A DNA stretch of 64,000 nt from Vicinamibacterales bacterium (GTDB lineage: Bacteria > Acidobacteriota > Vicinamibacteria > Vicinamibacterales > UBA8438), in assembly GCA_963663815.1 (NCBI GenBank), contig OY760734.1; one strand, 5' to 3'. Below the pieces are notes generated by a model, which worked only from the letters and a program-made list of their open reading frames with translations, had not been told where the DNA came from and made no database searches. A program made the position numbers and the translations under genes. Positions 1-64,000 of this stretch are shown piece after piece; the first letter of the stretch is position 1, and each line of letters begins with the position of its first letter.

Positions 1-2
1 AC

Positions 3-374
3 GCCGACGGCTCGCGGACCCTGGCCTTCGGCTACTACAACGTGAACCAGGTCGACGTGACGGTCACCGGCGACGACAACGCGTTCCTCGCCGGCGCGGC
101 CGACCGCAGTCAGCCCACCGTGTTCCAACCGGGGCGACACCGATTCGCCTGCGTGATGGTCGTGCCGGACGGCCTCGACGCCCGGTTGCAGTGGCGGGTG
201 CGCTTCGCGGGCCACACTTCAACGACGACCCCGCGCATGCTGGATCCTCTCTACGCGCTCGAAGAGGCGAGCGCCCGGGCCGCGGTCGAGGGCATCAACG
301 TCGACGGGGCGCCCCCGGGAACCTGCCTGCCGCGGGATGCCGGGAGTGAACGCCCCCGGGACCCTGCGCCGTAG
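3..374 (+). CDS. C-terminal part of a hypothetical (probably secreted) protein, cut by the window edge
   Basis: Frame is open from base 3 (ADGSRTLAFGYYNVNQ...DNAF...QPTVFQPGRHRF). The same motif pattern occurs in the ORF at 30816-31793. Confidence 0.6.
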   Translation, partial: ADGSRTLAFGYYNVNQVDVTVTGDDNAFLAGAADRSQPTVFQPGRHRFACVMVVPDGLDARLQWRVRFAGHTSTTTPRMLDPLYALEEASARAAVEGINVDGAPPGTCLPRDAGSERPRDPAP

Positions 375-537
375 CCACGACAGCTCCTGCAGGGTGGTCG
401 GGCGTCAGGCTGAGGCATCGGGCGCGGATTGGCGGGCCGGGCCACGCCCACTCCACCGCACACAGCCCGTGACGAATCCCCACACGTGACCGACCTGAAG
501 GACGATCGAGCCGGGCAGAACTTTCGCCCACCGGTGG

Positions 538-2001
538 TCAGAGGCGTCCGTCGTCGTCCCGGAGCCGGAAGTTCATGGTCACCGTCATCAGGATGGAAAC
601 GGGCTCGCCGTCGACCAGCGTGGGCTCGTACCGCCACTGCCTGACCGCGGCGACCGCGGCCTCGTCGAGAAGCGGCACGGATCTCAGTACCTCGACGTCG
701 CTCACCTCGCCCGTCCGGCTGATAGTGGCCTCCATGATGACGACGCCCTGAACGCGGGCCTCCCGGGCCTCTGGCGGATAGACCGGGTCGGCGTTGACGA
801 TCTTCGCGGGCGGACGGATCCCACCACCGACTCGGAAGGGCTCGTCCGAGCCCCCGGCCGACCGGTCGGAGTCGCCGAGCAGGGCCTGCAGCTCGTCGAG
901 CACGGCCTGAAGCTGTTCCTGGAGGGCGGCGGCCCTCGCCACGAGCTCCGCGATTTGCTCGCTGGACGGCCCCGCCGGCTGCTCCTGCTCGACCGCGCCG
1001 CCGGTCGGCAGGGCGAGAGGCGCCGCGGAAACCGGCCCGACCTGCAGGCCGGCGACGACGATCGAGGCCGGCACGAGCACGCCCAGGCTCCCGAATCGAG
1101 CGAGGCGCGTCATCGAACGCCGATTCGTGCGGGGATTCAACATGGCGGACAACCTCCGTTCAAGATGTGACGGACGCGCCATCGCCGGGGCCGGCAACCA
1201 CGTCCGCCGGTGTTTCCGAACCTCTTTCACGAGCTCGACGAGATGCCCCGCGCAGGTGGCGGCGGGAACGCCCCGAGCCAGCACGAGGTCGTCGGCCGCG
1301 TGCTCGCTCTCGCGACGGAGCCGGGCGCGGACCGTCCACGCCAGCGGGTTGAACCACCAGACGCAGCGCAACGCTTCCGCCGCCATCTGCAGCACCCAGT
1401 CGCCGCGGCGCGCGTGCGCCAGCTCGTGCAGCAGCACGACGCGCATCCGCTCCGCCGGCCAATCGGCCGCCGACGCCGGCAGCATGACGGCCGGCCGCCG
1501 CCAGCCCCACGTCGCCACCAGCCCGGAACACGGCCCCAGCAGGAGGTCGACGCCGCGTCTCAGGCCGCACGACTGCGCGAGTTCCGCGCACAGCCGATGC
1601 CACGGCCCCGCCGTCACGCGGCGCGACGACCTGCGGAGCCATCGGAGCCTCGCCAAACCGACCAGGAGCACGCCGACGCTGGCGACCGCGCCCGCCAGCC
1701 AGATCGTCACGACCAGCCGGCCAACGACGTCGTCGGTCGCGACGGCCGCCACCGCCGGTTCCGTGAGCGGGACGTCGGGGCGCAGCCGCAGCGCGTCGAA
1801 CACGAGCGGTTCGACCGGAGCCACCCGCACCGGCAGAATCGGAAGGACGTGGAGCGCGGGCGCCGCGACCGCCGACACGACGCCCACCGCGAGCACCCAG
1901 CGCCTCGCGGACGCCGAGCTCCTGCGCAGACAGAGGGCGCCGATCAGCGCCAGGAGCAGGATCGCGGACACCTTGACGGTCAACGCGGCCAGGAGGCCCA
2001 T
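538..2001 (-). CDS. BlaR1/MecR1-like M56 metallopeptidase with C-terminal TonB domain
   Basis: TM segments, HELAH zinc motif, RRESEHAADD, and a C-terminal TonB_C pattern (PVYPPEAREARVQGVV...VRQWRYEP). ATG at 2001 overlaps the blaI stop (TGATG). The ORF-track start at 2829 is a spurious extension. Confidence 0.9.
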   Translation of the reverse strand: MGLLAALTVKVSAILLLALIGALCLRRSSASARRWVLAVGVVSAVAAPALHVLPILPVRVAPVEPLVFDALRLRPDVPLTEPAVAAVATDDVVGRLVVTIWLAGAVASVGVLLVGLARLRWLRRSSRRVTAGPWHRLCAELAQSCGLRRGVDLLLGPCSGLVATWGWRRPAVMLPASAADWPAERMRVVLLHELAHARRGDWVLQMAAEALRCVWWFNPLAWTVRARLRRESEHAADDLVLARGVPAATCAGHLVELVKEVRKHRRTWLPAPAMARPSHLERRLSAMLNPRTNRRSMTRLARFGSLGVLVPASIVVAGLQVGPVSAAPLALPTGGAVEQEQPAGPSSEQIAELVARAAALQEQLQAVLDELQALLGDSDRSAGGSDEPFRVGGGIRPPAKIVNADPVYPPEAREARVQGVVIMEATISRTGEVSDVEVLRSVPLLDEAAVAAVRQWRYEPTLVDGEPVSILMTVTMNFRLRDDDGRL

Positions 2002-2474
2002 CACTGCTTCTCCCGCTTCCCGTTCGCGTGGTTGCCGTCGGGCCCGTTGCCGCTTGACGCATCCGTGGACGGACCGGCACGCCGTTGCGCGGCTCTCGCG
2101 TCCGAGACGATCCGGGCGATGCGGTCGAGCTCCGGCTCGGTCAGATGCCTCGCCTCGCCGCCGAGCAACGCGGCCACCGCCTGCTCCGCGGAACCGTCGA
2201 AGAACGTCTCGACGAGATGCCGCAACGCCGACCGGCGCGCGGTTCGACGAGGCGTCACCGGGCGATACACGTACCGCAGCCCCTCCTCCTCGTGGCGCAC
2301 ATGCCCCTTCTCCTCGAGGATGCGCAACTGCGTCCGGACCGTCGACAGGCTCGGGTCGCCGGGCAGCTCCTCCCGGACATAGCTGGCCGCGGCGCGGCCG
2401 AGCCGATAGAGGATGTCCATGATCTGACGCTCGCGACGCGACAGGCGGCTGTGCCACGGTCCTTCCATGCTCAT
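2001..2474 (-). CDS. BlaI/MecI/CopY family transcriptional repressor
   Basis: LSRRERQIMDILY...TVRTQLRILEEKGHV...ALRHLVETFFDGS; translationally coupled to the M56 gene. Confidence 0.92.
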   Translation of the reverse strand: MSMEGPWHSRLSRRERQIMDILYRLGRAAASYVREELPGDPSLSTVRTQLRILEEKGHVRHEEEGLRYVYRPVTPRRTARRSALRHLVETFFDGSAEQAVAALLGGEARHLTEPELDRIARIVSDARAAQRRAGPSTDASSGNGPDGNHANGKREKQ

Positions 2475-2514
2475 TGGACTCCGACCGGTTGCGGCGGTTT
2501 CGCCGGCTCCAGCA

Positions 2515-2528
2515 GCTATTTTTATAGC
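2515..2528. promoter_or_regulatory. Palindrome GCTAT-TTTT-ATAGC, candidate BlaI-type operator overlapping a -10-like TATAAA (minus strand)
   Basis: Perfect inverted repeat in an AT-rich patch about 40 bp upstream of blaI. Autoregulation is known for this family. Confidence 0.45.
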
Positions 2529-2677
2529 ACGTCTGCCATCGAATTAACAGCTGCTTCGGCAATTGGCAGCCGGCAAGCCGCCCGGCCGTCGGCGCACTTG
2601 TGGCGCTGATGCCCGACCAGAGGGCATAATCGAGTCGCCGTCGAGCCGTCGAGCCGTCGGTCGAAGGAGGCAGCACC

Positions 2678-3637
2678 ATGCACCGGCACAGCGGTTGGTC
2701 AGGCGGCGGGCGGGCGGCGGGGCTCGCGCTCCTGCTGCTCGTCGGGGTCGGAGCGGCGGGGCGCGCGCAGGAGTCGGACCTCGTCTCCCTGCAGGCCGAC
2801 CCCGCCCAGTGGGTCATGCCCAACGGCAACTACGCGGCCTGGAACTACAGTCCGCTGGACCAGATCGACCTGGACAACGTCGGAAGCCTGTCGGTCGCCT
2901 GGACCCTGCCGCTCCCGGTCCTCGACGCGCACCAGGCGGCGCCGCTCGTCGTCGGCGACACGATGTACCTCGTGACGCCGAAGCCGAACCGCGTGTACGC
3001 GATCGACCTCGCACGGGACGGGGTCGTCCGGTGGGAGTTCCGGGCCGAGCACGAGGACCTCGAGCTGGTCACGGTGCGCGCCTGCTGCGGGGCGAAGACG
3101 CGGGGCCTCGCCTTCGCCGAGGGGAAGATCTTCTTCAACACCCTCGACGGGGTGGCCATGGCCCTCGACGCGGCCACCGGCGCGGTGGTGTGGGAGGACG
3201 ACCCCACCGACTACCCCGTCTCCGAGGTCCGGACCGGCGCGCCGCTCGTCGTGGGCCGCAACGTCATCTTCGGAGTGTCGGGCGGCGACCGCGGCGTCCG
3301 CGGGCACGTCACCGCCCACGACGTCGACACCGGCGAGGTGCGGTGGCGCTACTACAACCTGGGCCCCAACGACGACGTCGGCATCGGCCCCCGCTTCCAG
3401 CCCTTCTACGCCGACGACCGGATCCCCAACCCGGCTCTCGACTTCCAGAGCTCGGCCATCTCCTATCTGGGACCCGACGGCCGCCAGTACGTGGCGATCC
3501 TCGCCAGCAGCCCCGCCAGCGACCCGCGCGTCTCGTTCGACGCCCGGCCCGACGCCGGCTTCCGGTACCGCCGCGGGGGCACGGCGCTCTACGTCTTCGC
3601 GCTGCCGGCGGGGGCTGTTCAGCCTGAGAATCGATAG
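2678..3637 (+). pseudogene. PQQ-dependent alcohol/methanol dehydrogenase family protein with a large in-frame internal deletion
   Basis: Signal peptide, QWVMPNGNY..NYSPLDQID, vicinal CC (RACCG..RGL) and SGGDRGVRGHV. It then jumps at about 3441 to the family C-terminal tail ISYLGPDGRQYVAIL...LYVFALP. Only 319 aa versus roughly 550-600 aa typical. Confidence 0.7.
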
Positions 3638-3781
3638 ACGCACTCGCCCCTCGCACGGCAATCCGCTGCCCGTGCCCCCCCGATGACGCGGGCACGGAAC
3701 GCGGCTGTCGAATCAGGATCGTGTGAGCGCCCGGCTCCCGGCGACCGCCGAGGGCAGCCCGACCATGGATGGAGGTAGCGC

Positions 3782-4207
3782 ATGAGCTCGAAGCAGGAGA
3801 GAGGACTCTTGGCCGTCATTCTGGCCTTGGGCTTTCTCGGTGCGTGTGACAGTGGCACTCCTACGCAACCGACCCTGACCGAGGGTGTCACCCTGTACCA
3901 GCATCCCAACTACGGCGGCGACTCGTACATGCTTACCCACGACGAAGAGAACCTGGATAGTGAGCGTGGGCCCTGCGTGGCCACAAACAACCCGGAGGCC
4001 GGTGGCAGTTGGGACGAGTGCGTCTCTTCCATAAACGTTGCAGAGGGGTGGCAGGCTGTCGTATTCGAGCGCGACGATTACGGGGGCCAGTCCTTGACGA
4101 TCACGGCCGGCATCGCGGATCTCGACGACGAGACAGGGGGGCCGGACTCCTGCGGCGGGGATTGGGACGACTGCATCTCATCACTGCGGGTGTCCCGCAT
4201 CAATTGA
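3782..4207 (+). CDS. Beta/gamma-crystallin domain lipoprotein
   Basis: Lipobox-like LGAC and two Greek-key motifs (LYQHPNYGG...WDECVSS; VFERDDYGG...WDDCISSLRV). Confidence 0.8.
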   Translation: MSSKQERGLLAVILALGFLGACDSGTPTQPTLTEGVTLYQHPNYGGDSYMLTHDEENLDSERGPCVATNNPEAGGSWDECVSSINVAEGWQAVVFERDDYGGQSLTITAGIADLDDETGGPDSCGGDWDDCISSLRVSRIN

Positions 4208-4397
4208 GGCCCGGGGGCGTCCGGTCAGAAGGCGCCATCGTGCCGCGGGTGTGTACCGCGGGGCTGATCATGTCATAATCGGCGTGAACTCGAGGTGGTC
4301 GGTTCACGCCGCGCTCGAACCGACAGATGTGGTTGCCGATGCGGAACCCCCGGCCCGTGATCTCCCGCTCGCCGTCGACCGGCCGGCGCCGACCGAC

Positions 4398-6800
4398 ATG
4401 ACCGGAGCGAGCCGGATCTCGCTGGACGGGAGTCCCCACGGCGAGGCCGCTGTCAGCGCCGCGTGGACGGCGCGTCTGGCCGCCGCCCTTGCGTTGTGCG
4501 TCCTGCCCCTCGTGGCAACGACGGCGGCGCAGCAGCAGGCCCTCGCTCCGCAGACCGACGCCATCGACGGCCCCCCCGCCCCGGTGCCGCCGGCCACCAT
4601 CTCCCGCGACGCGGCCGGCGGGGCGACGGTGCGCGCCGTCCGCCTCGACGGGCCTCTGCGGCTGGACGGCGTGCTCGACGAGCCGATCTACGCCGCCGTC
4701 GAGCCGTTCGGCGGCTTCATCCAGCAGTCGCCCGACGAGGGGGCCCCGGCCACCGAGCCGACCGAGAACTGGATCTTCTTCGACGACGAGTCGATCTACG
4801 TGGGGGCCCGCGTTCACGAGTCGGTGCCCGAGTCGGCGTGGGTCGCCAACGAGATGCAGCGCGACTCGTTCCAGCTCATCAACAACGACGGGTACATCGT
4901 CGTCTTCGACACCTTCTACGACCGCCGCAATGGCTTCTCGTTCCGGGTCAACCCCATCGGGGGGTTCAGCGACCAGCAGATCACCGACGAGGGGAACCCC
5001 AACCCCGACTGGAACCCGGTGTGGGACGTGCGCACCGGCCGCTTCGACGGCGGCTGGACGGTGGAGATGGAGATTCCCTTCCAGTCGCTTCGCTTCCGGC
5101 CCGGGGCCGAGCAGGTGTGGGGCATCCAGCTCGGCCGCGACATCCGGTCGAACTACGAGGAGGCGTACCTGACGGCGGTGCCGATCTCGGCCGGGCCCGG
5201 GCAGTTCCGCCTCTCGGTGGCCGGCACCCTCGTCGGCCTCGAGGTGCCCGGGGACAGCCGCACGTTCGAGATCAAGCCCTACGCCATCGGCTCGCTCAAC
5301 ACCGACCGGACCGTCTCGCCCCCAGTATCGAACGACGGCGACGCGAACGGCGGTGTCGACGTCAAGTACGGGCTCACCGAGAACCTGACCGCGGATTTCA
5401 CCTACAACACCGACTTCGCGCAGGTCGAGGTGGACGAGCAGCAGATCAACCTGACCCGGTTCAGCCTGTTCTTTCCCGAGAAGCGCGAGTTCTTCCTGGA
5501 GAGCCAGGGCATCTTCGACTTCGCGCGGGTGGCCGGCTTCGGCGGCTTCGGCGGGTCCTCGCGGGGGAACCTCAACCTGGCGCCGGGCGTCTTCCCCCCG
5601 GGGGACGCCCCGACTCTGTTCTTCAGCCGGCGCATCGGCCTGGACGAGGGGCGAACGGTGCCGATCGTGGGCGGCGGACGCCTGACCGGCAAGGTGGGCG
5701 ACTTCAGCGTCGGGGCCATCAACATCCAGACCGACGACGTCTCGGCCACCGACACCGCACCGCCCGCCGCCGGCACGAACTTCAGCGTGCTCCGCATCAA
5801 GCGCGACATCCTTCGCCGGAGCCGCGTCGGCGCGATGTTCACCAACCGGTCGGTCTCGGTCGAGGGCGACGGCGCGAACCAGGCCTACGGCCTCGACGGG
5901 TCGTTCTCCTTCTACGACAACGTCAACCTCTACGGCTACTACGCCCAGACGAAGACGCCGGGCCTCGAAGGAGACGACGAGAGCTACCAGGCCGCGTTTT
6001 CCTACGAGGGCGACCTCTACGGCCTGCTCGTCGACCACCTGCAGGTCGGCGGGAACTTCAACCCGGAGATCGGCTTCATGCGCCGGCAGGACTTCCGGCG
6101 CAGCTACGTCCATGGCCAGTTCAGCCCTCGGCCCGAGGGTATCGAAGCGGTGCGGCAGTTCACGTGGGGCGGCAGCCTCGACTACATCACGAACGGCGCC
6201 GGGCAGATCGAGACCCGCATCCTGTCGGGGCGCTTCCAGACCTCGTTCGAGAACAGCGACAGCCTGAGCGCGGACATCCAGCAGGACTACGAGTTCCTGA
6301 CCATGCCGTTCGAGATCACCGACGAGGTGACCCTGCCCGTCGGCGGCTACGAGTTCACGGACTTCCAGGCGGCCTACCGCATGGGGCCCCAGCGCCGGGT
6401 GGCGGGCAACCTGTCGTTCCAGCACGGCCAGTTCTTCGACGGCGAGATCACCGCCGTCGGCTACTCGCGGGGCCGCATCGAGGTCACGCGGCAGTTCGCG
6501 GTCGAGCCGAGCGTCTCGCTCAACCGGATCACGCTGCCGCAGGGCGCGTTCACGGCCCGGGTGACCTCGACCCGGCTCACCTACACCTTCACGCCGCGCA
6601 TGTTCGCGAGCGCGCTGCTGCAGCACAACTCGGTCGACAACGTGCTGAGCACCAACGTGCGCCTGCGCTGGGAGTACCAGCCGGGCAGCGAGCTGTTCGT
6701 CGTGTACAACGACCAGCGCGACACCTGGCTGAACCGCGGCTTCCCGATGCTCGAGAATCGCGCCTTCGTCGTGAAGGTCACCCGGCAGTTCCGCTTCTGA
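4398..6800 (+). CDS. DUF5916 / CBM9-like domain outer-membrane protein (start uncertain, 4251 possible)
   Basis: N-terminal sugar-binding-like domain (LDGVLDE..W..EMEIPF.SLRF), NTDFAQVEVDEQQINLTRFSLFFPEKREFFLE, and a C-terminal beta-strand ending in F. Confidence 0.85.
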   Translation: MTGASRISLDGSPHGEAAVSAAWTARLAAALALCVLPLVATTAAQQQALAPQTDAIDGPPAPVPPATISRDAAGGATVRAVRLDGPLRLDGVLDEPIYAAVEPFGGFIQQSPDEGAPATEPTENWIFFDDESIYVGARVHESVPESAWVANEMQRDSFQLINNDGYIVVFDTFYDRRNGFSFRVNPIGGFSDQQITDEGNPNPDWNPVWDVRTGRFDGGWTVEMEIPFQSLRFRPGAEQVWGIQLGRDIRSNYEEAYLTAVPISAGPGQFRLSVAGTLVGLEVPGDSRTFEIKPYAIGSLNTDRTVSPPVSNDGDANGGVDVKYGLTENLTADFTYNTDFAQVEVDEQQINLTRFSLFFPEKREFFLESQGIFDFARVAGFGGFGGSSRGNLNLAPGVFPPGDAPTLFFSRRIGLDEGRTVPIVGGGRLTGKVGDFSVGAINIQTDDVSATDTAPPAAGTNFSVLRIKRDILRRSRVGAMFTNRSVSVEGDGANQAYGLDGSFSFYDNVNLYGYYAQTKTPGLEGDDESYQAAFSYEGDLYGLLVDHLQVGGNFNPEIGFMRRQDFRRSYVHGQFSPRPEGIEAVRQFTWGGSLDYITNGAGQIETRILSGRFQTSFENSDSLSADIQQDYEFLTMPFEITDEVTLPVGGYEFTDFQAAYRMGPQRRVAGNLSFQHGQFFDGEITAVGYSRGRIEVTRQFAVEPSVSLNRITLPQGAFTARVTSTRLTYTFTPRMFASALLQHNSVDNVLSTNVRLRWEYQPGSELFVVYNDQRDTWLNRGFPMLENRAFVVKVTRQFRF

Positions 6801-6854
6801 GCCGGGACCGGCGCGATGGCCCCCTCACCGCCGGCGTCTCTGCCGGAAGGGCAC

Positions 6855-7006
6855 GAGATCCCGGGGCGACAGCCCCGTTCGGCGAGGACCAGGTGATCGT
6901 TCGACTCGCCACGCTTCTCCACGACACAGGGCAGGAGATCCCGGGGCGACAGCCCCGTTCGGCGAGGACCAAGTGAACGTTCGACTCACCACGCTTCTCC
7001 ACGACA
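6855..7006 (+). repeat. Tandem direct repeat, 2 x 72 bp with 80-bp period, covering the ilvA RBS, start codon and first codons
   Basis: 6855-6926 and 6935-7006 differ at three positions. Each copy contains the hairpin GGGGC-GACA-GCCCC. Confidence 0.92.
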
Positions 7007-8493
7007 TCCTGACCAGCCGGGTCTACGACGTCGCCCGCGAGACCCCCGTCGATTCGGCGGCGGGGCTGTCGAGCCGCCTCGGCAACGCGGTGCTGCTCAA
7101 GCGCGAGGATCTGCAGCCGGTGTTCAGCTTCAAGCTGCGCGGCGCGTACAACAAGATCGCCCATCTCGACGAGGCCGAGCGCGCGCGCGGCATCATCACC
7201 GCCAGCGCCGGCAACCACTCGCAGGGCGTCGCCTACTCGGCGCAGAGGCTGGGGCTGCGCGCCACCATCGTCATGCCCGAGACGACGCCCCGCATCAAGG
7301 TCGACGCGGTGCGCGCGCTCGGCGCCGAGGTGGTGCTGCACGGCGACAGCTATCCCGAGGCGCAGGCGCACTGCGACGGGCTGGCGGCCGAGACCGGCAT
7401 GACCTTCATCCATCCCTTCGACGACCCCCTCGTGATCGCGGGCCAGGGGACGATAGGGGCCGAGATTCTGCGGCACACGCGGCAGCCCGCCGCGGTCTTC
7501 GTGCCCGTCGGCGGCGGCGGGCTCATCGCGGGCATCGCCGGCTACGTCAAGTCGCTGCAGCCGGGCGTGCGGGTCGTCGGCGTCGAGCCGTTCGAGGCCG
7601 ACGCGATGTACCGGTCGCTCGGCGAGGGCCGCCGCGTCGAGCTCGACCACGTGGGCATCTTCGCCGACGGCGTGGCCGTGCGGCGGGTCGGGGCCCTGAC
7701 GTTCGGCATCGCGAAGGACACGGTGGACGAGGTCGTGCGGGTGAGCAACGACGAGACGTGCGCGGCGATCAAGGACATCTTCGACGACACGCGCACGGTG
7801 ATGGAGCCGGCCGGCGCGCTCGCGGTGGCGGGGCTCAAGCGGTGGGTGGCCCGCGAGGGCGCGCGCGACCGGACGCTGGTGGCCGTCGCCAGCGGCGCCA
7901 ACGTCAACTTCGACCGCCTGCGTTTCGTGGCCGAGCGCGCCGAGGTCGGCGAGGCGCGCGAGGCGTTGCTGGCGGTGACGATTCCCGAGCGGCGCGGCGC
8001 GTTCCGCGAGTTCTGCGCCACCATCGGCCGGCGCGTCGTCACCGAGTTCAACTACCGCCTCAGCGACCGGCAGATCGCGCACATCTTCGTGGGGCTGGCC
8101 GTCCAGTCGCGCCGCGACGCCGGCGACGTCGCCGGCCTGCTCTCGGCCCGCGGCTACGAGGTCGAGGACCTCAGCGACAACGAGATGGCGAAGCTCCACG
8201 TCCGCCACATGGTGGGGGGCCGCGCCTCGGAAGTGCACGACGAACGGCTGTGCCGCTTCGAGTTCCCCGAACGGCCGGGCGCCCTCATCGACTTTCTCGA
8301 CAAGCTGGCCAACCGATGGAACATCAGCCTGTTCCACTACCGGAACCACGGCGCCGACTTCGGCCGCGTGCTGGCCGGGCTCGAGGTGCCCGACGCGGAG
8401 ACGCCCGACTTCCGGGCGTTTCTCGAAGCGCTCGGCTATGCGTACACCGTCGAGGCCGACAACCCGGCGTACAGGTTCTTCCTGCAGCACTGA
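6973..8493 (+). CDS. ilvA: Threonine ammonia-lyase, biosynthetic
   Basis: LKREDLQPVFSFKLRGAYNK (PLP lysine), SAGNHSQG, PVGGGGL, and a C-terminal regulatory domain (FEFPERPGAL; NISLFHYRNHG). Confidence 0.97.
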   Translation: MNVRLTTLLHDILTSRVYDVARETPVDSAAGLSSRLGNAVLLKREDLQPVFSFKLRGAYNKIAHLDEAERARGIITASAGNHSQGVAYSAQRLGLRATIVMPETTPRIKVDAVRALGAEVVLHGDSYPEAQAHCDGLAAETGMTFIHPFDDPLVIAGQGTIGAEILRHTRQPAAVFVPVGGGGLIAGIAGYVKSLQPGVRVVGVEPFEADAMYRSLGEGRRVELDHVGIFADGVAVRRVGALTFGIAKDTVDEVVRVSNDETCAAIKDIFDDTRTVMEPAGALAVAGLKRWVAREGARDRTLVAVASGANVNFDRLRFVAERAEVGEAREALLAVTIPERRGAFREFCATIGRRVVTEFNYRLSDRQIAHIFVGLAVQSRRDAGDVAGLLSARGYEVEDLSDNEMAKLHVRHMVGGRASEVHDERLCRFEFPERPGALIDFLDKLANRWNISLFHYRNHGADFGRVLAGLEVPDAETPDFRAFLEALGYAYTVEADNPAYRFFLQH

Positions 8494-8919
8494 GCGGGCG
8501 CGTGACGTTCATGGCTGGGTGTCGAGCACGACATCCGCCTGCATGCGTTACTTCCCGCAGCATTGAAGGGGCGCGTGACGTTCTTGGAAGGCCGCGTTTG
8601 CCCGATGTTGCACGACCAGGCGCTTGGCGTCAGTCGATGCAGCCGGCCGAAGCGATCGGGCAATGCGCGCGCGATGGGGTCCGGTCGGCCGGCTGTTGCG
8701 GGTCGACCCCAGGCGGTCGGCCGTGGCGCGCGGCCTGTTTCGGTCCGTCCTCGCCCGCGGCCCCGACCGACGCCGTATGTCGATGCGGTCGGCCGAACCC
8801 GGGCGGCCGGTGCAGTCCGTTCTCCTCCGCGACGGTGATCGTCGCCGTGGCCCCAGGTTTGGAGATCGACGCGGGCGTGGCACAAGATGAACCGCACCGG
8901 CAGAGCTCAGGAGCACACG

Positions 8920-11226
8920 ATGACAACGCCTTCGAGCCCGACGTATGACACCCGTCGCCTGGTCGCTTCGAGCGTGGCGCTCGGAATGGCGTGGACGCTG
9001 GGCGCGGCCGCCGCGTCGGCGCAGGGCGCCTTCCAGATCGAGGAAGCCACCATCGGCGACATCCAGCGCGCCATTCGGCAGGGCGAGACGACCTGCGTGC
9101 AGGTGGTCGAGGCCTATGTCGAGCGCGCGAGGGCCTACAACGGCGTCTGCACCCAGCTCGTCACCGCGGACGGCGCACCGGTCGCGCCGAGTCCGGGCGC
9201 CGTGCGGGCCGGGGCCCCCATCGAGTTCCCCGCCGCCACCGTGCCGGTGCGCGAGATTCTGCCCGACTACGACGACTACCGCGGGCGGCCGATCGAGTTC
9301 GGGCGCATGGAGCCGACGCGATCGGACCCGAGCGTCCAGCAGCAGTACGGCATGGTCGTCGGCATGGACGACGCGGGCCAGTTGAACGCGCTGAGCACGC
9401 TCAACCTGCGCGGCGAGCGCTCGGTTACGTGCAAGGGCGGGTGCGACGCGCACCCGTCGGACGGCGAGCTGCCGGCGCACTGCCCCGCCGCCTGCGAGGC
9501 GTTCCGGCGACAGCCCGACGCGCTCGAGAGGGCGGCCGAGCTCGACGCGCTGTACGGCAGGAACCCCGACCTCGAACGGATGCCCATGTACTGCGCCGCG
9601 ATCTCGTTCAAGGACGTCTTCGACACCACCGACATGCGCTCGACGAGCGGGGCCGACACCGCGTACGCGATGGACGCCGCGCCGCGCGACGCGACCGTCG
9701 TCGCCGAGCTGCGCGCCAAGGGCGCCGTCGTCTACGCCAAGGCCAACCTCTCGGAGTACAACGCCGGCGGCGGCGACCCGGGGGGCGCCGTCGCCCGGAC
9801 GCGGACGTACGGCGCAGGCGTCTCCCGCAGCAGCTGGGCCGGCCCCTCGTGCAACGTCTACGACACCGCGCGCGAGCCCGGCGGATCGAGTTCGGGGTCG
9901 GCGGTGTCGGTGGGCGCGAACCTCGCCACCTGCTCGATCTGCGAGGAGACCGGCGGCTCGTGCCGGCAGCCGGCGTGGCGGAACGGCGTCGTCGGCCTCG
10001 TGACGACCAAGGGGCTCGTGCCCTACGGCGGTGCGACCGGCGTCGAGCCCTACCTCGACCGGGGAGGCATCAACTGCCGCACCGTCGAGGACGCGGCCCG
10101 CGTGCTCGACGCGCTCGCGAACGCCGACCGCGGCTTCCACGATCCGCGCGACATCTACGCCGCGCTGCCGCGCGCGCTGGTCCCCGAGGCGCCCTACGCG
10201 AGCTTCGTCGTCGACGCCGAGACCGCCCGCGCCAGGCCGCTCGCCGGCGTGCGCATCGGCGTCGTGCGCGAGTACATGGTCAGGCACACCGACAACGACG
10301 CCGCGGCGAGCGATCTCGTCAACGAACAGATCCTCCGCGTGCTGCGCGACGAGCTCGGCGCGGAGATCGTCGAATCGTCCGACCCGGCGTATCCGGACGA
10401 CCCGTCGATCCCGAACATGGCGTACGACTTCCAGCGCGCGATAGCCGAGATCCTGCCCGTCCACATGCCCGAGTACATCCAGGCCAGGGACGCCGGCGGC
10501 GGCTACCGGTTCGCGGTACCGGGTTACGACGTGACCAGCCGCGACTATCTCGTGAGGGCGGCCGAGGGCGCCGCGCCGCTGTCGCCCGGCCTGAACCTGC
10601 GCAGCATCAACCGCTCGCCGCGCACCTTGAGCCTCAGCTTCTACCTGGCCCAGTACCTGATGCGCCGCGGGGACGCCACGGTGACCGACTGGACGAGCCT
10701 GAACGCGAACTCGAAGTACTTCAGCGAGCGGCGCGCGGTGGCGATGCGCAACTGGGAGAACGCCCGCAACATCGTCTCGGCGGGCATCACCCGGCGCGTG
10801 CAGATGCGCGACGTCATGCGGCTCGTCCTCCTCAACGTGCTGCACCGGAACGACATCGACGTGCTCGTCAACCCGACGATCACGGTGCCCCCGGTGCGAA
10901 TCGGCTACGCCGGGGAACCGTCGGTCGACGACCGTCCGACCGGCCGATGTCCCACGAGCGCCAACCTCGGTGTTCCGGAGATCACCGTGCCGGCCGGCTT
11001 CAACCGCATCGTCCACGACCCCGAGTACGTGCTGAACGAGGAGCGGAACGGCTACGACAACGTCACGGGCAGCCGGCGCACGGAGCTCGAAGCCGCGCTC
11101 CCGGTCGGCATCTCGTTCTGGGCGGGACCGGGCGACGAGCCGATCGTCCTGCGCGTCGCGTCGGCCTACGAGGCGGCGACGAAGCATCGGCGACCGCCGC
11201 CGGACTTCGGCCCGGTCCGCCGGTAG
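8920..11226 (+). CDS. Secreted amidase signature family protein
   Basis: KDVFDT, GGSSSGSAVSV and ETGGSCRQPA amidase motifs; signal peptide; AGGAG RBS before ATG 8920. Confidence 0.9.
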   Translation: MTTPSSPTYDTRRLVASSVALGMAWTLGAAAASAQGAFQIEEATIGDIQRAIRQGETTCVQVVEAYVERARAYNGVCTQLVTADGAPVAPSPGAVRAGAPIEFPAATVPVREILPDYDDYRGRPIEFGRMEPTRSDPSVQQQYGMVVGMDDAGQLNALSTLNLRGERSVTCKGGCDAHPSDGELPAHCPAACEAFRRQPDALERAAELDALYGRNPDLERMPMYCAAISFKDVFDTTDMRSTSGADTAYAMDAAPRDATVVAELRAKGAVVYAKANLSEYNAGGGDPGGAVARTRTYGAGVSRSSWAGPSCNVYDTAREPGGSSSGSAVSVGANLATCSICEETGGSCRQPAWRNGVVGLVTTKGLVPYGGATGVEPYLDRGGINCRTVEDAARVLDALANADRGFHDPRDIYAALPRALVPEAPYASFVVDAETARARPLAGVRIGVVREYMVRHTDNDAAASDLVNEQILRVLRDELGAEIVESSDPAYPDDPSIPNMAYDFQRAIAEILPVHMPEYIQARDAGGGYRFAVPGYDVTSRDYLVRAAEGAAPLSPGLNLRSINRSPRTLSLSFYLAQYLMRRGDATVTDWTSLNANSKYFSERRAVAMRNWENARNIVSAGITRRVQMRDVMRLVLLNVLHRNDIDVLVNPTITVPPVRIGYAGEPSVDDRPTGRCPTSANLGVPEITVPAGFNRIVHDPEYVLNEERNGYDNVTGSRRTELEAALPVGISFWAGPGDEPIVLRVASAYEAATKHRRPPPDFGPVRR

Positions 11227-11523
11227 AGCAGGCGCGCGAGGCGCTGCGCCGAACCGCCGGCCGGTCGATATGCGGGCGCGAGGGCGCGCTCCGCCGAAAC
11301 GAGCGGCGCCGGCCGGTGCCGGCCGATGGTCGATGACGTCGGCGCGGGGAGACGCTGCGCCGACACGAGCCGCAGGGTCGACGTGACTCGGCCGCGAGAG
11401 GAGGTGCTCTGCCGGGAGCGGGCCGCTGGCGGGCGGACGTCACCCGATTACTGCCGCGACGCGGCTCGTGATGATAGGATGGCCGGCCTGCGCGGCGGAC
11501 GTACTACGGAATCGGAGACTCTG

Positions 11524-12552
11524 ATGACGAAGAACGCCCTCATGCTGCCACTCGCCCTGGTGCTCGCCGTCGCGTTCGCCGCGACCGCCGCCGCGCAGCC
11601 GGCCGCGTTAGACCGCCTGCCGCCCGACGTCCTCGATGCCGAGGCGCCGTCGGAGCGCGTCACCGGCGAGCCCGGCGCCATGAAGATCCGCCGGACGTCG
11701 TGCCACACGGCGCCGATGAACGAGGTCCGGCGGCGCATCGTCGACTTGGCGGTGCAGGAGTGGGCGTTCTTCGGCTTCATCGTCGTGGACCAGACCGTGG
11801 TCGAAGAGTCCGGCTCGGGCCAGCCGCGCCGGCGCCGTTGGCGGCGCCCCGGCCGGGCCGAGTCGGCCCGCGTGGCCGCCTCCATCGCCGGCTACTGGAC
11901 GGTCACGCCGCAGGGCGGCTGGATCATCGGCGAACAGAACGACGCCTGGAGCGGACCGCGCGGCGTCGCCTCGCGCTGGCGCTACCCGTGGTCGGCGGCC
12001 TTCGTGTCGTGGGCGATGTGCGAGGCCGGCCTCGGCGAGGCGTCCCGCTTCCAGCGCGCGGTAGCGCACCACGTCTACATCGACCAGGCCATCCGCGCAC
12101 GCGGCGGCGGAACGCCGAGCGCGGCGTTCGCGGCCTACGACGTCGGCGAGGCGCCGGTCGTGCCGGGCGATCTGCTGTGCAGCGCCCGCCGGCCCGCCTA
12201 CCGTTCCATCGCCGAGCGGCGGCGCCAGCTCGGCGTCGGCGCCCGGACCCATTGCGATATCGTCGTGAAGGTCGAGCCGTCGCGCCGCCGCATTCTCGCC
12301 GTCGGCGGCAACGTGCGCGGCGCCGTGAGCCTGAAACTGCTCCCGGCGTCGGCCGATGGCACCGACGGCACGCTCCGCCCCCTCCCCGGCCGACGCCGAA
12401 TCTTCGCCCACCTCAAGCTGCGCGCCCCGTCCATCGCGGCCGACGCGCTGGACCGTACGCCCACGATGCGCGCGGTCCGGTGCACCGACGACTTCCCGCT
12501 GCCGCCACAGGCAGCCGCCGCCGGCCTCGTCGGTCGTAGCGCCTTCTGCTGA
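11524..12552 (+). CDS. DUF2272 domain secreted protein (CHAP/NlpC-P60-like)
   Basis: Signal peptide, PWSAAFVSWAMC, HHVYI, THCDIVV and VGGNV motifs. Confidence 0.82.
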   Translation: MTKNALMLPLALVLAVAFAATAAAQPAALDRLPPDVLDAEAPSERVTGEPGAMKIRRTSCHTAPMNEVRRRIVDLAVQEWAFFGFIVVDQTVVEESGSGQPRRRRWRRPGRAESARVAASIAGYWTVTPQGGWIIGEQNDAWSGPRGVASRWRYPWSAAFVSWAMCEAGLGEASRFQRAVAHHVYIDQAIRARGGGTPSAAFAAYDVGEAPVVPGDLLCSARRPAYRSIAERRRQLGVGARTHCDIVVKVEPSRRRILAVGGNVRGAVSLKLLPASADGTDGTLRPLPGRRRIFAHLKLRAPSIAADALDRTPTMRAVRCTDDFPLPPQAAAAGLVGRSAFC

Positions 12553-12728
12553 ACCAAGGTGCAATGGAGGATGGTTCGCGCGTTCCGAGGCGACGCTGCG
12601 GACCGACCAGCCGGTCTGCCGTCACGACGCGGCAGGCGGCGGCCGGCCGTGAGGCCGGCGAGGTCCGCGGTGTCGGTCGGAACAATGGCGGTGTCGGTCG
12701 TAGAGGTCGGCTCCCTGCCCCCTGGGTG

Positions 12729-12984
12729 CTACGAGCCGAACATCCGAAGGATGGCGACGGCCGCGCCGATCACGGCGGTGAGGATCACGCCCGTCTGCGC
12801 CAGCATGGCTCCCGCGAAGCGCCACGTCAGGCGAGCCTCAAGGGCGGCGAGGTCCGCCTTGGTGGCCATGTCGGCCGGCGCGTCGGCCGCCTGGCGCACG
12901 CCGTCAACGATGGCGTCGGCGTGTTCCGGCTTGATGCCGGCGACGGTCAGGCGGCGAGCGGCGGCGAGCGAGCGTGTCCAGCAT
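12729..12984 (-). pseudogene. DUF1640/CCDC90-like small coiled-coil membrane protein, frameshifted
   Basis: ATG CTG GAC ACG CTC (MLDTL) is joined to AAARRLTVAG...MATKADLAALEARLTWR by a 4-bp GCTC duplication that breaks the frame. A C-terminal TM segment is present. Confidence 0.65.
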
Positions 12985-13019
12985 CGGTCGGTCTTTCTCC
13001 CGCAATGCACGTCCCATTG

Positions 13020-13085
13020 TATCGACCAGGCCATCCGCGCGCGGGCGCCGGCGCCCCGACCCACGGCGACATCGTGAAGGTCGAG
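13020..13085 (+). repeat. Internally deleted relic of the DUF2272 gene
   Basis: Matches 12079-12098 exactly, joined to a diverged copy of 12238-12276. Confidence 0.7.
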
Positions 13086-13122
13086 ATCCGGCATCGCGAA
13101 GGCGTTCGACATCGCCACAGGG

Positions 13123-13153
13123 TTGAGGGTGGCCGAGTCGTCGCCGCCGTACG
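13123..13153. repeat. 31-bp exact direct repeat, copy 1 (TTGAGGGTGGCCGAGTCGTCGCCGCCGTACG)
   Basis: Identical to 19593-19623. Confidence 0.9.
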
Positions 13154-13155
13154 TC

Positions 13156-13971
13156 TCAGGGCGATCCGGTTGCGGCGAGGAGTTCAGAGACGAGCGTGGT
13201 GAACGAGGCGGCAATAACGGCCGGCTCAACGTTCGGGCGTGCCGCACGGACCGCCATTCCGATGCCCAGGGCCTGCGGATGACCGAACAACGGTGCGAGC
13301 TGCGAATCCGCCTCGGCGGTAACCGCTCTGCTCAACTCGTCGTCCGCCAGTTGGGCCAAGCCCGCCGCGAGCGTTGCGGTCTCGGTTGCCTGCAGGAGCC
13401 GCAGGACATCCAGCGCGTCCTTGTCGCTGACTCGGTCGGCGACGCCGATGCGCTCGGCGATCTTGTGAACTTTGGCCACGAGCAGCGCCGCCGGCCCGGC
13501 GACGAGCATCGTAACGCATCGCTCTGTCACGGGGTCGAGTGATGGGATCGTCATGAGCTTCCGGTCGACGATCGCTCCTTCCAGCCCCTTCGCTCGCCTT
13601 GCCACTCTCTCGCCGTGGGGTCCGAGGCGAGCTCTCCGTCGCGAACGGGGTCCGGCCAGAGCCTCGGGAACCATGAGGTCGACGGGAATCCCATCGGGGC
13701 TCGACCACGCGCCAGGATGCTTTCCGGGCAAGAAGCCTCGCGCCTCGAGCAATCCGGCCAGGAGGGGCGCGTCGCTCAGAACTGCCGGCGCTACGCAGAA
13801 GTCGGCGTCGGTCGTGTACTCCGCGGTGGCGAAATCGGCGCGGCCGGTGTGGAGATAGATGGCCTGAGCGCCGACGAGCACGAAGGCGTCGCGCTGCTCC
13901 GCCACCGCATCGGCGGCGTCGAGCAGCGCGGTGCGGGCGCGAACGTACAGGGGGTCAGGACCGCCAGACAT
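13156..13971 (-). CDS. Nucleotidyltransferase-fold protein, putative type IV TA toxin (AbiEii/GSU2403-like)
   Basis: VLVGAQA...TTDAD NTase motif, LLVAKVHKI and KDALDV. It overlaps the stop of the upstream AbiEi-like gene. Confidence 0.75.
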   Translation of the reverse strand: MSGGPDPLYVRARTALLDAADAVAEQRDAFVLVGAQAIYLHTGRADFATAEYTTDADFCVAPAVLSDAPLLAGLLEARGFLPGKHPGAWSSPDGIPVDLMVPEALAGPRSRRRARLGPHGERVARRAKGLEGAIVDRKLMTIPSLDPVTERCVTMLVAGPAALLVAKVHKIAERIGVADRVSDKDALDVLRLLQATETATLAAGLAQLADDELSRAVTAEADSQLAPLFGHPQALGIGMAVRAARPNVEPAVIAASFTTLVSELLAATGSP

Positions 13972-15034
13972 GCTCGTTCCTCTCCATCCACGACAGCATT
14001 TCTTCGCCCTGTGAGGGTTCTCGACCCGGCCCCGTCAGCAGATCGACGGCGAGCTGCCCGGGGGCGACACAGCGGAGACCGTCGCGTTCGACCGTCCGAT
14101 CGAAGACGACAGGATCCAGAGGCTCGAGAAGCACCACGTTGGCACCGGCGTCCGTCTCTCGGAGATCCAGGCGGCCGATGGCCTGGCTCGGGTCGGTGAC
14201 GTAGACGGTCGCCAGCCGCGCAGGCGCAATGGGATCGAATCGCTGAGCGGCAAGGGCGCCGGTGACGGCGTACGCGAGCTCCCACGGACGGAGCTTGTCC
14301 TCCAAAGCCGGTAGCCCCCGCGGCTCGAGCGCCGTCGTCGGAGTGTTGGAGTCGGTCTGATCGTAGTCCTCGGCCCACCGGCGGATGGCACCCTGCCAGT
14401 CGACGGTCGAGACGGCGCCGCGTACGCGGGTCACGACTGCCTCGCGTTCGAGCAGGTCCAGCACGCGGGACAGGGTCGGCGCCGACGCGCCCGTCGACTG
14501 AGCCAGCTCGCGGACACCGTATGGAGGGCGGGTATCGATGATGGCCCTCATGGCTCGGGCGGCGCCCCGTCCCCGCAGGGACCGTAGCTTGTGCTCCCTT
14601 GGCCAAGGGTCGCGGTCGGCGCCGTCGGTGGCAATGAACAGCCCCGGCGTGGAGATCTCGATGCGGACGTTGCCCGTGAGGTCGATGTAGCCGACCCGGC
14701 GGGCGCGGAGCATGGCCCGGGAGCGGGGGGAGAGATAGGCGGCCGCCACGACGGGCACGGCGCGCGGCAGCGCGCCGACCGTGACCGCCGAGATCTGCTC
14801 GACTGCCCGGGAGACATCGCGTGGTTCCAGAGTCCGCTTGACCTCGACTGCAAGGATCGCGCTCTCGCCGGCGGGTGACGCGACCTCCGCCAGCAGGTCT
14901 ACGCGGTACGAGCCGAGCGATTCGGCCCGCCGAGCCTGGAGCGACCAGCCGGCCGGGATTCGTTCAGCCAGCACCCGCTCGGTTTGGCGCTCGACCTGCA
15001 TTTCGGTCGGGGGCCGCTTGTCGGTTGCAGGCAT
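13955..15034 (-). CDS. Type IV TA AbiEi-like antitoxin / HTH regulator with N-terminal PD-(D/E)xK-like region
   Basis: VDLL...AVEVKR, GYIDLTGN, HTH (GVRELAQSTGASAPTLSRVL) and C-terminal AYAVTG...QLAVDLLTGPGR. Confidence 0.75.
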   Translation of the reverse strand: MPATDKRPPTEMQVERQTERVLAERIPAGWSLQARRAESLGSYRVDLLAEVASPAGESAILAVEVKRTLEPRDVSRAVEQISAVTVGALPRAVPVVAAAYLSPRSRAMLRARRVGYIDLTGNVRIEISTPGLFIATDGADRDPWPREHKLRSLRGRGAARAMRAIIDTRPPYGVRELAQSTGASAPTLSRVLDLLEREAVVTRVRGAVSTVDWQGAIRRWAEDYDQTDSNTPTTALEPRGLPALEDKLRPWELAYAVTGALAAQRFDPIAPARLATVYVTDPSQAIGRLDLRETDAGANVVLLEPLDPVVFDRTVERDGLRCVAPGQLAVDLLTGPGREPSQGEEMLSWMERNEHVWRS

Positions 15035-15060
15035 GGGGTTCTGTTCTCTTCCAGAGGCGG

Positions 15061-15114
15061 GTTTCGAATATTGTAGCGTTTCATCATGGGCGAAACTAGA
15101 TATGTTATGAAACG
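15061..15114. promoter_or_regulatory. Candidate antitoxin operator: CGTTTCAT-N22-ATGAAACG plus GTTTCG...CGAAAC
   Basis: Inverted repeats at 15077-15084/15107-15114 and 15061-15066/15091-15096 in an AT-rich patch upstream of the AbiEi-like gene. A TACAAT -10-like hexamer lies on the minus strand. Confidence 0.5.
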
Positions 15115-15324
15115 ACGCATCGCCGGAATCCGAATCGACCTGGGCGATCTCCTCGCCGGGCTCCACGGTCGTCTGCCGATCGTCGGGCGCCGGACAATGA
15201 ACGAAGCCGGTCGACCGCACGTCCAACTCCACGACTCGCGCGGCGCTCGCTCCAGATCTCTTGTCGCGGGCACGGAAGCAGGAACAAGACGAGGGGCTCG
15301 GGGTCCAACGTCCTGGGGGAAGAG

Positions 15325-18300
15325 ATGCGCTACTTCATCGCTACGCTGACGCTGCTGGTCTCGCTGGGCGCGACGACCACCTGGGCCCAGATCGACGCCC
15401 GGATGCTGCGCTACCCCGACGTCTCAGCGACGCAGATCGCCTTCGTCTACGCCGGCGACATCTGGGTGGTCGCCAAGGAGGGCGGCTCGGCCCGCAAGCT
15501 GAGCTCGCCGCCCGGGGAGGAGGCCTTCCCGCGGTTCTCGCCCGACGGCGCGCAGATTGCCTTCAGCGGCAACTACAACGGCAACACCGATGTCTACGTC
15601 GTCCCGACCCTGGGCGGTGCGCCGTTCCGGATCACGCACCATCCGGGCGACGACCGGGTCCTCGACTGGACCCCGGACGGCCGGGGCGTCCTCCTCGCCT
15701 CCAACCGGCGGAGCGGGCTGCCCTCGTTTCGGCAGATCTACCGCGTCGCGAGCGAGGGCGGTCAGCCCGAGCGGCTCGCCGTGCCGTACGGGGAGTTCGG
15801 CACGCTGTCGCCCGACGGGCGGCGCATCGCCTACACCCCGGAGACCCGCGGGTTCCGAACGTGGAAGCGCTACCGGGGCGGGGCCGCGCCCGAGATCTGG
15901 CTCCTCGATCTCGAGACGCTCGACGCCGAGAACGTCAGCGACAGCCCGGCCAACGACGCCCAGCCGATGTGGCACGGCGACCGGCTGTACTTCCTCTCCG
16001 ATCGCGGGCCGGCCCAGCGGTACAACATCTGGGCCCACGACCTGACGACCGGCTCGAAGCGGCAGGTGACCGCCTTCACCGACTTCGACATCACGTTCCC
16101 CGCCATCGGGCCGTCGGACCTGGTCTTCCAGGCCGGGGGCCGGCTCTTTCGCATGGACCTCGCCACCGAGCGGGTCTCGGAGGTCGCGGTCGACGTGGTG
16201 ACCGACCTGGCTGCCCTGGTCCCGCGCACCGCGGACGTGGCGAATCGCATCACCTCGGCGGGGATCTCGCCGACCGGGCAGCGAGCCGTGTTCGAGGCGC
16301 GGGGCGAGATATTCACGGTCCCCGCCCGGCACGGCGCGGTGCGCAACCTGACGCACTCGTCGGGCGCGGCGGATCGGTTCCCGGCCTGGTCACCCGACGG
16401 CCGGTGGATCGCCTCGTGGAGCGACAGCGGGGGCGAGTACGAGCTGACGCTGCACCGGGCCGACGGCGCCGGCGAGCCGCAGGTCGTGACCGCGCTCGGA
16501 CCGGGGTTCCGCTACCGCCCGTTCTGGGCCCCCGACAGCACCAAGCTCGCCTTCATCGACCACACGCAGCGCATCCACGTCTTCGACCGCGAGACCGAGG
16601 CGCTGACCGAAATCGACCGCGGGCTGCACATGCTGCATAACGCGCTGGCCGGCTTCGAGCTGAGCTGGTCGCACGACAGCCGCTGGGTCGCCTGGTCCCG
16701 CGGGCTCGAGACCAACAACAGCGCCGTCTTCCTCTTCGATACCGAGGCCGGCGAGCGTTTCCAGGTAACCTCCGGCTACTACAACGACTTCCGGCCGGTC
16801 TTCGACCCCGCCGGCAAGCACCTCTACTACTACTCGAACCGGACGCTCGCCCCGGTCTATTCCGATCTCGACGCCACGTGGGTCTACCCGAACGCGACGA
16901 ACATCGTGGCCGCAACCCTGCGCGACGACGTGCCGTCGCCCCTCGCGCCCCGAAACGACGAGGAGCCCGTCGCGGAGGACGACGACGAGGCCGAGCCTGA
17001 CGAGGACGCGGCCGGGGAGGCGGACGAGGCGGAGCCCGGGTCGGACGACGAAGACGATGCCGGGACGCCGCCGCTCGACATCGACGTCGACGGCTTCGAG
17101 AGCCGGGCCGTGATGCTGCCGGTCGAGGCCGGCAACTTCGGCCGCCTGCGGGCGGTCGACGGCAAGGTCGTCTTCCACCGGAGGCCGCGCGCCGGCGCCG
17201 CCGGCGACCAGCCGAGCCCCATCGTCGCCTACGACCTCGAGGAACGGGAGGAGCAGACCATCCTGCCCGACGGAGACAGCTACGAGATCTCGGCGGACGG
17301 CAAGAAGCTGCTCGTGTCGAACGAGCGGTCATGGGCGATCGTCGACGTCGCGCCGGGGCAGACGCTGGAAGACCGCCTGGCCACCAACGCGCTGACGATG
17401 ACCCTCGATCCGTCCGCCGAGTGGCGGCAGATGTTCGACGAGGTGTGGCGCACCTATCGGGACTACTTCTACGACGACGACCTGCACGGCCTCGACTGGA
17501 ACGGACTGCGGGCGCAGTACGGCGGCCTGCTCGACCAGACCGTCACGCGCTGGGACGTCAACTTCCTGATCGGCGAGCTCATCGGCGAGGTCAACGCCTC
17601 GCACACCTACGTCGGCGGGGGCGACACCGAGGCGCCGCGCCGGCGCGGCGTCGGTCTGCTCGGCGTCGACTGGTCGCTGGAGAACGGCGCCTACCGCATC
17701 GCCCGCATCGTGCGGGGCGCGCCCTGGGACATCGCCGACCGGTCTCCCCTCGACGAGCCCGGCGTCGACGTCGACGAAGGCGACTACCTGCTCGCCGTCA
17801 ACGGCAACCCCCTCGACCCGGCGCGCGACCCGTACTCGGCCTTCGAGGGACTGGCGGGCGAGACGGTTCTCCTCACCGTGAACGACCGGCCGACCGTCGA
17901 GGGCGCCCGCGAGGTCGTCGTGACGACGTTGAGAAGCGAGGCTACGCTCCGGATGCGCGACTGGATCGAGCAGAACCGCCTCCGTGTCGACGACGCCTCG
18001 GGCGGCCGCATCGGCTACGTGTACGTGCCGAACACGGGGGTACCCGGTCAGACCGAGCTGGTGCGGCAGTTCAACCACCAGCACAACAGGGACGGGCTGA
18101 TCATCGACGAACGGTGGAACGGCGGCGGTCAGCTGCCGGACCGCTTCGTCGAGCTGATGAACCGGAAGACGGTCGGCCACATCTACTTCCGGCACGGCGC
18201 GACCGCGCGTCAGCCGACCATCACCCACCGCGGCCACAAGGCGATGCTGATCAACGGCCAGGCCGGCTCGGGCGGCGACGCGTTCCCGTGGTTCTTCCGC

Positions 18301-18639
18301 GAGATGGACGCGGGCGTTCTCGTGGGCGAGCGCACCTGGGGCGGCCTGATCGGCCCCGCCTCGGGACACCAGCTCATCGACGGCGGCTTCTACACGGCGC
18401 CCCCCGGGCGGCTCTACCGCAACGACGGGCAGTGGTTCGCGGAGGGGCACGGGGTCGAGCCGGACATTCCGGTGACGGACCACCCGGGCGAGCTGGCCAG
18501 GGGGAACGACCCCCAGCTCGACGCGGCGGTCGCGGAGCTCATGCGCCGCATCCGGGAGGATCCCCCGGCGCTGCCCGCGCCGCCCGGTGACGAGCGCCGG
18601 ATCGCCACCGATTCCGACGGCGGGAACGGGGACCGTTAG
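15325..18639 (+). CDS. Tricorn protease homolog (S41 peptidase with beta-propellers and PDZ)
   Basis: Signal peptide, PD40-type repeats (PRFSPDG), GELNASH-like GEVNASHTY, IIDERWNGGG, GSGGD nucleophile, GERTWGG, EGHGVEPD. Confidence 0.95.
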   Translation: MRYFIATLTLLVSLGATTTWAQIDARMLRYPDVSATQIAFVYAGDIWVVAKEGGSARKLSSPPGEEAFPRFSPDGAQIAFSGNYNGNTDVYVVPTLGGAPFRITHHPGDDRVLDWTPDGRGVLLASNRRSGLPSFRQIYRVASEGGQPERLAVPYGEFGTLSPDGRRIAYTPETRGFRTWKRYRGGAAPEIWLLDLETLDAENVSDSPANDAQPMWHGDRLYFLSDRGPAQRYNIWAHDLTTGSKRQVTAFTDFDITFPAIGPSDLVFQAGGRLFRMDLATERVSEVAVDVVTDLAALVPRTADVANRITSAGISPTGQRAVFEARGEIFTVPARHGAVRNLTHSSGAADRFPAWSPDGRWIASWSDSGGEYELTLHRADGAGEPQVVTALGPGFRYRPFWAPDSTKLAFIDHTQRIHVFDRETEALTEIDRGLHMLHNALAGFELSWSHDSRWVAWSRGLETNNSAVFLFDTEAGERFQVTSGYYNDFRPVFDPAGKHLYYYSNRTLAPVYSDLDATWVYPNATNIVAATLRDDVPSPLAPRNDEEPVAEDDDEAEPDEDAAGEADEAEPGSDDEDDAGTPPLDIDVDGFESRAVMLPVEAGNFGRLRAVDGKVVFHRRPRAGAAGDQPSPIVAYDLEEREEQTILPDGDSYEISADGKKLLVSNERSWAIVDVAPGQTLEDRLATNALTMTLDPSAEWRQMFDEVWRTYRDYFYDDDLHGLDWNGLRAQYGGLLDQTVTRWDVNFLIGELIGEVNASHTYVGGGDTEAPRRRGVGLLGVDWSLENGAYRIARIVRGAPWDIADRSPLDEPGVDVDEGDYLLAVNGNPLDPARDPYSAFEGLAGETVLLTVNDRPTVEGAREVVVTTLRSEATLRMRDWIEQNRLRVDDASGGRIGYVYVPNTGVPGQTELVRQFNHQHNRDGLIIDERWNGGGQLPDRFVELMNRKTVGHIYFRHGATARQPTITHRGHKAMLINGQAGSGGDAFPWFFREMDAGVLVGERTWGGLIGPASGHQLIDGGFYTAPPGRLYRNDGQWFAEGHGVEPDIPVTDHPGELARGNDPQLDAAVAELMRRIREDPPALPAPPGDERRIATDSDGGNGDR

Positions 18640-18642
18640 CGC

Positions 18643-18816
18643 GTTGGCGTTGGGGTTGCCGTTCTGACGGTCGGCGCGACGGTTGTCGCGTCTCACTTCA
18701 GCCTGCACCGCGACATGGCTGATCTCCGCGAACGGATGGCGAAGCTGGAGGGCGCCATGGACGGCTGGACGAAGGCCGCCGACGCCCTCACCCCGCGCGC
18801 TCTTCCGCCAGCCTGA
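18643..18816 (+). pseudogene. Start-less small TM plus coiled-coil protein fragment (...DLRERMAKLEG...)
   Basis: Reads VGVGVAVLTVGATVVASHFSLHRDMADLRERMAKLEGAMDG; no start codon; in frame with the tricorn TAG. Confidence 0.45.
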
Positions 18817-18856
18817 GCTCGCGCCGCGTCCCGCCGCGACGTGTTGAACCGAAGAG

Positions 18857-19071
18857 TCAGAACGTGGCGATCGGGTTGATCGGCGACCCGGTGCCGCGCG
18901 TGGGCAGCGGCGCCGCCGTCAGCAGGAACTCGTAGCGGTTCAGCGAGGCGGCCACCTCCCCCACCGCCTCCAGGTCCAGGTTGTCGAACAGCGGCATCCC
19001 CAGGTAGATGAGCGCGAAGCGGTGGAGCGGGCGGGGACCGAGGTCGTCCGCCGCCATCACGGCCGCCTCGG
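18857..19071 (-). pseudogene. 3' fragment of the cyclase gene (copy of 20640-20854)
   Basis: 215 bp nearly identical to 20640-20854, beginning exactly at the stop codon. Confidence 0.92.
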
Positions 19072-19305
19072 TCACCCGTGAGGGGAGAGCGGCAGCGACA
19101 GGCGCGCAGGGGAGCTAGAGATTGTTCCGTGCGTGGATGCGGTGATCCCGTGGTTGGAGGAGCGGGGGGCAGAGGGCAGGCAGGGGCGTTTGTTTGAGGA
19201 GGAGGCGAAGGGACTGGAGTCGGATGTGAGAGACGTGAATCGGGCGGCGTCGGCGATGTACCGGGATCAGCTGCTGCGACGATCGCCGGGACGGTTGGTG
19301 AGGTG

Positions 19306-19488
19306 GAGCCGTTCCGCCGCGGGGTCATTTTCGCCGCCGGCGGGAACGTGCGCGGCACCGTGAGCCTCAAGCTGCTCTTGGCCGCCGACGGGCCCGACGA
19401 CAGCCGCGCCCTTCCCCCCAAGGGGACGGATCTTCGCCCACCTCAATCTGGGCACCGCACCAATCGCGACGGTCGCGCTGCCGCCACA
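19306..19488 (+). pseudogene. Degenerate 3' relic of the DUF2272 gene
   Basis: AGGNVRGTVSLKLL versus VGGNVRGAVSLKLL; ATCTTCGCCCACCTCAA and CGCTGCCGCCACA are shared with about 12275-12510. Confidence 0.75.
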
Positions 19489-19592
19489 TGATCAACGACA
19501 ATTATTTTGCCGGTCGCCGAGGTGGCGGGCGGCCGGCCGCGGGGGCACCCGCGGAGCGTGTGACACTGCCCGTTTGGGCGGCGCCCGCCCTC

Positions 19593-19623
19593 TTGAGGGT
19601 GGCCGAGTCGTCGCCGCCGTACG
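19593..19623. repeat. 31-bp exact direct repeat, copy 2
   Basis: Identical to 13123-13153. Confidence 0.9.
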
Positions 19624-19787
19624 GCCGGGGCAGGCCGGGAGGCCTGTCCGATGACCGACCTTGAGCAGGGACAGGCCTGGCCCGCCGCAGAGGAGGAGCA
19701 ACCAAGTTGTGGCGCGGGTCGGTCGAGTGGCGGAGAGCGGAGCCCACCGGGGTGGTTGAGAACCGCTCGCGAAGTACGGAGGTACGC

Positions 19788-20048
19788 ATGCGAGAGCGAC
19801 GCATCGGGATTCAGGAACTCCACGCGAACCTGGGCAGGTGCCTGGACGAGGTCCGGCACGGCACGACTCTTCTCCTGACGGATGGCGAGCATCGGGTGGC
19901 TCGCCTCGTCCCGGAGCCCGACGCCGGGGCCTCGGGGGGCGATCTTCCCATCGCCTGGAGCGGACGCCGGCTGAAGAAGACCAAGCCGAGGGCCCGCCTG
20001 CGCGGCCGGGGCAGCATGGCCGACATCGTCAGGGAGAACCGCCGGTGA
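19788..20048 (+). CDS. Phd/YefM family antitoxin
   Basis: GGAGG RBS; IGIQELHANLGRCLDEVRHGTTLLLTDGEHRVARLVP pattern; GTGA overlap with the toxin. Confidence 0.88.
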   Translation: MRERRIGIQELHANLGRCLDEVRHGTTLLLTDGEHRVARLVPEPDAGASGGDLPIAWSGRRLKKTKPRARLRGRGSMADIVRENRR

Positions 20049-20485
20049 CGCTGCTCTATCTGGACACGAGCGCCCTGTTCAAGCGCTACGTCGAGGAGGC
20101 CGAGTCGGAAGCGCTGCTCGGCCGGATCGAAGACGCCCCGGCGGTTGGAACGGCCTTGGTCACGCGGGTCGAGGTGGCGGCGGCGCTGGCGAAGGCGGTG
20201 CGTGATGATCGCATGCCGTCTGCGGAAGCGCGCCAGGCCGAGAGCGATTTCCTCGACGACTGGACCGACTTCACGAGAATCGGATTGACGGACGATGTGG
20301 CGGCGCGCGCAGGCCGGCTCGCCTGGAAACACGACCTGCGAGGCTACGACGCCGCGCAGTTGGCGGCCGCGCTCGCGTGGCGCGAGGCCACCGAAGACGC
20401 AGAGGACCAGGTCGTGTTCGCCTGCTTCGACAACGATCTGCGCCGGGCAGCTGCGGCGGAAGGCCTCGAGACATGGCCGGCATGA
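20045..20485 (+). CDS. vapC: VapC family PIN-domain toxin
   Basis: YLDTSALFKRYVEE...VEVAAAL...LRGYDAAQLAAAL...FACFDNDL acidic PIN residues. Confidence 0.9.
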   Translation: MTLLYLDTSALFKRYVEEAESEALLGRIEDAPAVGTALVTRVEVAAALAKAVRDDRMPSAEARQAESDFLDDWTDFTRIGLTDDVAARAGRLAWKHDLRGYDAAQLAAALAWREATEDAEDQVVFACFDNDLRRAAAAEGLETWPA

Positions 20486-20639
20486 ACGCTGCCGACGTGT
20501 TGGTGCGGGGGCGGTCGCATGCTGTCTCTACCGCCCCCCCGGCGGGGCCTTGGCCCGGTGCCTGAGCCGCGCCGCCCCCTCGGTCGCTGCCGGCCGTCGT
20601 GGACGTGGCCGTCGTCTGCGGTATCCCGCTTGGCCGACC

Positions 20640-21689
20640 TCAGAACGTGGCGATCGGGTTGATCGGCGACCCGGTGCCGCGCGTGGGCAGCGGCGCCGCG
20701 GTCAGCAGGAACTCGTAGCGGTTCAGCGAGGCGGCCACCTCCCCCACCGCCTCAAGGTCCAGGTTGTCGAACAGCGGCATCCCCAGGTAGATGAGCGCGA
20801 AGCGGTGGAGCGGGCGGGGACCGAGGTCGTCCGCCGCCATCACGGCCGCCTCGGCGTCGGCCGGGGCCATGTCCTGGGCCGCCTCGCCGCCCAGTATCGC
20901 GATATCCCGTTCCCTCAGCCACGGAATCACCGACGCGTGCAGGCCGGCCGCCGCGTTGGCCACGTCCCAGGGCCCGACCTCGGCGCGCCGGGCCCAGCGG
21001 CCGGTGCGGATGACCACCACGTCGCCGGCGGAGACCGTCACCCCCGTCGCCGCCTCCCAGGCCTCGATGTCCTCGATGCGGATCGGCGTGCCGGGCTCCA
21101 GGTACGGCACGTTGCGGAACCGCGCCATGTCGATCAGCACGCCCCGGGTGACGATGCCCGACTTGGCGTTGTGCACGGTGTTCCTGGCGTGGCCGCCGCG
21201 GGCCGCGACCTCGGCGGGATCGGGCCGGTAGTCGTTGTAGGTCACGCCCTCGCCGATGAAGTTGTGGTTCAGGAAGTCGAGGTGGGTGTGGATGAACCCG
21301 TGGTACGCGATTCGGATCTCGTCGGCGGTGATGCCGAGCGGGGTGACCTGATAGGGCCGCGGGCCGTCGACCGTCGCCTCGGTCTCGGCGTCGCGCGCAA
21401 GCGAGACGGAGATGCCCTCGCGCACGAGGGCGGCGGCCTGCCTGCGCTTCTCAGGCGTGATGAGGTTCAGGGTGCCCCGCTCGTCGTCGGCGCCCCACCG
21501 GCCCCAGTTCGTCAGCTCCTGCTTCCACCGCTCGACGTCCGTCTGCGTGACCTGCTGTCCGCCGGCGGCTGGCGCCGAGCCCGGCTGGAAGCCCGGGGAG
21601 CGGACGGTCTGCCCGAACAACGGCACCGCGACGACGCACGCCAGCGCGACGACGCCGGCCAGACTCGATTGTCTCTTCGCTGTCCCCAT
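20640..21689 (-). CDS. Secreted cyclase family (kynurenine formamidase-like) metal-dependent hydrolase
   Basis: NWGRWGADDERGTLNLIT, HTHLD, GIVTRGVLID, GDVVVIRTG and GTGSPINPIA motifs; signal peptide. Confidence 0.92.
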   Translation of the reverse strand: MGTAKRQSSLAGVVALACVVAVPLFGQTVRSPGFQPGSAPAAGGQQVTQTDVERWKQELTNWGRWGADDERGTLNLITPEKRRQAAALVREGISVSLARDAETEATVDGPRPYQVTPLGITADEIRIAYHGFIHTHLDFLNHNFIGEGVTYNDYRPDPAEVAARGGHARNTVHNAKSGIVTRGVLIDMARFRNVPYLEPGTPIRIEDIEAWEAATGVTVSAGDVVVIRTGRWARRAEVGPWDVANAAAGLHASVIPWLRERDIAILGGEAAQDMAPADAEAAVMAADDLGPRPLHRFALIYLGMPLFDNLDLEAVGEVAASLNRYEFLLTAAPLPTRGTGSPINPIATF

Positions 21690-22123
21690 CGAACCCTCCC
21701 TGGCTCCGCCCCGTGGTCGCTGCCCGCTCCGCCCCGGCGCCCAGATGTTCCCCGTCCGACCCCGCTATTAGGCCGTTCACGGTCCCGCTCTCCCCGCTCC
21801 GCCGAGCACCGGCCCGATGATAGCCCACCCGGCGTCTGCAGGTCTCGGGGTGGACCGCGCGCACCGCCTCCGCGCCAAGCCGCAGTTCCGTCCGTCGGCG
21901 AGCGGTTGAATGTGCGTTCTTGGCACAACACGTATACTGTATGCTCTTTGGCCTTTTCTGGTACACAGGGAGACCGTATCCGTGATGTTCTCCGTCCGCG
22001 ACAGCCCGAAGCCCCTCGTCATGACAGCGACTTCGCCGTATTGGGCGCCGTCACGCAGTCTGAGCGAAGACCGCCGAAGCTGCCCCATTGGCGAACTGCG
22101 AGCAACAGGAGGAGCAAGCCACC

Positions 22124-22390
22124 ATGACAACGGCTGATGACATACGGCGGTACACCATCGAGCACTACATAGCCCCGGCCCGCGCCGCCGGTCACCAGGA
22201 AGTTAGCATTCGATTGGGCGATATACGTCGGAATATGGGACTCATGAACCCACTTCAGTCGGTACGCAGCGCGCTCGGCACCAAACTCCTTCAAGATGAA
22301 GCGGGTGTTGAGCCTCTTGCGCCCATTCATCCGCGCGCGGGTGCGGACACGTACTGCCGTTTTCGTATCCGGCCCCTTCCCCCACAGTAG
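22124..22390 (+). CDS. Small hypothetical protein (possible nucleic-acid-binding domain)
   Basis: GGAGG RBS, 88 codons, ADDIRRYTIEHYIAPARAAG..VSIRLGDI pattern. Family not assignable with certainty. Confidence 0.6.
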   Translation: MTTADDIRRYTIEHYIAPARAAGHQEVSIRLGDIRRNMGLMNPLQSVRSALGTKLLQDEAGVEPLAPIHPRAGADTYCRFRIRPLPPQ

Positions 22391-22451
22391 CATGTCGTTA
22401 CGGAGCCACGACGTCCCTAGCTTGCCGACGACACGGTCACACCTCGCTCGT

Positions 22452-22635
22452 AGTCCGGTCGAGATCTCGATCCGAGCGTTGCCCGTGAGGTCGACATAGC
22501 CGACCCCACGAGTGCGAAGCATGGCCCGAGTAGGAGGGGAAGACAGGCGGCCGCCACAACGCAGACGGCGCGCGGCGACGCGCCGCCCGCGGTCACCGAG
22601 ATCTGCTCGACTGCCCGGAAGACGTCGCGTGCTCG
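22452..22635 (-). pseudogene. Frameshifted internal relic of the AbiEi-like antitoxin gene
   Basis: Homologous to about 14650-14830 (RAVEQIS...RAMLRTRGVGYVDLTGNARIEIS). Confidence 0.8.
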
Positions 22636-22713
22636 CCCGACCCATCCGAAGAGACGCAGACTCCCGATGGTCACCGTCCCCGCGGCGGACCACCGTCCCG
22701 ACCATCCCCCCGG

Positions 22714-23250
22714 GTAATACGTTAGCGTGGTGGGCGTCTGCTACGGTGCGCGGCCTTGCTGGTCGGGTGCGACGGAGGGCGTAGGTGAGCGAAGCAGGCC
22801 CACGATCACGGCATGGGGATTGTGCTGGCGTTGACAGGCGGTACGGATGACGGAGGCGAGTGTCTGCTGGGTGGCCGCGCCGGGCCAGGAGCGATTGCCT
22901 CCGCACACTTTGGGGGTGACGACGGCGGGACGAATGGCCTGTTCGGCGCGCCAGTTGGTAGCGTCGATGGCGGGGTTGCGCAGGAACGTGAACAGCGCTT
23001 TCTATTCCGTGGTCAGATGCTTCGCGAACCACCGCACGTGGTCAGTGGGCCGGCGTGGAGCAGTCGTCGGGCAAGTCGCGCGGCCAGGGCTTGCAGCGCT
23101 TCGCCGACGTCATCACGGGACCGCTCACCGGCGCGGGCGTCGTCCCGCAGGCGAAGGGCCTGCTTCAACAGGGCGTGAATGTCTGCCGCTTTCACGCCGC
23201 GCTTCGAAGCCTGCCGCTCGCGCCGACGCGGCAACCAATTGCCCCCGCGG
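22714..23250 (-). mobile_element. IS66-family transposase 3' remnant with a possible terminal sequence
   Basis: Minus strand gives IHALLKQALRLRD..., then after a frameshift FAKHLTTE*KALFTFL..AIDATNWRAEQAIRPAVV..KVCGGNRS...QQTLASVIRT. Stop at 22741-22743; GTAA-starting end at about 22714. Confidence 0.8.
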
Positions 23251-23317
23251 ATGAGCCTCGATTCGAGGGTTCGCGACCCCCTTGCGCACCCCGACACACC
23301 CGACACGCAGCCGATCA

Positions 23318-25800
23318 CTACCCAGTTCTAACCGCTGTTGAGAATGCGTTCACCAAAGCACCACCATTCAATTCAAACTGCGCAAGCCTCTTGGCGACCT
23401 CCGTCGCGCTCCTCCCAATGTCCGGGTCGACTAGCTGTTGCGCAAGTTCCCGCACGTTCTTCCGCAGTTTTGCCAGATGTGTCTCAGCAATAACTCGCAT
23501 CCCCTCCAGCACGCTAGCGCCCTGACCCAGAGTAGCATCTCTGTGGACAATGACCGGCACCCCGGTGGACGCTGGGTAGCGCGCTCTAAACCATGCCATT
23601 GATTGACCAAGCTGACCAGCATCCCTCTTGGAAATACCGCCGCTAGTGGATGCTACACCGTTCTTGCACTCGATCACTAGGAACGAGCCATTTGATAGCG
23701 CCCAAAGGTTGTCCGGACCCTCCTTGCAGTCCCTTTCCGGCCTCTGGCCCCTAATACCGATGAACCACGCGAGGTCATTGACCGCAGCTTCGAACGTATC
23801 CGACGATTCCATTTTGAATTGCAGATCGCTGCAGAGCTCGTCAGCAAACAGTCTCATCATCGTAGGATCTATAAACCTGCCGCCGTGATTCTCGATCAGC
23901 GCCACCGCTTGCTTCCCTGTCGCCGGAGCAAGTCGCTTGTATGTGGCGCCAAACATCGGTTTGATGACTCCCGATTCCATTTTGTGAGCGGCCACTAGTG
24001 TCCTCTGGGCTCCATCCGCATCCATGGCATGCTGGAAGGCAGCCTTCTTCGAAAGTAGCCACGCCTTGACTTGACCTTCCTCTGTGTCATCGATAGCCTC
24101 GTCCAGGACGGCGACAGCCTCATTGTGCTGATTGGCGCGCGCTCTATCGAAAGCGGCACGAATTGCAATCTTACCAGCGTCAAGTCGCAGCTCATCCTCC
24201 GCTTTCAGGCCGACAAGAGCCTTCTTGCTCACTTTGACCCAGCCAGAATCTCGGCTAATGCACTGCAGAATAACGCTCTTCAGTTCGCCAATAGTCGGCC
24301 TATTCAACTTCTTGGCGATTCTGCGTGACAATCCGAGCTGGGCGGAGGTTGCCGGAGTCAACAGTTTCATCCCCTCCCCTGAGCGCAATCTACCGGTGAG
24401 CTTCGGCCCCAATAGGATAACAACGCAATAGTCGTCGTTAGACCGCACCCCCCGTCCCATTCCTTGTTCTATTCGCTCAAGTTGTCTCTGAAGATTCACG
24501 AATGTACCCGTCAGCACTTGACTGTCAACGAGATCCGCATACGAACTCACTTCTGGCAGGTCCACTATCGCAAGCACACGACAAGCGTCGCCCGGAAGGT
24601 CAATCCCGTCGTAACGGTTTACCAAAACGGTTAATCCCACGTGCCTTTTCGAAGCTCCTCTATGCCATGGGCAACCTCGTCGCCAACAAGCACGTGATTT
24701 GCGCTTTTCGTCCAATCTTTCGCTGCCACCTTCGAGGGCACAATTGCGACGACGTTTACTTCTTCAGCTAGTTCGGTAAGGAGCTTGCGCACCCTCGCCG
24801 TTGTGAGTTCGGAATTCAACTCCTGTGGCATGAGAATCATACGCTCGCCCATGGATTGCGATGACGAAGGCACAATGGGGCCGACAAGGTTGGTCGGATT
24901 GGCACCAAAATGTGTGACAATCACGCTGTCGTCAGCGAGCGTAGCGGTCATGTAAATCCGGCGTTTCGCCCGGCGAAACGGGTGTATGAGATCCGTGGGC
25001 GGAAAGTAGGGTTCGATCTCCAGCCGCTGGCCACCGACGACGCAACGACATTGGCGCAGTATTTCTTTCAGCAGGGGGTAGGTGAATTGAAGCTCGTCGT
25101 CTCCTTGATGTTCATGTAACGCCCGCAGGATCTGAGCGTGGTGAGAAGCCCACGACCAGAACGGGACCTCCATGTGCGCTTGAGGGTCGCCCGCTTCGAC
25201 ATCAAGGAAACGCGCTTCGTTGTATCCTTTCAGGTCTTCAGAGAGAGCCGTGAGTATCTTCCGGTACGCTTCGTGAGTGTTCGGTAACTTGATCCTAAAC
25301 TGCTTGGTGATGGTGGATAGACACGCATGGGCGTCGTCAATAACGACTGTTCCGATGTCGATTCGGGTTGTGCCTACACCAAAAACAGATCTACCATTGA
25401 AGAGTTTGTAGATGTTTACGACACAGATCTTATCGCCGGCCGCATAGTCAGCGTCGTACGGATCGCCAGTTACCTCGATGCCGAGTGCCTTTGCCTCGTC
25501 TATTACTTGCCGGGATAGTTGATTGTCCGGGGAGACGTACAGCGACGGTCCCGTGCGTTCGTTTAGAGAGCTTTGCAGCAACAACAAACCGACGAGCGTC
25601 TTGCCGCTGCCAACATTGAGCTTAATGATATTGTCGGGATTGTTGCGCTCCTCAAACCAGCGGTTCATGACCTCGGTCTGGATATCGCGAGGAAATGAGA
25701 AATCCGGCGTGCGGTTTAGCGTGATGAAGATCTCGCGAGGGTGGAGTGCGAGTTCCTCATCATCGTCAAACATGTCAGAAAAGTCGATCGGCATACTCAT
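23318..25800 (-). pseudogene. SF2 (DinG/XPD-like) helicase plus C-terminal PD-(D/E)xK nuclease, Hna-like anti-phage protein, split by a single-base frameshift
   Basis: ORF 24631-25800 has LNVGSGKT, IDDAH and MTATL. ORF 23318-24715 has VNRYDGIDLP, RQLERIEQGMGRGVRS and GPDNLW...VIECK. The frames join at the T4 run 24646-24649. The region is visibly lower in GC than its flanks. Confidence 0.8.
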
Positions 25801-26282
25801 TTATCCCCAAGATTCGGTGGTGTCTTCGGAATCCATGCGGTGCTCGGGACTTGACAATCGAGGCCGGTGACCGTGCCTGTGCCCATGTGAACGTTGGCCG
25901 CCGACGCCGCGGCTCGCTTTGCGCCTCAAGCATGACAGGAAGGCGGGTGGATGGCAAGATGGCTCCCAAGGCCGGGGGTGCTGCCCAAGATCTACGCAGG
26001 CTTGGGCGGGAAGATCGGCTGAGTTGGAGGCGTAGCCGTGGATGGGTCGCGGGCGACTGGGGCCAGCGGACCGGGGCCGCGGTCGCGATGGGGGCAGAGA
26101 CGCGTTATGGCGGCGCCCTTTGTTCCTCGGGCACGGTGCTTGGTCGCACTTCGGGCGGGCGAGCGGTACTGTCGCGTAGCGGCGACGTCTGGAGGACGAT
26201 GTTCGGAGCGGGCTACGCCAAGGGGGCGGTGGGTGCCGGGTGCCGGCTGGCCCTAGCGATGCCCCCCCGCCTCGGCGACCAC

Positions 26283-27025
26283 GCCGCCGCGTTGGCCACG
26301 TCCCAAGGGCCGACCTCGGCACGCCGGGCCCAGCGGCCGGTGCGGATGACCACCACGTCGCCGGCGGAGACCGTCACCCCCGTCGCCGCCTCCCAGGCCT
26401 CGATGTCCTCGATGCGGATCGGCGTGCCGGGCTCCAGGTACGGCACATTCCGGAACCGCGCCATGTCGATGAGCACGCCCCGGGTGACGATGCCCGACTT
26501 GGCGTTGTGCACGGTGTTCCGGGCGTGGCCGCCGCGGGCCGCGACCTCGGCGGGATCGGGCCGGTAGTCGTTGTAGGTCACGCCCTCGCCGATGAAGTTG
26601 TGGTTCAGGAAGTCGAGGTGGGTGTGGATGAACCCGTGGTACGCGATTCGGATCTCGTCGGCGGTGATGCCGAGCGGGGTGACCTGATAGGGCCGCGGGC
26701 CGTCGACCGTCGCCTCGGTCTCGGCGTCGCGCGCGAGCGAGACGGAGATGCCCTCGCGCACGAGGGCGGCGGCCTGCCGGCGCTTGTCCGGCGTGATGAG
26801 GTTCAGGGTGCCCCGCTCGTCGTCGGCGCCCCACCGGCCCCAGTTCGTCAGCTCCTGCTTCCACCGCTCGACGTCCGTCTGCGTGACCCGCTGTCCGCCG
26901 GCGGCCGGCGTCGAGCCCGGCTGGAAGCGCGGGGAGCGGACGGTCTGCCCGAGCAACGGCACCGCGACGACGCCCGCCAGCGCGACGACGCCAACAAGGC
27001 TCGATCGTCTCCTGGTTGTTCCCAT
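26283..27025 (-). pseudogene. 5' three-quarters of a second cyclase gene copy (matches 20947-21689), truncated
   Basis: Near-identical coding sequence at constant offset 5336. Upstream non-coding homology continues to about 27175. Confidence 0.92.
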
Positions 27026-27175
27026 TGGTCCCCCCTGGTGCCGCTCCGTGGTCGATCGCGGCTCTGCGACCCGGAGCCCGAGACGTCCTCCGCCGATCGG
27101 ATCAGGCCATCGAACGGTTCCCGGTCCCGCGTGCCTCACGCCGCGAGGCACGGCCTGATGATAGTCCCTCCGGTT

Positions 27176-27290
27176 CGCTCAGCGCGTCGGCAGCATCGAC
27201 CAGCGCAGTGCGGGCGCGAACGTACAGCCGGTCAGGACCGCCAGACGTGCTCGTTCCACCCCATCCACGCCAGCATCTCTTCGCCTTGTG
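27176..27290 (-). pseudogene. Relic of the AbiEi-like/NTase gene junction
   Basis: Homologous to about 13896-14012 (GTGCGGGCGCGAACGTACAG..GGTCAGGACCGCCAGAC.TGCTCGTTCC). Confidence 0.8.
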
Positions 27291-27911
27291 CGCCGTACCA
27301 GCCGTCGCAGCGATACTATGTTCTGGACGTGGCGCGCATGGCGGACGCAGACTTGCCAGCGGGCAACCTGGTGTCGGCGCTCATCGGTCTGGAGAAGACG
27401 CGCGACGCGGCGGGCCTGCGCGAGGCGCTGAAGGCGCTGTCCGGCCTGCTGCGGCAGCAGAAGGGACGACGCGTTGACCCAGGCGTTCGTGACGTGGCTG
27501 CACCAGGGGTTGCGGCATGCGGGCCGGCTGCAGGCGGACGGAGAGAACCCCTTGGCGCAGTTACAGGAGACGCAGACGATGCTGGAAGAGACGGTGCGGG
27601 AATGGACGCGGGAATGGCTCGAGCAGGGCCGCGCCCAAGGCATCGAGCAGGGCCACGCCCAAGGCATGGAGAACGGCATCGAGAAGGGGCGCGTCCAGGG
27701 CATCGAGCAGGGCCGCCACGAAGAGCGGGCGTTGCTCTGCCGTCTGGCGGCCCGGAAATTCGATGCCGGGGCCGCCGAGGGGCTGGCCGCCGCCCTGGCC
27801 GGCGTCACCGACCCGGACCGCCTTGCGCGGGTCGGCGACTGGATCATCGAGTGCGCGTCGGCGTCGGACCTGCTGGCCCGCGTCCGCGGCGACAACGGGC
27901 CGGGCGGCTGA
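27290..27911 (+). pseudogene. Rpn-family recombination-promoting nuclease/putative transposase, 5'-truncated and frameshifted
   Basis: YQPSQRYYVLD..NLVSALIGLEK, then a shift at the GGG run 27463-27465, then LTQAFVTWL..MLEETVREWTREWLEQG(RAQGIEQG)..ERALLCRLAARKF..LARVGDWIIEC. Confidence 0.85.
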
Positions 27912-28293
27912 GGCGCCGGTGCGCCAGCGCCTCTCCCGGAGAGCGTTGCGTGGCGGCCGGCGGTGACCGCCAGCTCGGCGGCGCGGACCGGAGCCCCCCC
28001 CGCGCCCGGTGCGGGCTCGCTTTCTGACTCCGGGATGCCAGGCACCGGTCGACAGGCGCGTCCGGCGCGTGGGTGCGGCCCTGCTCGCCGCCGTCCTCAT
28101 CTGCGGCGTGACCGCCCTGACGGCCCTGCACGCGGATGCTCAGGCGCCACCGCCGACCGAACAACCGGCTACGATGTCCTCTACCCTTGCGGTACCCGAA
28201 CCGCCAGGGTCGCCGCAACCCTGAGAGTCCCGGGGCTGAGAGCACGAATCCCGGCGGGAACGCGCCAACGGGAAACGGGCCAGGATCGAGAGC

Positions 28294-29181
28294 ATGCTCA
28301 CGCTGCTGCCGGACGAGAGAACGTGGCTCGACCGTTACCGGGAAGCCATCAGGACGGAATGCCCGGACGCGGTGCGGGATCTCCTGATCTACGGCTCGAA
28401 GGCGCGAGGGGACGCCCACGAGGACAGCGACATCGACATGCTCGTGATCGTGAAGAAGGGCCACGATCACGTGAAGAACCGGCTGACCGACATGGCGGAC
28501 GACCTCGCGGTGACGGCGAACGCCGCACCGTCCACGATCGCACTGACCGAAGACGAGTGGGGGCGCATGAAGGCGCTGAGACTGCCCTTCCAGCGGAATG
28601 TGGAACGGGACGCGGTCTCGGTTCTCTCCGGCCCGAGCGAGGAGAGAGGACGGGCACGGAAGGCGCACGGCAGGGAGGGCCGCCGGCGGGCGGGATCACC
28701 GGCGGCGCGAGCCGGAGGGCAGACCATCGAGGAGCGCCCGATGAACAAGGAAGCGGTGCTGGCCGAATGGGGAAGCGCGGCCGATGCGCTGATCGATACG
28801 CGGGTGATGAGGGAGCAGGGGCGTGTGAAGGGCACCATCTCTCGGGGCTACTACGCCATCATGCACGCGGCCAGGGCCGCACTGCTCGTCCACGACGTGA
28901 GCACGTCGAGCCACGAGGCGGTACGGAAGAAGTTCGGCGAGCACGTCGTGAAGAGAGGCGGAATCGAAAGAGAATGGGGCAGGATGCTGCACCCCAGCGC
29001 CAGACAGAGGCAGCTGGCGGACTACGGGACCTCGACGACGATCAGCTTCACCGAGCAGGACGCCGACTCGGCGGCGGAGAACGCTGCGAAGTTCGTACAG
29101 CGCACACGGGACTACCTGCTCGCGGCGGGACTGACCGAACGAGAGCTCGACAGCATCGTCGATGACTCGCTTCCGATCTGA
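28294..29181 (+). CDS. In-frame fusion of minimal nucleotidyltransferase (MNT) and HEPN domain (type VII TA-like)
   Basis: IYGSKARGDAHEDSDIDML (NTase); SRGYYAIMHAARAALL...H..V...RQLADY (HEPN). An internal GAGGAG plus ATG lies at 28741. Confidence 0.88.
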   Translation: MLTLLPDERTWLDRYREAIRTECPDAVRDLLIYGSKARGDAHEDSDIDMLVIVKKGHDHVKNRLTDMADDLAVTANAAPSTIALTEDEWGRMKALRLPFQRNVERDAVSVLSGPSEERGRARKAHGREGRRRAGSPAARAGGQTIEERPMNKEAVLAEWGSAADALIDTRVMREQGRVKGTISRGYYAIMHAARAALLVHDVSTSSHEAVRKKFGEHVVKRGGIEREWGRMLHPSARQRQLADYGTSTTISFTEQDADSAAENAAKFVQRTRDYLLAAGLTERELDSIVDDSLPI

Positions 29182-29373
29182 CGCCAGGCAGTATCCGGAT
29201 ATCGCCGGCCCGTGGAACGAGAGCTGGCGCGCCCCCCAACGCCGCAGCCTACCCGGCCCAAGATGGAGGCTGGCGGGTGTCGGCGAATCCCCCCATTGCG
29301 GTTTGCCGCACAGGCTCCTAGAATGGGGTTCCGGCACCAGCCGGAAACCGCGTTCGCACCGAGGAGGCCCCGG

Positions 29374-30819
29374 ATGACGACCACGCGAAACCGGCGGCGG
29401 ACGTTCCCCTGGCAGATCGCGCTCACCACGGCGGTCGCGGCCCTCGCCGCGATGCCGGCTCCGGCGGCCGCGCAGGCCGCGGTCACCGACGAGGTCACCT
29501 TCACGCGCGACATCGCCCCCATCCTCCAGCGCAGCTGTCAGAAGTGCCATCGGCCCGACTCGCTGGCCCCGATGTCGCTCATCGACTACGCGGAGGTGCG
29601 GCCCTGGGCCCGCGCCATCAAGCTCCGCACGGGGCTGCGCGACAAGCCGGGGGTGATGCCCCCGTGGTACATCGAGAAGGACATCGGCATCCAGCGGTTC
29701 AAGGACGACCCGTCGCTCAGCGACGACGAGATCGCCCTCATCGCGAGGTGGGCGGACAACGGCGCCCCGCGGGGCGATCCGGCCGACCTGCCCCCGCCGG
29801 TCGCGTTCATCGACGTGGACCAGTGGGAGATCGGGCAGCCCGACCTGATCGTGTCGTCGCCGAGCTTCGAGGTGGCGGGCGACGCGCCCGACTGGTGGGG
29901 GTCGATCGGCGAGGTGCCGACAGGGCTGGTCGAGGACCGCTACGTTTCGGCGATGGAGTACAAGGAGGTCACCGAGTCGAGCGAGGGCGAGGTCCGCGAG
30001 ACGGTCGGCGGCCTCTTCGTGGTGCACCACGCCACCCTCGGGGTGACCGATCCGGACCCCGACCCCGACGAGGTCGATCCGCTGGCCGCGCAGCGCCGCT
30101 GGCCGACCCACGAGGTGGGGCGCAACGCCGATGTCTTCGACCCCGAGGCGGGCAAGATCATGAAGGCGGGGTCGAAGCTGCAGTTCAACTCGATGCACCT
30201 GCACGCAAACGGGGCGGACACGAGGGCCCACCTGAAGGTCGGCTTCAAGTTCCATCCCCCGGGGTACGAGCCGACCCGCAAGTGGGTGCGCATGTCGTTC
30301 GGCAACGGCGTCGACCTCGACATCGAGGCGATGGATCCCGACCAGCAGATGGAGGCCTACTTCACCCTGCCGGAGCACACGCTGATCACCATCTTCGAGC
30401 CCCACATGCACGCGCCCGGCGTGCGGATGTGCCTCGACGCCATCTGGGGGCACCACGTCCAGACCCTGAACTGCGCCGGCTACGACCACAGCTGGGTGCG
30501 GGTCTACAACTACGCGGACGACGCGGCGCCGCTGCTGCCGAAGGGCGCCATCCTCCGGATGACCGGCTACTTCAACAACTCGCCGTCGAACCCCAACGTG
30601 CCCGACCCGCGCAACTGGTCGGGCGGCGGACACCGCTCGGTCGACCAGATGTTCATCAACCTGATGCGCGGGGTCTACCTGACCGATGAGGAGTTCGCGG
30701 CGGAGATGGCCAAGCGGCGCGAGAGTCTCGGCCTCGCCGACGGCGAGGTGGTCCTCGGCTGTCCGCTCTGCGGAACCGTGGTCGAGGCACCGACCGAGAA
30801 CGCCGGAGGGGGACAGTGA
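29374..30819 (+). CDS. Secreted c-type cytochrome fused to a copper type II (PHM/DBH-like) monooxygenase-like domain
   Basis: GAGGAGG RBS, signal peptide, CQKCH heme motif, MPPW, and VVHH, HLH, HMH and DQM candidate copper ligands. Confidence 0.72.
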   Translation: MTTTRNRRRTFPWQIALTTAVAALAAMPAPAAAQAAVTDEVTFTRDIAPILQRSCQKCHRPDSLAPMSLIDYAEVRPWARAIKLRTGLRDKPGVMPPWYIEKDIGIQRFKDDPSLSDDEIALIARWADNGAPRGDPADLPPPVAFIDVDQWEIGQPDLIVSSPSFEVAGDAPDWWGSIGEVPTGLVEDRYVSAMEYKEVTESSEGEVRETVGGLFVVHHATLGVTDPDPDPDEVDPLAAQRRWPTHEVGRNADVFDPEAGKIMKAGSKLQFNSMHLHANGADTRAHLKVGFKFHPPGYEPTRKWVRMSFGNGVDLDIEAMDPDQQMEAYFTLPEHTLITIFEPHMHAPGVRMCLDAIWGHHVQTLNCAGYDHSWVRVYNYADDAAPLLPKGAILRMTGYFNNSPSNPNVPDPRNWSGGGHRSVDQMFINLMRGVYLTDEEFAAEMAKRRESLGLADGEVVLGCPLCGTVVEAPTENAGGGQ

Positions 30820-31793
30820 GAGCCGCGGCCGGGCGCGGCGGGAGCCTCCCGGTGCTCCGCGGGCTGCTCGGCTCGCGGACCAGGTTGGCGACGACCAGGA
30901 CCGCGGCCCCGGTCGTCGCCATCTTGCTCACCGGGCTGCTCGTCGGCCTCGCCGCGGGGGACGCCGGCGCGCAGGGCCCCCGGCGCGCCTACGACTATGG
31001 CCAGGAGGTGGTGCCGGCCTACGAGGGCTGGGAGCAGAACCCGGACGGCTCGTTCAACCTGGTGTTCGGGACGATGAACCGGAACTGGGTGGAGGATCTG
31101 CACATCCCCATCGGCCCCGACAACCACATCGAGCCCGGCGGGCCCGACCAGGGGCAGCCGACCTGGTTCCTGCCGCGGCGCAACCGCTTCCTCTTCCGCA
31201 TCCGGGTCCCCGCCGACTTCGGCAACCGGGAGCTGGTCTGGACCCTCACCAGCCACGGCGAGACGAAGCGCGCCTACGGCACCCTGAAGCCCGACTACTA
31301 CATGGACGACAACGTCCGCATGGCGAACAACGGGGCCGGCGTCTCCGGCGAGCTGTTCAAGAACCTCGCCCCGACGCTCGACGTGCACGGCGAGTCGACC
31401 CGCACCGTGAAGGCGAACGCGACGGTCACCCTGACCGCGATCGCACACGACGAGGACGAGCTGCCGAGGCGGCGGCGGATGCGACCCGTGGACCCGGGCC
31501 GCCCCACGAGCCTGACGCCCATCGCCGCGACCGGCCTCCGGCTGTCGTGGTTCGTCTACCGGGGAGCGGTGCCGGTGACCTTCGATCCGGTACAGACCAA
31601 GGTGTGGGAGGACACGCGGGCGAACTCGAACTCGCCGTGGGGCGCGGGCTGGGAGACGCCCGATCCGCCCCCGGACAACGAGTGGGTGGTGCAGGCCACC
31701 TTCACGGAGCCCGGCACCTACGTGCTGCGGTGCATCGCCCACGACGGGGCGCTGGCGACCTACGAGGATGTTACGTTCGTGGTAACGGAGTGA
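30816..31793 (+). CDS. Secreted hypothetical protein with Ig/PKD-like C-terminus
   Basis: GTGA overlap with the upstream gene; signal peptide; ATFTEPGTYVLRCIAHDG PKD-like strand pattern. Confidence 0.75.
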   Translation: MRAAAGRGGSLPVLRGLLGSRTRLATTRTAAPVVAILLTGLLVGLAAGDAGAQGPRRAYDYGQEVVPAYEGWEQNPDGSFNLVFGTMNRNWVEDLHIPIGPDNHIEPGGPDQGQPTWFLPRRNRFLFRIRVPADFGNRELVWTLTSHGETKRAYGTLKPDYYMDDNVRMANNGAGVSGELFKNLAPTLDVHGESTRTVKANATVTLTAIAHDEDELPRRRRMRPVDPGRPTSLTPIAATGLRLSWFVYRGAVPVTFDPVQTKVWEDTRANSNSPWGAGWETPDPPPDNEWVVQATFTEPGTYVLRCIAHDGALATYEDVTFVVTE

Positions 31794-32707
31794 AGCGGTC
31801 CATGACCAAACATGTCGGCGCCGTCCTGATTCTGGCCGTGGGGATCCTGGCCGCGGGGTCGCCCGGACTGTCCCAGACCCGGGATGCCGAGGCGCGGGAA
31901 GCGGCGGCCGAGACGGCCGCGCGTGCGGCCCTGGAGGACTTCATCACGCGGTGGAATAGCGCCGACGATGCCAGCCTGCGCCTGGCGATGCACTTTCCGT
32001 TCGCGACGGTGCCGGGCGGCGGGGCGCTGCTCGTCGACGCGCGACCGGAAGACTTCTCGGCCGGCTTCGACGAGATGCGGACGCGCGAGGGATGGAGTCG
32101 CAGCTCGTTCGACTTCGACTCGCTCGCGGTGGTCAAGTCGTCGCCCGACAAGGTGCACGCGGAGATCGGCTTCAGCCGCTACCAGGCTGACGGGACCGCC
32201 TATCGCACGTCGCGCGTGTTCTACATCGTGACCCGCCGGGACGACCGATGGGGCGTGCAACTTCGGAGTCCGGCGGCCGAGCCCGAGGATATGGGCGCCG
32301 CCGAGCGGGCGGAGATCGTCTCGGCGGCCCGTCGGGCCGTGCTCGACTTCTTCACCGCCTTCAATGCCGGCGACGTCGACGGCGCCGTCGCCACCCTGAA
32401 CCACCCGCACCTGTTCATGACCCCCGGCGGCGGCTTCTCGGTGGCCGAGTCGCCCGCCGACGGCCCCCGCCCCGACTTCGACCGGATGCGCCGCGACGAA
32501 GACTGGCACATGAGCAGCATCGACGCGCTGGAGCCGAGCATCGTCACGCGGAACAAGGTGCACTTCGAGCTGACGTTCACCCGCTGGCACCCCGACGGCA
32601 CCCGCTACTGGACGGTCCCCGCGCTCTGGATCGTGACCCGCGCGGGAGACCACTGGGGCATCCAGGTCCGGTCGCTCATGCCGCCCACGTTCGACGCGCG
32701 CGAGTGA
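31790..32707 (+). CDS. Secreted protein with two tandem NTF2/SnoaL-like domains
   Basis: GTGA overlap; signal peptide; two internal repeats (F...WN/FN..D....HFPF/NHPH...W..S....KVH....F.RY/RW..DG....YIVTR..D.WG.Q.RS). Confidence 0.7.
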   Translation: MKRSMTKHVGAVLILAVGILAAGSPGLSQTRDAEAREAAAETAARAALEDFITRWNSADDASLRLAMHFPFATVPGGGALLVDARPEDFSAGFDEMRTREGWSRSSFDFDSLAVVKSSPDKVHAEIGFSRYQADGTAYRTSRVFYIVTRRDDRWGVQLRSPAAEPEDMGAAERAEIVSAARRAVLDFFTAFNAGDVDGAVATLNHPHLFMTPGGGFSVAESPADGPRPDFDRMRRDEDWHMSSIDALEPSIVTRNKVHFELTFTRWHPDGTRYWTVPALWIVTRAGDHWGIQVRSLMPPTFDARE

Positions 32708-32725
32708 CGGGCGCTCGGCCTTCTC

Positions 32726-34042
32726 TCAACCGGTTCGACTCGGGAAGCGCGCCTCCATCTCGCGCCGCGCCTTCACGGCCATCCCGTCCGGATCGACCTC
32801 CACGTCGTCCCAGCCGACGATCTCGCCCGCGCCGACGGCCCGCTTAAGCGGCGCGCCGTGCGCGAGGCCGATCGGCAGGGCCCCGCGCTCGAGCGACGTC
32901 CGCGCCGGCAGCAGCTTGCCGTAGACGGTGAACCCGCCCTCGCCGTCGAGCGTCTCCCCCGCCGCGAGGTCGCGCTTCGCGGTCGCCGCCACGTCGCCCA
33001 CGAAATCACGCGAGGCCCCGGTCGGCTTCCCGAGCAGCCCGGCCGCGAGGACCGACACGTTGAGCTCGAGCCCGATGAGGTGGAACGGCTTGTACATGGC
33101 CGAGTACCGGCCCGACGCGTCGGTGTTCATGCCGTACTGCCGGAAGCAGCCGGCGGTGTAGTCGTTGGGCGCCTCGACGACGACGTAGACGCCCCAGCGC
33201 AGGTCGCCGGGCACCGGCCGCCCGTCGCGCTCGAGCGACGACACCACCTCGACCTGCCCCTTGTGGTGGAGCTGGCCGCCGGCCCCGGCCGGCCGCAGCA
33301 CGTGCGCGAGGTCGTCCCGGCCGCAGGGGGGGAACCGCAGGCCGTCCGGCGCCGGGGTGAGTCCGGTCGCGTTGGCGATCGCGGTCATCTCGATCGCCGA
33401 CTTCGTCCCGTCGAGGAACGAGTTGAACATCCGGCTGTTCATGCCCGCCGCCCGCGCCTCGTCGGCCGTGAGGCCGTAGTGGTCCCACACCGTGTCCGGG
33501 GTCGAGGCGTGGTACGACGGCAGGTACTTGGTGCCCTTACCCGCCGCCACCACGTCGAAGCCGCACGCGCGCGCCCAATCCACGAGCTCGCAGGTCAGGG
33601 CGGGCTGATCGCCGTAGGCCATGCTGTAGACCACACCGGCCGCGCGGGCCTCGGCCGCGAGCAGCGGCCCCGCCAGCACGTCGGCCTCGACGTTGACCAT
33701 GACGATGTGCCGGCCCGCCGCGCACGCGGCACGCGCGTGCGCGATGCCCGCCGCGGGGTCGCCGGTCGCCTCGACCACGACGTCGACGACGTCGTCGCGC
33801 ACCGCCTCCCAGGCGTCGTCCGTAAACCGCGTCGCGGCGATGCGTGCATCGCTCCAGCCGACGGCGCGGCACGCGGCGCGCGCGCGGGCCGGGTCGAGGT
33901 CCGCGATCGTGCGCACCTCCAGACCAGCCGTCGACGGGACTTGGCTCAGAAACATCGAGCCGAACTTGCCAGCGCCGATCAGGCCGACCCCCACCGGCCG
34001 GCCGCCGGCGGCGCGCGCGCGCAACTCGTCCCAGAGATACAT
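32726..34042 (-). CDS. NAD(P)-dependent oxidoreductase, homoserine-dehydrogenase-like with C-terminal SAF domain
   Basis: GLIGAGKFG Rossmann motif, VVEATG, AYGDQP, AAGKGTKY, FLDGTKSAIEM and a SAF tail (AKRDLAAGETLDGEGG...LPIGL). Confidence 0.88.
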   Translation of the reverse strand: MYLWDELRARAAGGRPVGVGLIGAGKFGSMFLSQVPSTAGLEVRTIADLDPARARAACRAVGWSDARIAATRFTDDAWEAVRDDVVDVVVEATGDPAAGIAHARAACAAGRHIVMVNVEADVLAGPLLAAEARAAGVVYSMAYGDQPALTCELVDWARACGFDVVAAGKGTKYLPSYHASTPDTVWDHYGLTADEARAAGMNSRMFNSFLDGTKSAIEMTAIANATGLTPAPDGLRFPPCGRDDLAHVLRPAGAGGQLHHKGQVEVVSSLERDGRPVPGDLRWGVYVVVEAPNDYTAGCFRQYGMNTDASGRYSAMYKPFHLIGLELNVSVLAAGLLGKPTGASRDFVGDVAATAKRDLAAGETLDGEGGFTVYGKLLPARTSLERGALPIGLAHGAPLKRAVGAGEIVGWDDVEVDPDGMAVKARREMEARFPSRTG

Positions 34043-34051
34043 CGCGCCCCT

Positions 34052-34846
34052 TCAGACCGCCGCGCCCGCGCGCGCGAGCTGGGTGAGACAGTCGTCGGCC
34101 AGCGGCTCTATCGGCGTGAAGTCGCGGTGCGCGATCCACGCTGCGCGCTTGAACCGGCGGATGTGGTTGTCGACGTGGCACAGCGAGAGGTAGACGATGC
34201 TGCGGCCGAACGGGCTGATGTTCGGCGGGCTCGCGTGCACCAGGGTCGAGGCGAAGACGATGAGGCTGCCGGGAAGCCCGGTCGGGGCCACGCAGCCGCC
34301 CCGCTCGGCGAGCCGGGTCACCGTCGCGCGGTCGAGCGTCCACAGCGGATAGCTCGTCGTCTCGAGGTCGTGCCCGGCCTCGAACACCCCCTGCCGGTGG
34401 CTCCCGGGCAGGAACAGCAGCGGCCCGTTGGCGGCCGTTACCTCGTCGAGGAACACCGCGATGTTCATGGCCCGCGGCTCGGGCATCTCGTCGTCGCGGT
34501 GCCACGTGCCGAAGTCCTGGTGCCACTGCCAGACCTCGCCGTCGAAGGCGGCCTTGGCGTTCACCTTGTACTGGTGCATGTACACCGGGCCGCCGACGAG
34601 TTGCATGACCGGCTCGACGAGGCGCGGGTGGCGCCCGAGGCGGCGGAACGCCTCGTTGTAGGTGTGGGCCGCGAACGCGGTGCGCGCGACGCCGCTCGAC
34701 TCGCGCCACACCTCCTGGCGGTCGAGGGCGTAGACCTCGTCGGCGGCGGCCCGCAGCACCGCCGCCTCCTCGGCCGAGAAGCGCGAGGGGAAGAACAGGT
34801 AGCCCTGCTCGTCGAACCGTTCCATCTCCTCGGGGGTCAGCTTCAT
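34052..34846 (-). CDS. Phytanoyl-CoA dioxygenase (PhyH) family 2OG-Fe(II) oxygenase, EctD-like
   Basis: QYKVNAKAAFDG..WQWHQDFGTWH (HxD), NGPL, VHASPPN..R motifs. Confidence 0.88.
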   Translation of the reverse strand: MKLTPEEMERFDEQGYLFFPSRFSAEEAAVLRAAADEVYALDRQEVWRESSGVARTAFAAHTYNEAFRRLGRHPRLVEPVMQLVGGPVYMHQYKVNAKAAFDGEVWQWHQDFGTWHRDDEMPEPRAMNIAVFLDEVTAANGPLLFLPGSHRQGVFEAGHDLETTSYPLWTLDRATVTRLAERGGCVAPTGLPGSLIVFASTLVHASPPNISPFGRSIVYLSLCHVDNHIRRFKRAAWIAHRDFTPIEPLADDCLTQLARAGAAV

Positions 34847-34940
34847 GAGGGGTCCTCCTCGGTCGGGGCACGGACCTGCGCGCAGGCCGGTCCCGACTCG
34901 CCGGCCCGCTCCGTCCCGCGCGTCACGTACACTGTAGGCC

Positions 34941-35669
34941 ATGTCAGCCTTGACCGACTACCGTGTCCTCACCTTCGACTGCTACGGCACCCTGATCGAC
35001 TGGGAGGGCGGCATCTGGGACGCCCTGCAGCCCGTGATCATGCGAAACCCCGGCCCCGGCGTCACCCGCGACGCCGGACTCCGCGCCTTCGCGCAGTGCG
35101 AGAGCCGGCAGGAGCAGGCCACGCCGGGCCTGTGCTATCCGGAGCTGCTCGCGCGCGTGCACCGGCGCATCGCCGAGAGCCTCGACCTGCGGACGGACGA
35201 CGAGCTCGACGCGGCCTTCGGCGCCTCGGTACCGCACTGGCCGGCGTTCCCGGACACCGCCGACGCACTGCGCGTCCTCAAGCGGCGCTACCGGCTCGCC
35301 ATCCTGTCCAACGTGCACCGCGACGGCATCGCCGCCTCGAACCGGAAGCTCGGGGTCGAGTTCGACGCCGTCTACACCGCCGAGGACATCGGCTCCTACA
35401 AGCCGGCCGACGCCAACTTCGAGTACATGCTGGCCCGCCTCAAGTCCGACCTCGGCCTGGAGCGGTCCGACGTGCTGCACACCGCGCAGAGCCTGCACCA
35501 CGACCACGGGCCGGCGAACCGTTTCGGGCTCGCCAACGCCTGGATCGACCGGCAGCGGCTGTCGGAGGGCGGGAGCTGGGGCGCCACCGAGCGCGTCGAT
35601 CCCATGCCGTCGACCGATTTCGTGTTCTTTTCGATGGGCGAGATGGCGGCGGCGGTGTCCACCGCTTGA
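34941..35669 (+). CDS. HAD-IA hydrolase, haloacid dehalogenase type II-like
   Basis: LTFDCYGTLIDWE, ILSN, SYKP and LHTAQSLHHD motifs. Confidence 0.9.
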   Translation: MSALTDYRVLTFDCYGTLIDWEGGIWDALQPVIMRNPGPGVTRDAGLRAFAQCESRQEQATPGLCYPELLARVHRRIAESLDLRTDDELDAAFGASVPHWPAFPDTADALRVLKRRYRLAILSNVHRDGIAASNRKLGVEFDAVYTAEDIGSYKPADANFEYMLARLKSDLGLERSDVLHTAQSLHHDHGPANRFGLANAWIDRQRLSEGGSWGATERVDPMPSTDFVFFSMGEMAAAVSTA

Positions 35670-35868
35670 GCCGGCGCCGGACCAGGACATTCTGCTGAAC
35701 ATCAGGTGAGCAGCCTGTAACCCTGACTTCTTCAGCCGCTCTCGATCAACGACCGCTGGCGCCTCCCGAACCGGGGCCATCCACCCGATGCCTCTCCCCC
35801 TCGCGCTGGCCCGCATCCGTCCGCACCGGTCGGTCGTGCAGCGTCAGATGAAACGGCGCAGCAGGCGT

Positions 35869-36477
35869 TCAGAATGCGGGCTTCCAGACGGCGGCGAGGT
35901 CGAGCGAGAACCCCGGCAGGACCGTTTCGCCGGTGACGACCTCGGTGCGCTGTTCGAGGCTGCCGTCGGCACGGAAGATGGCGACCTGCCGCCGGGCGGG
36001 ATCGATGAGCCAGCCCAGGCGGGCGCCGTTGGCGCGGTACTCCTCCATCTTCCGCCGGCCGGCCGCACGAGAGTCCGAGGGCGAGAGGAGCTCGATGACG
36101 AAGTCGGGGCACAGCGGCAGGAATCGCTGCTTGTCCTCGGGAGCAAGCCGGGCGAGCCGGTTGCGGAGGACCCAGGCGGCATCCGGCGCACGCACCGCGC
36201 CGTTCGGAAGCTCGAACCCGGTCGAGGAGTCGAAGGTGACGCCGGTCCCATCCTCTTCGGCCCAGCGATAGAGGGCGGCAACCACGAGCCCGTTCCGCGC
36301 CCCCGTTTCCCCGCCGGCGGGCGTCATCACCGCGATGCTCCCTTCTGCGTTGCGCTCGATCCGCACGTCGCGATTCACTTGGCAGAACTGGAAGAACTGC
36401 TCCCGGCTCATGTCGATGGCCGGGGGCATGTGCAGCTCCAGGGCCGCCGGGCCGGGCCGCTGATGGAAGACCGCCAT
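35869..36477 (-). CDS. Uma2 family endonuclease
   Basis: DSSTGFELPNGAVRAPDAAW...PDFVIELLSPSD...KMEEY..NGARLGWLIDP. Confidence 0.93.
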   Translation of the reverse strand: MAVFHQRPGPAALELHMPPAIDMSREQFFQFCQVNRDVRIERNAEGSIAVMTPAGGETGARNGLVVAALYRWAEEDGTGVTFDSSTGFELPNGAVRAPDAAWVLRNRLARLAPEDKQRFLPLCPDFVIELLSPSDSRAAGRRKMEEYRANGARLGWLIDPARRQVAIFRADGSLEQRTEVVTGETVLPGFSLDLAAVWKPAF

Positions 36478-36587
36478 GACCTCAGGCTACCGCACGCGCC
36501 TCGCGGGAATCAACGGAGCCGGACCGCCGGCGGGCGAGTGGACCCCACGGCAAACACTTGGCAGGCGACCCTTGACGCCATCCCCGG

Positions 36588-37667
36588 TCACCGGTCCGCT
36601 CCGCCGGTCGCGGCGACGAGCCTCGCGGCGACCGTGGAGAGGCCCAGCCGGTGATCGTCCGGGTCGATCCAGCGCGCGGCGTCCTTGCGGACCGCGGCCG
36701 GCCGAGACTTGAGGCGAACGTAGACCGGCTCGACGTCGAGGTCGTAGTGGGTGAACGCGTGGCGGAAGACGCCGGCGGCACGGATCTCGTCGACGAGGCC
36801 GGCATCGACGCCGGCCTCGTCGAGGAATCCGTCCACCGTCTCGCGGGCGTCGCGGTCCGGCGGCGACCAGAGGCCGCCCCAGATCCCGGTGGGCGGCCGA
36901 TGCTCCACGAGGCAGGCGCCGTCGGGATCGATCAGCACGAAGAACCGGCGCCGCTCGAGGCGGCGGGGGCGGCGCGGCGCCGCTTCGGGATACCGCTCGG
37001 GATCGCCCGCCGCGAAGGCCCGGCAGCCGGCGCGCACCGGACAGTCGGTGCAGCGCGGCCGGCGGCGCCGGCACACCGTCGCCCCGAGGTCCATGATGGC
37101 CTGCGTGTAGTCCGCGGCGCGGTCGCGCGGGGTATGCGATTCCGCGAGGCGCCACAGCTCGCCGAGGGTAGCCGATGACGACACGGGACCCGCGACGCGG
37201 TGCCGCCGCGCCAGCACACGCTTGACGTTGCCGTCCAGGATTGGCGCGCGCCGGCCCCAGGCCTGGGCGACAATGGCGGCGGCGGTGGAGCGCCCCACGC
37301 CGGGCAGCGCCTCCAGTTCCGCCTCGGTGTCGGGGAACGTGCCTCCGCGGTCGCGAACGACGATGCCGGCGGCGCGATACAGGTTGCGCGCGCGCGCGTA
37401 GTACCCAAGGCCGCTCCACAGATGCAGCACTTCGTCCAGGTCGACGCGCGCCAGCGTCTCGATATCGGGGAAGCGGGTCGTGAACCGCTCGAAGTACGGC
37501 ACGACCGTGCCCACCTGGGTCTGCTGAAGCATGATCTCCGCGACCCATACGCGGTACGGCGTGCGCTCCCCCTGCCAGGGCAGGTCCTTGCGGCCGTGAA
37601 CGTCCCACCAGGCGAGCAGGCGGCGGGCGAAGGAGCCGGCGGCGGCGGATACCATCGGCTGCGTCAC
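36588..37667 (-). CDS. mutY: A/G-specific adenine glycosylase
   Basis: RKDLPWQ..TPYRVWVAEIMLQQTQV, WSGLGYYARARN, LPGVGRSTA, DGNVKRV, and the [4Fe-4S] motif C-x6-C-x2-C-x5-C. GTG 37667 overlaps the upstream stop (ATG 37655 is an alternative). Confidence 0.96.
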   Translation of the reverse strand: MTQPMVSAAAGSFARRLLAWWDVHGRKDLPWQGERTPYRVWVAEIMLQQTQVGTVVPYFERFTTRFPDIETLARVDLDEVLHLWSGLGYYARARNLYRAAGIVVRDRGGTFPDTEAELEALPGVGRSTAAAIVAQAWGRRAPILDGNVKRVLARRHRVAGPVSSSATLGELWRLAESHTPRDRAADYTQAIMDLGATVCRRRRPRCTDCPVRAGCRAFAAGDPERYPEAAPRRPRRLERRRFFVLIDPDGACLVEHRPPTGIWGGLWSPPDRDARETVDGFLDEAGVDAGLVDEIRAAGVFRHAFTHYDLDVEPVYVRLKSRPAAVRKDAARWIDPDDHRLGLSTVAARLVAATGGADR

Positions 37668-38377
37668 TCCAGCATCACCCGCGCCAGGGCCGCGAAGTCC
37701 TCGATGACGAAATCCGGCTGGTGAGGCGAACCGCCGAAGGGGCGCCGACGCCGGTCGATGAACGCGGTGCGCATACCGCTGGCCTTCGCGCCGATGCAGT
37801 CGAACGCGTGGTTGGCGACGAAGAGCACGCTCGAGGGTTCCACGCCGAGCCGCGCGCACGCGGTTGCGTAGGTCGCGCGGTGCGGCTTGAAATAGCCAGC
37901 CTCCTCGACCGAGATCACCGCGTCGAAGTCGAACCCGATGTGCGGCTTCGCGGCCTCGAGCATGTCGCGGTCGCCGTTCGAGAGGATCGCGAGGCGGTAC
38001 CGCCCGCGCAGCCGTTCGAGCGCCTCGAGCACGTCGGGGAACGGCTTCAGCCGCTCGATGCAGCCGACGAGCCGGCGCACCTCGTCGGGCGTGTGGGCGA
38101 TGCCCGCGCGCCGCATGACCTGCGACACCGCGCGGTGGCCGATCTCGCGGTAGGACGTATGGCCGCGGTCGCACAGCGAGTCGATCATCGAGTCTTCGAA
38201 GTGCGTGCGCCGCCACCAGGTGACGAAGCGGTGGGGGTCGCCGCGCCAGCCCTTGCCGGCCAGGAACGGCGTCACCATCTCGGTCAGGCCGCCCTGCATG
38301 TCGACGACGGTGCCGTACTGGTCGAACATGAGGGTCGAGACCTCGCGGCGCAGAGGACCGGCCGGGTCGGCGCTCAT
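37664..38377 (-). CDS. Haloacid dehalogenase type II
   Basis: MFDQYGTVVD, ILSNG, FKPH and FVANHAFDCIGAKASG motifs. Confidence 0.9.
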   Translation of the reverse strand: MSADPAGPLRREVSTLMFDQYGTVVDMQGGLTEMVTPFLAGKGWRGDPHRFVTWWRRTHFEDSMIDSLCDRGHTSYREIGHRAVSQVMRRAGIAHTPDEVRRLVGCIERLKPFPDVLEALERLRGRYRLAILSNGDRDMLEAAKPHIGFDFDAVISVEEAGYFKPHRATYATACARLGVEPSSVLFVANHAFDCIGAKASGMRTAFIDRRRRPFGGSPHQPDFVIEDFAALARVMLE

Positions 38378-38488
38378 CGCGTTCTCCTCCTCCAGTGAGC
38401 CGGCGCACTCAGCGCCGCGCCGCCGCCGCGTCCGCCAGGAAGCGGCAGCAGTCCGGGTCCGCGTCCGCCATCAGGTACGCCGGAGCAC

Positions 38489-39744
38489 TCACCGCCGAGC
38501 CGCCGCCGCGTCCTCCAGAAGCGGCAGCACCTCGGGGGTCGCGTCCGCCATCAGGCGGTTCAGGTACGCATCGTCGTCCGGCCGGCCCGGGTAGTGCAGG
38601 CCGGCCCCGGCTTCGAGCAACAGCCGGACGACCTCGACGTAGGCGTCGCTACGGTCTCGGGCGCCGCCCGAGTAGCGCGCGCCGTGAACCGCCCACCCGA
38701 GCGGCGAGCTGTCGTGGCACGCATCGAAGACGTCGAGCGGCGCGCCGGCCTCCAGCAGCAGCCGGGCGTTGTCGTGCTGGCCGAACCACGCGGCCTGATG
38801 CAGCGGCGTCCCCTCGTCGAGGCCCGTCGCCGTTAGATCCGCGCCCGCGGCGATGAGCAGGACAACGGGGGCGGTGCCGTTCCTCCCGGAGACGTCGGCG
38901 AGCAGGCGGTCCTCCTCGGGATTGCCGGTGCGCGCGCAGCCGGCGTGGGACTCGAGCAGACGCCGGGCCTCGTCGAGCCTCCCGCCGACGATGGCCACGG
39001 CCAGCCGGTCGGCGGAGGCGAGAGTCGTGTCGGCTCCGCGCTCGGCCAACAGGCTCGCCAGCTCGGAGAACCCGCGGCGCGCGGCGTGGGCGTAGGCGGT
39101 CTTGCCGCCCGCGGTGCGCGCGTCGATGTCGGCGCCGTGGTCCAGCAGACGCCGCACCGCGCCGGCGCGCCGCCGGCGCGCCGCCAGGTGAAGCGGGGTC
39201 TCGGCGGCAGCGCCCGCCCGCGCCGTCAGGTCCGCCCCCGCCTCAAGCCGGCGGGCGAGCTCGGCGTCGCCGTCCCGGCCGTAGGCGTTGTCGAGGAACT
39301 CGTGCAAGCTCGGCTCTGCCTGCGCCCCGCCGGGGGCGAGGCCCATCTGCGCGAACGCCGCGAGGTTGTCCCACTCTGCCCACGCCTCGACGAGGCGTCC
39401 CGCCTCGAGGCGGTAGACAGCGAGGTAGCCGATCCGCACCGGCCGGCCGGGGCATGGTCGCCGAAGGGACCGGTCTGGGTGCCCGCGAGGAGATGGCGCG
39501 CGGCCACCCGGTCTCCCTCGGCGACGAGGTCCTCGACCGTCTCCCGCGCGTCGGGGAACGTGAGGTACTCGTTGCGGAGGAACCACTTCAGATCGTCGCG
39601 GCTGCGCACCCCCGGCTCGCCGGCCGCGTCGCTGTGCCGAGCGAAATCCGGAGACACAAGGCCGTCCAGCGCGTCCCAGTCCTGCGCGTTGACGGCGTCG
39701 ACGAACGCCAGGACGATCCGCTTGTTGCGCTCGGGGTCGCTCAT
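38489..39744 (-). pseudogene. SnoaL-like ester cyclase fused to an ankyrin-repeat domain, frameshifted at about 39439-39452
   Basis: The ester cyclase N-part (NKRIVLAF...FPD...VEDLVAEGDRVAAR) continues in another frame (GRPVRIGYLAVYRL..GRLVEAW...DNL). That frame runs without a stop into ankyrin repeats (ETPLHLAA, GTPLHQAA, LLEAGA). Confidence 0.75.
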
Positions 39745-39996
39745 CTCGGGTTCCAGCGGAATACGAGGGCATCAGAGCCGGATCTCGGAACGCGCGGGTG
39801 CGAAACCCCCGGACTGTGACCGAAACCGCTGTGTTCGACCGGCGATGCATCCCGCGTGGCTGCGTTGCTCCTCGGTTGCCTATGCCCGACATGCGCCCTC
39901 GTCGCGCCTTGCCCACGGGAGCGCCTCGGCGCCTCGCCGGCGCCTCCGGGCACGGTGCGCGGGTTTCACCACGGCTCCTATGCCAGACCACGGCTC

Positions 39997-41079
39997 CTAT
40001 ACCAGATAACGGGCCACCGCCGCCTCGTCCCAGTCCATGCCGAGGCCGGGGCCGCGCGCGCTGACCGCACCGTCGACCACCTTCGGCGGGTCGGCGAGGA
40101 CGGCGCCGGCGAGGTCGAGGTACTCCAGGTAGTGGGCCAGCGGCGTCACCGGCAGGACGTGGGCGCTGGCCTCTACAAAGAGGTGGCTGGAGACGGGGAC
40201 GGCCGCCGCCTCGGCCTGCCCCATGGCACGCAGCCAGCCCGTCACCCCCCCCATCTTCATGATGTCGGGCATGCACAGGTCGCAGGCGCCGGCCGCGAGG
40301 GCGTGGGCCATGTCGTGGCCGAACCACCAGTTCTCGCCGGTCTGGATCGGCACCGGAGACGCCGCGCGGATGCGCGCATGGCCGGCGAGGTCCTCGGCCG
40401 GCACCGGCTCCTCGACCCATTCGAGGTCGAAGCGGGCCAGCGCGCGGATGCGCCGCAGGGCCTCGGGCGCGGTCAGCGACTGGTTGTAGTCGACCATGAG
40501 CCGCACGTCCGGCCCGATGACCTCGCGCACCCCGGCGACCCTGGCCACGTCCCACGTCAGATCTCGGGCGCCTATCTTGATCTTGATCGCGCGAAAGCCC
40601 TGCTCGAGGCTGCGCTCGAGCGCGGCCCGATCAGCCGCCGGGTCGACGATGCCGTAGCTGTCGTAGGCCGGCACCGGCCTCGCCTGCCCCCCGAGCAGCT
40701 CGACCACCGGCCGCTGCTGCGCGCGCCCCTGCAGGTCCCACAGGGCCATGTCCAGACCGGACAGGGCCATGCCTACGAGCCCCTGGCGCCCCATCAGCCG
40801 GAAGCGCGCGGCGAGGTCGTCGTACAGGATCGCGGGGCTCGCCGGGCGCCCCCGCACGACCTCCTCCACGTCTTCGAGGAAGGCCTTCAGGGCCCGCAGC
40901 GCGAGGGTGGTGTAACCAAAGACGTAGGCGCGGCCGACCGGGCCCTCGTCCGAGGCGACGTCCACCAGCAGGAGAGGCGAAACCGGGATGTCGCCCGACG
41001 CGGTGCGCAGGGGCCGGGCCAGCGGCGCCGCAACGGCGCGCGCCGTCAGCGCGCGGATGGTCAGGCCGGATTCCAGCAT
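39997..41079 (-). CDS. Mandelate racemase-like enolase superfamily enzyme
   Basis: KIKIG, MVDYNQ, WVEEP, TGEN, MPDIMK, SSHLF and LEYLD, matching the mandelate racemase catalytic and metal residues. Confidence 0.92.
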   Translation of the reverse strand: MLESGLTIRALTARAVAAPLARPLRTASGDIPVSPLLLVDVASDEGPVGRAYVFGYTTLALRALKAFLEDVEEVVRGRPASPAILYDDLAARFRLMGRQGLVGMALSGLDMALWDLQGRAQQRPVVELLGGQARPVPAYDSYGIVDPAADRAALERSLEQGFRAIKIKIGARDLTWDVARVAGVREVIGPDVRLMVDYNQSLTAPEALRRIRALARFDLEWVEEPVPAEDLAGHARIRAASPVPIQTGENWWFGHDMAHALAAGACDLCMPDIMKMGGVTGWLRAMGQAEAAAVPVSSHLFVEASAHVLPVTPLAHYLEYLDLAGAVLADPPKVVDGAVSARGPGLGMDWDEAAVARYLV

Positions 41080-41408
41080 GAGAGGCTCCGTGACACTCGT
41101 CAATCGTCTTCACACGCGGTCGCGGGACGCACCCTCACGCCGCCGCGCCGCCCCGCGCAGACCATACGCCGGGAGGCGAACGGAGGTCAACGCGGGCCCG
41201 CAACCGCGCCCGTCCACCACGACCAGAACGCCGACGGGTGCCTCGTCGCTCTTCGTCAGCCCGGCCGCTCGCGCGTCACGCCGGCGACCCCATGGGGCAA
41301 CCCGACCGAAGCGAAGCGCTCCCGGCGGGCGGATTCCGGCCCGATTTGGCGGTAGACTCGCATCGAGCGGCGCCGCAGACAACCGCGGCGCGGCGGGAGG
41401 CAAGCACC

Positions 41409-43484
41409 ATGACGATTCCCGGTTCGATCTCTGCCCTGCGACCCCAGCGGCGGCTCGGCGTCTGCATGCTGCTCGCGCTGTTCGTCGCGGCCGCGAGCGC
41501 GTCCGGCCAGGACGACGGCCGGCGCCACCTGGCGCTCGACGACTATCTCTCGTGGGAGACGGTCGCCAATCCCCGCATCTCGCCCGACGGCGCCACCGTC
41601 GTCTACGAGCGGCGCTTCGTCGACCCGGTGGCCGACGGCGTCCGCGGCGAGCTGTGGGTCATCGGCGCCGACGGCTCGCGCAACCGGTTCCTCACCGAGG
41701 GCGCCGGCCCCCGCTGGTCGCCGGACGGCACCCGTATCGCCTTCACGCGCTTCGGCGAGCCGCGGGGGTCGCAGGTCTTCGTGCGCTGGATGGACGCGGA
41801 GGGCGCCGAGAGCCAGATCACGCGGCTGGAGAACCCGCCGTCGCAGATCCGGTGGGCGCCCGACAGCGGCTCGCTCGCGTTCCGGGCGGTGGTCTCCCCC
41901 GCGCCCGACCCGGCCTGGGACATCGACATGCCGAATGCGCCGGAGGGCGCCGACTGGACCGCCCCGCCCCGCATCGTGACCCGGCTCAGCTACCGGCGCG
42001 ACGGCTCGGGGTACACGCCGGCCGGCCACCGCCACATCTTCGTGGTCGACGCCGCCGGGGGCACGCCGCGGCAGGTGACCGCCGGCGACTTCCACCACGA
42101 CGACCCGCGGTTCACCCCGGACGGCGGCGGCATCGTGTTCTCGGGCCTCCGCGAGCCGGACGCCGAGTACGCGTGGCGGCAGTCCGAGGTCTACCGGGTG
42201 GACCTGGCAACGCGCGAGATCACCGCCCTGACCAGCCGCGACGGCCCGGACGCCGGCGCCGTCCCCTCGCCCGACGGCCAGGCCATCGCCTACACCGGCA
42301 TGGACCACACGACGGACACCTACCGCGAGGAAGGCCTCTACGTGATGGCCGCCGACGGCTCGGGGCCCCGGGTCGTCGCCACCGAGATGGGGCGCCGCCC
42401 GGGCATCGTGGGCTGGGCCGCCGACGGCACCGGCGTGTACCTGAACGCGCAGCTCCGGGGCACGAGCAACCTCCACTTCGCGTCGGTCGACGGCGAGGTG
42501 CGGCAGGTGACGGCCGGCAACCACATGCTCTCGGTGTCGTCGGTCAGTGCGAACGGCGTCGCGGTCGGCGTCGTGTCCAGCTACCACGTGCCCGGCGACC
42601 TCGTCGCCTTCGACGTGGACGATCCGGGGACGATGCGCACCCTGCACCGGACCAACGGCGGGCTGCTCGCCGACGTGCGCCTGGGCGAGGTCGAGGAGAT
42701 CTGGTACGAGTCGCCGGACGGGCTCGACATCCAGGGGTGGATCGTCAAGCCCCCGGACTTCGACCCCGCGCAAGAGTACCCCCTCATCCTCCGCATCCAC
42801 GGCGGCCCCCACGCGATGTACAACGCCGGGTTCGACTTCAAGAACCAGGACCACGCGGCGAACGGCTACGTCGTCCTCTACACGAACCCGCGCGGCAGCA
42901 GCGGCTATGGCAGCGCGTTCGGCAACGAGATCAAGAACGCCTACCCGGGCGAGGACTACGACGACCTGATGGCCGGGGTCGACGAGGTGATCTCCCGCGG
43001 CTATGTCGACGAGCGGAACCTGTTCGTGTACGGCGGCAGCGGCGGGGGCGTCCTGACCTCGTGGATCGTCGGCCGCACCGGGCGCTTCACCGCCGCCGTG
43101 GTCAAGGCGCCGGTTACCAACTGGCTGAGCTTCGTCGGCACCACCGACGGCTCGGGCTGGTACCGCAACTTCGAGAAGCTGCCCTGGGAGGACCCCGAGG
43201 AGCACCTGCGGCGGTCGACGCTGATGGTCGTGGGCAACGTCACCACCCCGACCCTGCTGATGACCGGCGAGCGCGACCTGCGGACGCCGATGGAGCAGAC
43301 CGAGCAGTACTACCGGGCCCTGAAGCTGCGCAAGGTGCCGACGGCGATGATCCGGCTGACCGACGGCTGGCACAGCCGCAGCTTGCCCCCGACCAACTTC
43401 CTTCGGGTGCAGCTCTACCTGCGGCTGTGGTTCGAGCGGTTCATGGTCGGGGGCGCCGCGGCCACCGACGAGGAGTCTCAGTAA
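41409..43484 (+). CDS. S9 family (prolyl oligopeptidase/acylaminoacyl) peptidase, secreted
   Basis: Beta-propeller repeats, IHGGPH, NPRGSSGYG, GGSGGG nucleophile, GERDLR, and H in DGWHS. Confidence 0.93.
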   Translation: MTIPGSISALRPQRRLGVCMLLALFVAAASASGQDDGRRHLALDDYLSWETVANPRISPDGATVVYERRFVDPVADGVRGELWVIGADGSRNRFLTEGAGPRWSPDGTRIAFTRFGEPRGSQVFVRWMDAEGAESQITRLENPPSQIRWAPDSGSLAFRAVVSPAPDPAWDIDMPNAPEGADWTAPPRIVTRLSYRRDGSGYTPAGHRHIFVVDAAGGTPRQVTAGDFHHDDPRFTPDGGGIVFSGLREPDAEYAWRQSEVYRVDLATREITALTSRDGPDAGAVPSPDGQAIAYTGMDHTTDTYREEGLYVMAADGSGPRVVATEMGRRPGIVGWAADGTGVYLNAQLRGTSNLHFASVDGEVRQVTAGNHMLSVSSVSANGVAVGVVSSYHVPGDLVAFDVDDPGTMRTLHRTNGGLLADVRLGEVEEIWYESPDGLDIQGWIVKPPDFDPAQEYPLILRIHGGPHAMYNAGFDFKNQDHAANGYVVLYTNPRGSSGYGSAFGNEIKNAYPGEDYDDLMAGVDEVISRGYVDERNLFVYGGSGGGVLTSWIVGRTGRFTAAVVKAPVTNWLSFVGTTDGSGWYRNFEKLPWEDPEEHLRRSTLMVVGNVTTPTLLMTGERDLRTPMEQTEQYYRALKLRKVPTAMIRLTDGWHSRSLPPTNFLRVQLYLRLWFERFMVGGAAATDEESQ

Positions 43485-45847
43485 TGTCTGTGACCAGTAG
43501 ATGCGTTGGCGCGGTCGCCGCCGCGATCCTGTCCCTGGCCGGCGACGCCGCCGCGCAGTCGGCGGCCGAGATCGGGCCGCAGGCGGCGTTGAACGCCATG
43601 GGCATCGTCGGCTACGCCGACCGGATGAGCGTGGCGCCGGGCGAGACGATCCGGTTCATGGTGAGCAGCGGGCTGCCTACGTACCGGGCGGAGATCGTCC
43701 GGCTGATCCACGGCGACGCGAACCCGAACGGGCCGGGCATCAAGGAGGAGCTGATCGAGACGCCGGCCAACGGCGACTATCCCGGCCGGCGCCAGGAGCT
43801 GCCGCTCGGGTCCTACGTCACGGTGCCGGACGCGGCGGCGCTGCGTCTCGGCGGGAGCTTCACGGTCACGGCCTGGGTCGCCCCGACGCGGCCGGGGGTC
43901 GTCGGCTGGGTGGGCGAGCCGGGCGCGCAGGGCGTGGTGACGAAGTGGGCGGCGGACCGCGGCTACGGCCTGATGATCGACGAGCAGGGGCGGCTGGCGC
44001 TCTGGCTCGGCGGAGCCGACGGCCAGGTGGCGCGGGTGGCGGCGGAGCCGGCGCTGCGGCGCTGGGCGCCGGCGATTCCGGGCGCGGGTCGGCCGCGCCC
44101 CCACGGCGTGCCGACGCAGTGGTACTTCGTGGCCGCGACGTTCGACGCCGAGACCGGCGGGGTGACGCTGTACCAGGAGCCGCTCGATCTCTACGCGAAC
44201 GACCCGACGCGGGTCGTGGTGGAAGAGACGACGCCGGTGCGCGCGTTGGCGACGCCCGACGTGCCTCTGCACATGGCGACCTACGCGACCGCCGAAGGCG
44301 GCGTGGCCGGACACTACAACGGCAAGATCGAAAACCCTCGCATCTACGCGCGCGCGCTGGGCCGGGCCGACGTGGAGGCGATCGCGGCCGGCGCGGGGCC
44401 GACCGACGCGGTGGCGGCGTGGGACTTCGCGGCGGACGTCGAGACCGACCGCGTGCGCGACACCGCCGGGAGCGGGCTGGACGGTCGCACCGTGAACCTG
44501 CCGACGCGGGCGGTGACGGGGCGCCTGTGGGACGCCACGGAGATGGACTACCGGCAGGCGCGCGAGCAGTACGGGGCGATCTACTTCCACGACGACGACC
44601 TCCTTGACTCGGCGTGGGAGGTCGGCTTCGCCTTCGAGGCGCCGGCCGACCTGCCGAGCGGCGTGTACGCGGCCCGGCTGCGGACGATAACGAGCGAGGA
44701 CTACGTGCCGTTCTTCGTCCGGCCGCCGCGCGGCACGGCGACCTCGAACATCGCGTTCCTGGCCCCCACCGTCAGCTATCTCGCGTACGCCGGGACGGGC
44801 GGCACCGGCTTCCAGCCGATGAGCCTGTACTCGACCCACACCGACGGGAGCGGGGTGACCTACTCGTCGCGGCTGCGCCCCATCACCAACATGCGCCCGA
44901 AGATCGACACCCGCAACCCGTGGCAGTTCATGGCCGACACCCACCTCGTCGACTGGCTCGAGGTCAAGGGCTTCAACGTCGACGTCGTCACCGACCACGA
45001 CCTGCACGCCGAGGGGGCGGCGCTGCTCGAGCCCTACAACGTGGTGCTGACCGGCACCCACCCGGAGTACTACTCGTGGGAGATGATGCAGGGGATGCGG
45101 TCGTACCTCGAGCAGGGCGGCCGGCTGATGTACATGGGCGGCAACGGGTTCTACTGGGTGACGCCGGTCGACCCGACGGGGACGTTCATCGAGGTGCGGC
45201 GGCGCGACGGCACCGAGCACTGGCAGGGGGCGCCGGGCGAGAGCCACCACAGCCTGACCGGCGAGCCGGGCGGACTGTGGCGCTTCCGGGGCCGGGCCCC
45301 GCAGTGGCTGGTGGGCGTCGGGTTCACCGCGCAGGGGTTCGACCGGAACTCGCCCTACCAGCGGATGCCGGACAGCTTCGAGCCGCGGGTCGCCTTCATC
45401 TTCGAGGGCATCGGCGACAACGAGCCCATCGGCAACCACCCGTCGCTGGTGCTCGACTTCGGGGCGGCGGGGTCGGAGCTGGATCGGGTGGACTACGCCC
45501 AGGGCTCGCCGCCCCACACGCTGGTGCTGGCGCGCTCGTTCGGGCACTCCGACGCCTACCAGCACGTGATCGAGGAGGTGAACACCAGCGACTCCGAGCA
45601 GGGGGGCACCGTCAACCCGCTGGTCTACGCCGACCTGGCGTACGTGGAGTACCCCAACGGCGGGGCGGTGTTCTCGACGAGCTCCATCGCGTGGAGCGGC
45701 AGCCTGTCGTTCAACGACTACGACAACAACGTCTCGCGGCTGACCGAGAACGTGCTGCGGCGGTTCGCGTCGGACGAGCCGCTGCCGGGGCCGGCCGCGG
45801 CGCCCTCGGAGGATGGCGCCGGCGCCGACGGCGGCGGCGGCCGATGA
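43484..45847 (+). CDS. N,N-dimethylformamidase large (beta) subunit family protein with LamG insertion, secreted
   Basis: TAATG overlap; signal peptide; GYADRMSVAPGETIRFMVS, GAIYFHDDDL, PTVSYLAY, SLYSTHTDGSGV, TGTHPEY, YMGGNGFYW and GSELDR motifs. Confidence 0.88.
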   Translation: MSVTSRCVGAVAAAILSLAGDAAAQSAAEIGPQAALNAMGIVGYADRMSVAPGETIRFMVSSGLPTYRAEIVRLIHGDANPNGPGIKEELIETPANGDYPGRRQELPLGSYVTVPDAAALRLGGSFTVTAWVAPTRPGVVGWVGEPGAQGVVTKWAADRGYGLMIDEQGRLALWLGGADGQVARVAAEPALRRWAPAIPGAGRPRPHGVPTQWYFVAATFDAETGGVTLYQEPLDLYANDPTRVVVEETTPVRALATPDVPLHMATYATAEGGVAGHYNGKIENPRIYARALGRADVEAIAAGAGPTDAVAAWDFAADVETDRVRDTAGSGLDGRTVNLPTRAVTGRLWDATEMDYRQAREQYGAIYFHDDDLLDSAWEVGFAFEAPADLPSGVYAARLRTITSEDYVPFFVRPPRGTATSNIAFLAPTVSYLAYAGTGGTGFQPMSLYSTHTDGSGVTYSSRLRPITNMRPKIDTRNPWQFMADTHLVDWLEVKGFNVDVVTDHDLHAEGAALLEPYNVVLTGTHPEYYSWEMMQGMRSYLEQGGRLMYMGGNGFYWVTPVDPTGTFIEVRRRDGTEHWQGAPGESHHSLTGEPGGLWRFRGRAPQWLVGVGFTAQGFDRNSPYQRMPDSFEPRVAFIFEGIGDNEPIGNHPSLVLDFGAAGSELDRVDYAQGSPPHTLVLARSFGHSDAYQHVIEEVNTSDSEQGGTVNPLVYADLAYVEYPNGGAVFSTSSIAWSGSLSFNDYDNNVSRLTENVLRRFASDEPLPGPAAAPSEDGAGADGGGGR

Positions 45848-46018
45848 CGCTCCGCGCTCACCCCGAACCTGCGCCGTAGGAACGGTGCTGGCTCGGCGAG
45901 GTCGGCAGGGCGCCCATCCCTGCGCGGCAGGAGTTACGAGCCACCGGAACCCCGACGCGGCCACAGGCTCGCGCGGCGACAACCGGCAGGCCAGGGCTGA
46001 ACGCACGCGAGCGAGCCG

Positions 46019-47308
46019 ATGTACCAGGTCGAGGCATGGTCGGCACTGCGGCGGGCCCGGCGCAACGCGGGCGGGGGCATCCGGTGGCCGCACGTCAGCG
46101 GCACCGTCTGGGCGCTCGGCTTCACGAGCCTCTTCACCGACGTCTCGTCCGAGATGGTCGCCACGGTGCTGCCCGTCTACCTGGTGCTCTACCTCGGGCT
46201 GACGCCGTTCCAGTTCGGCATCGTCGACGGGCTCTACCACGGGGTGACCGCGCTGCTGCGGCTGGCCAGCGGCGTCGCCGTGGACCGGACCGGCCGCTCG
46301 AAGGAGATCGCCCTGGCGGGCTACGGCGCCTCGGCGATATCCCGGCTGGCCATGCTGGCAGCCGGCGCCTCCTGGCCGCTCATCGCCGGCGTGGTGGCGT
46401 TCGACCGGGCCGCCAAGGGCGCCCGCGCAGTGCCGCGCGACGTGCTGATCTCGCTGAGCAGCCGTCCCGACGGCCTCGCCACGGCGTTCGGCGTGCACCG
46501 GGCCCTCGACAGCGCCGGCGCCATGCTGGGTCCGCTCGTCGCCCTCGCCATACTCGCCGCCCTCCCGAACGCCTTCGACGTCGTCTTCGTCGCCAGCTTC
46601 AGCGTCGCGGTCGTTGGCCTCGGGGTGCTGCTGCTCTTCGTCACCAACGCCGAGCGGCCTCACGCGTTGTCTGGCGGGCGCCCAGCCGATCGGCCGGCGC
46701 CTTCCGGACGCGGTGCAACGGGGGCTCTCGCCACGCGCATCCTGCACGTCCCCGGCCTGCTGCGCCTCACCGCCGCCGCGGCGATGCTCGGCGCCGCCAC
46801 GGTGAGCGACGGCTTCCTCTACCTGCTGCTGCAGCGGGAGGCCGGCTTCAGCCCGGGCCTGTTCCCGCTGCTGTACGTCGGAACCTCGGGTTGCTACCTG
46901 GCGCTGGCGGTTCCGGCCGGCGGGCTGGCTGATCGCATCGGGCGGCAGCGGGCGTTCCTCGCGGGCTACGGCTTGCTCGCCGGGGCCTACGCGGCGACCA
47001 TGCAGTCCGGCATCGGCCTGCCGGGGGTAGCGGCCTGCCTCCTCCTGCTGGGCGCCCACTACGCGCTGACGGACGGCGTGCTCATGGCGTTCGCCAGCGG
47101 GCGGCTGTCGCCGGAGCGGCGCGGCAGCGGGCTGGCGCTGCTCACGACCGCGGCCAGCCTCTCCCGACTCCTCGCCTCGGTCGCTTTCGGCACGCTCTGG
47201 ACGCGTTACGGCGCGGGGACGGCGGTCCCCGCGTTCCTGATCGCGCTCGTCGCGGCGATGGCGGTCGCGACCGTCCTTCTGCGAGACACGGGTGGCAGAG
47301 GCGAATGA
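46019..47308 (+). CDS. MFS transporter
   Basis: About 12 hydrophobic segments; FTDVSSEM, DRAAKGAR..PRD.LI, FGVHRALDSAGA and GLADRIGR motifs. Confidence 0.9.
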   Translation: MYQVEAWSALRRARRNAGGGIRWPHVSGTVWALGFTSLFTDVSSEMVATVLPVYLVLYLGLTPFQFGIVDGLYHGVTALLRLASGVAVDRTGRSKEIALAGYGASAISRLAMLAAGASWPLIAGVVAFDRAAKGARAVPRDVLISLSSRPDGLATAFGVHRALDSAGAMLGPLVALAILAALPNAFDVVFVASFSVAVVGLGVLLLFVTNAERPHALSGGRPADRPAPSGRGATGALATRILHVPGLLRLTAAAAMLGAATVSDGFLYLLLQREAGFSPGLFPLLYVGTSGCYLALAVPAGGLADRIGRQRAFLAGYGLLAGAYAATMQSGIGLPGVAACLLLLGAHYALTDGVLMAFASGRLSPERRGSGLALLTTAASLSRLLASVAFGTLWTRYGAGTAVPAFLIALVAAMAVATVLLRDTGGRGE

Positions 47309-48792
47309 TGACGGCACCGACCGAAGATCGGCACAACGGGCAAGCGACCCGCCGGCCGGGGGGCGAGCGGGGGAATCGGCACCTTCCTCCCAGCATCGCC
47401 GCATTCGTGCTCCTGTGCGCCGCCTCCCTCGCGCTGGCCGTCGGCTACGCCTGGTGGTCCGCGGCGCGCCGCGCGAGCTTCGTTCGGGAAGTCTCCCTGC
47501 CGCCTATCGGCAGTCTGGCCGAGCTCGAGGTGCCACTCGCGGGGGAGGGTTCCACGCCGCCCGTCGGCGAGGATCCCGCACCGCCCGCGGGGGTGGGCTC
47601 GGCGCTGCCCACGAGGTCGAGTGCGACGTCGCCCGAGGCGGCAGCGCGTTCCGCGCCGCTCACTGGGACGGGTGCCGCGACGCCCGCGGGGACGGCGGGT
47701 TCCGCACCACGCCCGGAGGCTCCACGCGGCGACCCGGTGGCCCCGCACCCGGCGACCGATCGACCGCCGGGAGACCGGCTCGGAGCCGCTGACCGGTCCT
47801 CGCAAGCGTCGGGTCCCGGTCCGGCGGCGGATGCGGACGGTCCCACGTCGGGAAGCGACGACCCTGCGCCGGAAGCGGGGGGCCCGCCAGAGCCGAACGT
47901 CGCTGACCACCGGGCCGGCCGCGACCTCCTCTTCCGCCACACCGGGCTGGACGAGAGCTTCGGCGTGGCGAGCGTCGAGCGACTTGGCGCCGGCGGACGC
48001 CGCGCGACGCCGCTGCGCTGCGACCGGGTCGACTTCGCGGGCGAGCGCGGCGTCTGCCTGACCACCGACCGCTTCTACACGACGCACGCGATCATGGTGT
48101 TCGACGGCGCGTTCGAGCCGCTGCACCGGCTGCCGCTGCACGGCGTCCCCAGCCGCGTGCGCCTCGCCCCCGACGGCCGGCTGGCCGCGGTGACGGTGTT
48201 CGTCTCCGGCCACTCGTATCTCGACGAAGGCTTCTCGACCGAGACCAGCATCGTCGACACCTACTCCGGCGAGCGCCGGATCGCCAACCTGGAGGAGCTC
48301 CGCGTCTACCGGGACGGCGCGCCGTTCCGGGCCATCGACTTCAACTTCTGGGGCGTCACCTTCGCGGCCGACGGCGACCGGTTCTACGCGACCCTCGGCA
48401 CCGGGGGGACCACCCATCTCGTCGAGGGACGCGTCTCGACCCGCCGCGCGGAGGTCGTGGTCGAAGGCGTCGAGTGCCCGTCGCTGTCGCCGGACCAGAG
48501 TCGCCTCGTCTTCAAGAAGCGCCTGCCGCTCGCGACAGGGCTCGGGTGGCGGCTCCACGTCATGGACCTGCGGTCGCGCGCGGTCACCCCGCTCGCCGAG
48601 CTCCGGTCCGTGGACGATCAGGCCGAGTGGCTGGACGACTCGACGATCCTGTACGCGATCCCCGACCCCTCCGCACCCACCCCGATGGTGACCGACGTCT
48701 GGCGGGTCCCGGCCGACGGCGGCGGCGCGCCGAAGCTGCTCCTCGAGGGCGCGTCGTCGCCGGCCGTGCTCCGCCAAGCGTCTGCGCCGTAG
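47305..48792 (+). CDS. Membrane-anchored TolB-like beta-propeller protein with Pro/Ala-rich linker
   Basis: ATGA overlap; N-terminal TM; PSRVRLAPDG, NFWGVTF, ECPSLSPDQSRLVFKK and DDQAEWLDD motifs. Confidence 0.75.
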   Translation: MMTAPTEDRHNGQATRRPGGERGNRHLPPSIAAFVLLCAASLALAVGYAWWSAARRASFVREVSLPPIGSLAELEVPLAGEGSTPPVGEDPAPPAGVGSALPTRSSATSPEAAARSAPLTGTGAATPAGTAGSAPRPEAPRGDPVAPHPATDRPPGDRLGAADRSSQASGPGPAADADGPTSGSDDPAPEAGGPPEPNVADHRAGRDLLFRHTGLDESFGVASVERLGAGGRRATPLRCDRVDFAGERGVCLTTDRFYTTHAIMVFDGAFEPLHRLPLHGVPSRVRLAPDGRLAAVTVFVSGHSYLDEGFSTETSIVDTYSGERRIANLEELRVYRDGAPFRAIDFNFWGVTFAADGDRFYATLGTGGTTHLVEGRVSTRRAEVVVEGVECPSLSPDQSRLVFKKRLPLATGLGWRLHVMDLRSRAVTPLAELRSVDDQAEWLDDSTILYAIPDPSAPTPMVTDVWRVPADGGGAPKLLLEGASSPAVLRQASAP

Positions 48793-48935
48793 GACGGCGC
48801 GGACTCCCGCAGTCGCGACGCGGCAACCGCATTCCCGCCACAGCTCTCGCCCGCCGCAGCCTCTACGCACACGTCGTGCGCCCCACGGATCGGCCAGCCG
48901 GGCTGCACCGGAACACCCTAAGCGGCGCCTACGTA

Positions 48936-48980
48936 TTGACAACCGATAGGACTTGACCATAATCTATCGGATGTCGATAG
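48936..48980 (+). promoter_or_regulatory. Sigma70-type promoter (TTGACA-N16-CATAAT) with overlapping palindrome CTATCG-N5-CGATAG, candidate PadR operator
   Basis: -35 at 48936-48941, -10 at 48958-48963, palindrome 48964-48980, and an extra CCGATAG half-site at 48943-48949. It lies upstream of an operon encoding PadR. Confidence 0.65.
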
Positions 48981-49047
48981 GAACAACCTGGACAACGCCG
49001 CGGCCGCGTGAGGCAACGTCGCCATCGCCAACGTCTCGAGGTAGCCA

Positions 49048-50301
49048 ATGGACATCTCCCGACCCAACGCCGCACGCAGGAAGAAGCTCCGCCAGGCGCT
49101 GTATGCCGCGACGGCGGTCATGGTGATCGTCGTCGTCCCGGTCGGCGTCTCGCGCCTGGAGCCGGCGGCGCCTCGGGTCGACCGCGACAGCGTCTACATC
49201 GACACGGTGCAGCGCGGACCGATGATTCGGCAGATTCGGGGCGCCGGCACCCTGGTGCCCGAGCAGATCCGCTGGATTCCGGCCACCACCGACGGCACCG
49301 TCGAGCGGATCGTCATCCGGCCCGGCGCCCCCGTCGCGCCCGACACCGTGATCCTCGAGCTGAGCAATCCCGAGCTGGAGCAGTCGACGCTCGAGGCGCG
49401 GCTGAACTTCGAGGCGGCCGAGGCGCGCTACAGCAACCGGCAGGTGGAGGTGCAGCGCGACCTCCTCGACCAGCGGGCGACGCTGGCCACCACCGAGGCG
49501 CAGCTCAAGTCGGCCCGGCTGCAGGCCGCCGCCGACGCGCGGCTCCACACCCGGGGCCTCGTCTCGTCCATCCAGCTCCAGCAGTCGCAGTCGGACGAGC
49601 AGGAGTACGGGACGCGCTACGCGCTCGAGCAGGAACGGCTGCAGATGGCCACCGACACCGTCGAGGCGCAGCTCGCGGTCGAGCGGGCCGAGGCCGACCG
49701 CCTGCGGACGCTGTACGAGCTGCGGCGGCGGCAGGTCGCCGCCCTGCGCGTGCGGGCCGGCCTGTCCGGCGTCCTGCAGCAGGTGCCGCTCGAGGAAGGG
49801 CAGCGCATCACCGCCGGCACGAACCTGGCGCGGGTGGGCGACCCGACGGTGCTGAAGGCCGAGCTGCGCGTGGCGGAGACCGAGGCCAGGGACGTCCAGA
49901 TCGGCCAGACGGCGGCCATCGACACCCGCAACGGTGTCGTCGCGGGGCGCGTCACCCGCATCGACCCGGCGGTGGAGAACGGGACGGTGACGGTCGACGT
50001 CGCCCTCGACGGCGAGCTGCCGCGCGGCGCCCGCCCCGACCTGACGGTCGACGGCACGATCGAGCTGGAACGCATGGACGACATCCTCTTCGTCGGCCGG
50101 CCGGTGTTCGGGCAGGAGCAGAGCGAGGTCAGCCTGTTCAAGATGGAGGAGGACGGCGCTCATGCGTCCCGAACACGCGTGAGCCTCGGCCGCGCCTCGG
50201 TCAACACCGTCGAGGTGCTGGAGGGCCTGCAGCCGGGCGACCTCGTGGTCCTGTCCGACACGTCGAGCTGGGATCGGTTCGACCGGGTCCGCATCGAATA
50301 G
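49048..50301 (+). CDS. Efflux periplasmic adaptor (membrane fusion protein, HlyD/MacA-like)
   Basis: N-terminal TM, lipoyl/barrel halves (GTLVPEQIRWIPA..GTVERI; VRAGLSGVL), long coiled coil, and GLQPGDLVVLSD. Confidence 0.92.
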   Translation: MDISRPNAARRKKLRQALYAATAVMVIVVVPVGVSRLEPAAPRVDRDSVYIDTVQRGPMIRQIRGAGTLVPEQIRWIPATTDGTVERIVIRPGAPVAPDTVILELSNPELEQSTLEARLNFEAAEARYSNRQVEVQRDLLDQRATLATTEAQLKSARLQAAADARLHTRGLVSSIQLQQSQSDEQEYGTRYALEQERLQMATDTVEAQLAVERAEADRLRTLYELRRRQVAALRVRAGLSGVLQQVPLEEGQRITAGTNLARVGDPTVLKAELRVAETEARDVQIGQTAAIDTRNGVVAGRVTRIDPAVENGTVTVDVALDGELPRGARPDLTVDGTIELERMDDILFVGRPVFGQEQSEVSLFKMEEDGAHASRTRVSLGRASVNTVEVLEGLQPGDLVVLSDTSSWDRFDRVRIE

Positions 50302-50366
50302 CCCGTCTCCCGTGCCGCGGGGGACGCGCCCCGAGAAAGAGCGTCACTGTGAACGGAGGCATCCCA

Positions 50367-52148
50367 ATGAGCCAGAACCAGCTCTCGTGCCAGTTTGGAC
50401 TCCCGGACCGGGGGGTGATCTCGTCGACTCGGGCTCGTGCTCTCGCATTCGCGCCCCTGATGGCCGGTCTGATGATGGCGGCGGCGGCGCGCCCGACCTG
50501 CGGCCAGGGCCTCGACACCGTTGCCGACGCGCGGGTTGCCGGAGCCGCACGCCTCGCCGGTCAGTCGGCGCAGCCGGCCCGCCGTTTCGAGCTCACGCTC
50601 GGCGATGCCGTCCAGCGTGCTCTTGAGCAGAACCTCGACATCGCCGTCCAACGCATTCACCCACTCGTGCAGGACATGCAGGTCGCTGCCGCCGGCGCGG
50701 CGTTCCTGCCCTTCGCCTCTTCCGGCTTCGACTTCAACCAGGCCACCGCTCCCAACCGCTCCGTGTTCGACGGCGGCGGGCTCGGCGGCCGGTCCATCGT
50801 CACCGACCAGGGCGCCTACGACCTCGGGGTCGGGCAGGAGATCAGGTGGGGCGGCGGCCGCTACGACCTCACATGGAACAGCACGCGCGAGGAGTCGACC
50901 AACATCTTCTCGACCTTCAACCCGAGCTTCGGCGCGAACATGACGCTGCAGTACACGCAGCCGCTGCTGCGCGGGTTCCGCACCGACAGCCGGCGCACGC
51001 AGCTCGCCGTCGCGCGCATCGGCCGCGACATCTCCGACATCGACCTCGAGGAGACCGTCGTCAACACGCTGGCCGACGTCAGCCTCGCCTACTGGGATCT
51101 CGTCTATGCACGCGCCGCCCTCGACGTGCAGAGGCAGGCGCTGGCGCTGGCCGAGCAGTTCGTCGAGGACAACCGGTTTCGGGTCGAGGTCGGCACGATG
51201 GCGCCGATCGACGTCGTGCAGGCGGAGTCCGAAGCCGCGGCGCGACGCCAGCAGCTGGCGCAAGCGGTCGAGGCGCAGCGCACCAACGAGCTGGCCCTGA
51301 AGGAGCTCATCGTCGCGGGAACGTCCGATCGACTGTGGAACGCGGAGATCCACCCGACCGACCAGCCGCGCATCGAGGCCCTGCCGATCGACCTGCGGCA
51401 GGCCATCCAGGCGGCGCTCGACCGCCGCACCGACATCTCCCGCGCGCGACGGCAGCTCGACATCAACGAAGCCACGGTCCGCAATCTCCGCAACAGCGCC
51501 CTGCCGGCGCTCGACTTGATCGGCAGCTATCAACTCACCGGCCAGGGCGGTCCCCAGCTGATCCCCGCCGGGAACAGCTTCGAGGACCTCTTCGGAGGCA
51601 CCGGCGGCGTGCTCCCCGGCGGCTACCGCGACGCGCTGGGCAGCATAGCCAACGCCGACTACCCGGTATGGAGCGTACAGCTCCGGATGAGCTACCCGCT
51701 CGGCCGGAGCGCGGACCGCGCCGCGCACGAGCGGGCCCGCCGGGAGCTGCAGCAGAACGAAGCCCAGATTCGCCGCATCGAGCTTCGGATTGCGAGCGAG
51801 GTCACCGCCGCGGCGCTCAGCATCGAGTCGATACAGCAGCGCATCGAGGCCGCGACGGCATCGCGGGAGCTGGCGGAAGAGCAGCTCCAGGCCGAGGAGA
51901 GCAAGTTCGAGACCGGCCTGTCGGCGAACTTCTTCGTCCTGCAGTCGCAACGCGATCTCGCGGCCGCGCAGGACGCCGAGCTGCGCGCGATTCTCGACTA
52001 CCAGCGCGCGCTGATCGAGTTCGACCTGACGCAGCGCGCGGCCCTCGGCGGCGCCGGCATCGCCGTGATCGGCGGTGCGGCAATGCCCGGCGTCCAGGCC
52101 CCGGAATCCCGTCTGAGGTCCGGAACCTCTCTGCCCGCAGGACGTTGA
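50367..52148 (+). CDS. TolC family outer membrane efflux protein
   Basis: GGAGG RBS; LTLGDAVQRALEQNLD, YTQPLLRG, AYWDL and QAEESKFETG..ANFFVLQSQRDL motifs. Confidence 0.92.
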   Translation: MSQNQLSCQFGLPDRGVISSTRARALAFAPLMAGLMMAAAARPTCGQGLDTVADARVAGAARLAGQSAQPARRFELTLGDAVQRALEQNLDIAVQRIHPLVQDMQVAAAGAAFLPFASSGFDFNQATAPNRSVFDGGGLGGRSIVTDQGAYDLGVGQEIRWGGGRYDLTWNSTREESTNIFSTFNPSFGANMTLQYTQPLLRGFRTDSRRTQLAVARIGRDISDIDLEETVVNTLADVSLAYWDLVYARAALDVQRQALALAEQFVEDNRFRVEVGTMAPIDVVQAESEAAARRQQLAQAVEAQRTNELALKELIVAGTSDRLWNAEIHPTDQPRIEALPIDLRQAIQAALDRRTDISRARRQLDINEATVRNLRNSALPALDLIGSYQLTGQGGPQLIPAGNSFEDLFGGTGGVLPGGYRDALGSIANADYPVWSVQLRMSYPLGRSADRAAHERARRELQQNEAQIRRIELRIASEVTAAALSIESIQQRIEAATASRELAEEQLQAEESKFETGLSANFFVLQSQRDLAAAQDAELRAILDYQRALIEFDLTQRAALGGAGIAVIGGAAMPGVQAPESRLRSGTSLPAGR

Positions 52149-52165
52149 ACCCAACAGGAGATCCC

Positions 52166-52501
52166 ATGTCCCGCACCGACCTCATGCGAGGCACCCTCGA
52201 CCTGCTGCTCCTCCGCGCGCTCATGACCGGACCGTACCACGGGCTCGGGGTCGCGCGCCGGGTCGAGCAGATCACGGAGGGGGCGTTCCGCGTCAACCCG
52301 GGCTCGCTCTTTCCCGCACTGCACCGGCTCGAACAGAAGGGCTGGCTGACCTCGGAATGGGGACGCTCCGAAGCCAACCGCAAGGCGAAGTTCTACGAGC
52401 TGACCGCCGCCGGGCGCCGGCACACCGAGGAAGAAGCCCGCAACTGGAAGCGCGTCTCGGTCGCGATCGAGCTGGCGTTGCGCGACGTAGAAGAAGCCTG
52501 A
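52166..52501 (+). CDS. PadR family transcriptional regulator (acidobacterial type)
   Basis: GTLDLLLLRAL...HGLGV...GSLFPALHRLEQKGWL.SEW..SEANRKAKFYELT. Confidence 0.93.
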   Translation: MSRTDLMRGTLDLLLLRALMTGPYHGLGVARRVEQITEGAFRVNPGSLFPALHRLEQKGWLTSEWGRSEANRKAKFYELTAAGRRHTEEEARNWKRVSVAIELALRDVEEA

Positions 52502-52547
52502 CGTCCATCGCTTACCGGCCCCTGGGCATCACGCGGGAGAAGTCGTC

Positions 52548-55217
52548 ATGAACCGCTTGCGCATCTTCGCCGTTCGACTGCTGAATCTTGTCCGCCGCGG
52601 GTCCCTCGAACGCGAGCTCGATGCTGAGCTCCAGGCGTACGTGGAGCTGGACGCGGCCGAGAACATCCGGCGCGGCGTGGCGCCGAAGGAAGCGCGCCGC
52701 ATGGCGCTCGCCCGTCTGGGAGGCCTCGACATGGTCAAGGAACAATGTCGCGACGTACACCGTTTCCGTGCCCTCGACGACCTGTGGCGGGACTTCCTGT
52801 TCGGGTTCCGCCGCCTGCGCGCGCGCCCGATTCTCGCTGGCGTGGCGATCGCGGTCCTGGCGATCGGCATCGGTGCGAACACGGTCATCTTCGCGCTGCT
52901 CGACGCTCTGCTCCTGCGTCCGCTGCCCGGCCCGGACCCCCATCGCCTGGCCGTCGTGTTCACGAGCGATTCCTCGAGCGGGCAGCCGAGCGCGAACTCG
53001 TATCCGGACTTTCTCGACATTCGCGAGTCCACCGGCGACGTGTTCGAGCAAGTCACCCTGGCGTCTCTCAACCCTGTCGGCGTCCGCATCGGCGGAGGAG
53101 ACCCCCGGGTCATGTCCGCCCAGATAGTGGAGCCCAACTACTTCGATACGATGGGGTTGAGGCCGGTCCATGGGCGTGCGTTCGAGGCGGCCGAGACCAG
53201 CCCGGTCGCCGTGATCAGCAACGGCGTGTGGCTCTCGGAGTTCAGCGGCGATCCGTCGGTGCTGGGCCGCGCAATCACCGTCAACGGGTTGCCGTTCACC
53301 GTCGTGGGCGTGGCGCCCGTCGAGCTGGCGGGCCTGTACGGCGGCACGCAAGGCCTCCTCCGCGTCGACGTCTGGTTGCCCGCGGCCTTCGAGCAGTCGG
53401 TACGGCTGGGTGACGCCAGGCAGGAGCGGCGCGGCTCGCGCGGTTACGACATCGTCGGCCGGCTGCGCGAGGGCGTCGGGATCGACGAGGCCCAGGCGCG
53501 TCTGGCCGTCGTCGGTCGACGTCTTCATCAGTCGTACCCCGAGTCTTGGACGGGTCTCTCCGGGCAGCCGCGAGCCCTGACGATCCGGGCAGCGAACGAA
53601 GCACGCCTGCCCTCTTTCGCCTTCGGGCCTCTGGCCGTCCTGTCGGGACTGGTCGGCACTTTCCTGCTCATCGTCTGCGCCAACATCTCGGGCCTTCTGC
53701 TCGCCGACGCGGCGGTCCGCCGTCGCGAGATGTCGATTCGGCAGGCCCTGGGCGCGAGCCGGTTCAGACTGGTCCGGCAGGTCGCCGTGGAGAGCCTCGG
53801 TCTCGGTCTGGTCGCGGGGGGGCTGGGCGTCGCCGCGGCGGCGGTCGCCATCAGCTTCGTGACGTTGCCGGTATCGGACCTGCCGTTGCCCCTGCCCCTG
53901 CAACTGAACCTCGAGCCCAGTTGGCGCCTGCTCGCGGCCGCGCTGGTCGCGTCGTCGGGCGTCGGCCTCCTGGTGGGGTTTCTTCCCGCGCTGTACGCAA
54001 CCCGGGCCAGGCTCCGCCTCGGCCGATTCTCACAGACGAGGCTGCGCAACGCGCTGACTGCGATGCAGGCGACCGCCGCCGTCTTTCTCCTGATCATCGC
54101 GGGGGCGTTCGCGCGCAGCATCGTGGCCGCGTACGCAATCCCGCTCGGCTACGACTCGGACGAGCTGGCGCTCGTCACCGTCGATCTGGAGGCGGCCGGG
54201 TACTCCGAAGATCGCGGTCGCGCGTATCTCCGACAGGTGTTCGAGCAGGTGCCGACGGCCGAGGCATCGGAAGCGCCGTTCCTGTCGCTCCAGGCGCAGC
54301 GACGTCGTGGCATGGATGTCGACGGGTATCGGCCCCGGGCTGGAGAGGACCTGGGCGTGTACGCGAACGTCGTCAGTCCCGGTTACGTCCGCTCGATGGG
54401 GGTGCCCCTCCTTCGCGGTCGGGACCTGGAACCCGGAGAGCGAAACGCGGTGCTCGTCAACCAGGCGTTCGTCGAGCGGTTCTGGTCCGATCGGAATGCC
54501 GTCGGCAGTCGACTGCGCCGACTGACCCGGGATCAGTTGCTTCGTCAAGTACGGGGCGGTCCCGACGCACGTTCCACCGGTTCCCCGTGGTCGACCGTGG
54601 TCGGCGTGGTCGACGACGGCCATTTCGTGTCGTTTCGAGAGGATGCGGTTCCCGTCGTGTTCGAGTCCATGGAGGACGTCTACACCCCTCAGGTCACGTT
54701 CCACATCCGGGGCGCATCGGCCGAAGCGGCACGAGAGGGCATTGGCCGAATCGATCCCGGCGTGCCCGTCGTGAACGTGGCGACGATGACGGAAATGGTC
54801 GACACGGCGCTGTTGCCCGCGCGGATTGCGGCCGTCGTGAGCGGCTTCGTCGGGGCCGGCGGCCTGCTGCTCGCGTGCATCGGGCTCTTCGGCACGCTGA
54901 GCTACGTCGTGGCGCTGCGCGGCCCGGAGATCGGCCTCCGCATCGCGCTCGGGGCCCGGCCGCTGCAGATCATCCGGCTCGTCGCCGGGAGCGCGAGCGT
55001 GAAGCTGGTGACGGTCGGCGTCGTCGTCGGAGCGGGACTGGGAAGCGGTGTCTCGCCGCTGCTTCAGTCGCAGTTCTCCCGCGCCGGCGGCGTGGACCCG
55101 GTCGCGCTCGCAGGGGCGGCGGCGTGCCTCGCGCTCGTGGCATCCGTCGCCGTCGGCCTGCCGGTCTCGCGCGCCCTCCGGATCGATCCTGCGGAGGTCT
55201 TGCGCGTCGAGGAGTAG
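52548..55217 (+). CDS. ABC transporter permease, ADOP (duplicated MacB/FtsX) family, paralog 1
   Basis: N-terminal ERELDAELQ..ARRMA..LGG, LAIGIGANTVIF, CANISGLLL..RRREMSIRQALGASR, and EIGLRIALGA motifs. Confidence 0.93.
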   Translation: MNRLRIFAVRLLNLVRRGSLERELDAELQAYVELDAAENIRRGVAPKEARRMALARLGGLDMVKEQCRDVHRFRALDDLWRDFLFGFRRLRARPILAGVAIAVLAIGIGANTVIFALLDALLLRPLPGPDPHRLAVVFTSDSSSGQPSANSYPDFLDIRESTGDVFEQVTLASLNPVGVRIGGGDPRVMSAQIVEPNYFDTMGLRPVHGRAFEAAETSPVAVISNGVWLSEFSGDPSVLGRAITVNGLPFTVVGVAPVELAGLYGGTQGLLRVDVWLPAAFEQSVRLGDARQERRGSRGYDIVGRLREGVGIDEAQARLAVVGRRLHQSYPESWTGLSGQPRALTIRAANEARLPSFAFGPLAVLSGLVGTFLLIVCANISGLLLADAAVRRREMSIRQALGASRFRLVRQVAVESLGLGLVAGGLGVAAAAVAISFVTLPVSDLPLPLPLQLNLEPSWRLLAAALVASSGVGLLVGFLPALYATRARLRLGRFSQTRLRNALTAMQATAAVFLLIIAGAFARSIVAAYAIPLGYDSDELALVTVDLEAAGYSEDRGRAYLRQVFEQVPTAEASEAPFLSLQAQRRRGMDVDGYRPRAGEDLGVYANVVSPGYVRSMGVPLLRGRDLEPGERNAVLVNQAFVERFWSDRNAVGSRLRRLTRDQLLRQVRGGPDARSTGSPWSTVVGVVDDGHFVSFREDAVPVVFESMEDVYTPQVTFHIRGASAEAAREGIGRIDPGVPVVNVATMTEMVDTALLPARIAAVVSGFVGAGGLLLACIGLFGTLSYVVALRGPEIGLRIALGARPLQIIRLVAGSASVKLVTVGVVVGAGLGSGVSPLLQSQFSRAGGVDPVALAGAAACLALVASVAVGLPVSRALRIDPAEVLRVEE

Positions 55218-55259
55218 GTGCGGGGGCAATGGGTCCGGTCGAAGCAGGGGAAGGACACC

Positions 55260-55598
55260 ATGACCATGAAGAACACGCAGATCGTGCTCGTTGCCACCGC
55301 GCTGATGGGCGTGGCCGGCGCGGCCGCGGGCCAGGAAACCGAGGAGCTCGTGCGCACCATCCCGATGGAACCCGGAGGACGATTGACGCTCCGCAACGTC
55401 GAGGGCGAGATCACCGTGACCGGGGTGGACGGTGACGACCTGACGATTCGGGCGACGAAGCGGACGAGCCGACGCGGGGGCGACGACGACGCGTTGACCC
55501 GGGTCGAGATCGAGGAGCGAGGCAACCGGGTGATCTCCACCGGCGAAGACGGAACAGCGACTGGTGAGTTGGCGCCCTTCGCGGAGGAGTCGCCATGA
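55260..55598 (+). pseudogene. Truncated DUF4097 / adhesin-like beta-strand repeat secreted protein
   Basis: Signal peptide and GGRLTLRNVEGEITVTG..D...IRATK pattern. It ends after about 110 aa, overlapping the next start. Confidence 0.6.
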
Positions 55599-58204
55599 GC
55601 CGCTTGCGGATCTTCGCCGTTCGCCTGCTGAATCTGTTCCGCCGCGGGCCATTCGAACGCGCGCTCGATGCAGAACTCCAGGCGTACCTGGAGCTGGACG
55701 TCGACGAGAACATCCGGCGCGGCATGGCTCCGAAAGAAGCGCGCCGCACGGCGCTGGCCCGCTTGGGAGGCCCGGAAATGATCCCGATCAAGGAACAATG
55801 CCGCGACGTACACCGCTTCCGCGCCGCCGCCGACCTGTGGCGGGACTTCCAGTTCGGGTTCCGGCGCCTGCGCGCGCGCCCGATTCTCGCCGGCGTGGCG
55901 ATCGCGGTGCTGGCCATCGGCATCGGTGCGAACACCGTCGTCTTCTCGCTGGTCGAAGCCCTGCTCCTGCGTCCCTCGCCCGGCGCGGACCCGCATCGGT
56001 TGGCCGTGGTGTCCACGAGCTACGGCGGCCTACAGGCTCTGAACTCCTATCCGGACTATCTCGATATTCGCGAGTCCACGCGCGACTTGTTCGAGCACGT
56101 CACCGCCATGTCTCTCACTCCGGTCGGCGTACGGTTCGGCGGAGAGACCCGGGTCATGTCCGCCCGCATAGTGGAGCCCAACTACTTCGATACGATGGGC
56201 CTGAGGCCGGTCCTCGGGCGCGGGTTCGAGGCGTCCGAGACCAGCCCCGTCGCGGTCATCGGACACGGAACGTGGCTTTCCGAGTTCGGCGGCGATCCGT
56301 CGGTGCTGGGCCGTGCGTTGGTCATCAACGGGTCGCCCTTCACCGTCGTGGGGGTGGCGCCGGCCGAGCTGGCTGTCACGCGAGACCTCGTCCGCGTCGA
56401 CGTCTGGCTGCCCACGGCCTTCGAGCAATCGGTACGGCTCGGTGACGCCCGACAGGAACAGCGGGGCACCCGTGGCTACGGCATAGTCGGTCGACTGCAC
56501 GACGGCGTCACGATCGACGAGGCACGGACGCGCGTGGCGGTCGTCGGTCGACGCCTCCAGCAGGCATATCCCGACGAGTGGACGGGCCCCTCCGGACAGC
56601 CGCTGGCCCTGACGGTCAGAGAGGCGAACGACGCCCGCCTGCCCTTTTCCGTATACGGGCCGCTGGCCGTGCTGACCGGGCTGGTCGGCACGCTCCTGCT
56701 CATCGTCTGCGCCAACATCTCGGGCCTCCTGCTCGCCGACGCGTCGTTTCGCCGTCGCGAGATGTCGATTCGACGGGCTCTGGGCGCGAGCCGGTTCAGA
56801 CTGGTCCGGCAGGTCTCCGTGGAGAGCCTCGGCCTCGGTCTGGCCGCGGGGGGCCTGGGCGTTGCGGCGGCGGCGGTCGCCGTCAGGTTCGTTGCGCTGC
56901 TGGTGTCGGACCTGCCCCTGCCGGTCCCGCTGCAGCTTGACCTCGAGGCCGGCTGGGGCCTGCTCGCGGCGTCGCTGGCCGTGTCATCGGGCGTCGGCCT
57001 CCTCGTCGGGTTCCTTCCGGCCCTGTACGCCACTCAAGCCAGGCCGCGTCTCGGAGGGTTCTCGCAGACGAGGCTGCGCAACACCCTGACCGCGATGCAG
57101 GCGACCACCGCCGTCTTTCTCCTCATCATCGCGGGATCCTTCGCGCGCAGTATCGTGACCGCGTACGCCGTCCCGCTCGGCTACGACGCCGCTGGGCTGG
57201 CGCTCGTCACCGTCGATCTGGAGGCGGCCGGGTACTCCGAAGATCGCGGTCGCGCGTATCTCCGACGCGTGTTGGAGCAAGTGCCGATGGCCGAAGCATC
57301 AAGAGCGCCGTTCCTGTCTCTCCAGGCGCTGCGATTCTTTATCGTGGATGTCGACGGGTACCGATTCGGGCCCGGAGAGGACCCGCTGATAAACGTGAAC
57401 GCCGTCAGTCCCGGTTACGTTCGCCTGATGGGCGTGCCCCTCCTTCAGGGTCGGGATCTCGAACCCGGAGAGAAAAACGCGGTGCTCGTCAACCGCGCGT
57501 TCGCGGAGCGGTTCTGGCCCGGGCAGAATGCCGTCGGCAGGCGACTGCGCGGACGTTCCACCGGCGGCCTCCCGTGGTCGACGGTGGTCGGCGTGGTCGA
57601 AGACGGCCAGTTCGTGCCGTTTCGAGAGGATGCGGTTCCCGTCGTGTTCGAGTCCACGGACGACGTCTACTCCGCTCAGGTCACGTTTCACATCCGGGGC
57701 GTATCGACCGAAGCGGCACGAGACGGCATCGCTCGAATCGACCCGGGCGTGCCCGTCGTGAACGTGGCGACGATGACCGAAATGGTCGGCACGGCGCTGT
57801 TGCCGGCGTGGATCGGGGCCGTCGTGAGCGGCTTCGTCGGGGCCGGCGGCCTGCTGCTCGCGTGCATCGGACTCTTCGGCACGCTGAGCTACGTCGTGGT
57901 GCAGCGGGCCCCGGAGATCGGTCTCCGCATCGCGCTCGGGGCCCGGCCGCTGCAGATCATCCGGCTGGTGGCGGGGAGCACGAGCGTGAAGCTGGCGACG
58001 GTCGGCGTCGTCGTCGGAGCTGCACTGGGCAGCGGCGTCTCGCCGCTGCTTCAGGCCCAGTTCTCCCGCGCCGGCGGCGTGGACCCGGTCGCGCTGGCGG
58101 GGGCGGCGGCGTGCCTCGTGCTGATGGCATCCGTCGCCGTCGGCCTGCCGGTCGCGCGCGCCCTCAGGATCGATCCCGCGGAGGTCTTGCGCGTCGAGGA
58201 GTAG
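55595..58204 (+). CDS. ABC transporter permease, ADOP family, paralog 2
   Basis: Collinear, highly similar to 52548-55217 with the same motifs; ATGA overlap. Confidence 0.93.
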   Translation: MSRLRIFAVRLLNLFRRGPFERALDAELQAYLELDVDENIRRGMAPKEARRTALARLGGPEMIPIKEQCRDVHRFRAAADLWRDFQFGFRRLRARPILAGVAIAVLAIGIGANTVVFSLVEALLLRPSPGADPHRLAVVSTSYGGLQALNSYPDYLDIRESTRDLFEHVTAMSLTPVGVRFGGETRVMSARIVEPNYFDTMGLRPVLGRGFEASETSPVAVIGHGTWLSEFGGDPSVLGRALVINGSPFTVVGVAPAELAVTRDLVRVDVWLPTAFEQSVRLGDARQEQRGTRGYGIVGRLHDGVTIDEARTRVAVVGRRLQQAYPDEWTGPSGQPLALTVREANDARLPFSVYGPLAVLTGLVGTLLLIVCANISGLLLADASFRRREMSIRRALGASRFRLVRQVSVESLGLGLAAGGLGVAAAAVAVRFVALLVSDLPLPVPLQLDLEAGWGLLAASLAVSSGVGLLVGFLPALYATQARPRLGGFSQTRLRNTLTAMQATTAVFLLIIAGSFARSIVTAYAVPLGYDAAGLALVTVDLEAAGYSEDRGRAYLRRVLEQVPMAEASRAPFLSLQALRFFIVDVDGYRFGPGEDPLINVNAVSPGYVRLMGVPLLQGRDLEPGEKNAVLVNRAFAERFWPGQNAVGRRLRGRSTGGLPWSTVVGVVEDGQFVPFREDAVPVVFESTDDVYSAQVTFHIRGVSTEAARDGIARIDPGVPVVNVATMTEMVGTALLPAWIGAVVSGFVGAGGLLLACIGLFGTLSYVVVQRAPEIGLRIALGARPLQIIRLVAGSTSVKLATVGVVVGAALGSGVSPLLQAQFSRAGGVDPVALAGAAACLVLMASVAVGLPVARALRIDPAEVLRVEE

Positions 58205-58387
58205 GTGCGGGCAATCGCTGGGCGACCTGCTCGGCGGCGGCCGTCTCCGGTGCCGGCTGCCGTGTCTCTCGGGCACGTCCGCCAGCACCGCATGGACACG
58301 CGCACAACGCCGATCGCCTCCCGCGGCCTGAGTCCGTACTGCCGCGGGTGCCGCCGGCTTTCAGGAGTCTCAAGGAGGATCCAGCCA

Positions 58388-59089
<702 letters not shown>

Positions 59090-59231
59090 GGTCCGTCGGG
59101 GTTCCGGCGCACGTGGCAACTCCGTGCGGCGTGCTGCCCGGCGGCGCGCCCGACCTGGTCGGGCTCCGCGAGCGGCCGGCTGCGGCGCGGTGGCCCGTCA
59201 GGGGCCGCGCGGCATCAGGACATAATGGGAT

Positions 59232-59642
59232 ATGGCTGAGAGACCGACGGACATCCCGCGCGGCGCGCGCGCCCCCGGCTACCCCCGTGCCCCCGGACAT
59301 CGCATCGCCTTCGTGCCCCGCCACGTCCGCGTGCGCGTGGCCGCGGGCGGGACCGAGATCGCCGCGACCACCGACGTCGTGGCCCTCGAGGAGAAGGGGT
59401 ACCCGACGCGCCACTATCTGGCCCGCGACGGCGTCGACATGTCCCGCCTGGAGAAGACGGGCAAGACGACGTTCTGCCCCTTCAAGGGGCTGGCCACCTA
59501 CTACCTGATCCACGGCCCCGAAGGCGAGGTCCGCGACGCCGCGTGGAGCTACGAGCAGCCGTATCGCGAGGCCGAGCTCGTGCGCGACCGCCTCGCGTTC
59601 GATGCGGACGCGGTGAAGGAGACGGTCGGCTCGACGCCGTGA
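59232..59642 (+). CDS. DUF427 domain protein
   Basis: LEEKGYPTRHYL..D, TFCPFKGLATYY and AAWSYEQP motifs. Confidence 0.9.
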   Translation: MAERPTDIPRGARAPGYPRAPGHRIAFVPRHVRVRVAAGGTEIAATTDVVALEEKGYPTRHYLARDGVDMSRLEKTGKTTFCPFKGLATYYLIHGPEGEVRDAAWSYEQPYREAELVRDRLAFDADAVKETVGSTP

Positions 59643-59728
59643 CCGGGTCACGGCGGGGGTCGAGGCGCCGGTCACCAAGGGGCTGACAGCCCGTGGCGAA
59701 AGCCGAGCGTCGGCGGCGCCACCGACGG

Positions 59729-59800
59729 GGTCTCGAGATCCGGAGGCTGGATGTCGACCGTCAGGCCCCACTCGAACCGCGACCGGAGCCGTTCCTCGAG
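59729..59800 (-). other. Isolated 72-bp dnaA coding fragment in intergenic DNA
   Basis: Minus strand translates to [24 protein letters not shown], the conserved DnaA AAA+ arginine-finger region. The flanking codons do not continue DnaA. Confidence 0.88.
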
Positions 59801-59849
59801 GAATCGGACCGGGGCGCCGGCCTCGCGCCCGGCGTGAGAGAATCCGTTC

Positions 59850-60587
59850 GTGCGTTTCGCGACGACGCGCTGGAGCATGGTGCTCGCGGCCGGCGCTGGT
59901 CCGTCAGAACGCGCCGACCGGGCCCTCGCGGAGCTGTGCGCCGGCTACTGGCATCCCCTCTACGCCTACGCTCGGCGGCGCGGCTACGACCCGGACGACG
60001 CCTGCGACCTCACCCAGGCCTTCTTCGCGCGACTCATCGAGCAGCGGTCACTTGCAACCGCGGACCCGGTGCGCGGGCGGTTCCGCAGCTTCCTGCTCAC
60101 CTCCATGAAGAACTTCCTCGCCAGCCAGTGGCGGCGAGAGTCCGCGGCAAAGCGCGGCGGCGGCGCGGACCTCGTGTCCATCGACGCGACCGATGCAGAG
60201 AACCGCTATCGGGTCGAGCCGGCCGACAACCGTACGCCCGAGGCGGAGTACGAACGGCGCTGGGCGCTCGCCCTGATCAGGCGGGCGTTGAACGACGTGC
60301 GGCGCGGCTACGCCGACCGGGGACAGATCGAACTCTTCGGCGCTCTCAAGGCGTACTTGGCCGCCGACATCGGAGAGGTGCCCTACGACGAGCTGTCTCG
60401 GCGGCTCGACCGGAGCGAGGCGGCCCTGCGGACGGCGCTGTCGCGGCTGCGCGCGCGCTGGCGGACCCGGCTGCGCGAGGTCGTCGCGGAGACGGTCAAG
60501 GACGAGCACCTGGTCGATGACGAACTCACCGATCTCGTCCGGGCCCTCGCCCCGCTGCGTGAGGGCGAGTCGCGCCGGCGCCTGTAA
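59850..60587 (+). CDS. ECF sigma-70 factor, Ser/Thr-kinase-associated type
   Basis: [25 protein letters not shown]...[15 protein letters not shown], and a sigma4 HTH ([23 protein letters not shown]). Confidence 0.9.
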
Positions 60588-60617
60588 CAGCGCGCGGGGA
60601 ATCGCGTAGCAACCGGC

Positions 60618-62120
60618 ATGACCGATACACGAACCTGTTCCCGTTGCCACGCCGAGATCCCCGCCGATGCGCCACCCGGAGTTTGTCCCGCGTGCGCGCT
60701 GCGCGCCGGGCTCGGCCCGGAGACCTCACCCGAGGCCACCCGGCAGCAAGCAGCTCCCGGCGGGCTCCCGAGCCCCGAGGAGCTGCGCCGCCGGCTCCCC
60801 GACCTCGACGACTTCGAGCTGATCGGCCCCGGCGGCATGGGGACGGTCTACCGGGCGAGGCACAAGCCCCTGGACCGTCCCGTCGCGGTGAAGGTGCTCC
60901 ACGCCCACCTGCAGGACGACCCGTCGTTCGCCGAGCGCTTCGCCCGCGAGGCGCGGACGATGGCGCGCCTCGACCATCCGCACATCGTCCGGGTCTACGA
61001 CTTCGGACACCGGGAGGGCCTCTACTACCTCGTGATGGAGCTCGTGGACGGGGTGAGCCTGCGGCAGGCGCTGGCCGACGGCGGGTTCACCCCGGCGCAG
61101 TCCCTCGCGATCGTGCCGCGCATCTGCGAGGCGCTGCAGTACGCGCACGACCAGGGGGTGGTGCACCGCGACATCAAGCCCGAGAACATCCTGCTCGACC
61201 GCTCCGGGTCGCCGAAGATCGTCGACTTCGGCCTCGCCCTGCTGACCCGATCGGCCACCGAGACGCGTCTGACCCGGCAGGCCCGCGTGCTGGGCACCCC
61301 GCACTACATGGCGCCCGAGCAGATCGAGCGCCCCGCCGAGGTGGACCACCGCGCCGACATCTACGCCCTCGGGGTCGTCTTCTACGAGATGCTGACCGGC
61401 GAGCTGCCGCTCGGCCGCTTCCCCCCGCCGTCGCAGAGGGTCGAGATCGACGTCAGCCTCGACGAGGTCGTGCTGCGCACCCTCGAGAAGGAGCCGCGCC
61501 GGCGGTACCAGCACGCGCGCGAGCTGAGCCGCGACGTCGAGCGGTCGGCGACCGCAGCCGGGACCCCGCACGATCGGCGTCCGCCGCCGGAACGGGGCTG
61601 GACCCCCACCCGCCGGGGCCGGCGGCGCGGCCGGCGGCCGCGGCGTCCCGACTTCGAGTACCGATCGAGCCGGACCGTCTGGGGCCTGCCGCTGATCCAC
61701 GTCGCCCACAACCACGATCGCGACGGCTGGCACGACACGCCGGCGGGCGTCGCCCGGGGCATCGTCGCCATCGGCGACATGGCGATCGGACTCGTCGCCA
61801 TCGGCGGGATCGCCCTGGGCGGCGTCGCGATCGGCGGCATGCCGGTCGGCTTCATCAGTCTCGGCGGCATGGCGTTCGGGCTGCTGATGGCCGTCGGCGG
61901 ATTGGCGGCGGGGGTGTTCGCGGCCGGCGGCATGACGTTCGGGGTGGTGGCGACCGGCTTCCGTGCAAGGGCCCTGCTGGACCTGACGCCCGAAGCGATG
62001 CAGTGGGTGTCGTTCGCCGCCTGGGGACTGGCCACCGCCGTGGTGACGGCAATCGCGGCGGGACTGATAATCTGGTGGCGCGACGCCGATGACGGCGACG
62101 CCGGCGACGCCGCGACGTGA
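60618..62120 (+). CDS. Hanks-type Ser/Thr protein kinase with N-terminal Zn-ribbon and C-terminal membrane domain
   Basis: CSRC..CPAC, IGPGGMGTVY, VAVK, HRDIKPEN, DFG, GTPHYMAPE, and a Gly-rich hydrophobic C-terminus. Confidence 0.94.
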   Translation: MTDTRTCSRCHAEIPADAPPGVCPACALRAGLGPETSPEATRQQAAPGGLPSPEELRRRLPDLDDFELIGPGGMGTVYRARHKPLDRPVAVKVLHAHLQDDPSFAERFAREARTMARLDHPHIVRVYDFGHREGLYYLVMELVDGVSLRQALADGGFTPAQSLAIVPRICEALQYAHDQGVVHRDIKPENILLDRSGSPKIVDFGLALLTRSATETRLTRQARVLGTPHYMAPEQIERPAEVDHRADIYALGVVFYEMLTGELPLGRFPPPSQRVEIDVSLDEVVLRTLEKEPRRRYQHARELSRDVERSATAAGTPHDRRPPPERGWTPTRRGRRRGRRPRRPDFEYRSSRTVWGLPLIHVAHNHDRDGWHDTPAGVARGIVAIGDMAIGLVAIGGIALGGVAIGGMPVGFISLGGMAFGLLMAVGGLAAGVFAAGGMTFGVVATGFRARALLDLTPEAMQWVSFAAWGLATAVVTAIAAGLIIWWRDADDGDAGDAAT

Positions 62121-62195
62121 CCACTACGACGCGGGAGACCGCCTTGGGGCGGTCCGCATGCTGAAAGCAATCCCGTATCGCCTCTGGTAGACGAC

Positions 62196-62594
62196 ATGGC
62201 CTCCGAGACACTCTACGACGCGGCATTCCCCTTCGCCGACGACGTCCTCGCGTTGCCGGTCGAGGACATCGAGCGAGCGGCACGGTGGTACGCCGACCGG
62301 TTCGGTCTCGTCGAGGTCGAGCGGCGCGACGACCCCGTGCCGACGGTGATTCTGGAACGCGACGGCGTGCGCATCGGCTTCGCGGTCAACGGCGGCGATC
62401 CTGGCAACGAGGGAGCCGCCATCCGGGTGACGGACATCCGCCGGGCCCGCGACGAGCTGGAGGCCAACGGCGTCAAGACCGCCAACTGGCGCGTGGACGA
62501 GCGTGACGGCGAGCGGTACCAGGTCTTCTTCGTGGTCGCGCCGGACGGGCTCTGCTACTACTTTCATCAACCGATTGGTCGTGCCGACAAGTAG
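62196..62594 (+). CDS. VOC/glyoxalase family protein
   Basis: LPVEDIERAARWY..RFG...IRVTDI......L.ANG...FFVVAPDG..YYF pattern. Confidence 0.85.
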   Translation: MASETLYDAAFPFADDVLALPVEDIERAARWYADRFGLVEVERRDDPVPTVILERDGVRIGFAVNGGDPGNEGAAIRVTDIRRARDELEANGVKTANWRVDERDGERYQVFFVVAPDGLCYYFHQPIGRADK

Positions 62595-62716
62595 GCCCGA
62601 ACCGGCCGTCGCGCCCGCGGAGCGCATGGCCGAATGGACGCGGCAAGTGTGGACCGAGCACGTTGTCGGCGTCCTCGACCACGGGAACGGGTGCCGAGCC
62701 CGGCCATAGGCGCCGC

Positions 62717-63481
62717 ATGCCGCCTCCACGCATCCTGCTGATCTTCGCGCATCCGGACGACGAGAGCTTCATCGCCGCCGGTCTGGTACGCGGCCACGCC
62801 GACCGCGGCGCACGAACGGCGCTCGTGACCGCGACCCGCGGCGATGCCGGACGCGTCGGCGATCCGCCTCTGTGCGACCGGGCAGAGCTGCCGGCCGTCC
62901 GCGAGGCCGAGCTCCGCCGGGCCGCCGCCGTCCTCGGCATCTCCGACGTGCAGCTGCTCGACTACCGCGACAAGCACTTGGCCGAGGCGCCGGCGAACGG
63001 CATGCGTGAAGCCCTGGTCCGGCGCATCCGGGGGCACCGGCCGCATCTGGTGATCAGCTTCGATCCCAATGGGATGAACGGCCATCCCGATCATGTCGCC
63101 ATCGCCCGGTTCACGATCGACGCAATCGCGGCGGCGGCCGATCCGCGGTGGATGGCCGCGGCCGGGCGGCCGTACCGAGTGCCTCGTCTTCTCTGGACCA
63201 CGCCGGTCCCGCCGTGGGAAGTGACGCGGCCGCGGAATCTTGGCCGCGAGCCGGGCGTCGACTTCGTGGTCGACGTGTCGGCGCAGCGGGCGGCGAAGGC
63301 GGCCGCGCTGCGGGCCCATCGCACGCAGCACGTCCCGATCGATCGCTGCTTCTTCAGCAAGCCGGACGTCGACCGAATCCTGAGCGTCGAAGTGTTCAGG
63401 CAGGCGTGGGGCCCGCCGTTGCGGCGTGTTCCCGAGAACGATGTGCTGGCCGGAATCGACCTGTCGGAGCCGACCCCGTAG
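62717..63481 (+). CDS. PIG-L family deacetylase (MshB/BshB-like)
   Basis: FAHPDDES, TRGDAG, REAEL..AAAVLG, GHPDH and AHRTQ motifs. Confidence 0.92.
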   Translation: MPPPRILLIFAHPDDESFIAAGLVRGHADRGARTALVTATRGDAGRVGDPPLCDRAELPAVREAELRRAAAVLGISDVQLLDYRDKHLAEAPANGMREALVRRIRGHRPHLVISFDPNGMNGHPDHVAIARFTIDAIAAAADPRWMAAAGRPYRVPRLLWTTPVPPWEVTRPRNLGREPGVDFVVDVSAQRAAKAAALRAHRTQHVPIDRCFFSKPDVDRILSVEVFRQAWGPPLRRVPENDVLAGIDLSEPTP

Positions 63482-63724
63482 AAGGCCGCAACGAGACGCG
63501 TCCACCCTCCGTGCGGCGGGAGCCTCGATCCGCCGGGGCCCTCCAACAACCAGTGTGGCGCCGCGATTCGCTCCCGTCGACGGCCTACTCCTGTACCGTC
63601 AGATAGGCGAGCCGGTCGCCGCGGTACGACCCCGGCCACACAGTCCGTGGCCGATGCGGACCGCGGTGGTGGACGACATGAACCTGTTCGATGGCGGACT
63701 CTCACCAAGCGATCGGCGAATGAC

Positions 63725-64000
63725 TCACTCGTCGGGCTCTATTGCCTCGAGGAGGAGGTACATGCCCGACGATGGATTGTCTTTCGGGAATTCCCTTCCG
63801 TCACCTGCGTGCTTGTCAGTCAAGGCACGCGCACGTCGAGCCGCATCGGCTCGCCGCGGCATGTACTGCGAGCCGTCCAGGCCTTTGCCCGAACTCTTGT
63901 CGTGCTCGCGACGCAGTCTCCTCGCATCGTCGTTATTGAGCCAAGCCGTGTGGCTCTCGAAATGGAGCGCCAGCCACAGCTCGAAGCATGGGTTCGAAAT
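63725..64000 (-). CDS. RloB family protein, C-terminal part (5' end beyond the window)
   Basis: Minus strand from 64000 reads ISNPCFELWLALHF...DNPSSGMYLLLEAI*, matching the RloB SNPCFELW and NPS motifs. The ORF track missed it because it has no start in the window. Confidence 0.85.
   Translation of the reverse strand: MSNPCFELWLALHFESHTAWLNNDDARRLRREHDKSSGKGLDGSQYMPRRADAARRARALTDKHAGDGREFPKDNPSSGMYLLLEAIEPDE

What the first reader, a model, noticed from the sequence alone, without database searches (positions are those of the whole stretch)
18857..27175. Cyclase gene split by a ~7.2 kb insert that itself carries an intact replacement copy plus defence genes
The 3' fragment (18857-19071, matching 20640-20854) and the 5' fragment (26283-27025, matching 20947-21689) are in the correct order to be two halves of one gene, lacking only 92 bp. 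Between them (19072-26282) lie Phd/VapC, a complete cyclase copy, an unknown ORF, AbiEi and IS66 relics, and the Hna-like gene. This looks like an island that integrates into a metabolic gene and supplies a functional copy, with no integrase visible in the window.
Basis: partly seen in the sequence, partly recalled or inferred. Interest (0 to 1): 0.65.

Follow-up and report, generated by a model that had tools for sequence, protein, structure and literature searches.

The report
Core gene split by recombined DNA
A conserved enzyme gene in an uncultured soil/sponge-type bacterium is split by 7.2 kb of DNA that came from relatives' versions of the same chromosomal spot and includes an intact copy of the gene; this looks like a recombination scar at a hot spot for toxin-antitoxin and phage-defence genes, not a new kind of mobile island.

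Summary
18857-19071 repeats 20640-20854 (213/215 nt). 26283-27168 repeats 20947-21826 (92%). Only 92 bp (20855-20946) are unique to the middle copy.

- **Junctions are real.** Independent assemblies from five sequencing runs span both junctions without a mismatch.
- **An empty site exists.** A same-species-level Vicinamibacterales genome (L001) has one uninterrupted gene between the same neighbours.
- **The insert is polymorphic.** Within samples it is present in only part of the population.

No recombinase lies in or near the insert.

- **The cargo is mostly wreckage.** It holds an Hna homologue with a real -1 frameshift, an IS66 transposase relic, a relic of an HTH-protein gene and a McrB-like N-terminal fragment. 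Only Phd/VapC and the cyclase-family gene are intact.
- **The insert is a diverged copy of the same neighbourhood.** It carries relics of the genes that flank the native locus, in the same order.
- **The two halves occur separately.** Some strains carry the VapBC block and its 3' repeat without the Hna block.

Most likely, two homology-anchored events built it. Each combined one exchange inside the cyclase gene with one illegitimate joint, which duplicates part of the anchor gene. This is an ordinary kind of event, well documented here. Interest is low to moderate.

The parts
18857..19071 (-). B': orphan 3' fragment of the resident cyclase-family gene (gene nt 836-1050 including the stop), contiguous with the native downstream DNA and the tricorn-like protease gene (15325-18639)
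   Evidence: 213/215 nt identical to 20640-20854. Window 18646-19071 is collinear with L001 11261-10836 at 97.7%.
19072..19787 (.). Distal part of block Y. Non-coding, with a decayed C-terminal relic of a DUF2272 gene (19301-19480, like 12269-12450) and a relic of the 5' end of the 172-aa gene (19593-19638, like 13123-13169)
   Evidence: blastn and tblastx against window 11000-15300. Junction 19071/19072 is spanned by contigs of X1-X5 and X10.
19788..20048 (+). Phd/YefM-like antitoxin. The likely start is ATG 19788, behind a GGAGG; the longest ORF runs from 19707
   Evidence: PF02604, E=5e-4, 20.1 bits, below the curated cut-off of 29.8. Its stop overlaps the VapC start by 4 nt (GTGA).
20045..20485 (+). 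VapC-type PIN-domain toxin, intact, 146 aa
   Evidence: PF01850, E=1.7e-9, 38.8 bits against a cut-off of 23.6. The same cyclase-VapC adjacency is seen in L003 at 90.7% identity.
20640..21689 (-). Intact cyclase-family (PF04199) gene, 349 aa
   Evidence: PDB 5ibz, E=1e-29. 96% aa identity to L001, and every difference after codon 153 is synonymous.
20855..20946 (-). The 92 bp (gene nt 744-835) present only in the intact copy
   Evidence: Two haplotypes of this stretch are found together with the insert in different runs.
21690..21826 (-). Foreign upstream region of the intact copy. It is homologous to the native upstream region but very diverged
   Evidence: 51 differences in 137 nt against 27026-27168. 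The native copy differs from L001 by only 8.
22088..22390 (+). 100-aa ORF: an N-terminal fragment of a McrB-like AAA ATPase
   Evidence: tblastn finds 33-43% identity to 'AAA family ATPase' genes on plasmids. In Caulobacter pNIBR24541 the match lies near the N-terminus of a 708-aa ATPase that is followed by a 'restriction endonuclease'. No Pfam, NCBIfam or PADLOC hit.
22458..22631 (-). Relic of the N-terminal part of the 425-aa HTH-protein gene that is intact at 13955-15232
   Evidence: 83% identical to 14649-14823. 81% identical to L004 8857-9033, where the full gene sits upstream of the cyclase gene.
22771..23049 (-). Relic of the C-terminal ~93 aa of an IS66-family transposase, with an in-frame stop
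   Evidence: tblastx gives 57-65% identity to L027 1772-3310 and L005 16547-18100. The L027 protein matches PF03050 DDE_Tnp_IS66, E=1e-33. The stop codon is noted.
23318..25800 (-). Hna homologue (SF2 helicase plus PD-(D/E)xK nuclease), broken by a -1 frameshift near 24643; about 54% GC against 70% for the genome
   Evidence: The two ORFs match PADLOC PDC-S28 positions 1-388 and 387-826. The read-through 827-aa protein matches the solved Hna structure (PDB 10UJ/9YKJ), E=2e-128. The frameshift is present in contigs of five runs. An RNA contig from another host's metagenome has the extra base.
25801..26266 (.). Distal part of block X: GC-rich DNA with no recognised gene
   Evidence: No match in 122 related loci or in runs of other organisms.
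26267..26282 (-). 16-nt patch at the junction (gene strand GTGGTCGCCGAGGCGG). Thirteen of its nucleotides match gene nt 832-844 at 12/13, so CCGAGGCGG flanks the whole insert as a 9-bp direct repeat
   Evidence: Direct reading. The 9-mer occurs 14 times in the window on both strands.
26283..27168 (-). A': orphan 5' fragment of the resident gene (gene nt 1-743 at 26283-27025) with its native upstream region
   Evidence: 92% identical to 20947-21826. Window 26283-27653 is collinear with L001 10743-9371 at 95.4%. Junction 26282/26283 is spanned by contigs of five runs.

Best explanation
This is a recombination scar at an accessory-gene hot spot, not a self-mobile island.

**Setting.** The chromosome is a Vicinamibacterales (Acidobacteriota) genome, probably host- or sponge-associated. 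In this group the DNA on either side of a conserved cyclase-family gene varies from genome to genome and collects toxin-antitoxin and defence genes.

**Proposed events.** DNA from related strains, carrying their own diverged version of this locus, entered twice. Each time the only usable homology was the cyclase gene.
- One homologous exchange took place inside that gene.
- The far, non-homologous end of the incoming DNA was joined illegitimately inside the same gene.
- Mechanistically this is either a single crossover by a circularised donor fragment that carried only part of the gene, or homology-facilitated illegitimate recombination.

**Outcome.** Such an event duplicates part of the anchor gene. 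It leaves one intact, mosaic gene plus an orphan fragment.
- Block Y (Phd/VapC) came in through the 3' end and left orphan B'.
- Block X (a foreign promoter region, defence-gene relics and Hna) came in through the 5' end and left orphan A'.
- The 92 bp is simply the distance between the two illegitimate joints.

**Shown:** the structure, the empty site, the foreign flanks, the separate occurrence of X and Y, and the polymorphism.
**Inferred:** the order of events and the molecular route.
For: - **Empty site.** L001 has one gene between the same neighbours, and eight other relatives have a single copy.
- **Junctions confirmed.** Five runs span both junctions.
- **Polymorphism.** The insert is shallower than its flanks: 715-890 against 1500-1900 in X2, and 72 against 96-171 in X4. 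A native uninterrupted contig exists in X12.
- **Y without X.** Runs X6 and X10 hold Y at 99.8% identity, and X10 spans the B'|Y junction. X6 has zero depth across most of X, X10 has none over the part of X tested (21742-22100), and neither shows the foreign upstream region.
- **X elsewhere.** X8, X9 and the RNA run X23 hold pieces of X at 99-100% identity, while their flank is 97.4% identical.
- **Mosaic intact copy.** Against A' it differs at 51/137 upstream positions, 14/130 in nt 1-130, and only 12/613 from nt 131 to 743. A' tracks L001 in the upstream region.
- **Same neighbourhood.** The insert carries collinear relics of the locus's own neighbours. The cyclase-VapC adjacency exists in L003, and a tricorn-less arrangement exists in L005.
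- **Hot spot.** The downstream neighbour differs in nearly every relative and often includes defence genes.
- **No recombinase.** None lies in the insert, and the flanks are syntenic with L001.
- **Precedent.** In E. coli conjugation experiments, most integrants were single crossovers of circular molecules that had lost part of the homologous fragment, giving 109-950-bp duplications of the anchor locus (PMC3240628). HFIR has been proposed for orphan 3' fragments in T6SS and Rhs loci (PMC5361080).
Against: - The order of events cannot be proved. The Y-only and native forms could instead derive from the X+Y form by homologous recombination with native DNA, or between the repeats.
- SNP-level mapping of donor and recipient tracts is unreliable. 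The 92-bp segment has two haplotypes on insert-bearing genomes (X1/X2 against X3/X4), and alleles are scrambled among strains.
- 'X without Y' rests on low-coverage runs (2-5x).
- Both illegitimate joints fall within about 100 bp of each other. A 9-bp direct repeat (CCGAGGCGG) flanks the whole insert. This would fit a single insertion event better.
- No donor genome with the exact X or Y arrangement was found.
- Nothing is known about transformation, end-joining or recombination in this uncultured lineage.
Confidence: 0.55

Rival explanations
1. One-step insertion, essentially the first reader's model. A single 7.2-kb donor fragment (X, a complete foreign cyclase gene, and Y) was inserted into the resident gene with two illegitimate joints, for example by end-joining at a break or a staggered cut. 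It removed 92 bp, or duplicated 9 bp and was followed by an ~88-bp deletion. Y-only and native forms arose later by homologous recombination.
For: - CCGAGGCGG (12/13 over 13 nt) lies at both ends of the insert.
- X and Y have similar depth in organism A runs.
- The insert as a whole is collinear with the native neighbourhood, as one contiguous piece of a relative's locus would be.
- The 92-bp segment of the window's copy differs from the native-type allele at 5-6 sites.
Against: - It does not explain why a homology-independent insertion hit the one homologous gene.
- The insert termini have no IS ends and no inverted repeats.
- It needs an extra deletion next to the joint.
- The Y-only haplotype with a native-type 5' end and 92-bp segment needs a further precise recombination.
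- The intact copy is resident-like over most of its length.
Confidence: 0.22
2. A site-specific integrative island that targets the cyclase gene and carries a replacement copy, with its integrase outside the window or supplied in trans.
For: An intact gene copy is preserved, as with elements that rebuild their target gene. A 9-bp direct repeat lies at the insert ends.
Against: - No integrase, resolvase or intact transposase lies in the insert. The DNA from 6189 to 36355 outside the three extra blocks is syntenic with L001.
- 92 bp of the target are missing, so the event was not conservative.
- X and Y have different distributions.
- The cargo is decayed.
- Hna relatives elsewhere are never linked to this gene.
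Confidence: 0.05
3. An in-situ tandem duplication of the resident gene, followed by separate insertions of X and Y and by deletions.
For: Beyond about nt 140 the intact copy and A'/B' are 97.6-99% identical and share 11 derived codons relative to L001.
Against: - The intact copy has foreign DNA on both sides and a 37%-diverged upstream region, which a local duplication would not give.
- The insert contains diverged relics of neighbouring genes in native order, which implies a second, xenologous copy of the locus.
- It needs more events.
Confidence: 0.06
4. An assembly chimera of co-occurring strains.
For: The samples do contain several strains, and the repeats are collapsed in short-read graphs.
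Against: Both unique junctions, and the junctions of the intact copy, are present without a mismatch in contigs from five independent runs and two studies. The B'|Y junction is also present in another host's metagenome.
Confidence: 0.02

Closest known systems
Insertion-duplication by single crossover of a circular molecule carrying part of a gene (Campbell-type). Seen as the main outcome in E. coli conjugation experiments designed to detect HFIR (PMC3240628).
   Same: It gives an intact gene, the inserted DNA, and a partial duplicate of the anchor gene. The reported duplicates are 109-950 bp; here they are 215 bp and 743-880 bp. One joint is homologous and one illegitimate.
   Different: Here it is a natural event, seen twice at both ends of one gene. 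The donor is a relative's chromosome, not a plasmid. The mechanism is inferred, not observed.
Homology-facilitated illegitimate recombination, and the 'orphan' 3' fragments of Rhs / CDI / T6SS effector loci (PMC5361080 and references there)
   Same: A conserved gene segment serves as the anchor for incoming modules. Displaced gene ends stay behind as orphans next to the new module. It happens at a hot spot for conflict genes.
   Different: The anchor here is an ordinary enzyme gene, not a polymorphic toxin. A 5' orphan exists as well as a 3' orphan. Classical HFIR deletes recipient DNA rather than duplicating it.
Integrative elements that insert into a protein-coding gene and bring a replacement end, such as e14 or phage 21 in icd and SXT in prfC (from my own knowledge, not checked here)
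   Same: The target gene stays functional because the incoming DNA supplies the displaced part. A displaced fragment remains at the far end.
   Different: Those elements use an integrase and short att cores, and they integrate conservatively. Here there is no recombinase, 92 bp are lost, and the repeats are hundreds of bp long.
Hna anti-phage system (PDB 10UJ/9YKJ; PMC13381803)
   Same: The gene at 23318-25800 is a clear homologue (E=2e-128), with the helicase-helicase-nuclease layout.
   Different: The window's copy carries a -1 frameshift. An intact, transcribed version exists in another host's symbiont population.

Membership tests
Site-specific integrative island / prophage-type integration into a gene | Element-encoded integrase or recombinase | tested here: not met
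   Pfam, NCBIfam and PADLOC scans of the insert ORFs found none. The flanks are syntenic with L001.
Site-specific integrative island / prophage-type integration into a gene | Conservative integration: the empty site equals the occupied site minus the element, with short identical att cores | tested here: not met
   92 bp of the target are missing compared with L001. Only a 9-bp repeat (12/13 over 13 nt) is offset from one joint by a 7-nt filler.
Site-specific integrative island / prophage-type integration into a gene | The same bounded element recurs as a unit | tested here: not met
   Y occurs without X (X6, X10). Pieces of X occur in X8, X9 and X23. No cyclase linkage appears in 42 Hna loci.
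Homology-anchored insertion (single crossover of a circularised fragment / HFIR) | One boundary lies within homology, so the gene is a donor/recipient mosaic | tested here: met
   The intact copy switches from a 37%/11% diverged upstream region and first 130 nt to about 2% divergence afterwards.
Homology-anchored insertion (single crossover of a circularised fragment / HFIR) | The other boundary is an abrupt illegitimate joint inside or near the anchor | tested here: met
   Identity stops abruptly at 19071/19072 and at 26282/26283.
Homology-anchored insertion (single crossover of a circularised fragment / HFIR) | The donor is related DNA carrying the anchor next to heterologous genes | tested here: met
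   L003 has cyclase-VapC-Phd. The insert holds collinear relics of the locus's neighbours.
Homology-anchored insertion (single crossover of a circularised fragment / HFIR) | RecA dependence, and a circular or linear intermediate | not testable with these tools
   The organism is uncultured, and only contigs of public runs were available.
Composite transposon / IS-mediated insertion | Intact transposase, terminal inverted repeats, target-site duplication | tested here: not met
   Only a 93-aa IS66 relic with a stop, and it is internal to the insert. No inverted repeats. A 9-bp repeat is present but offset.
Hna defence system | A single ~830-850-aa protein with an SF2 helicase and a C-terminal PD-(D/E)xK nuclease, homologous to characterised Hna | tested here: met
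   PDB 10UJ/9YKJ, E=2e-128, over residues 16-763. PADLOC PDC-S28, E=1e-151 and 1e-133.
Hna defence system | Uninterrupted reading frame | tested here: not met
   Two overlapping ORFs. One extra base after 24643, seen in RNA contig X23, restores 827 aa. The deletion is confirmed in five runs.
VapBC type II toxin-antitoxin | A PIN-domain toxin preceded by a small overlapping antitoxin gene | tested here: met
   PIN scores 38.8 bits against a cut-off of 23.6. The GTGA overlap is present. The Phd match is below the cut-off (20.1 against 29.8), so the antitoxin family remains inconclusive.
PF04199 'putative cyclase' (kynurenine-formamidase-like hydrolases) | A domain match above the curated threshold | tested here: met
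   54.8 bits against 23.1. PDB 5ibz, E=1e-29. The enzymatic activity was not tested.
AbiE (AbiEi/AbiEii) | A match to AbiEi or AbiEii models | tested here: not met
   The 425-aa and 271-aa proteins give no AbiE hit in Pfam, NCBIfam or PADLOC. They match only generic HTH domains. Plasmid homologues are annotated 'helix-turn-helix domain-containing protein'.

The most novel reading that the evidence does not exclude
The partial cyclase copies may act as portable homology arms rather than being mere scars. Each cassette sits between direct repeats of the core gene: Y between 215-bp repeats, and X between 743-880-bp repeats. RecA alone could then loop it out as a circle and re-insert it by a single crossover into any relative's gene. 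That would always regenerate an intact gene plus the same orphan. It would amount to an integrase-free way for toxin-antitoxin and defence cassettes to spread between symbiont strains of different hosts.
Probability: 0.15. Interest if true: 0.6.

Novelty: new member of a known kind. Interest (0 to 1): 0.3.

Why it matters
This is a clean natural example of how accessory and defence genes are added next to a conserved gene without any dedicated recombinase. The event preserves the core gene and leaves orphan fragments at both ends.

All four expected states can be glimpsed in public data from two host species: native, Y-only, X-bearing and X+Y.

It also carries a warning for annotation. Such fragments and duplicated genes in genomes assembled from metagenomes can be real polymorphisms rather than assembly errors. 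A 'defence island' can also be mostly wreckage.

It does not reveal a new mechanism or a new system.

Tried and rejected
- **Exact-protein look-ups.** Searches for the intact cyclase protein, the 100-aa ORF and the Hna N-terminal ORF found nothing on record.
- **Metagenome scan with read-through Hna.** It gave 42 loci, with 75% identity at best. None is linked to a cyclase gene or shares DNA with the insert flanks.
- **RNA and signal scans.** The tRNA scan found nothing near the region, and the Rfam scan found nothing in 11000-30000. The promoter/terminator scan was at or below the level expected from shuffled sequence.
- **The 92-bp segment as a marker.** I tried to use the SNPs of the 92-bp segment and of the repeats to decide which tracts are donor and which resident, and hence the order of events. 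I abandoned this. Insert-bearing genomes carry two different 92-bp haplotypes, and the alleles are mosaics of each other.
- **AbiE label.** It was tested with three libraries and a plasmid search and not confirmed.
- **Distal end of X.** I looked in other organisms' runs to find where homology ends, but it is absent there.
- **Target-site duplication at the neighbouring MNT-HEPN insertion.** None was found.
- **Inverted repeats at the insert ends.** None were found.

Full report
**1. The observation**

The window has 70% G+C. A self-comparison gives two direct repeats:
- 18857-19071 matches 20640-20854, with 213 of 215 nt identical (E=1e-107).
- 20947-21826 matches 26283-27168, at 92% over 889 columns. 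The 300 nt nearest the junction are 98% identical.

The first repeat starts exactly at the stop codon of the gene at 20640-21689(-). The second covers the first 743 nt of that gene plus about 140 nt upstream. Only 20855-20946 (92 bp) is unique to the middle copy.

The middle copy is an intact 349-aa protein of Pfam family PF04199, 'putative cyclase' (54.8 bits against a cut-off of 23.1). Its closest solved relative is an uncharacterised protein (5ibz, E=1e-29).

**2. Organism and empty site**

A scan of one genome per species found close orthologues only in Vicinamibacterales (Acidobacteriota) genomes assembled from metagenomes.

The closest, L001 (OZ242323.1), is 94-97% identical in DNA over the flanks. 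It has a single uninterrupted gene between the same neighbours:
- Window 15269-18637 (tricorn-like protease) and 18646-19071 align to L001 14980-11612 and 11261-10836.
- Window 26283-27653 aligns to L001 10743-9371.

The two fragments are therefore the ends of the resident gene, and exactly L001 10744-10835 (92 bp) is missing. None of nine close genomes has a partial or second copy of the gene at this locus.

**3. The junctions are real and the insert is polymorphic**

Contigs of five public runs (X1-X5; five samples, two studies, one coded host 'organism A') span both junctions with no mismatch or gap. They cover 19042-19567 (or 19042-19499) and 21523/21627/22969-26351.

In every run the insert is shallower than the flanks:

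| Run | Insert depth | Flank depth |
|---|---|---|
| X2 | 715-890 | 1500-1900 |
| X4 | 72 | 96-171 |

Strains without the insert therefore coexist with strains that carry it. A 578-nt contig in run X12 (a second host, 'organism B') joins the native downstream DNA, the 3' part, the 92 bp and the 5' part in one piece. That is the native form.

Other partial holders of the region are labelled 'sponge metagenome'. A sponge metatranscriptome contains RNA contigs of native-type alleles of the gene.

**4. What the insert contains**

Reading the + strand, the insert falls into two blocks around the intact gene.

*Block Y (19072-20639):*
- A decayed C-terminal relic of a DUF2272 gene (19301-19480, like 12269-12450).
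- A 46-nt relic of the 172-aa gene (19593-19638, like 13123-13169).
- A small Phd-like ORF, whose Pfam match is below threshold.
- An intact PIN/VapC gene that overlaps the Phd-like ORF by GTGA.

*The intact gene:* 20640-21689(-).

*Block X (21690-26282):*
- A 137-nt upstream region that is homologous to the native one but differs at 51 positions.
- A 100-aa ORF that matches the N-terminal part of McrB-like 'AAA family ATPase' genes, which on plasmids are followed by a restriction endonuclease gene.
- A relic of the 425-aa HTH-protein gene (22458-22631).
- A relic of the last ~93 aa of an IS66 transposase, with a stop codon.
- A 54%-GC Hna homologue.
- 466 bp of unassigned GC-rich DNA.

*Hna.* It is split into two ORFs that match PADLOC PDC-S28 positions 1-388 and 387-826. 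Adding one base after 24643 gives an open 827-aa frame. That protein matches the solved Hna protein (PDB 10UJ/9YKJ, 845 aa) with E=2e-128. The extra base is present in an RNA contig from organism B. The deletion is present in all five organism A runs. So the frameshift is real in this lineage, while an intact, transcribed copy exists elsewhere.

*AbiEi.* This label could not be confirmed.

*Recombinases.* No recombinase gene lies in the insert. The DNA around it is syntenic with L001, apart from two other small extra blocks that also lack one.

**5. The insert is a diverged copy of the same neighbourhood**

The native order is: DUF2272 gene, 172-aa gene, HTH gene, tricorn-like protease, cyclase gene. 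The cyclase gene is followed by a relic of the HTH-gene region at 27176-27290. In L004 the full HTH gene sits upstream of the cyclase gene.

The insert repeats this order in relic form: DUF2272 relic, 172-aa relic, (Phd/VapC), cyclase gene, HTH relic.

Two relatives show matching arrangements:
- L003 has the cyclase gene followed directly by VapC and Phd, with a 90.7%-identical joint. VapC there is interrupted by an IS256-type element.
- L005 lacks the protease gene between DUF2272 and the cyclase gene.

Across nine relatives the DNA just beyond the stop codon is different almost every time. It includes a Type ISP restriction enzyme and a PLD/SNF2 helicase in L003, a duplicated 904-bp protease fragment in L002, and large unrelated genes in L004-L008. 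This is an accessory-gene hot spot whose fixed edge is the cyclase gene.

**6. The intact copy is a mosaic**

Differences between the intact copy and the 5' orphan A':

| Region | Differences / length |
|---|---|
| Upstream | 51 / 137 |
| nt 1-130 | 14 / 130 |
| nt 131-250 | 4 / 120 |
| nt 251-500 | 1 / 250 |
| nt 501-743 | 7 / 243 |

- A' follows L001 in the upstream region, with only 8 differences.
- The intact copy and A' share 11 codon states that differ from L001.
- The 3' repeats differ at 2 of 215 nt.
- The 52 nt after the stop of the intact copy resemble L002, not the native downstream DNA.
- After codon 153 every difference from L001 is synonymous, so the gene is under purifying selection.

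Only the flanks and the extreme 5' end of the intact copy are clearly foreign.

**7. X and Y occur separately**

- *Y without X.* Organism B runs X6 and X10 hold Y at about 99.8% identity, and X10 spans the B'|Y junction (contig 19042-19494). X6 has zero depth over most of X (near-zero elsewhere), X10 has none over 21742-22100, and neither shows the foreign upstream region. Their gene has the native-type 5' end. In X6 the depths of the flank (5.4), Y (6.1) and the 92-bp contig (5.7) fit one dominant Y-only strain.
- *X elsewhere.* Runs X8 and X9 and the RNA run X23 hold pieces of X at 99-100% identity. Their flank is 97.4% identical, and their VapC region is only 93% identical. Coverage there is low, so the context of X in organism B is unknown.

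**8. Mechanism**

The topology is: orphan 5' piece, X, intact gene, Y, orphan 3' piece. This is what two insertion-duplications give.

A DNA circle carrying [part of the gene + heterologous DNA] that recombines once with the chromosomal gene produces an intact gene, the heterologous DNA, and a partial duplicate that ends at the circle's closing joint.
- For Y, the partial copy is nt 836-1050.
- For X, it is the upstream region plus nt 1-743.
- The 92 bp is then not a deletion but the gap between the two closing joints.

There is experimental precedent. In E. coli conjugation experiments designed to detect homology-facilitated illegitimate recombination, 56 of 60 integrants were single crossovers of circular molecules that had lost part of the homologous segment. 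They gave 109-950-bp duplications of the anchor (PMC3240628). One-ended homologous anchoring with an illegitimate far joint has also been proposed for orphan 3' fragments in T6SS and Rhs loci (PMC5361080). Donor DNA bridging sister chromosomes can give duplications during transformation (PMC3784515).

I therefore favour two homology-anchored events (confidence about 0.55).

The main rival is a single insertion of the whole 7.2 kb, about 0.2. The strongest point in its favour is an oddity at the A'|X joint:
- On the gene strand the joint reads GCGGCGGC-GTG-GTCGCCGAGGCGG-GGGGGCAT.
- GTCGCCGAGGCGG matches gene nt 832-844 at 12 of 13 positions.
- The last 9 nt of that match (CCGAGGCGG) are the first 9 nt of B'.
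- So a 9-bp direct repeat brackets the whole insert.
- The 9-mer occurs 14 times in the window on both strands, so the chance of it lying within 10 nt of the joint is about 1e-3.

This could be a microhomology used for the joint, templated filler, or a target duplication followed by an ~88-bp deletion. I cannot tell which. The termini have no IS ends or inverted repeats.

**9. Limits**

- Fine SNP mapping could not settle the order of events. The window's 92-bp segment has 3-4 private synonymous GC-to-AT changes within 25 nt. Runs X1 and X2 carry that haplotype. Runs X3 and X4 carry the same insert with a native-type 92-bp segment. Recombination has scrambled the alleles.
- Y-only and native forms could be ancestors of the X+Y form, or could derive from it by recombination.
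- No donor genome with the exact arrangements was found.

**10. Verdict**

The reading 'an island that integrates into a metabolic gene and supplies a functional copy' is only partly right. There is no sign of a dedicated element. The cargo is largely decayed. The pattern fits recombination between relatives' versions of a hot-spot locus, anchored in a conserved gene.

It is a new instance of a known kind of event. Interest is low to moderate (0.3). The most novel reading still open is that the gene fragments serve as portable homology arms for integrase-free spread of cassettes (probability about 0.15).

Noticed in passing
window 12536-15268: An extra block relative to L001, lying between the DUF2272 gene and the tricorn-like protease. 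It holds a 425-aa HTH protein (13955-15232, -), a 271-aa protein (13156-13971, -) and a 172-aa protein (12729-13247, -). It looks like a two-gene toxin-antitoxin or defence pair, but there is no AbiE hit or any other family hit beyond generic HTH domains. Relics of it lie at 22458-22631 and 27176-27290.
   Followed up: partly
window 27924-29291: A third extra block relative to L001. It carries a single 295-aa protein with nucleotidyltransferase and HEPN domains fused (28294-29181; PADLOC PDC-S09). No target duplication is seen at its ends.
   Followed up: partly
window 24643 (Hna gene 23318-25800): The -1 frameshift in Hna is present in all five organism A runs. An RNA contig from a different host's metagenome has the extra base and an open frame. 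The same gene is therefore dead in one symbiont population and transcribed in another.
   Followed up: yes
window 20855-20946: A cluster of 3-4 private synonymous GC-to-AT changes within 25 nt of a gene whose third codon positions are 95% G+C. Insert-bearing genomes in runs X3 and X4 have a native-type version of this stretch instead.
   Followed up: partly
window 52532-55224 and 55580-58211: A roughly 2.7-kb tandem duplication: 84% identical over 2 kb, then 92% identical over 0.66 kb.
   Followed up: no
window 6848-7006; 38399-38555; 27619-27723: Short tandem repeats: two 79-nt copies (95%), two 77-nt copies (87%), and 24-nt units inside the 145-aa gene at 27474-27911, which has a weak FliH-like match.
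   Followed up: no
L002 11115-12018 vs 13313-14216: In this relative, a 904-bp internal fragment of the tricorn-like protease gene is duplicated (97%) right after the cyclase stop codon. It is preceded by 52 nt that resemble the DNA downstream of the window's intact copy. This is another partial-gene duplication at the same hot spot.
   Followed up: partly
L003 11050-20203: In this relative the cyclase gene is followed by VapC (interrupted by an IS256/Mutator-family element that has a second copy 9 kb away), then Phd, a Type ISP restriction-modification enzyme and a PLD + SNF2 helicase. A 130-bp fragment of the tricorn-like protease gene lies just upstream of the cyclase gene.
   Followed up: partly
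window 22714-23009: The IS66 relic region has very high depth in other organisms' runs (for example 355 against under 10 around it in X14), and RNA contigs cover it. Related IS66 elements are multi-copy and expressed in these communities.
   Followed up: no

Follow-up and report, generated by a model that had tools for sequence, protein, structure and literature searches.

A 76-nt dnaA-derived insertion between a DUF427 gene and an ECF sigma factor gene in a Vicinamibacterales chromosome, probably a scar of illegitimate recombination

Introduction

A 64,000-nt stretch of chromosome from a Vicinamibacterales bacterium, referred to here as the window, carries 76 nt of dnaA sequence between a DUF427 gene and the gene of an ECF-type sigma factor (Table 1). 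The tract likely arose when about 75 bp of own-lineage dnaA entered an indel-prone spacer in inverted orientation; this ectopic insertion would be young and confined to one lineage, and would persist as a neutral scar of illegitimate recombination. The insert adds a new and well-resolved case to a class of mutational event that is already known. Read as a scar, it shows cleanly how, in nature, a bacterial chromosome can be patched with a short stretch of one of its own essential genes, and the donor, the empty site and the two junctions can each be given to the nucleotide. To our knowledge, patching of this kind is familiar from eukaryotes and has been achieved experimentally in bacteria, but it has rarely been traced in wild genomes.

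Table 1. Coordinates of the dnaA-derived insert and of the neighbouring features in the window
Feature	Position	Strand	Remarks
ADOP/MacB-type permease	55595-58204	+	
ABC ATPase	58205-59089	+	
DUF427 gene (PF04248)	59232-59642	+	Upstream of spacer
68-codon ORF containing the fragment	59672-59878	-	Overlaps sigma gene start; called as gene P0001 in source annotation
Variable block, first ~20 bp of ~87 bp	59680-59704	+	From alignment with orthologs
Inverted repeat CGTCGG-N8-CCGACG	59708-59727	+	Target DNA, not insert; ends 1 nt before insertion point
dnaA-derived insert, 76 nt	59728-59803	-	25 residues, Box VII / arginine-finger region, residues ~266-290 of Vicinamibacterales DnaA
CTCGAG, Leu-Glu codons of ...DLET in dnaA frame	59732-59737		Within donor 8-nt palindrome TCTCGAGA
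CTCGAG, Leu-Glu codons of LEERL	59795-59800		Centre of donor 14-nt perfect palindrome GTTCCTCGAGGAAC
ECF-type sigma-70 family gene	59850-60587	+	Downstream of spacer; GTG start aligned with ortholog starts
Ser/Thr protein kinase gene	60618-62120	+	Syntenic partner of sigma gene

Identity and extent of the insert

The window has a G+C content of 70%, and the spacer in which the tract lies measures 207 bp. A sequence-only reading of the window had described a 72-bp dnaA fragment in antisense orientation, free of stop codons and with abrupt ends. Orientation, open frame and sharp ends were all borne out, the minus strand at 59729-59800 being translated into 24 residues with no stop codon, but the extent had to be corrected, as local alignment at the DNA level gave 76 nt of similarity to dnaA rather than 72, with a sharp end on both sides.

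A phmmer search against all PDB sequences matched the fragment to DnaA of Bacillus subtilis (8bv3/8btg, E = 2e-7), where the aligned peptide corresponds to chain residues 254-281 of 8btg. When a full-length Vicinamibacterales DnaA, taken from the 460-codon dnaA reading frame of locus L060, was compared with the window by tblastn, a single match was obtained (E = 1.7e-11), covering DnaA residues 267-290. The peptide is Box VII, the part of the AAA+ domain in which the arginine finger is located. The earlier assignment to the arginine-finger region of DnaA agrees with the PDB match and with the direct comparisons with dnaA genes, and it is on these two that the assignment rests, because the 24-residue fragment went undetected in Pfam at E <= 0.1. 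The tract is present as a single copy within the window, and no dnaA gene and no other DnaA-like piece was found in any frame of the 64 kb (tblastn with full DnaA at E <= 10, which returned only 59729-59809).

It is scarcely credible that the tract is the remnant of a decayed second dnaA copy or that the 68-codon ORF encodes a small protein with a DnaA Box VII motif. The fragment does stand in frame without stop codons, and the ORF was called as a gene; however, there is no DnaA similarity outside the 76 nt in any frame, and the orthologous loci described below show an empty site and not longer remnants. A homology search with the 68-aa product returned only truncated true DnaA proteins and no analogous fragments, and the ORF runs into the start of the sigma gene. 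Long open frames are also frequent on both strands at 70% GC, with 59 ORFs of at least 40 aa listed in 8 kb. The ORF is most likely spurious, because no relative has it. This calls for some caution in annotation, since the fragment gave rise to an open frame that was then called as a gene.

Origin of the donor sequence

A scan of one genome per GTDB species with a degenerate pattern for 17 residues of the fragment gave 59 loci, nearly all of them from Anaerolineae-type Chloroflexota or from Vicinamibacterales (Acidobacteriota). Apart from L046 (see below), each of these loci belongs to a reading frame in which DnaA similarity continues to either side. The pattern sees this dnaA segment only, captures from other genes being invisible to the scan.

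The comparison of the fragment with dnaA across taxa, which had been proposed in the sequence-only reading, was carried out on these loci. Over 72 nt, the window sequence was identical at 64-71 positions to the 21 Vicinamibacterales dnaA genes, compared with 48-64 positions for dnaA of Anaerolineae and other phyla. Over the full 76 nt, identity reached 75/76 with the dnaA genes of L063 (OZ242323.1) and L066 (blastn, E = 9e-36) and 74/76 with that of L060. The sole mismatch to L063 is GGG vs GGC (Gly), a state that is present in other Vicinamibacterales dnaA genes. Because of the identity of 75/76 to Vicinamibacterales dnaA, against 48-64/72 to other phyla, and also because the closest homologs of the window sigma factor (85-90% identity) sit in Vicinamibacterales chromosomes, the donor, as judged by nucleotide identity, is the dnaA of the organism's own lineage. 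Very probably it is the genome's own dnaA gene, a step that is made from the congeners. The suggestion that an RNA is aimed at a foreign dnaA was not borne out, the best identity being to own-lineage dnaA.

BLAST searches against plasmids and phages found distant dnaA only (78-81% identity) and a viral scan gave no match, while a scan of JGI metagenomes yielded six matches, all of them intact dnaA, and no further fragments. There is no close plasmid, phage or viral match, and a mobile-element or foreign donor is therefore not indicated.

Empty sites and junctions

Seven orthologous DUF427-ECF sigma-kinase loci were recovered (L001-L005 and L071-L074), with sigma factors 85-90% identical to that of the window. 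The order DUF427-sigma-kinase-glyoxalase-PIG-L is the same across these loci; in the window, too, the kinase gene is followed by a glyoxalase-fold gene and then by a PIG-L gene. A comparison of the orthologous DUF427-ECF spacers had been suggested as a check on the fragment, and it showed the dnaA tract to be missing in 7/7 loci, with both flanks in register and a clean gap of 74-76 nt (alignments A1 and A2). With ^ marking the insertion point, the empty site in the orthologs reads ...GCGCCACCGACGG^(A/G)TCGGACCGGGC..., with the core CCGACGG^(A/G)TCGGACC, and the filled site in the window, with the insert in brackets, reads ...CCGACGG[G GTCTCGAG ... CCTCGAGGA A]TCGGACC....

The overlap at the junctions, which were read from one assembly for the window, amounts to 0-1 nt, the G on the left and the A on the right being assignable to donor or target. 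Hence, the net insertion is given as 74-76 nt, because 1 nt per junction could come from either. Neither a target-site duplication nor terminal repeats were found at either window junction, and in-register extended microhomology was absent there, with 2/12 matches beyond the left joint. On these alignments, the dnaA tract is an insertion relative to seven empty orthologous sites. Such a precise presence/absence polymorphism with an empty site is what is expected of ectopic fragment capture, as are a near-identical donor (75/76 in the congeners L063 and L066, which points to an origin in the same genome) and junctions with minimal microhomology, no duplication and no terminal repeats.

It had been stated beforehand that a tract with many mismatches to every dnaA and absent in relatives would be a neutral scar; the absence in relatives was found, but the many mismatches were not (75/76). 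From its absence in relatives, together with the lack of RNA signals described below, the insert is probably selectively neutral, and we infer that its intact frame and near-identity to dnaA reflect youth and not constraint.

A single assembly of the window genome underlies the insert, so that a chimeric long read or a polishing error might have put the 76 nt of dnaA into the spacer. Such an assembly or consensus artefact is held to be very unlikely; a precise 76-nt insertion with both flanks in the ortholog register is rare for assembly chimeras, and four independent assemblies agree on the analogous fragment of a related species. At 59811-59814, immediately after the insert, the window reads GGGG where all orthologs have GGG; the extra base could be a genuine indel of 1 nt or a homopolymer error of long-read sequencing.

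Two further classes of inserted DNA were considered and rejected. A transposable element or MITE does not agree with the lack of terminal inverted repeats and of a duplication, with the single copy in the window and with the lack of a close plasmid, phage or viral match. A CRISPR spacer or DGR template was set aside in view of the lack of flanking repeats and of the few mismatches, which are not adenine-specific.

The DUF427-sigma spacer is, by alignment, prone to indels, because a block of ~87 bp varies among the loci: L005, L071 and L072 have all of it, the window retains 20 bp, and L001, L004, L073 and L074 have none. An extra ~67 bp in L005 was considered as a second capture, and this was rejected, as the block recurs in L071 and L072 and its first 20 bp are still present in the window. 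In L071 (2700-2800) and L072 (2704-2800), a tandem duplication of 74-76 bp spans the DUF427 stop codon. The kinase gene of L071 is also truncated, and an 82-aa product has been called for it.

CTCGAG sites

The presence of CTCGAG close to both ends of the fragment had led to the proposal that a captured XhoI-type restriction fragment was involved. The two sites are present near the ends, but they are Leu-Glu codons of the donor that lie 3-4 nt inside the insert, and most Vicinamibacterales dnaA genes have both of them at matching positions. An XhoI-type fragment was rejected because the copied tract continues beyond both sites, by 4 nt and 3 nt, so that its ends are not at cleavage positions; the L046 copy extends ~20 nt past both. 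In the 64-kb window as a whole, CTCGAG occurs 47 times, against ~22 expected from base composition by our own arithmetic.

A second dnaA fragment

Contig OZ242323.1 gave two matches in the pattern scan, namely its true dnaA (L063) and a fragment (L046). The latter consists of 107 nt (36 residues; L046:5868-5974) with non-DnaA flanks and stop codons and is 105/107 identical to the dnaA of the same genome. Its neighbours on either side, a dCTP deaminase gene and a gene for an Alpha-E domain protein, are convergent. Three further contigs from other samples (L075, L076 and L077), one of which ends part-way through the fragment, carry it with the two differences unchanged. Because it was assembled in four samples, the fragment is regarded as real and fixed in its species. 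On its removal in silico, a 12-nt perfect palindrome, CCTGGCGCCAGG, is reconstructed at the junction, and at one end donor and target share a 5-nt overlap, GCGCC. L078 was considered as the corresponding empty site and rejected on account of a different synteny downstream of DCD, and the empty site is thus a reconstructed one only.

The L046 fragment is in sense orientation relative to its upstream gene, and its end points differ from those of the window insert. Because both end points and orientation differ, the two inserts are, on this comparison, separate events, with L046 fully containing the 76-nt dnaA stretch of the window. An independent copy of the same dnaA segment was thus found in 1 of ~21 related genomes. 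By our own estimate, this recurrence is unexpected under uniform random capture unless there are hundreds of captured fragments per genome, and, because it is unlikely under uniform random capture, it points to a donor hotspot or to selection or retention. The recurrence is the only observation that resists the neutral reading, and the L046 fragment is the only part of the present material that is potentially of wider importance: if dnaA were over-represented among captured fragments, this would indicate either that dnaA contains a fragile site or that ectopic RNA complementary to dnaA is selected for.

Mutational bias would account for the recurrence and refine the explanation of the insert as a scar, if this dnaA segment were a preferred donor by virtue of its palindromes (GTTCCTCGAGGAAC, TCTCGAGA and ATCGCGAT) or of its proximity to the origin. 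This refinement is possible but doubtful. It draws on the overlap of two independent captures in the same ~76 nt of dnaA, on the window insert ending 1-3 nt from the outer edges of GTTCCTCGAGGAAC and TCTCGAGA, and on the L046 copy ending 4 nt past the third donor palindrome. However, the scan pattern could find only this dnaA segment, and the metagenome scan, with its six intact dnaA genes, gave no extra fragments. The closeness of the insert ends to the donor palindromes is also given little weight, because shuffled sequences fold as well as the donor stretch does as single-stranded DNA (z = -0.20) and because DNA of 70% GC often contains short palindromes.

RNA structure and a possible regulatory role

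In the sequence-only reading, the fragment was part of a hairpin-rich leader and might act as a structured guide or antisense RNA. All the hairpins listed there exist in the sequence, but as a set they are not above chance: the segment 59637-59849 (213 nt) has a minimum free energy of -108.5 kcal/mol, compared with -105.6 +/- 5.3 for dinucleotide shuffles (z = -0.55), and 52/200 shuffles fold at least as well. The covariance analysis that had been proposed for these hairpins was carried out on the consensus of the aligned orthologs and gave 0/43 compensatory pairs, with a covariation term of +1.05. Of the listed hairpins, neither the first nor the fourth is conserved among the orthologs, and the left arm of the inverted repeat that ends just before the insertion point is not conserved in most of them. 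Rfam assigned no family to the region, the only match being GA-cis (E = 3.3), far under its gathering score and outside the feature. No promoter or intrinsic terminator pattern was found in a scan of sigma-70 type, ECF-type promoters being outside its range. A structured guide or antisense RNA was therefore not borne out, the tract being missing in 7/7 orthologs and lacking fold, covariation, Rfam, promoter and terminator signals. A riboswitch-like leader was rejected as well, since it is not conserved in the orthologs and has no structure, covariation or Rfam support.

Two other stems are conserved. The inverted repeat GCTCGAC ... GTCGAGG straddles the DUF427 stop codon (59616-59672) and is invariant or nearly so in 8/8 loci, and a second conserved stem would enclose the GTG start of the sigma gene (~59825-59855). 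They could be a terminator or attenuator and a start-codon-sequestering hairpin, respectively; no covariation was seen in either among the eight loci.

As had been pointed out, any plus-strand read-through transcript would, going by the sequence alone, carry 76 nt complementary to dnaA mRNA. The complementarity expected of an antisense RNA is thus present (76 nt, 75/76 to congeneric dnaA, antisense to the coding sense), while the conservation expected of a regulatory RNA is not (0/7 orthologous loci), nor are structure, covariation or a known family. A functional trans-acting antisense module would require that DUF427 read-through or a sigma 5' leader pairs with dnaA mRNA and so links DnaA synthesis with the stress circuit of the ECF sigma factor and the kinase. 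Cleavage of the duplex by RNase III would be one conceivable means, and the recurrent dnaA fragments would be exapted regulators. This is considered improbable. The insert is antisense relative to the flanking plus-strand genes and has a complementarity of 75-76/76 to own-lineage dnaA; a second, independent copy of the same segment is kept in another species (four samples), where read-through from the convergent Alpha-E gene would give a 3' extension with the copy in antisense; and antisense control of dnaA is known in other bacteria, although it is reported there as cis-encoded (PMC12112137, PMC3634043). Against these points stand the absence of the insert from 7/7 orthologous loci and the lack of a promoter or terminator match, an Rfam match, a fold signal or covariation at its leader. 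Moreover, the surroundings of the two fragments are unrelated, their orientations with respect to the nearest upstream gene are opposite, and their target would be a mid-CDS segment of dnaA, not the translation-initiation region.

A broader and likewise improbable proposal is that Vicinamibacterales repeatedly acquire and keep ectopic Box VII copies of dnaA, two independent captures at unrelated loci being seen in two species. Transcribed from neighbouring genes, such copies could serve in trans as antisense or sense RNAs that adjust the synthesis of DnaA. If it were true, replication initiation would be linked through the window copy with a stress module made up of an ECF sigma factor and a Ser-Thr kinase, and regulatory RNAs in bacteria could be born by capture of target-gene fragments.

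Proposed mechanism

A recombination scar had been one of the alternatives named in the sequence-only reading, and this is the alternative that is favoured by the empty sites, the own-lineage donor and the junctions. Illegitimate recombination is proposed because of the clean insertion, the junctions of 0-1 nt, the absence of a duplication and the hairpin-forming neighbour in the target. It would have started from a break or stalled fork adjoining this hairpin-forming sequence, and ~75 bp of dnaA would then have been copied or ligated in inverted orientation into the DUF427-sigma spacer.

Three routes may be envisaged. End joining could trap a free DNA fragment as filler DNA, a single-stranded ectopic fragment could be integrated at the fork as a microindel of the SPDIR type, or the polymerase could switch template. 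As regards a template switch, local events of similar length do occur in these genomes, namely the 80-bp duplications in the window (see below) and the duplication in L071 and L072. As regards SPDIR, the insert of 76 nt falls within the size range of 3 to ~100 bp, and L046, at 107 nt, lies at its upper edge; the microhomology expected at both joints is not present, however, with ~1 nt per window joint, and the 1-nt junction overlaps fit SPDIR poorly.

Relation to known systems

Bacterial NHEJ can capture DNA fragments at chromosomal breaks, as demonstrated by experiment for Ku/LigD in Sinorhizobium meliloti (PMC6379672). The window insert is similar in that a non-homologous piece, for which either orientation is possible, is found at a single site with little or no junction homology and without a duplication or element termini. 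In the S. meliloti work, an electroporated cassette was captured at an I-SceI break, whereas the window holds a natural event with a 76-nt chromosomal gene fragment, for which both Ku/LigD and the break are putative.

SPDIR produces microindels of 3 to ~100 bp from intragenomic ectopic single-stranded DNA at replication forks, according to a preprint that describes work from 2016 (bioRxiv 10.1101/2023.11.22.568220). The likeness is that a short ectopic intragenomic patch gives a microindel of heterologous sequence. In that text, however, SPDIR joints have microhomology or extended microhomology at both crossovers, compared with ~1 nt at each joint in the window and the 5-nt GCGCC at one end of L046.

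In eukaryotes, breaks are patched by organelle or retroelement DNA, as in NUMTs and the capture of Ty cDNA (work cited in PMC6379672). These are also recognisable pieces of a familiar gene or genome that form inert non-coding patches and can be dated by donor identity, but they are eukaryotic, come from other donors and are usually longer than the window insert.

Antisense RNAs on dnaA have been described in B. subtilis (PMC12112137) and, as AsdA, in S. Typhi (PMC3634043); they are cis-encoded, with expression and effect reported. An RNA complementary to dnaA mRNA is possible in principle at the window locus as well. The RNAs of those accounts are, however, encoded in cis at the dnaA locus, whereas the window tract is ectopic, occurs in one genome and is known from its sequence alone.

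Small variable segments of bacterial genomes were surveyed in three bacterial species, where ~10% were flanked by direct repeats and a large fraction was reportedly attributed to illegitimate recombination (PMC2884548). These segments resemble the insert in being short, specific to a strain or species and placed in collinear regions. That survey did not trace them to an essential-gene donor, whereas the donor of the window insert is identified to the nucleotide.

Other features of the window

ARAGORN called an 89-nt tRNA-Ala(GGC) at 1584-1672 on the minus strand, inside a region of long ORFs. This is longer than is usual for a bacterial tRNA-Ala; the call may be false, or the gene may be an atypical one.

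In non-coding DNA, tandem duplications of two copies each, with a period of 80 bp, occupy 6848-7006 and 38399-38555 (94% and 87% matches). One lies just upstream of a threonine dehydratase gene, and the other has a MutY-like gene on one side and an ankyrin-repeat gene on the other. The two duplications have unrelated units, which come close in size to the 76-bp dnaA insert.

Direct repeats of at least 215-300 nt with 98-99% identity were found at 18857-19071 / 20640-20854 and at 20947-21246 / 26283-26582. They fall within or beside the large ORFs 20295-22127 and 26240-28027, for which there was no Pfam match, and their near-identity suggests recently duplicated or gene-converted paralogs. Tandem paralogous genes for ADOP/MacB-type permeases occupy 52548-55217 and 55595-58204, with 80-92% DNA identity over most of their length.
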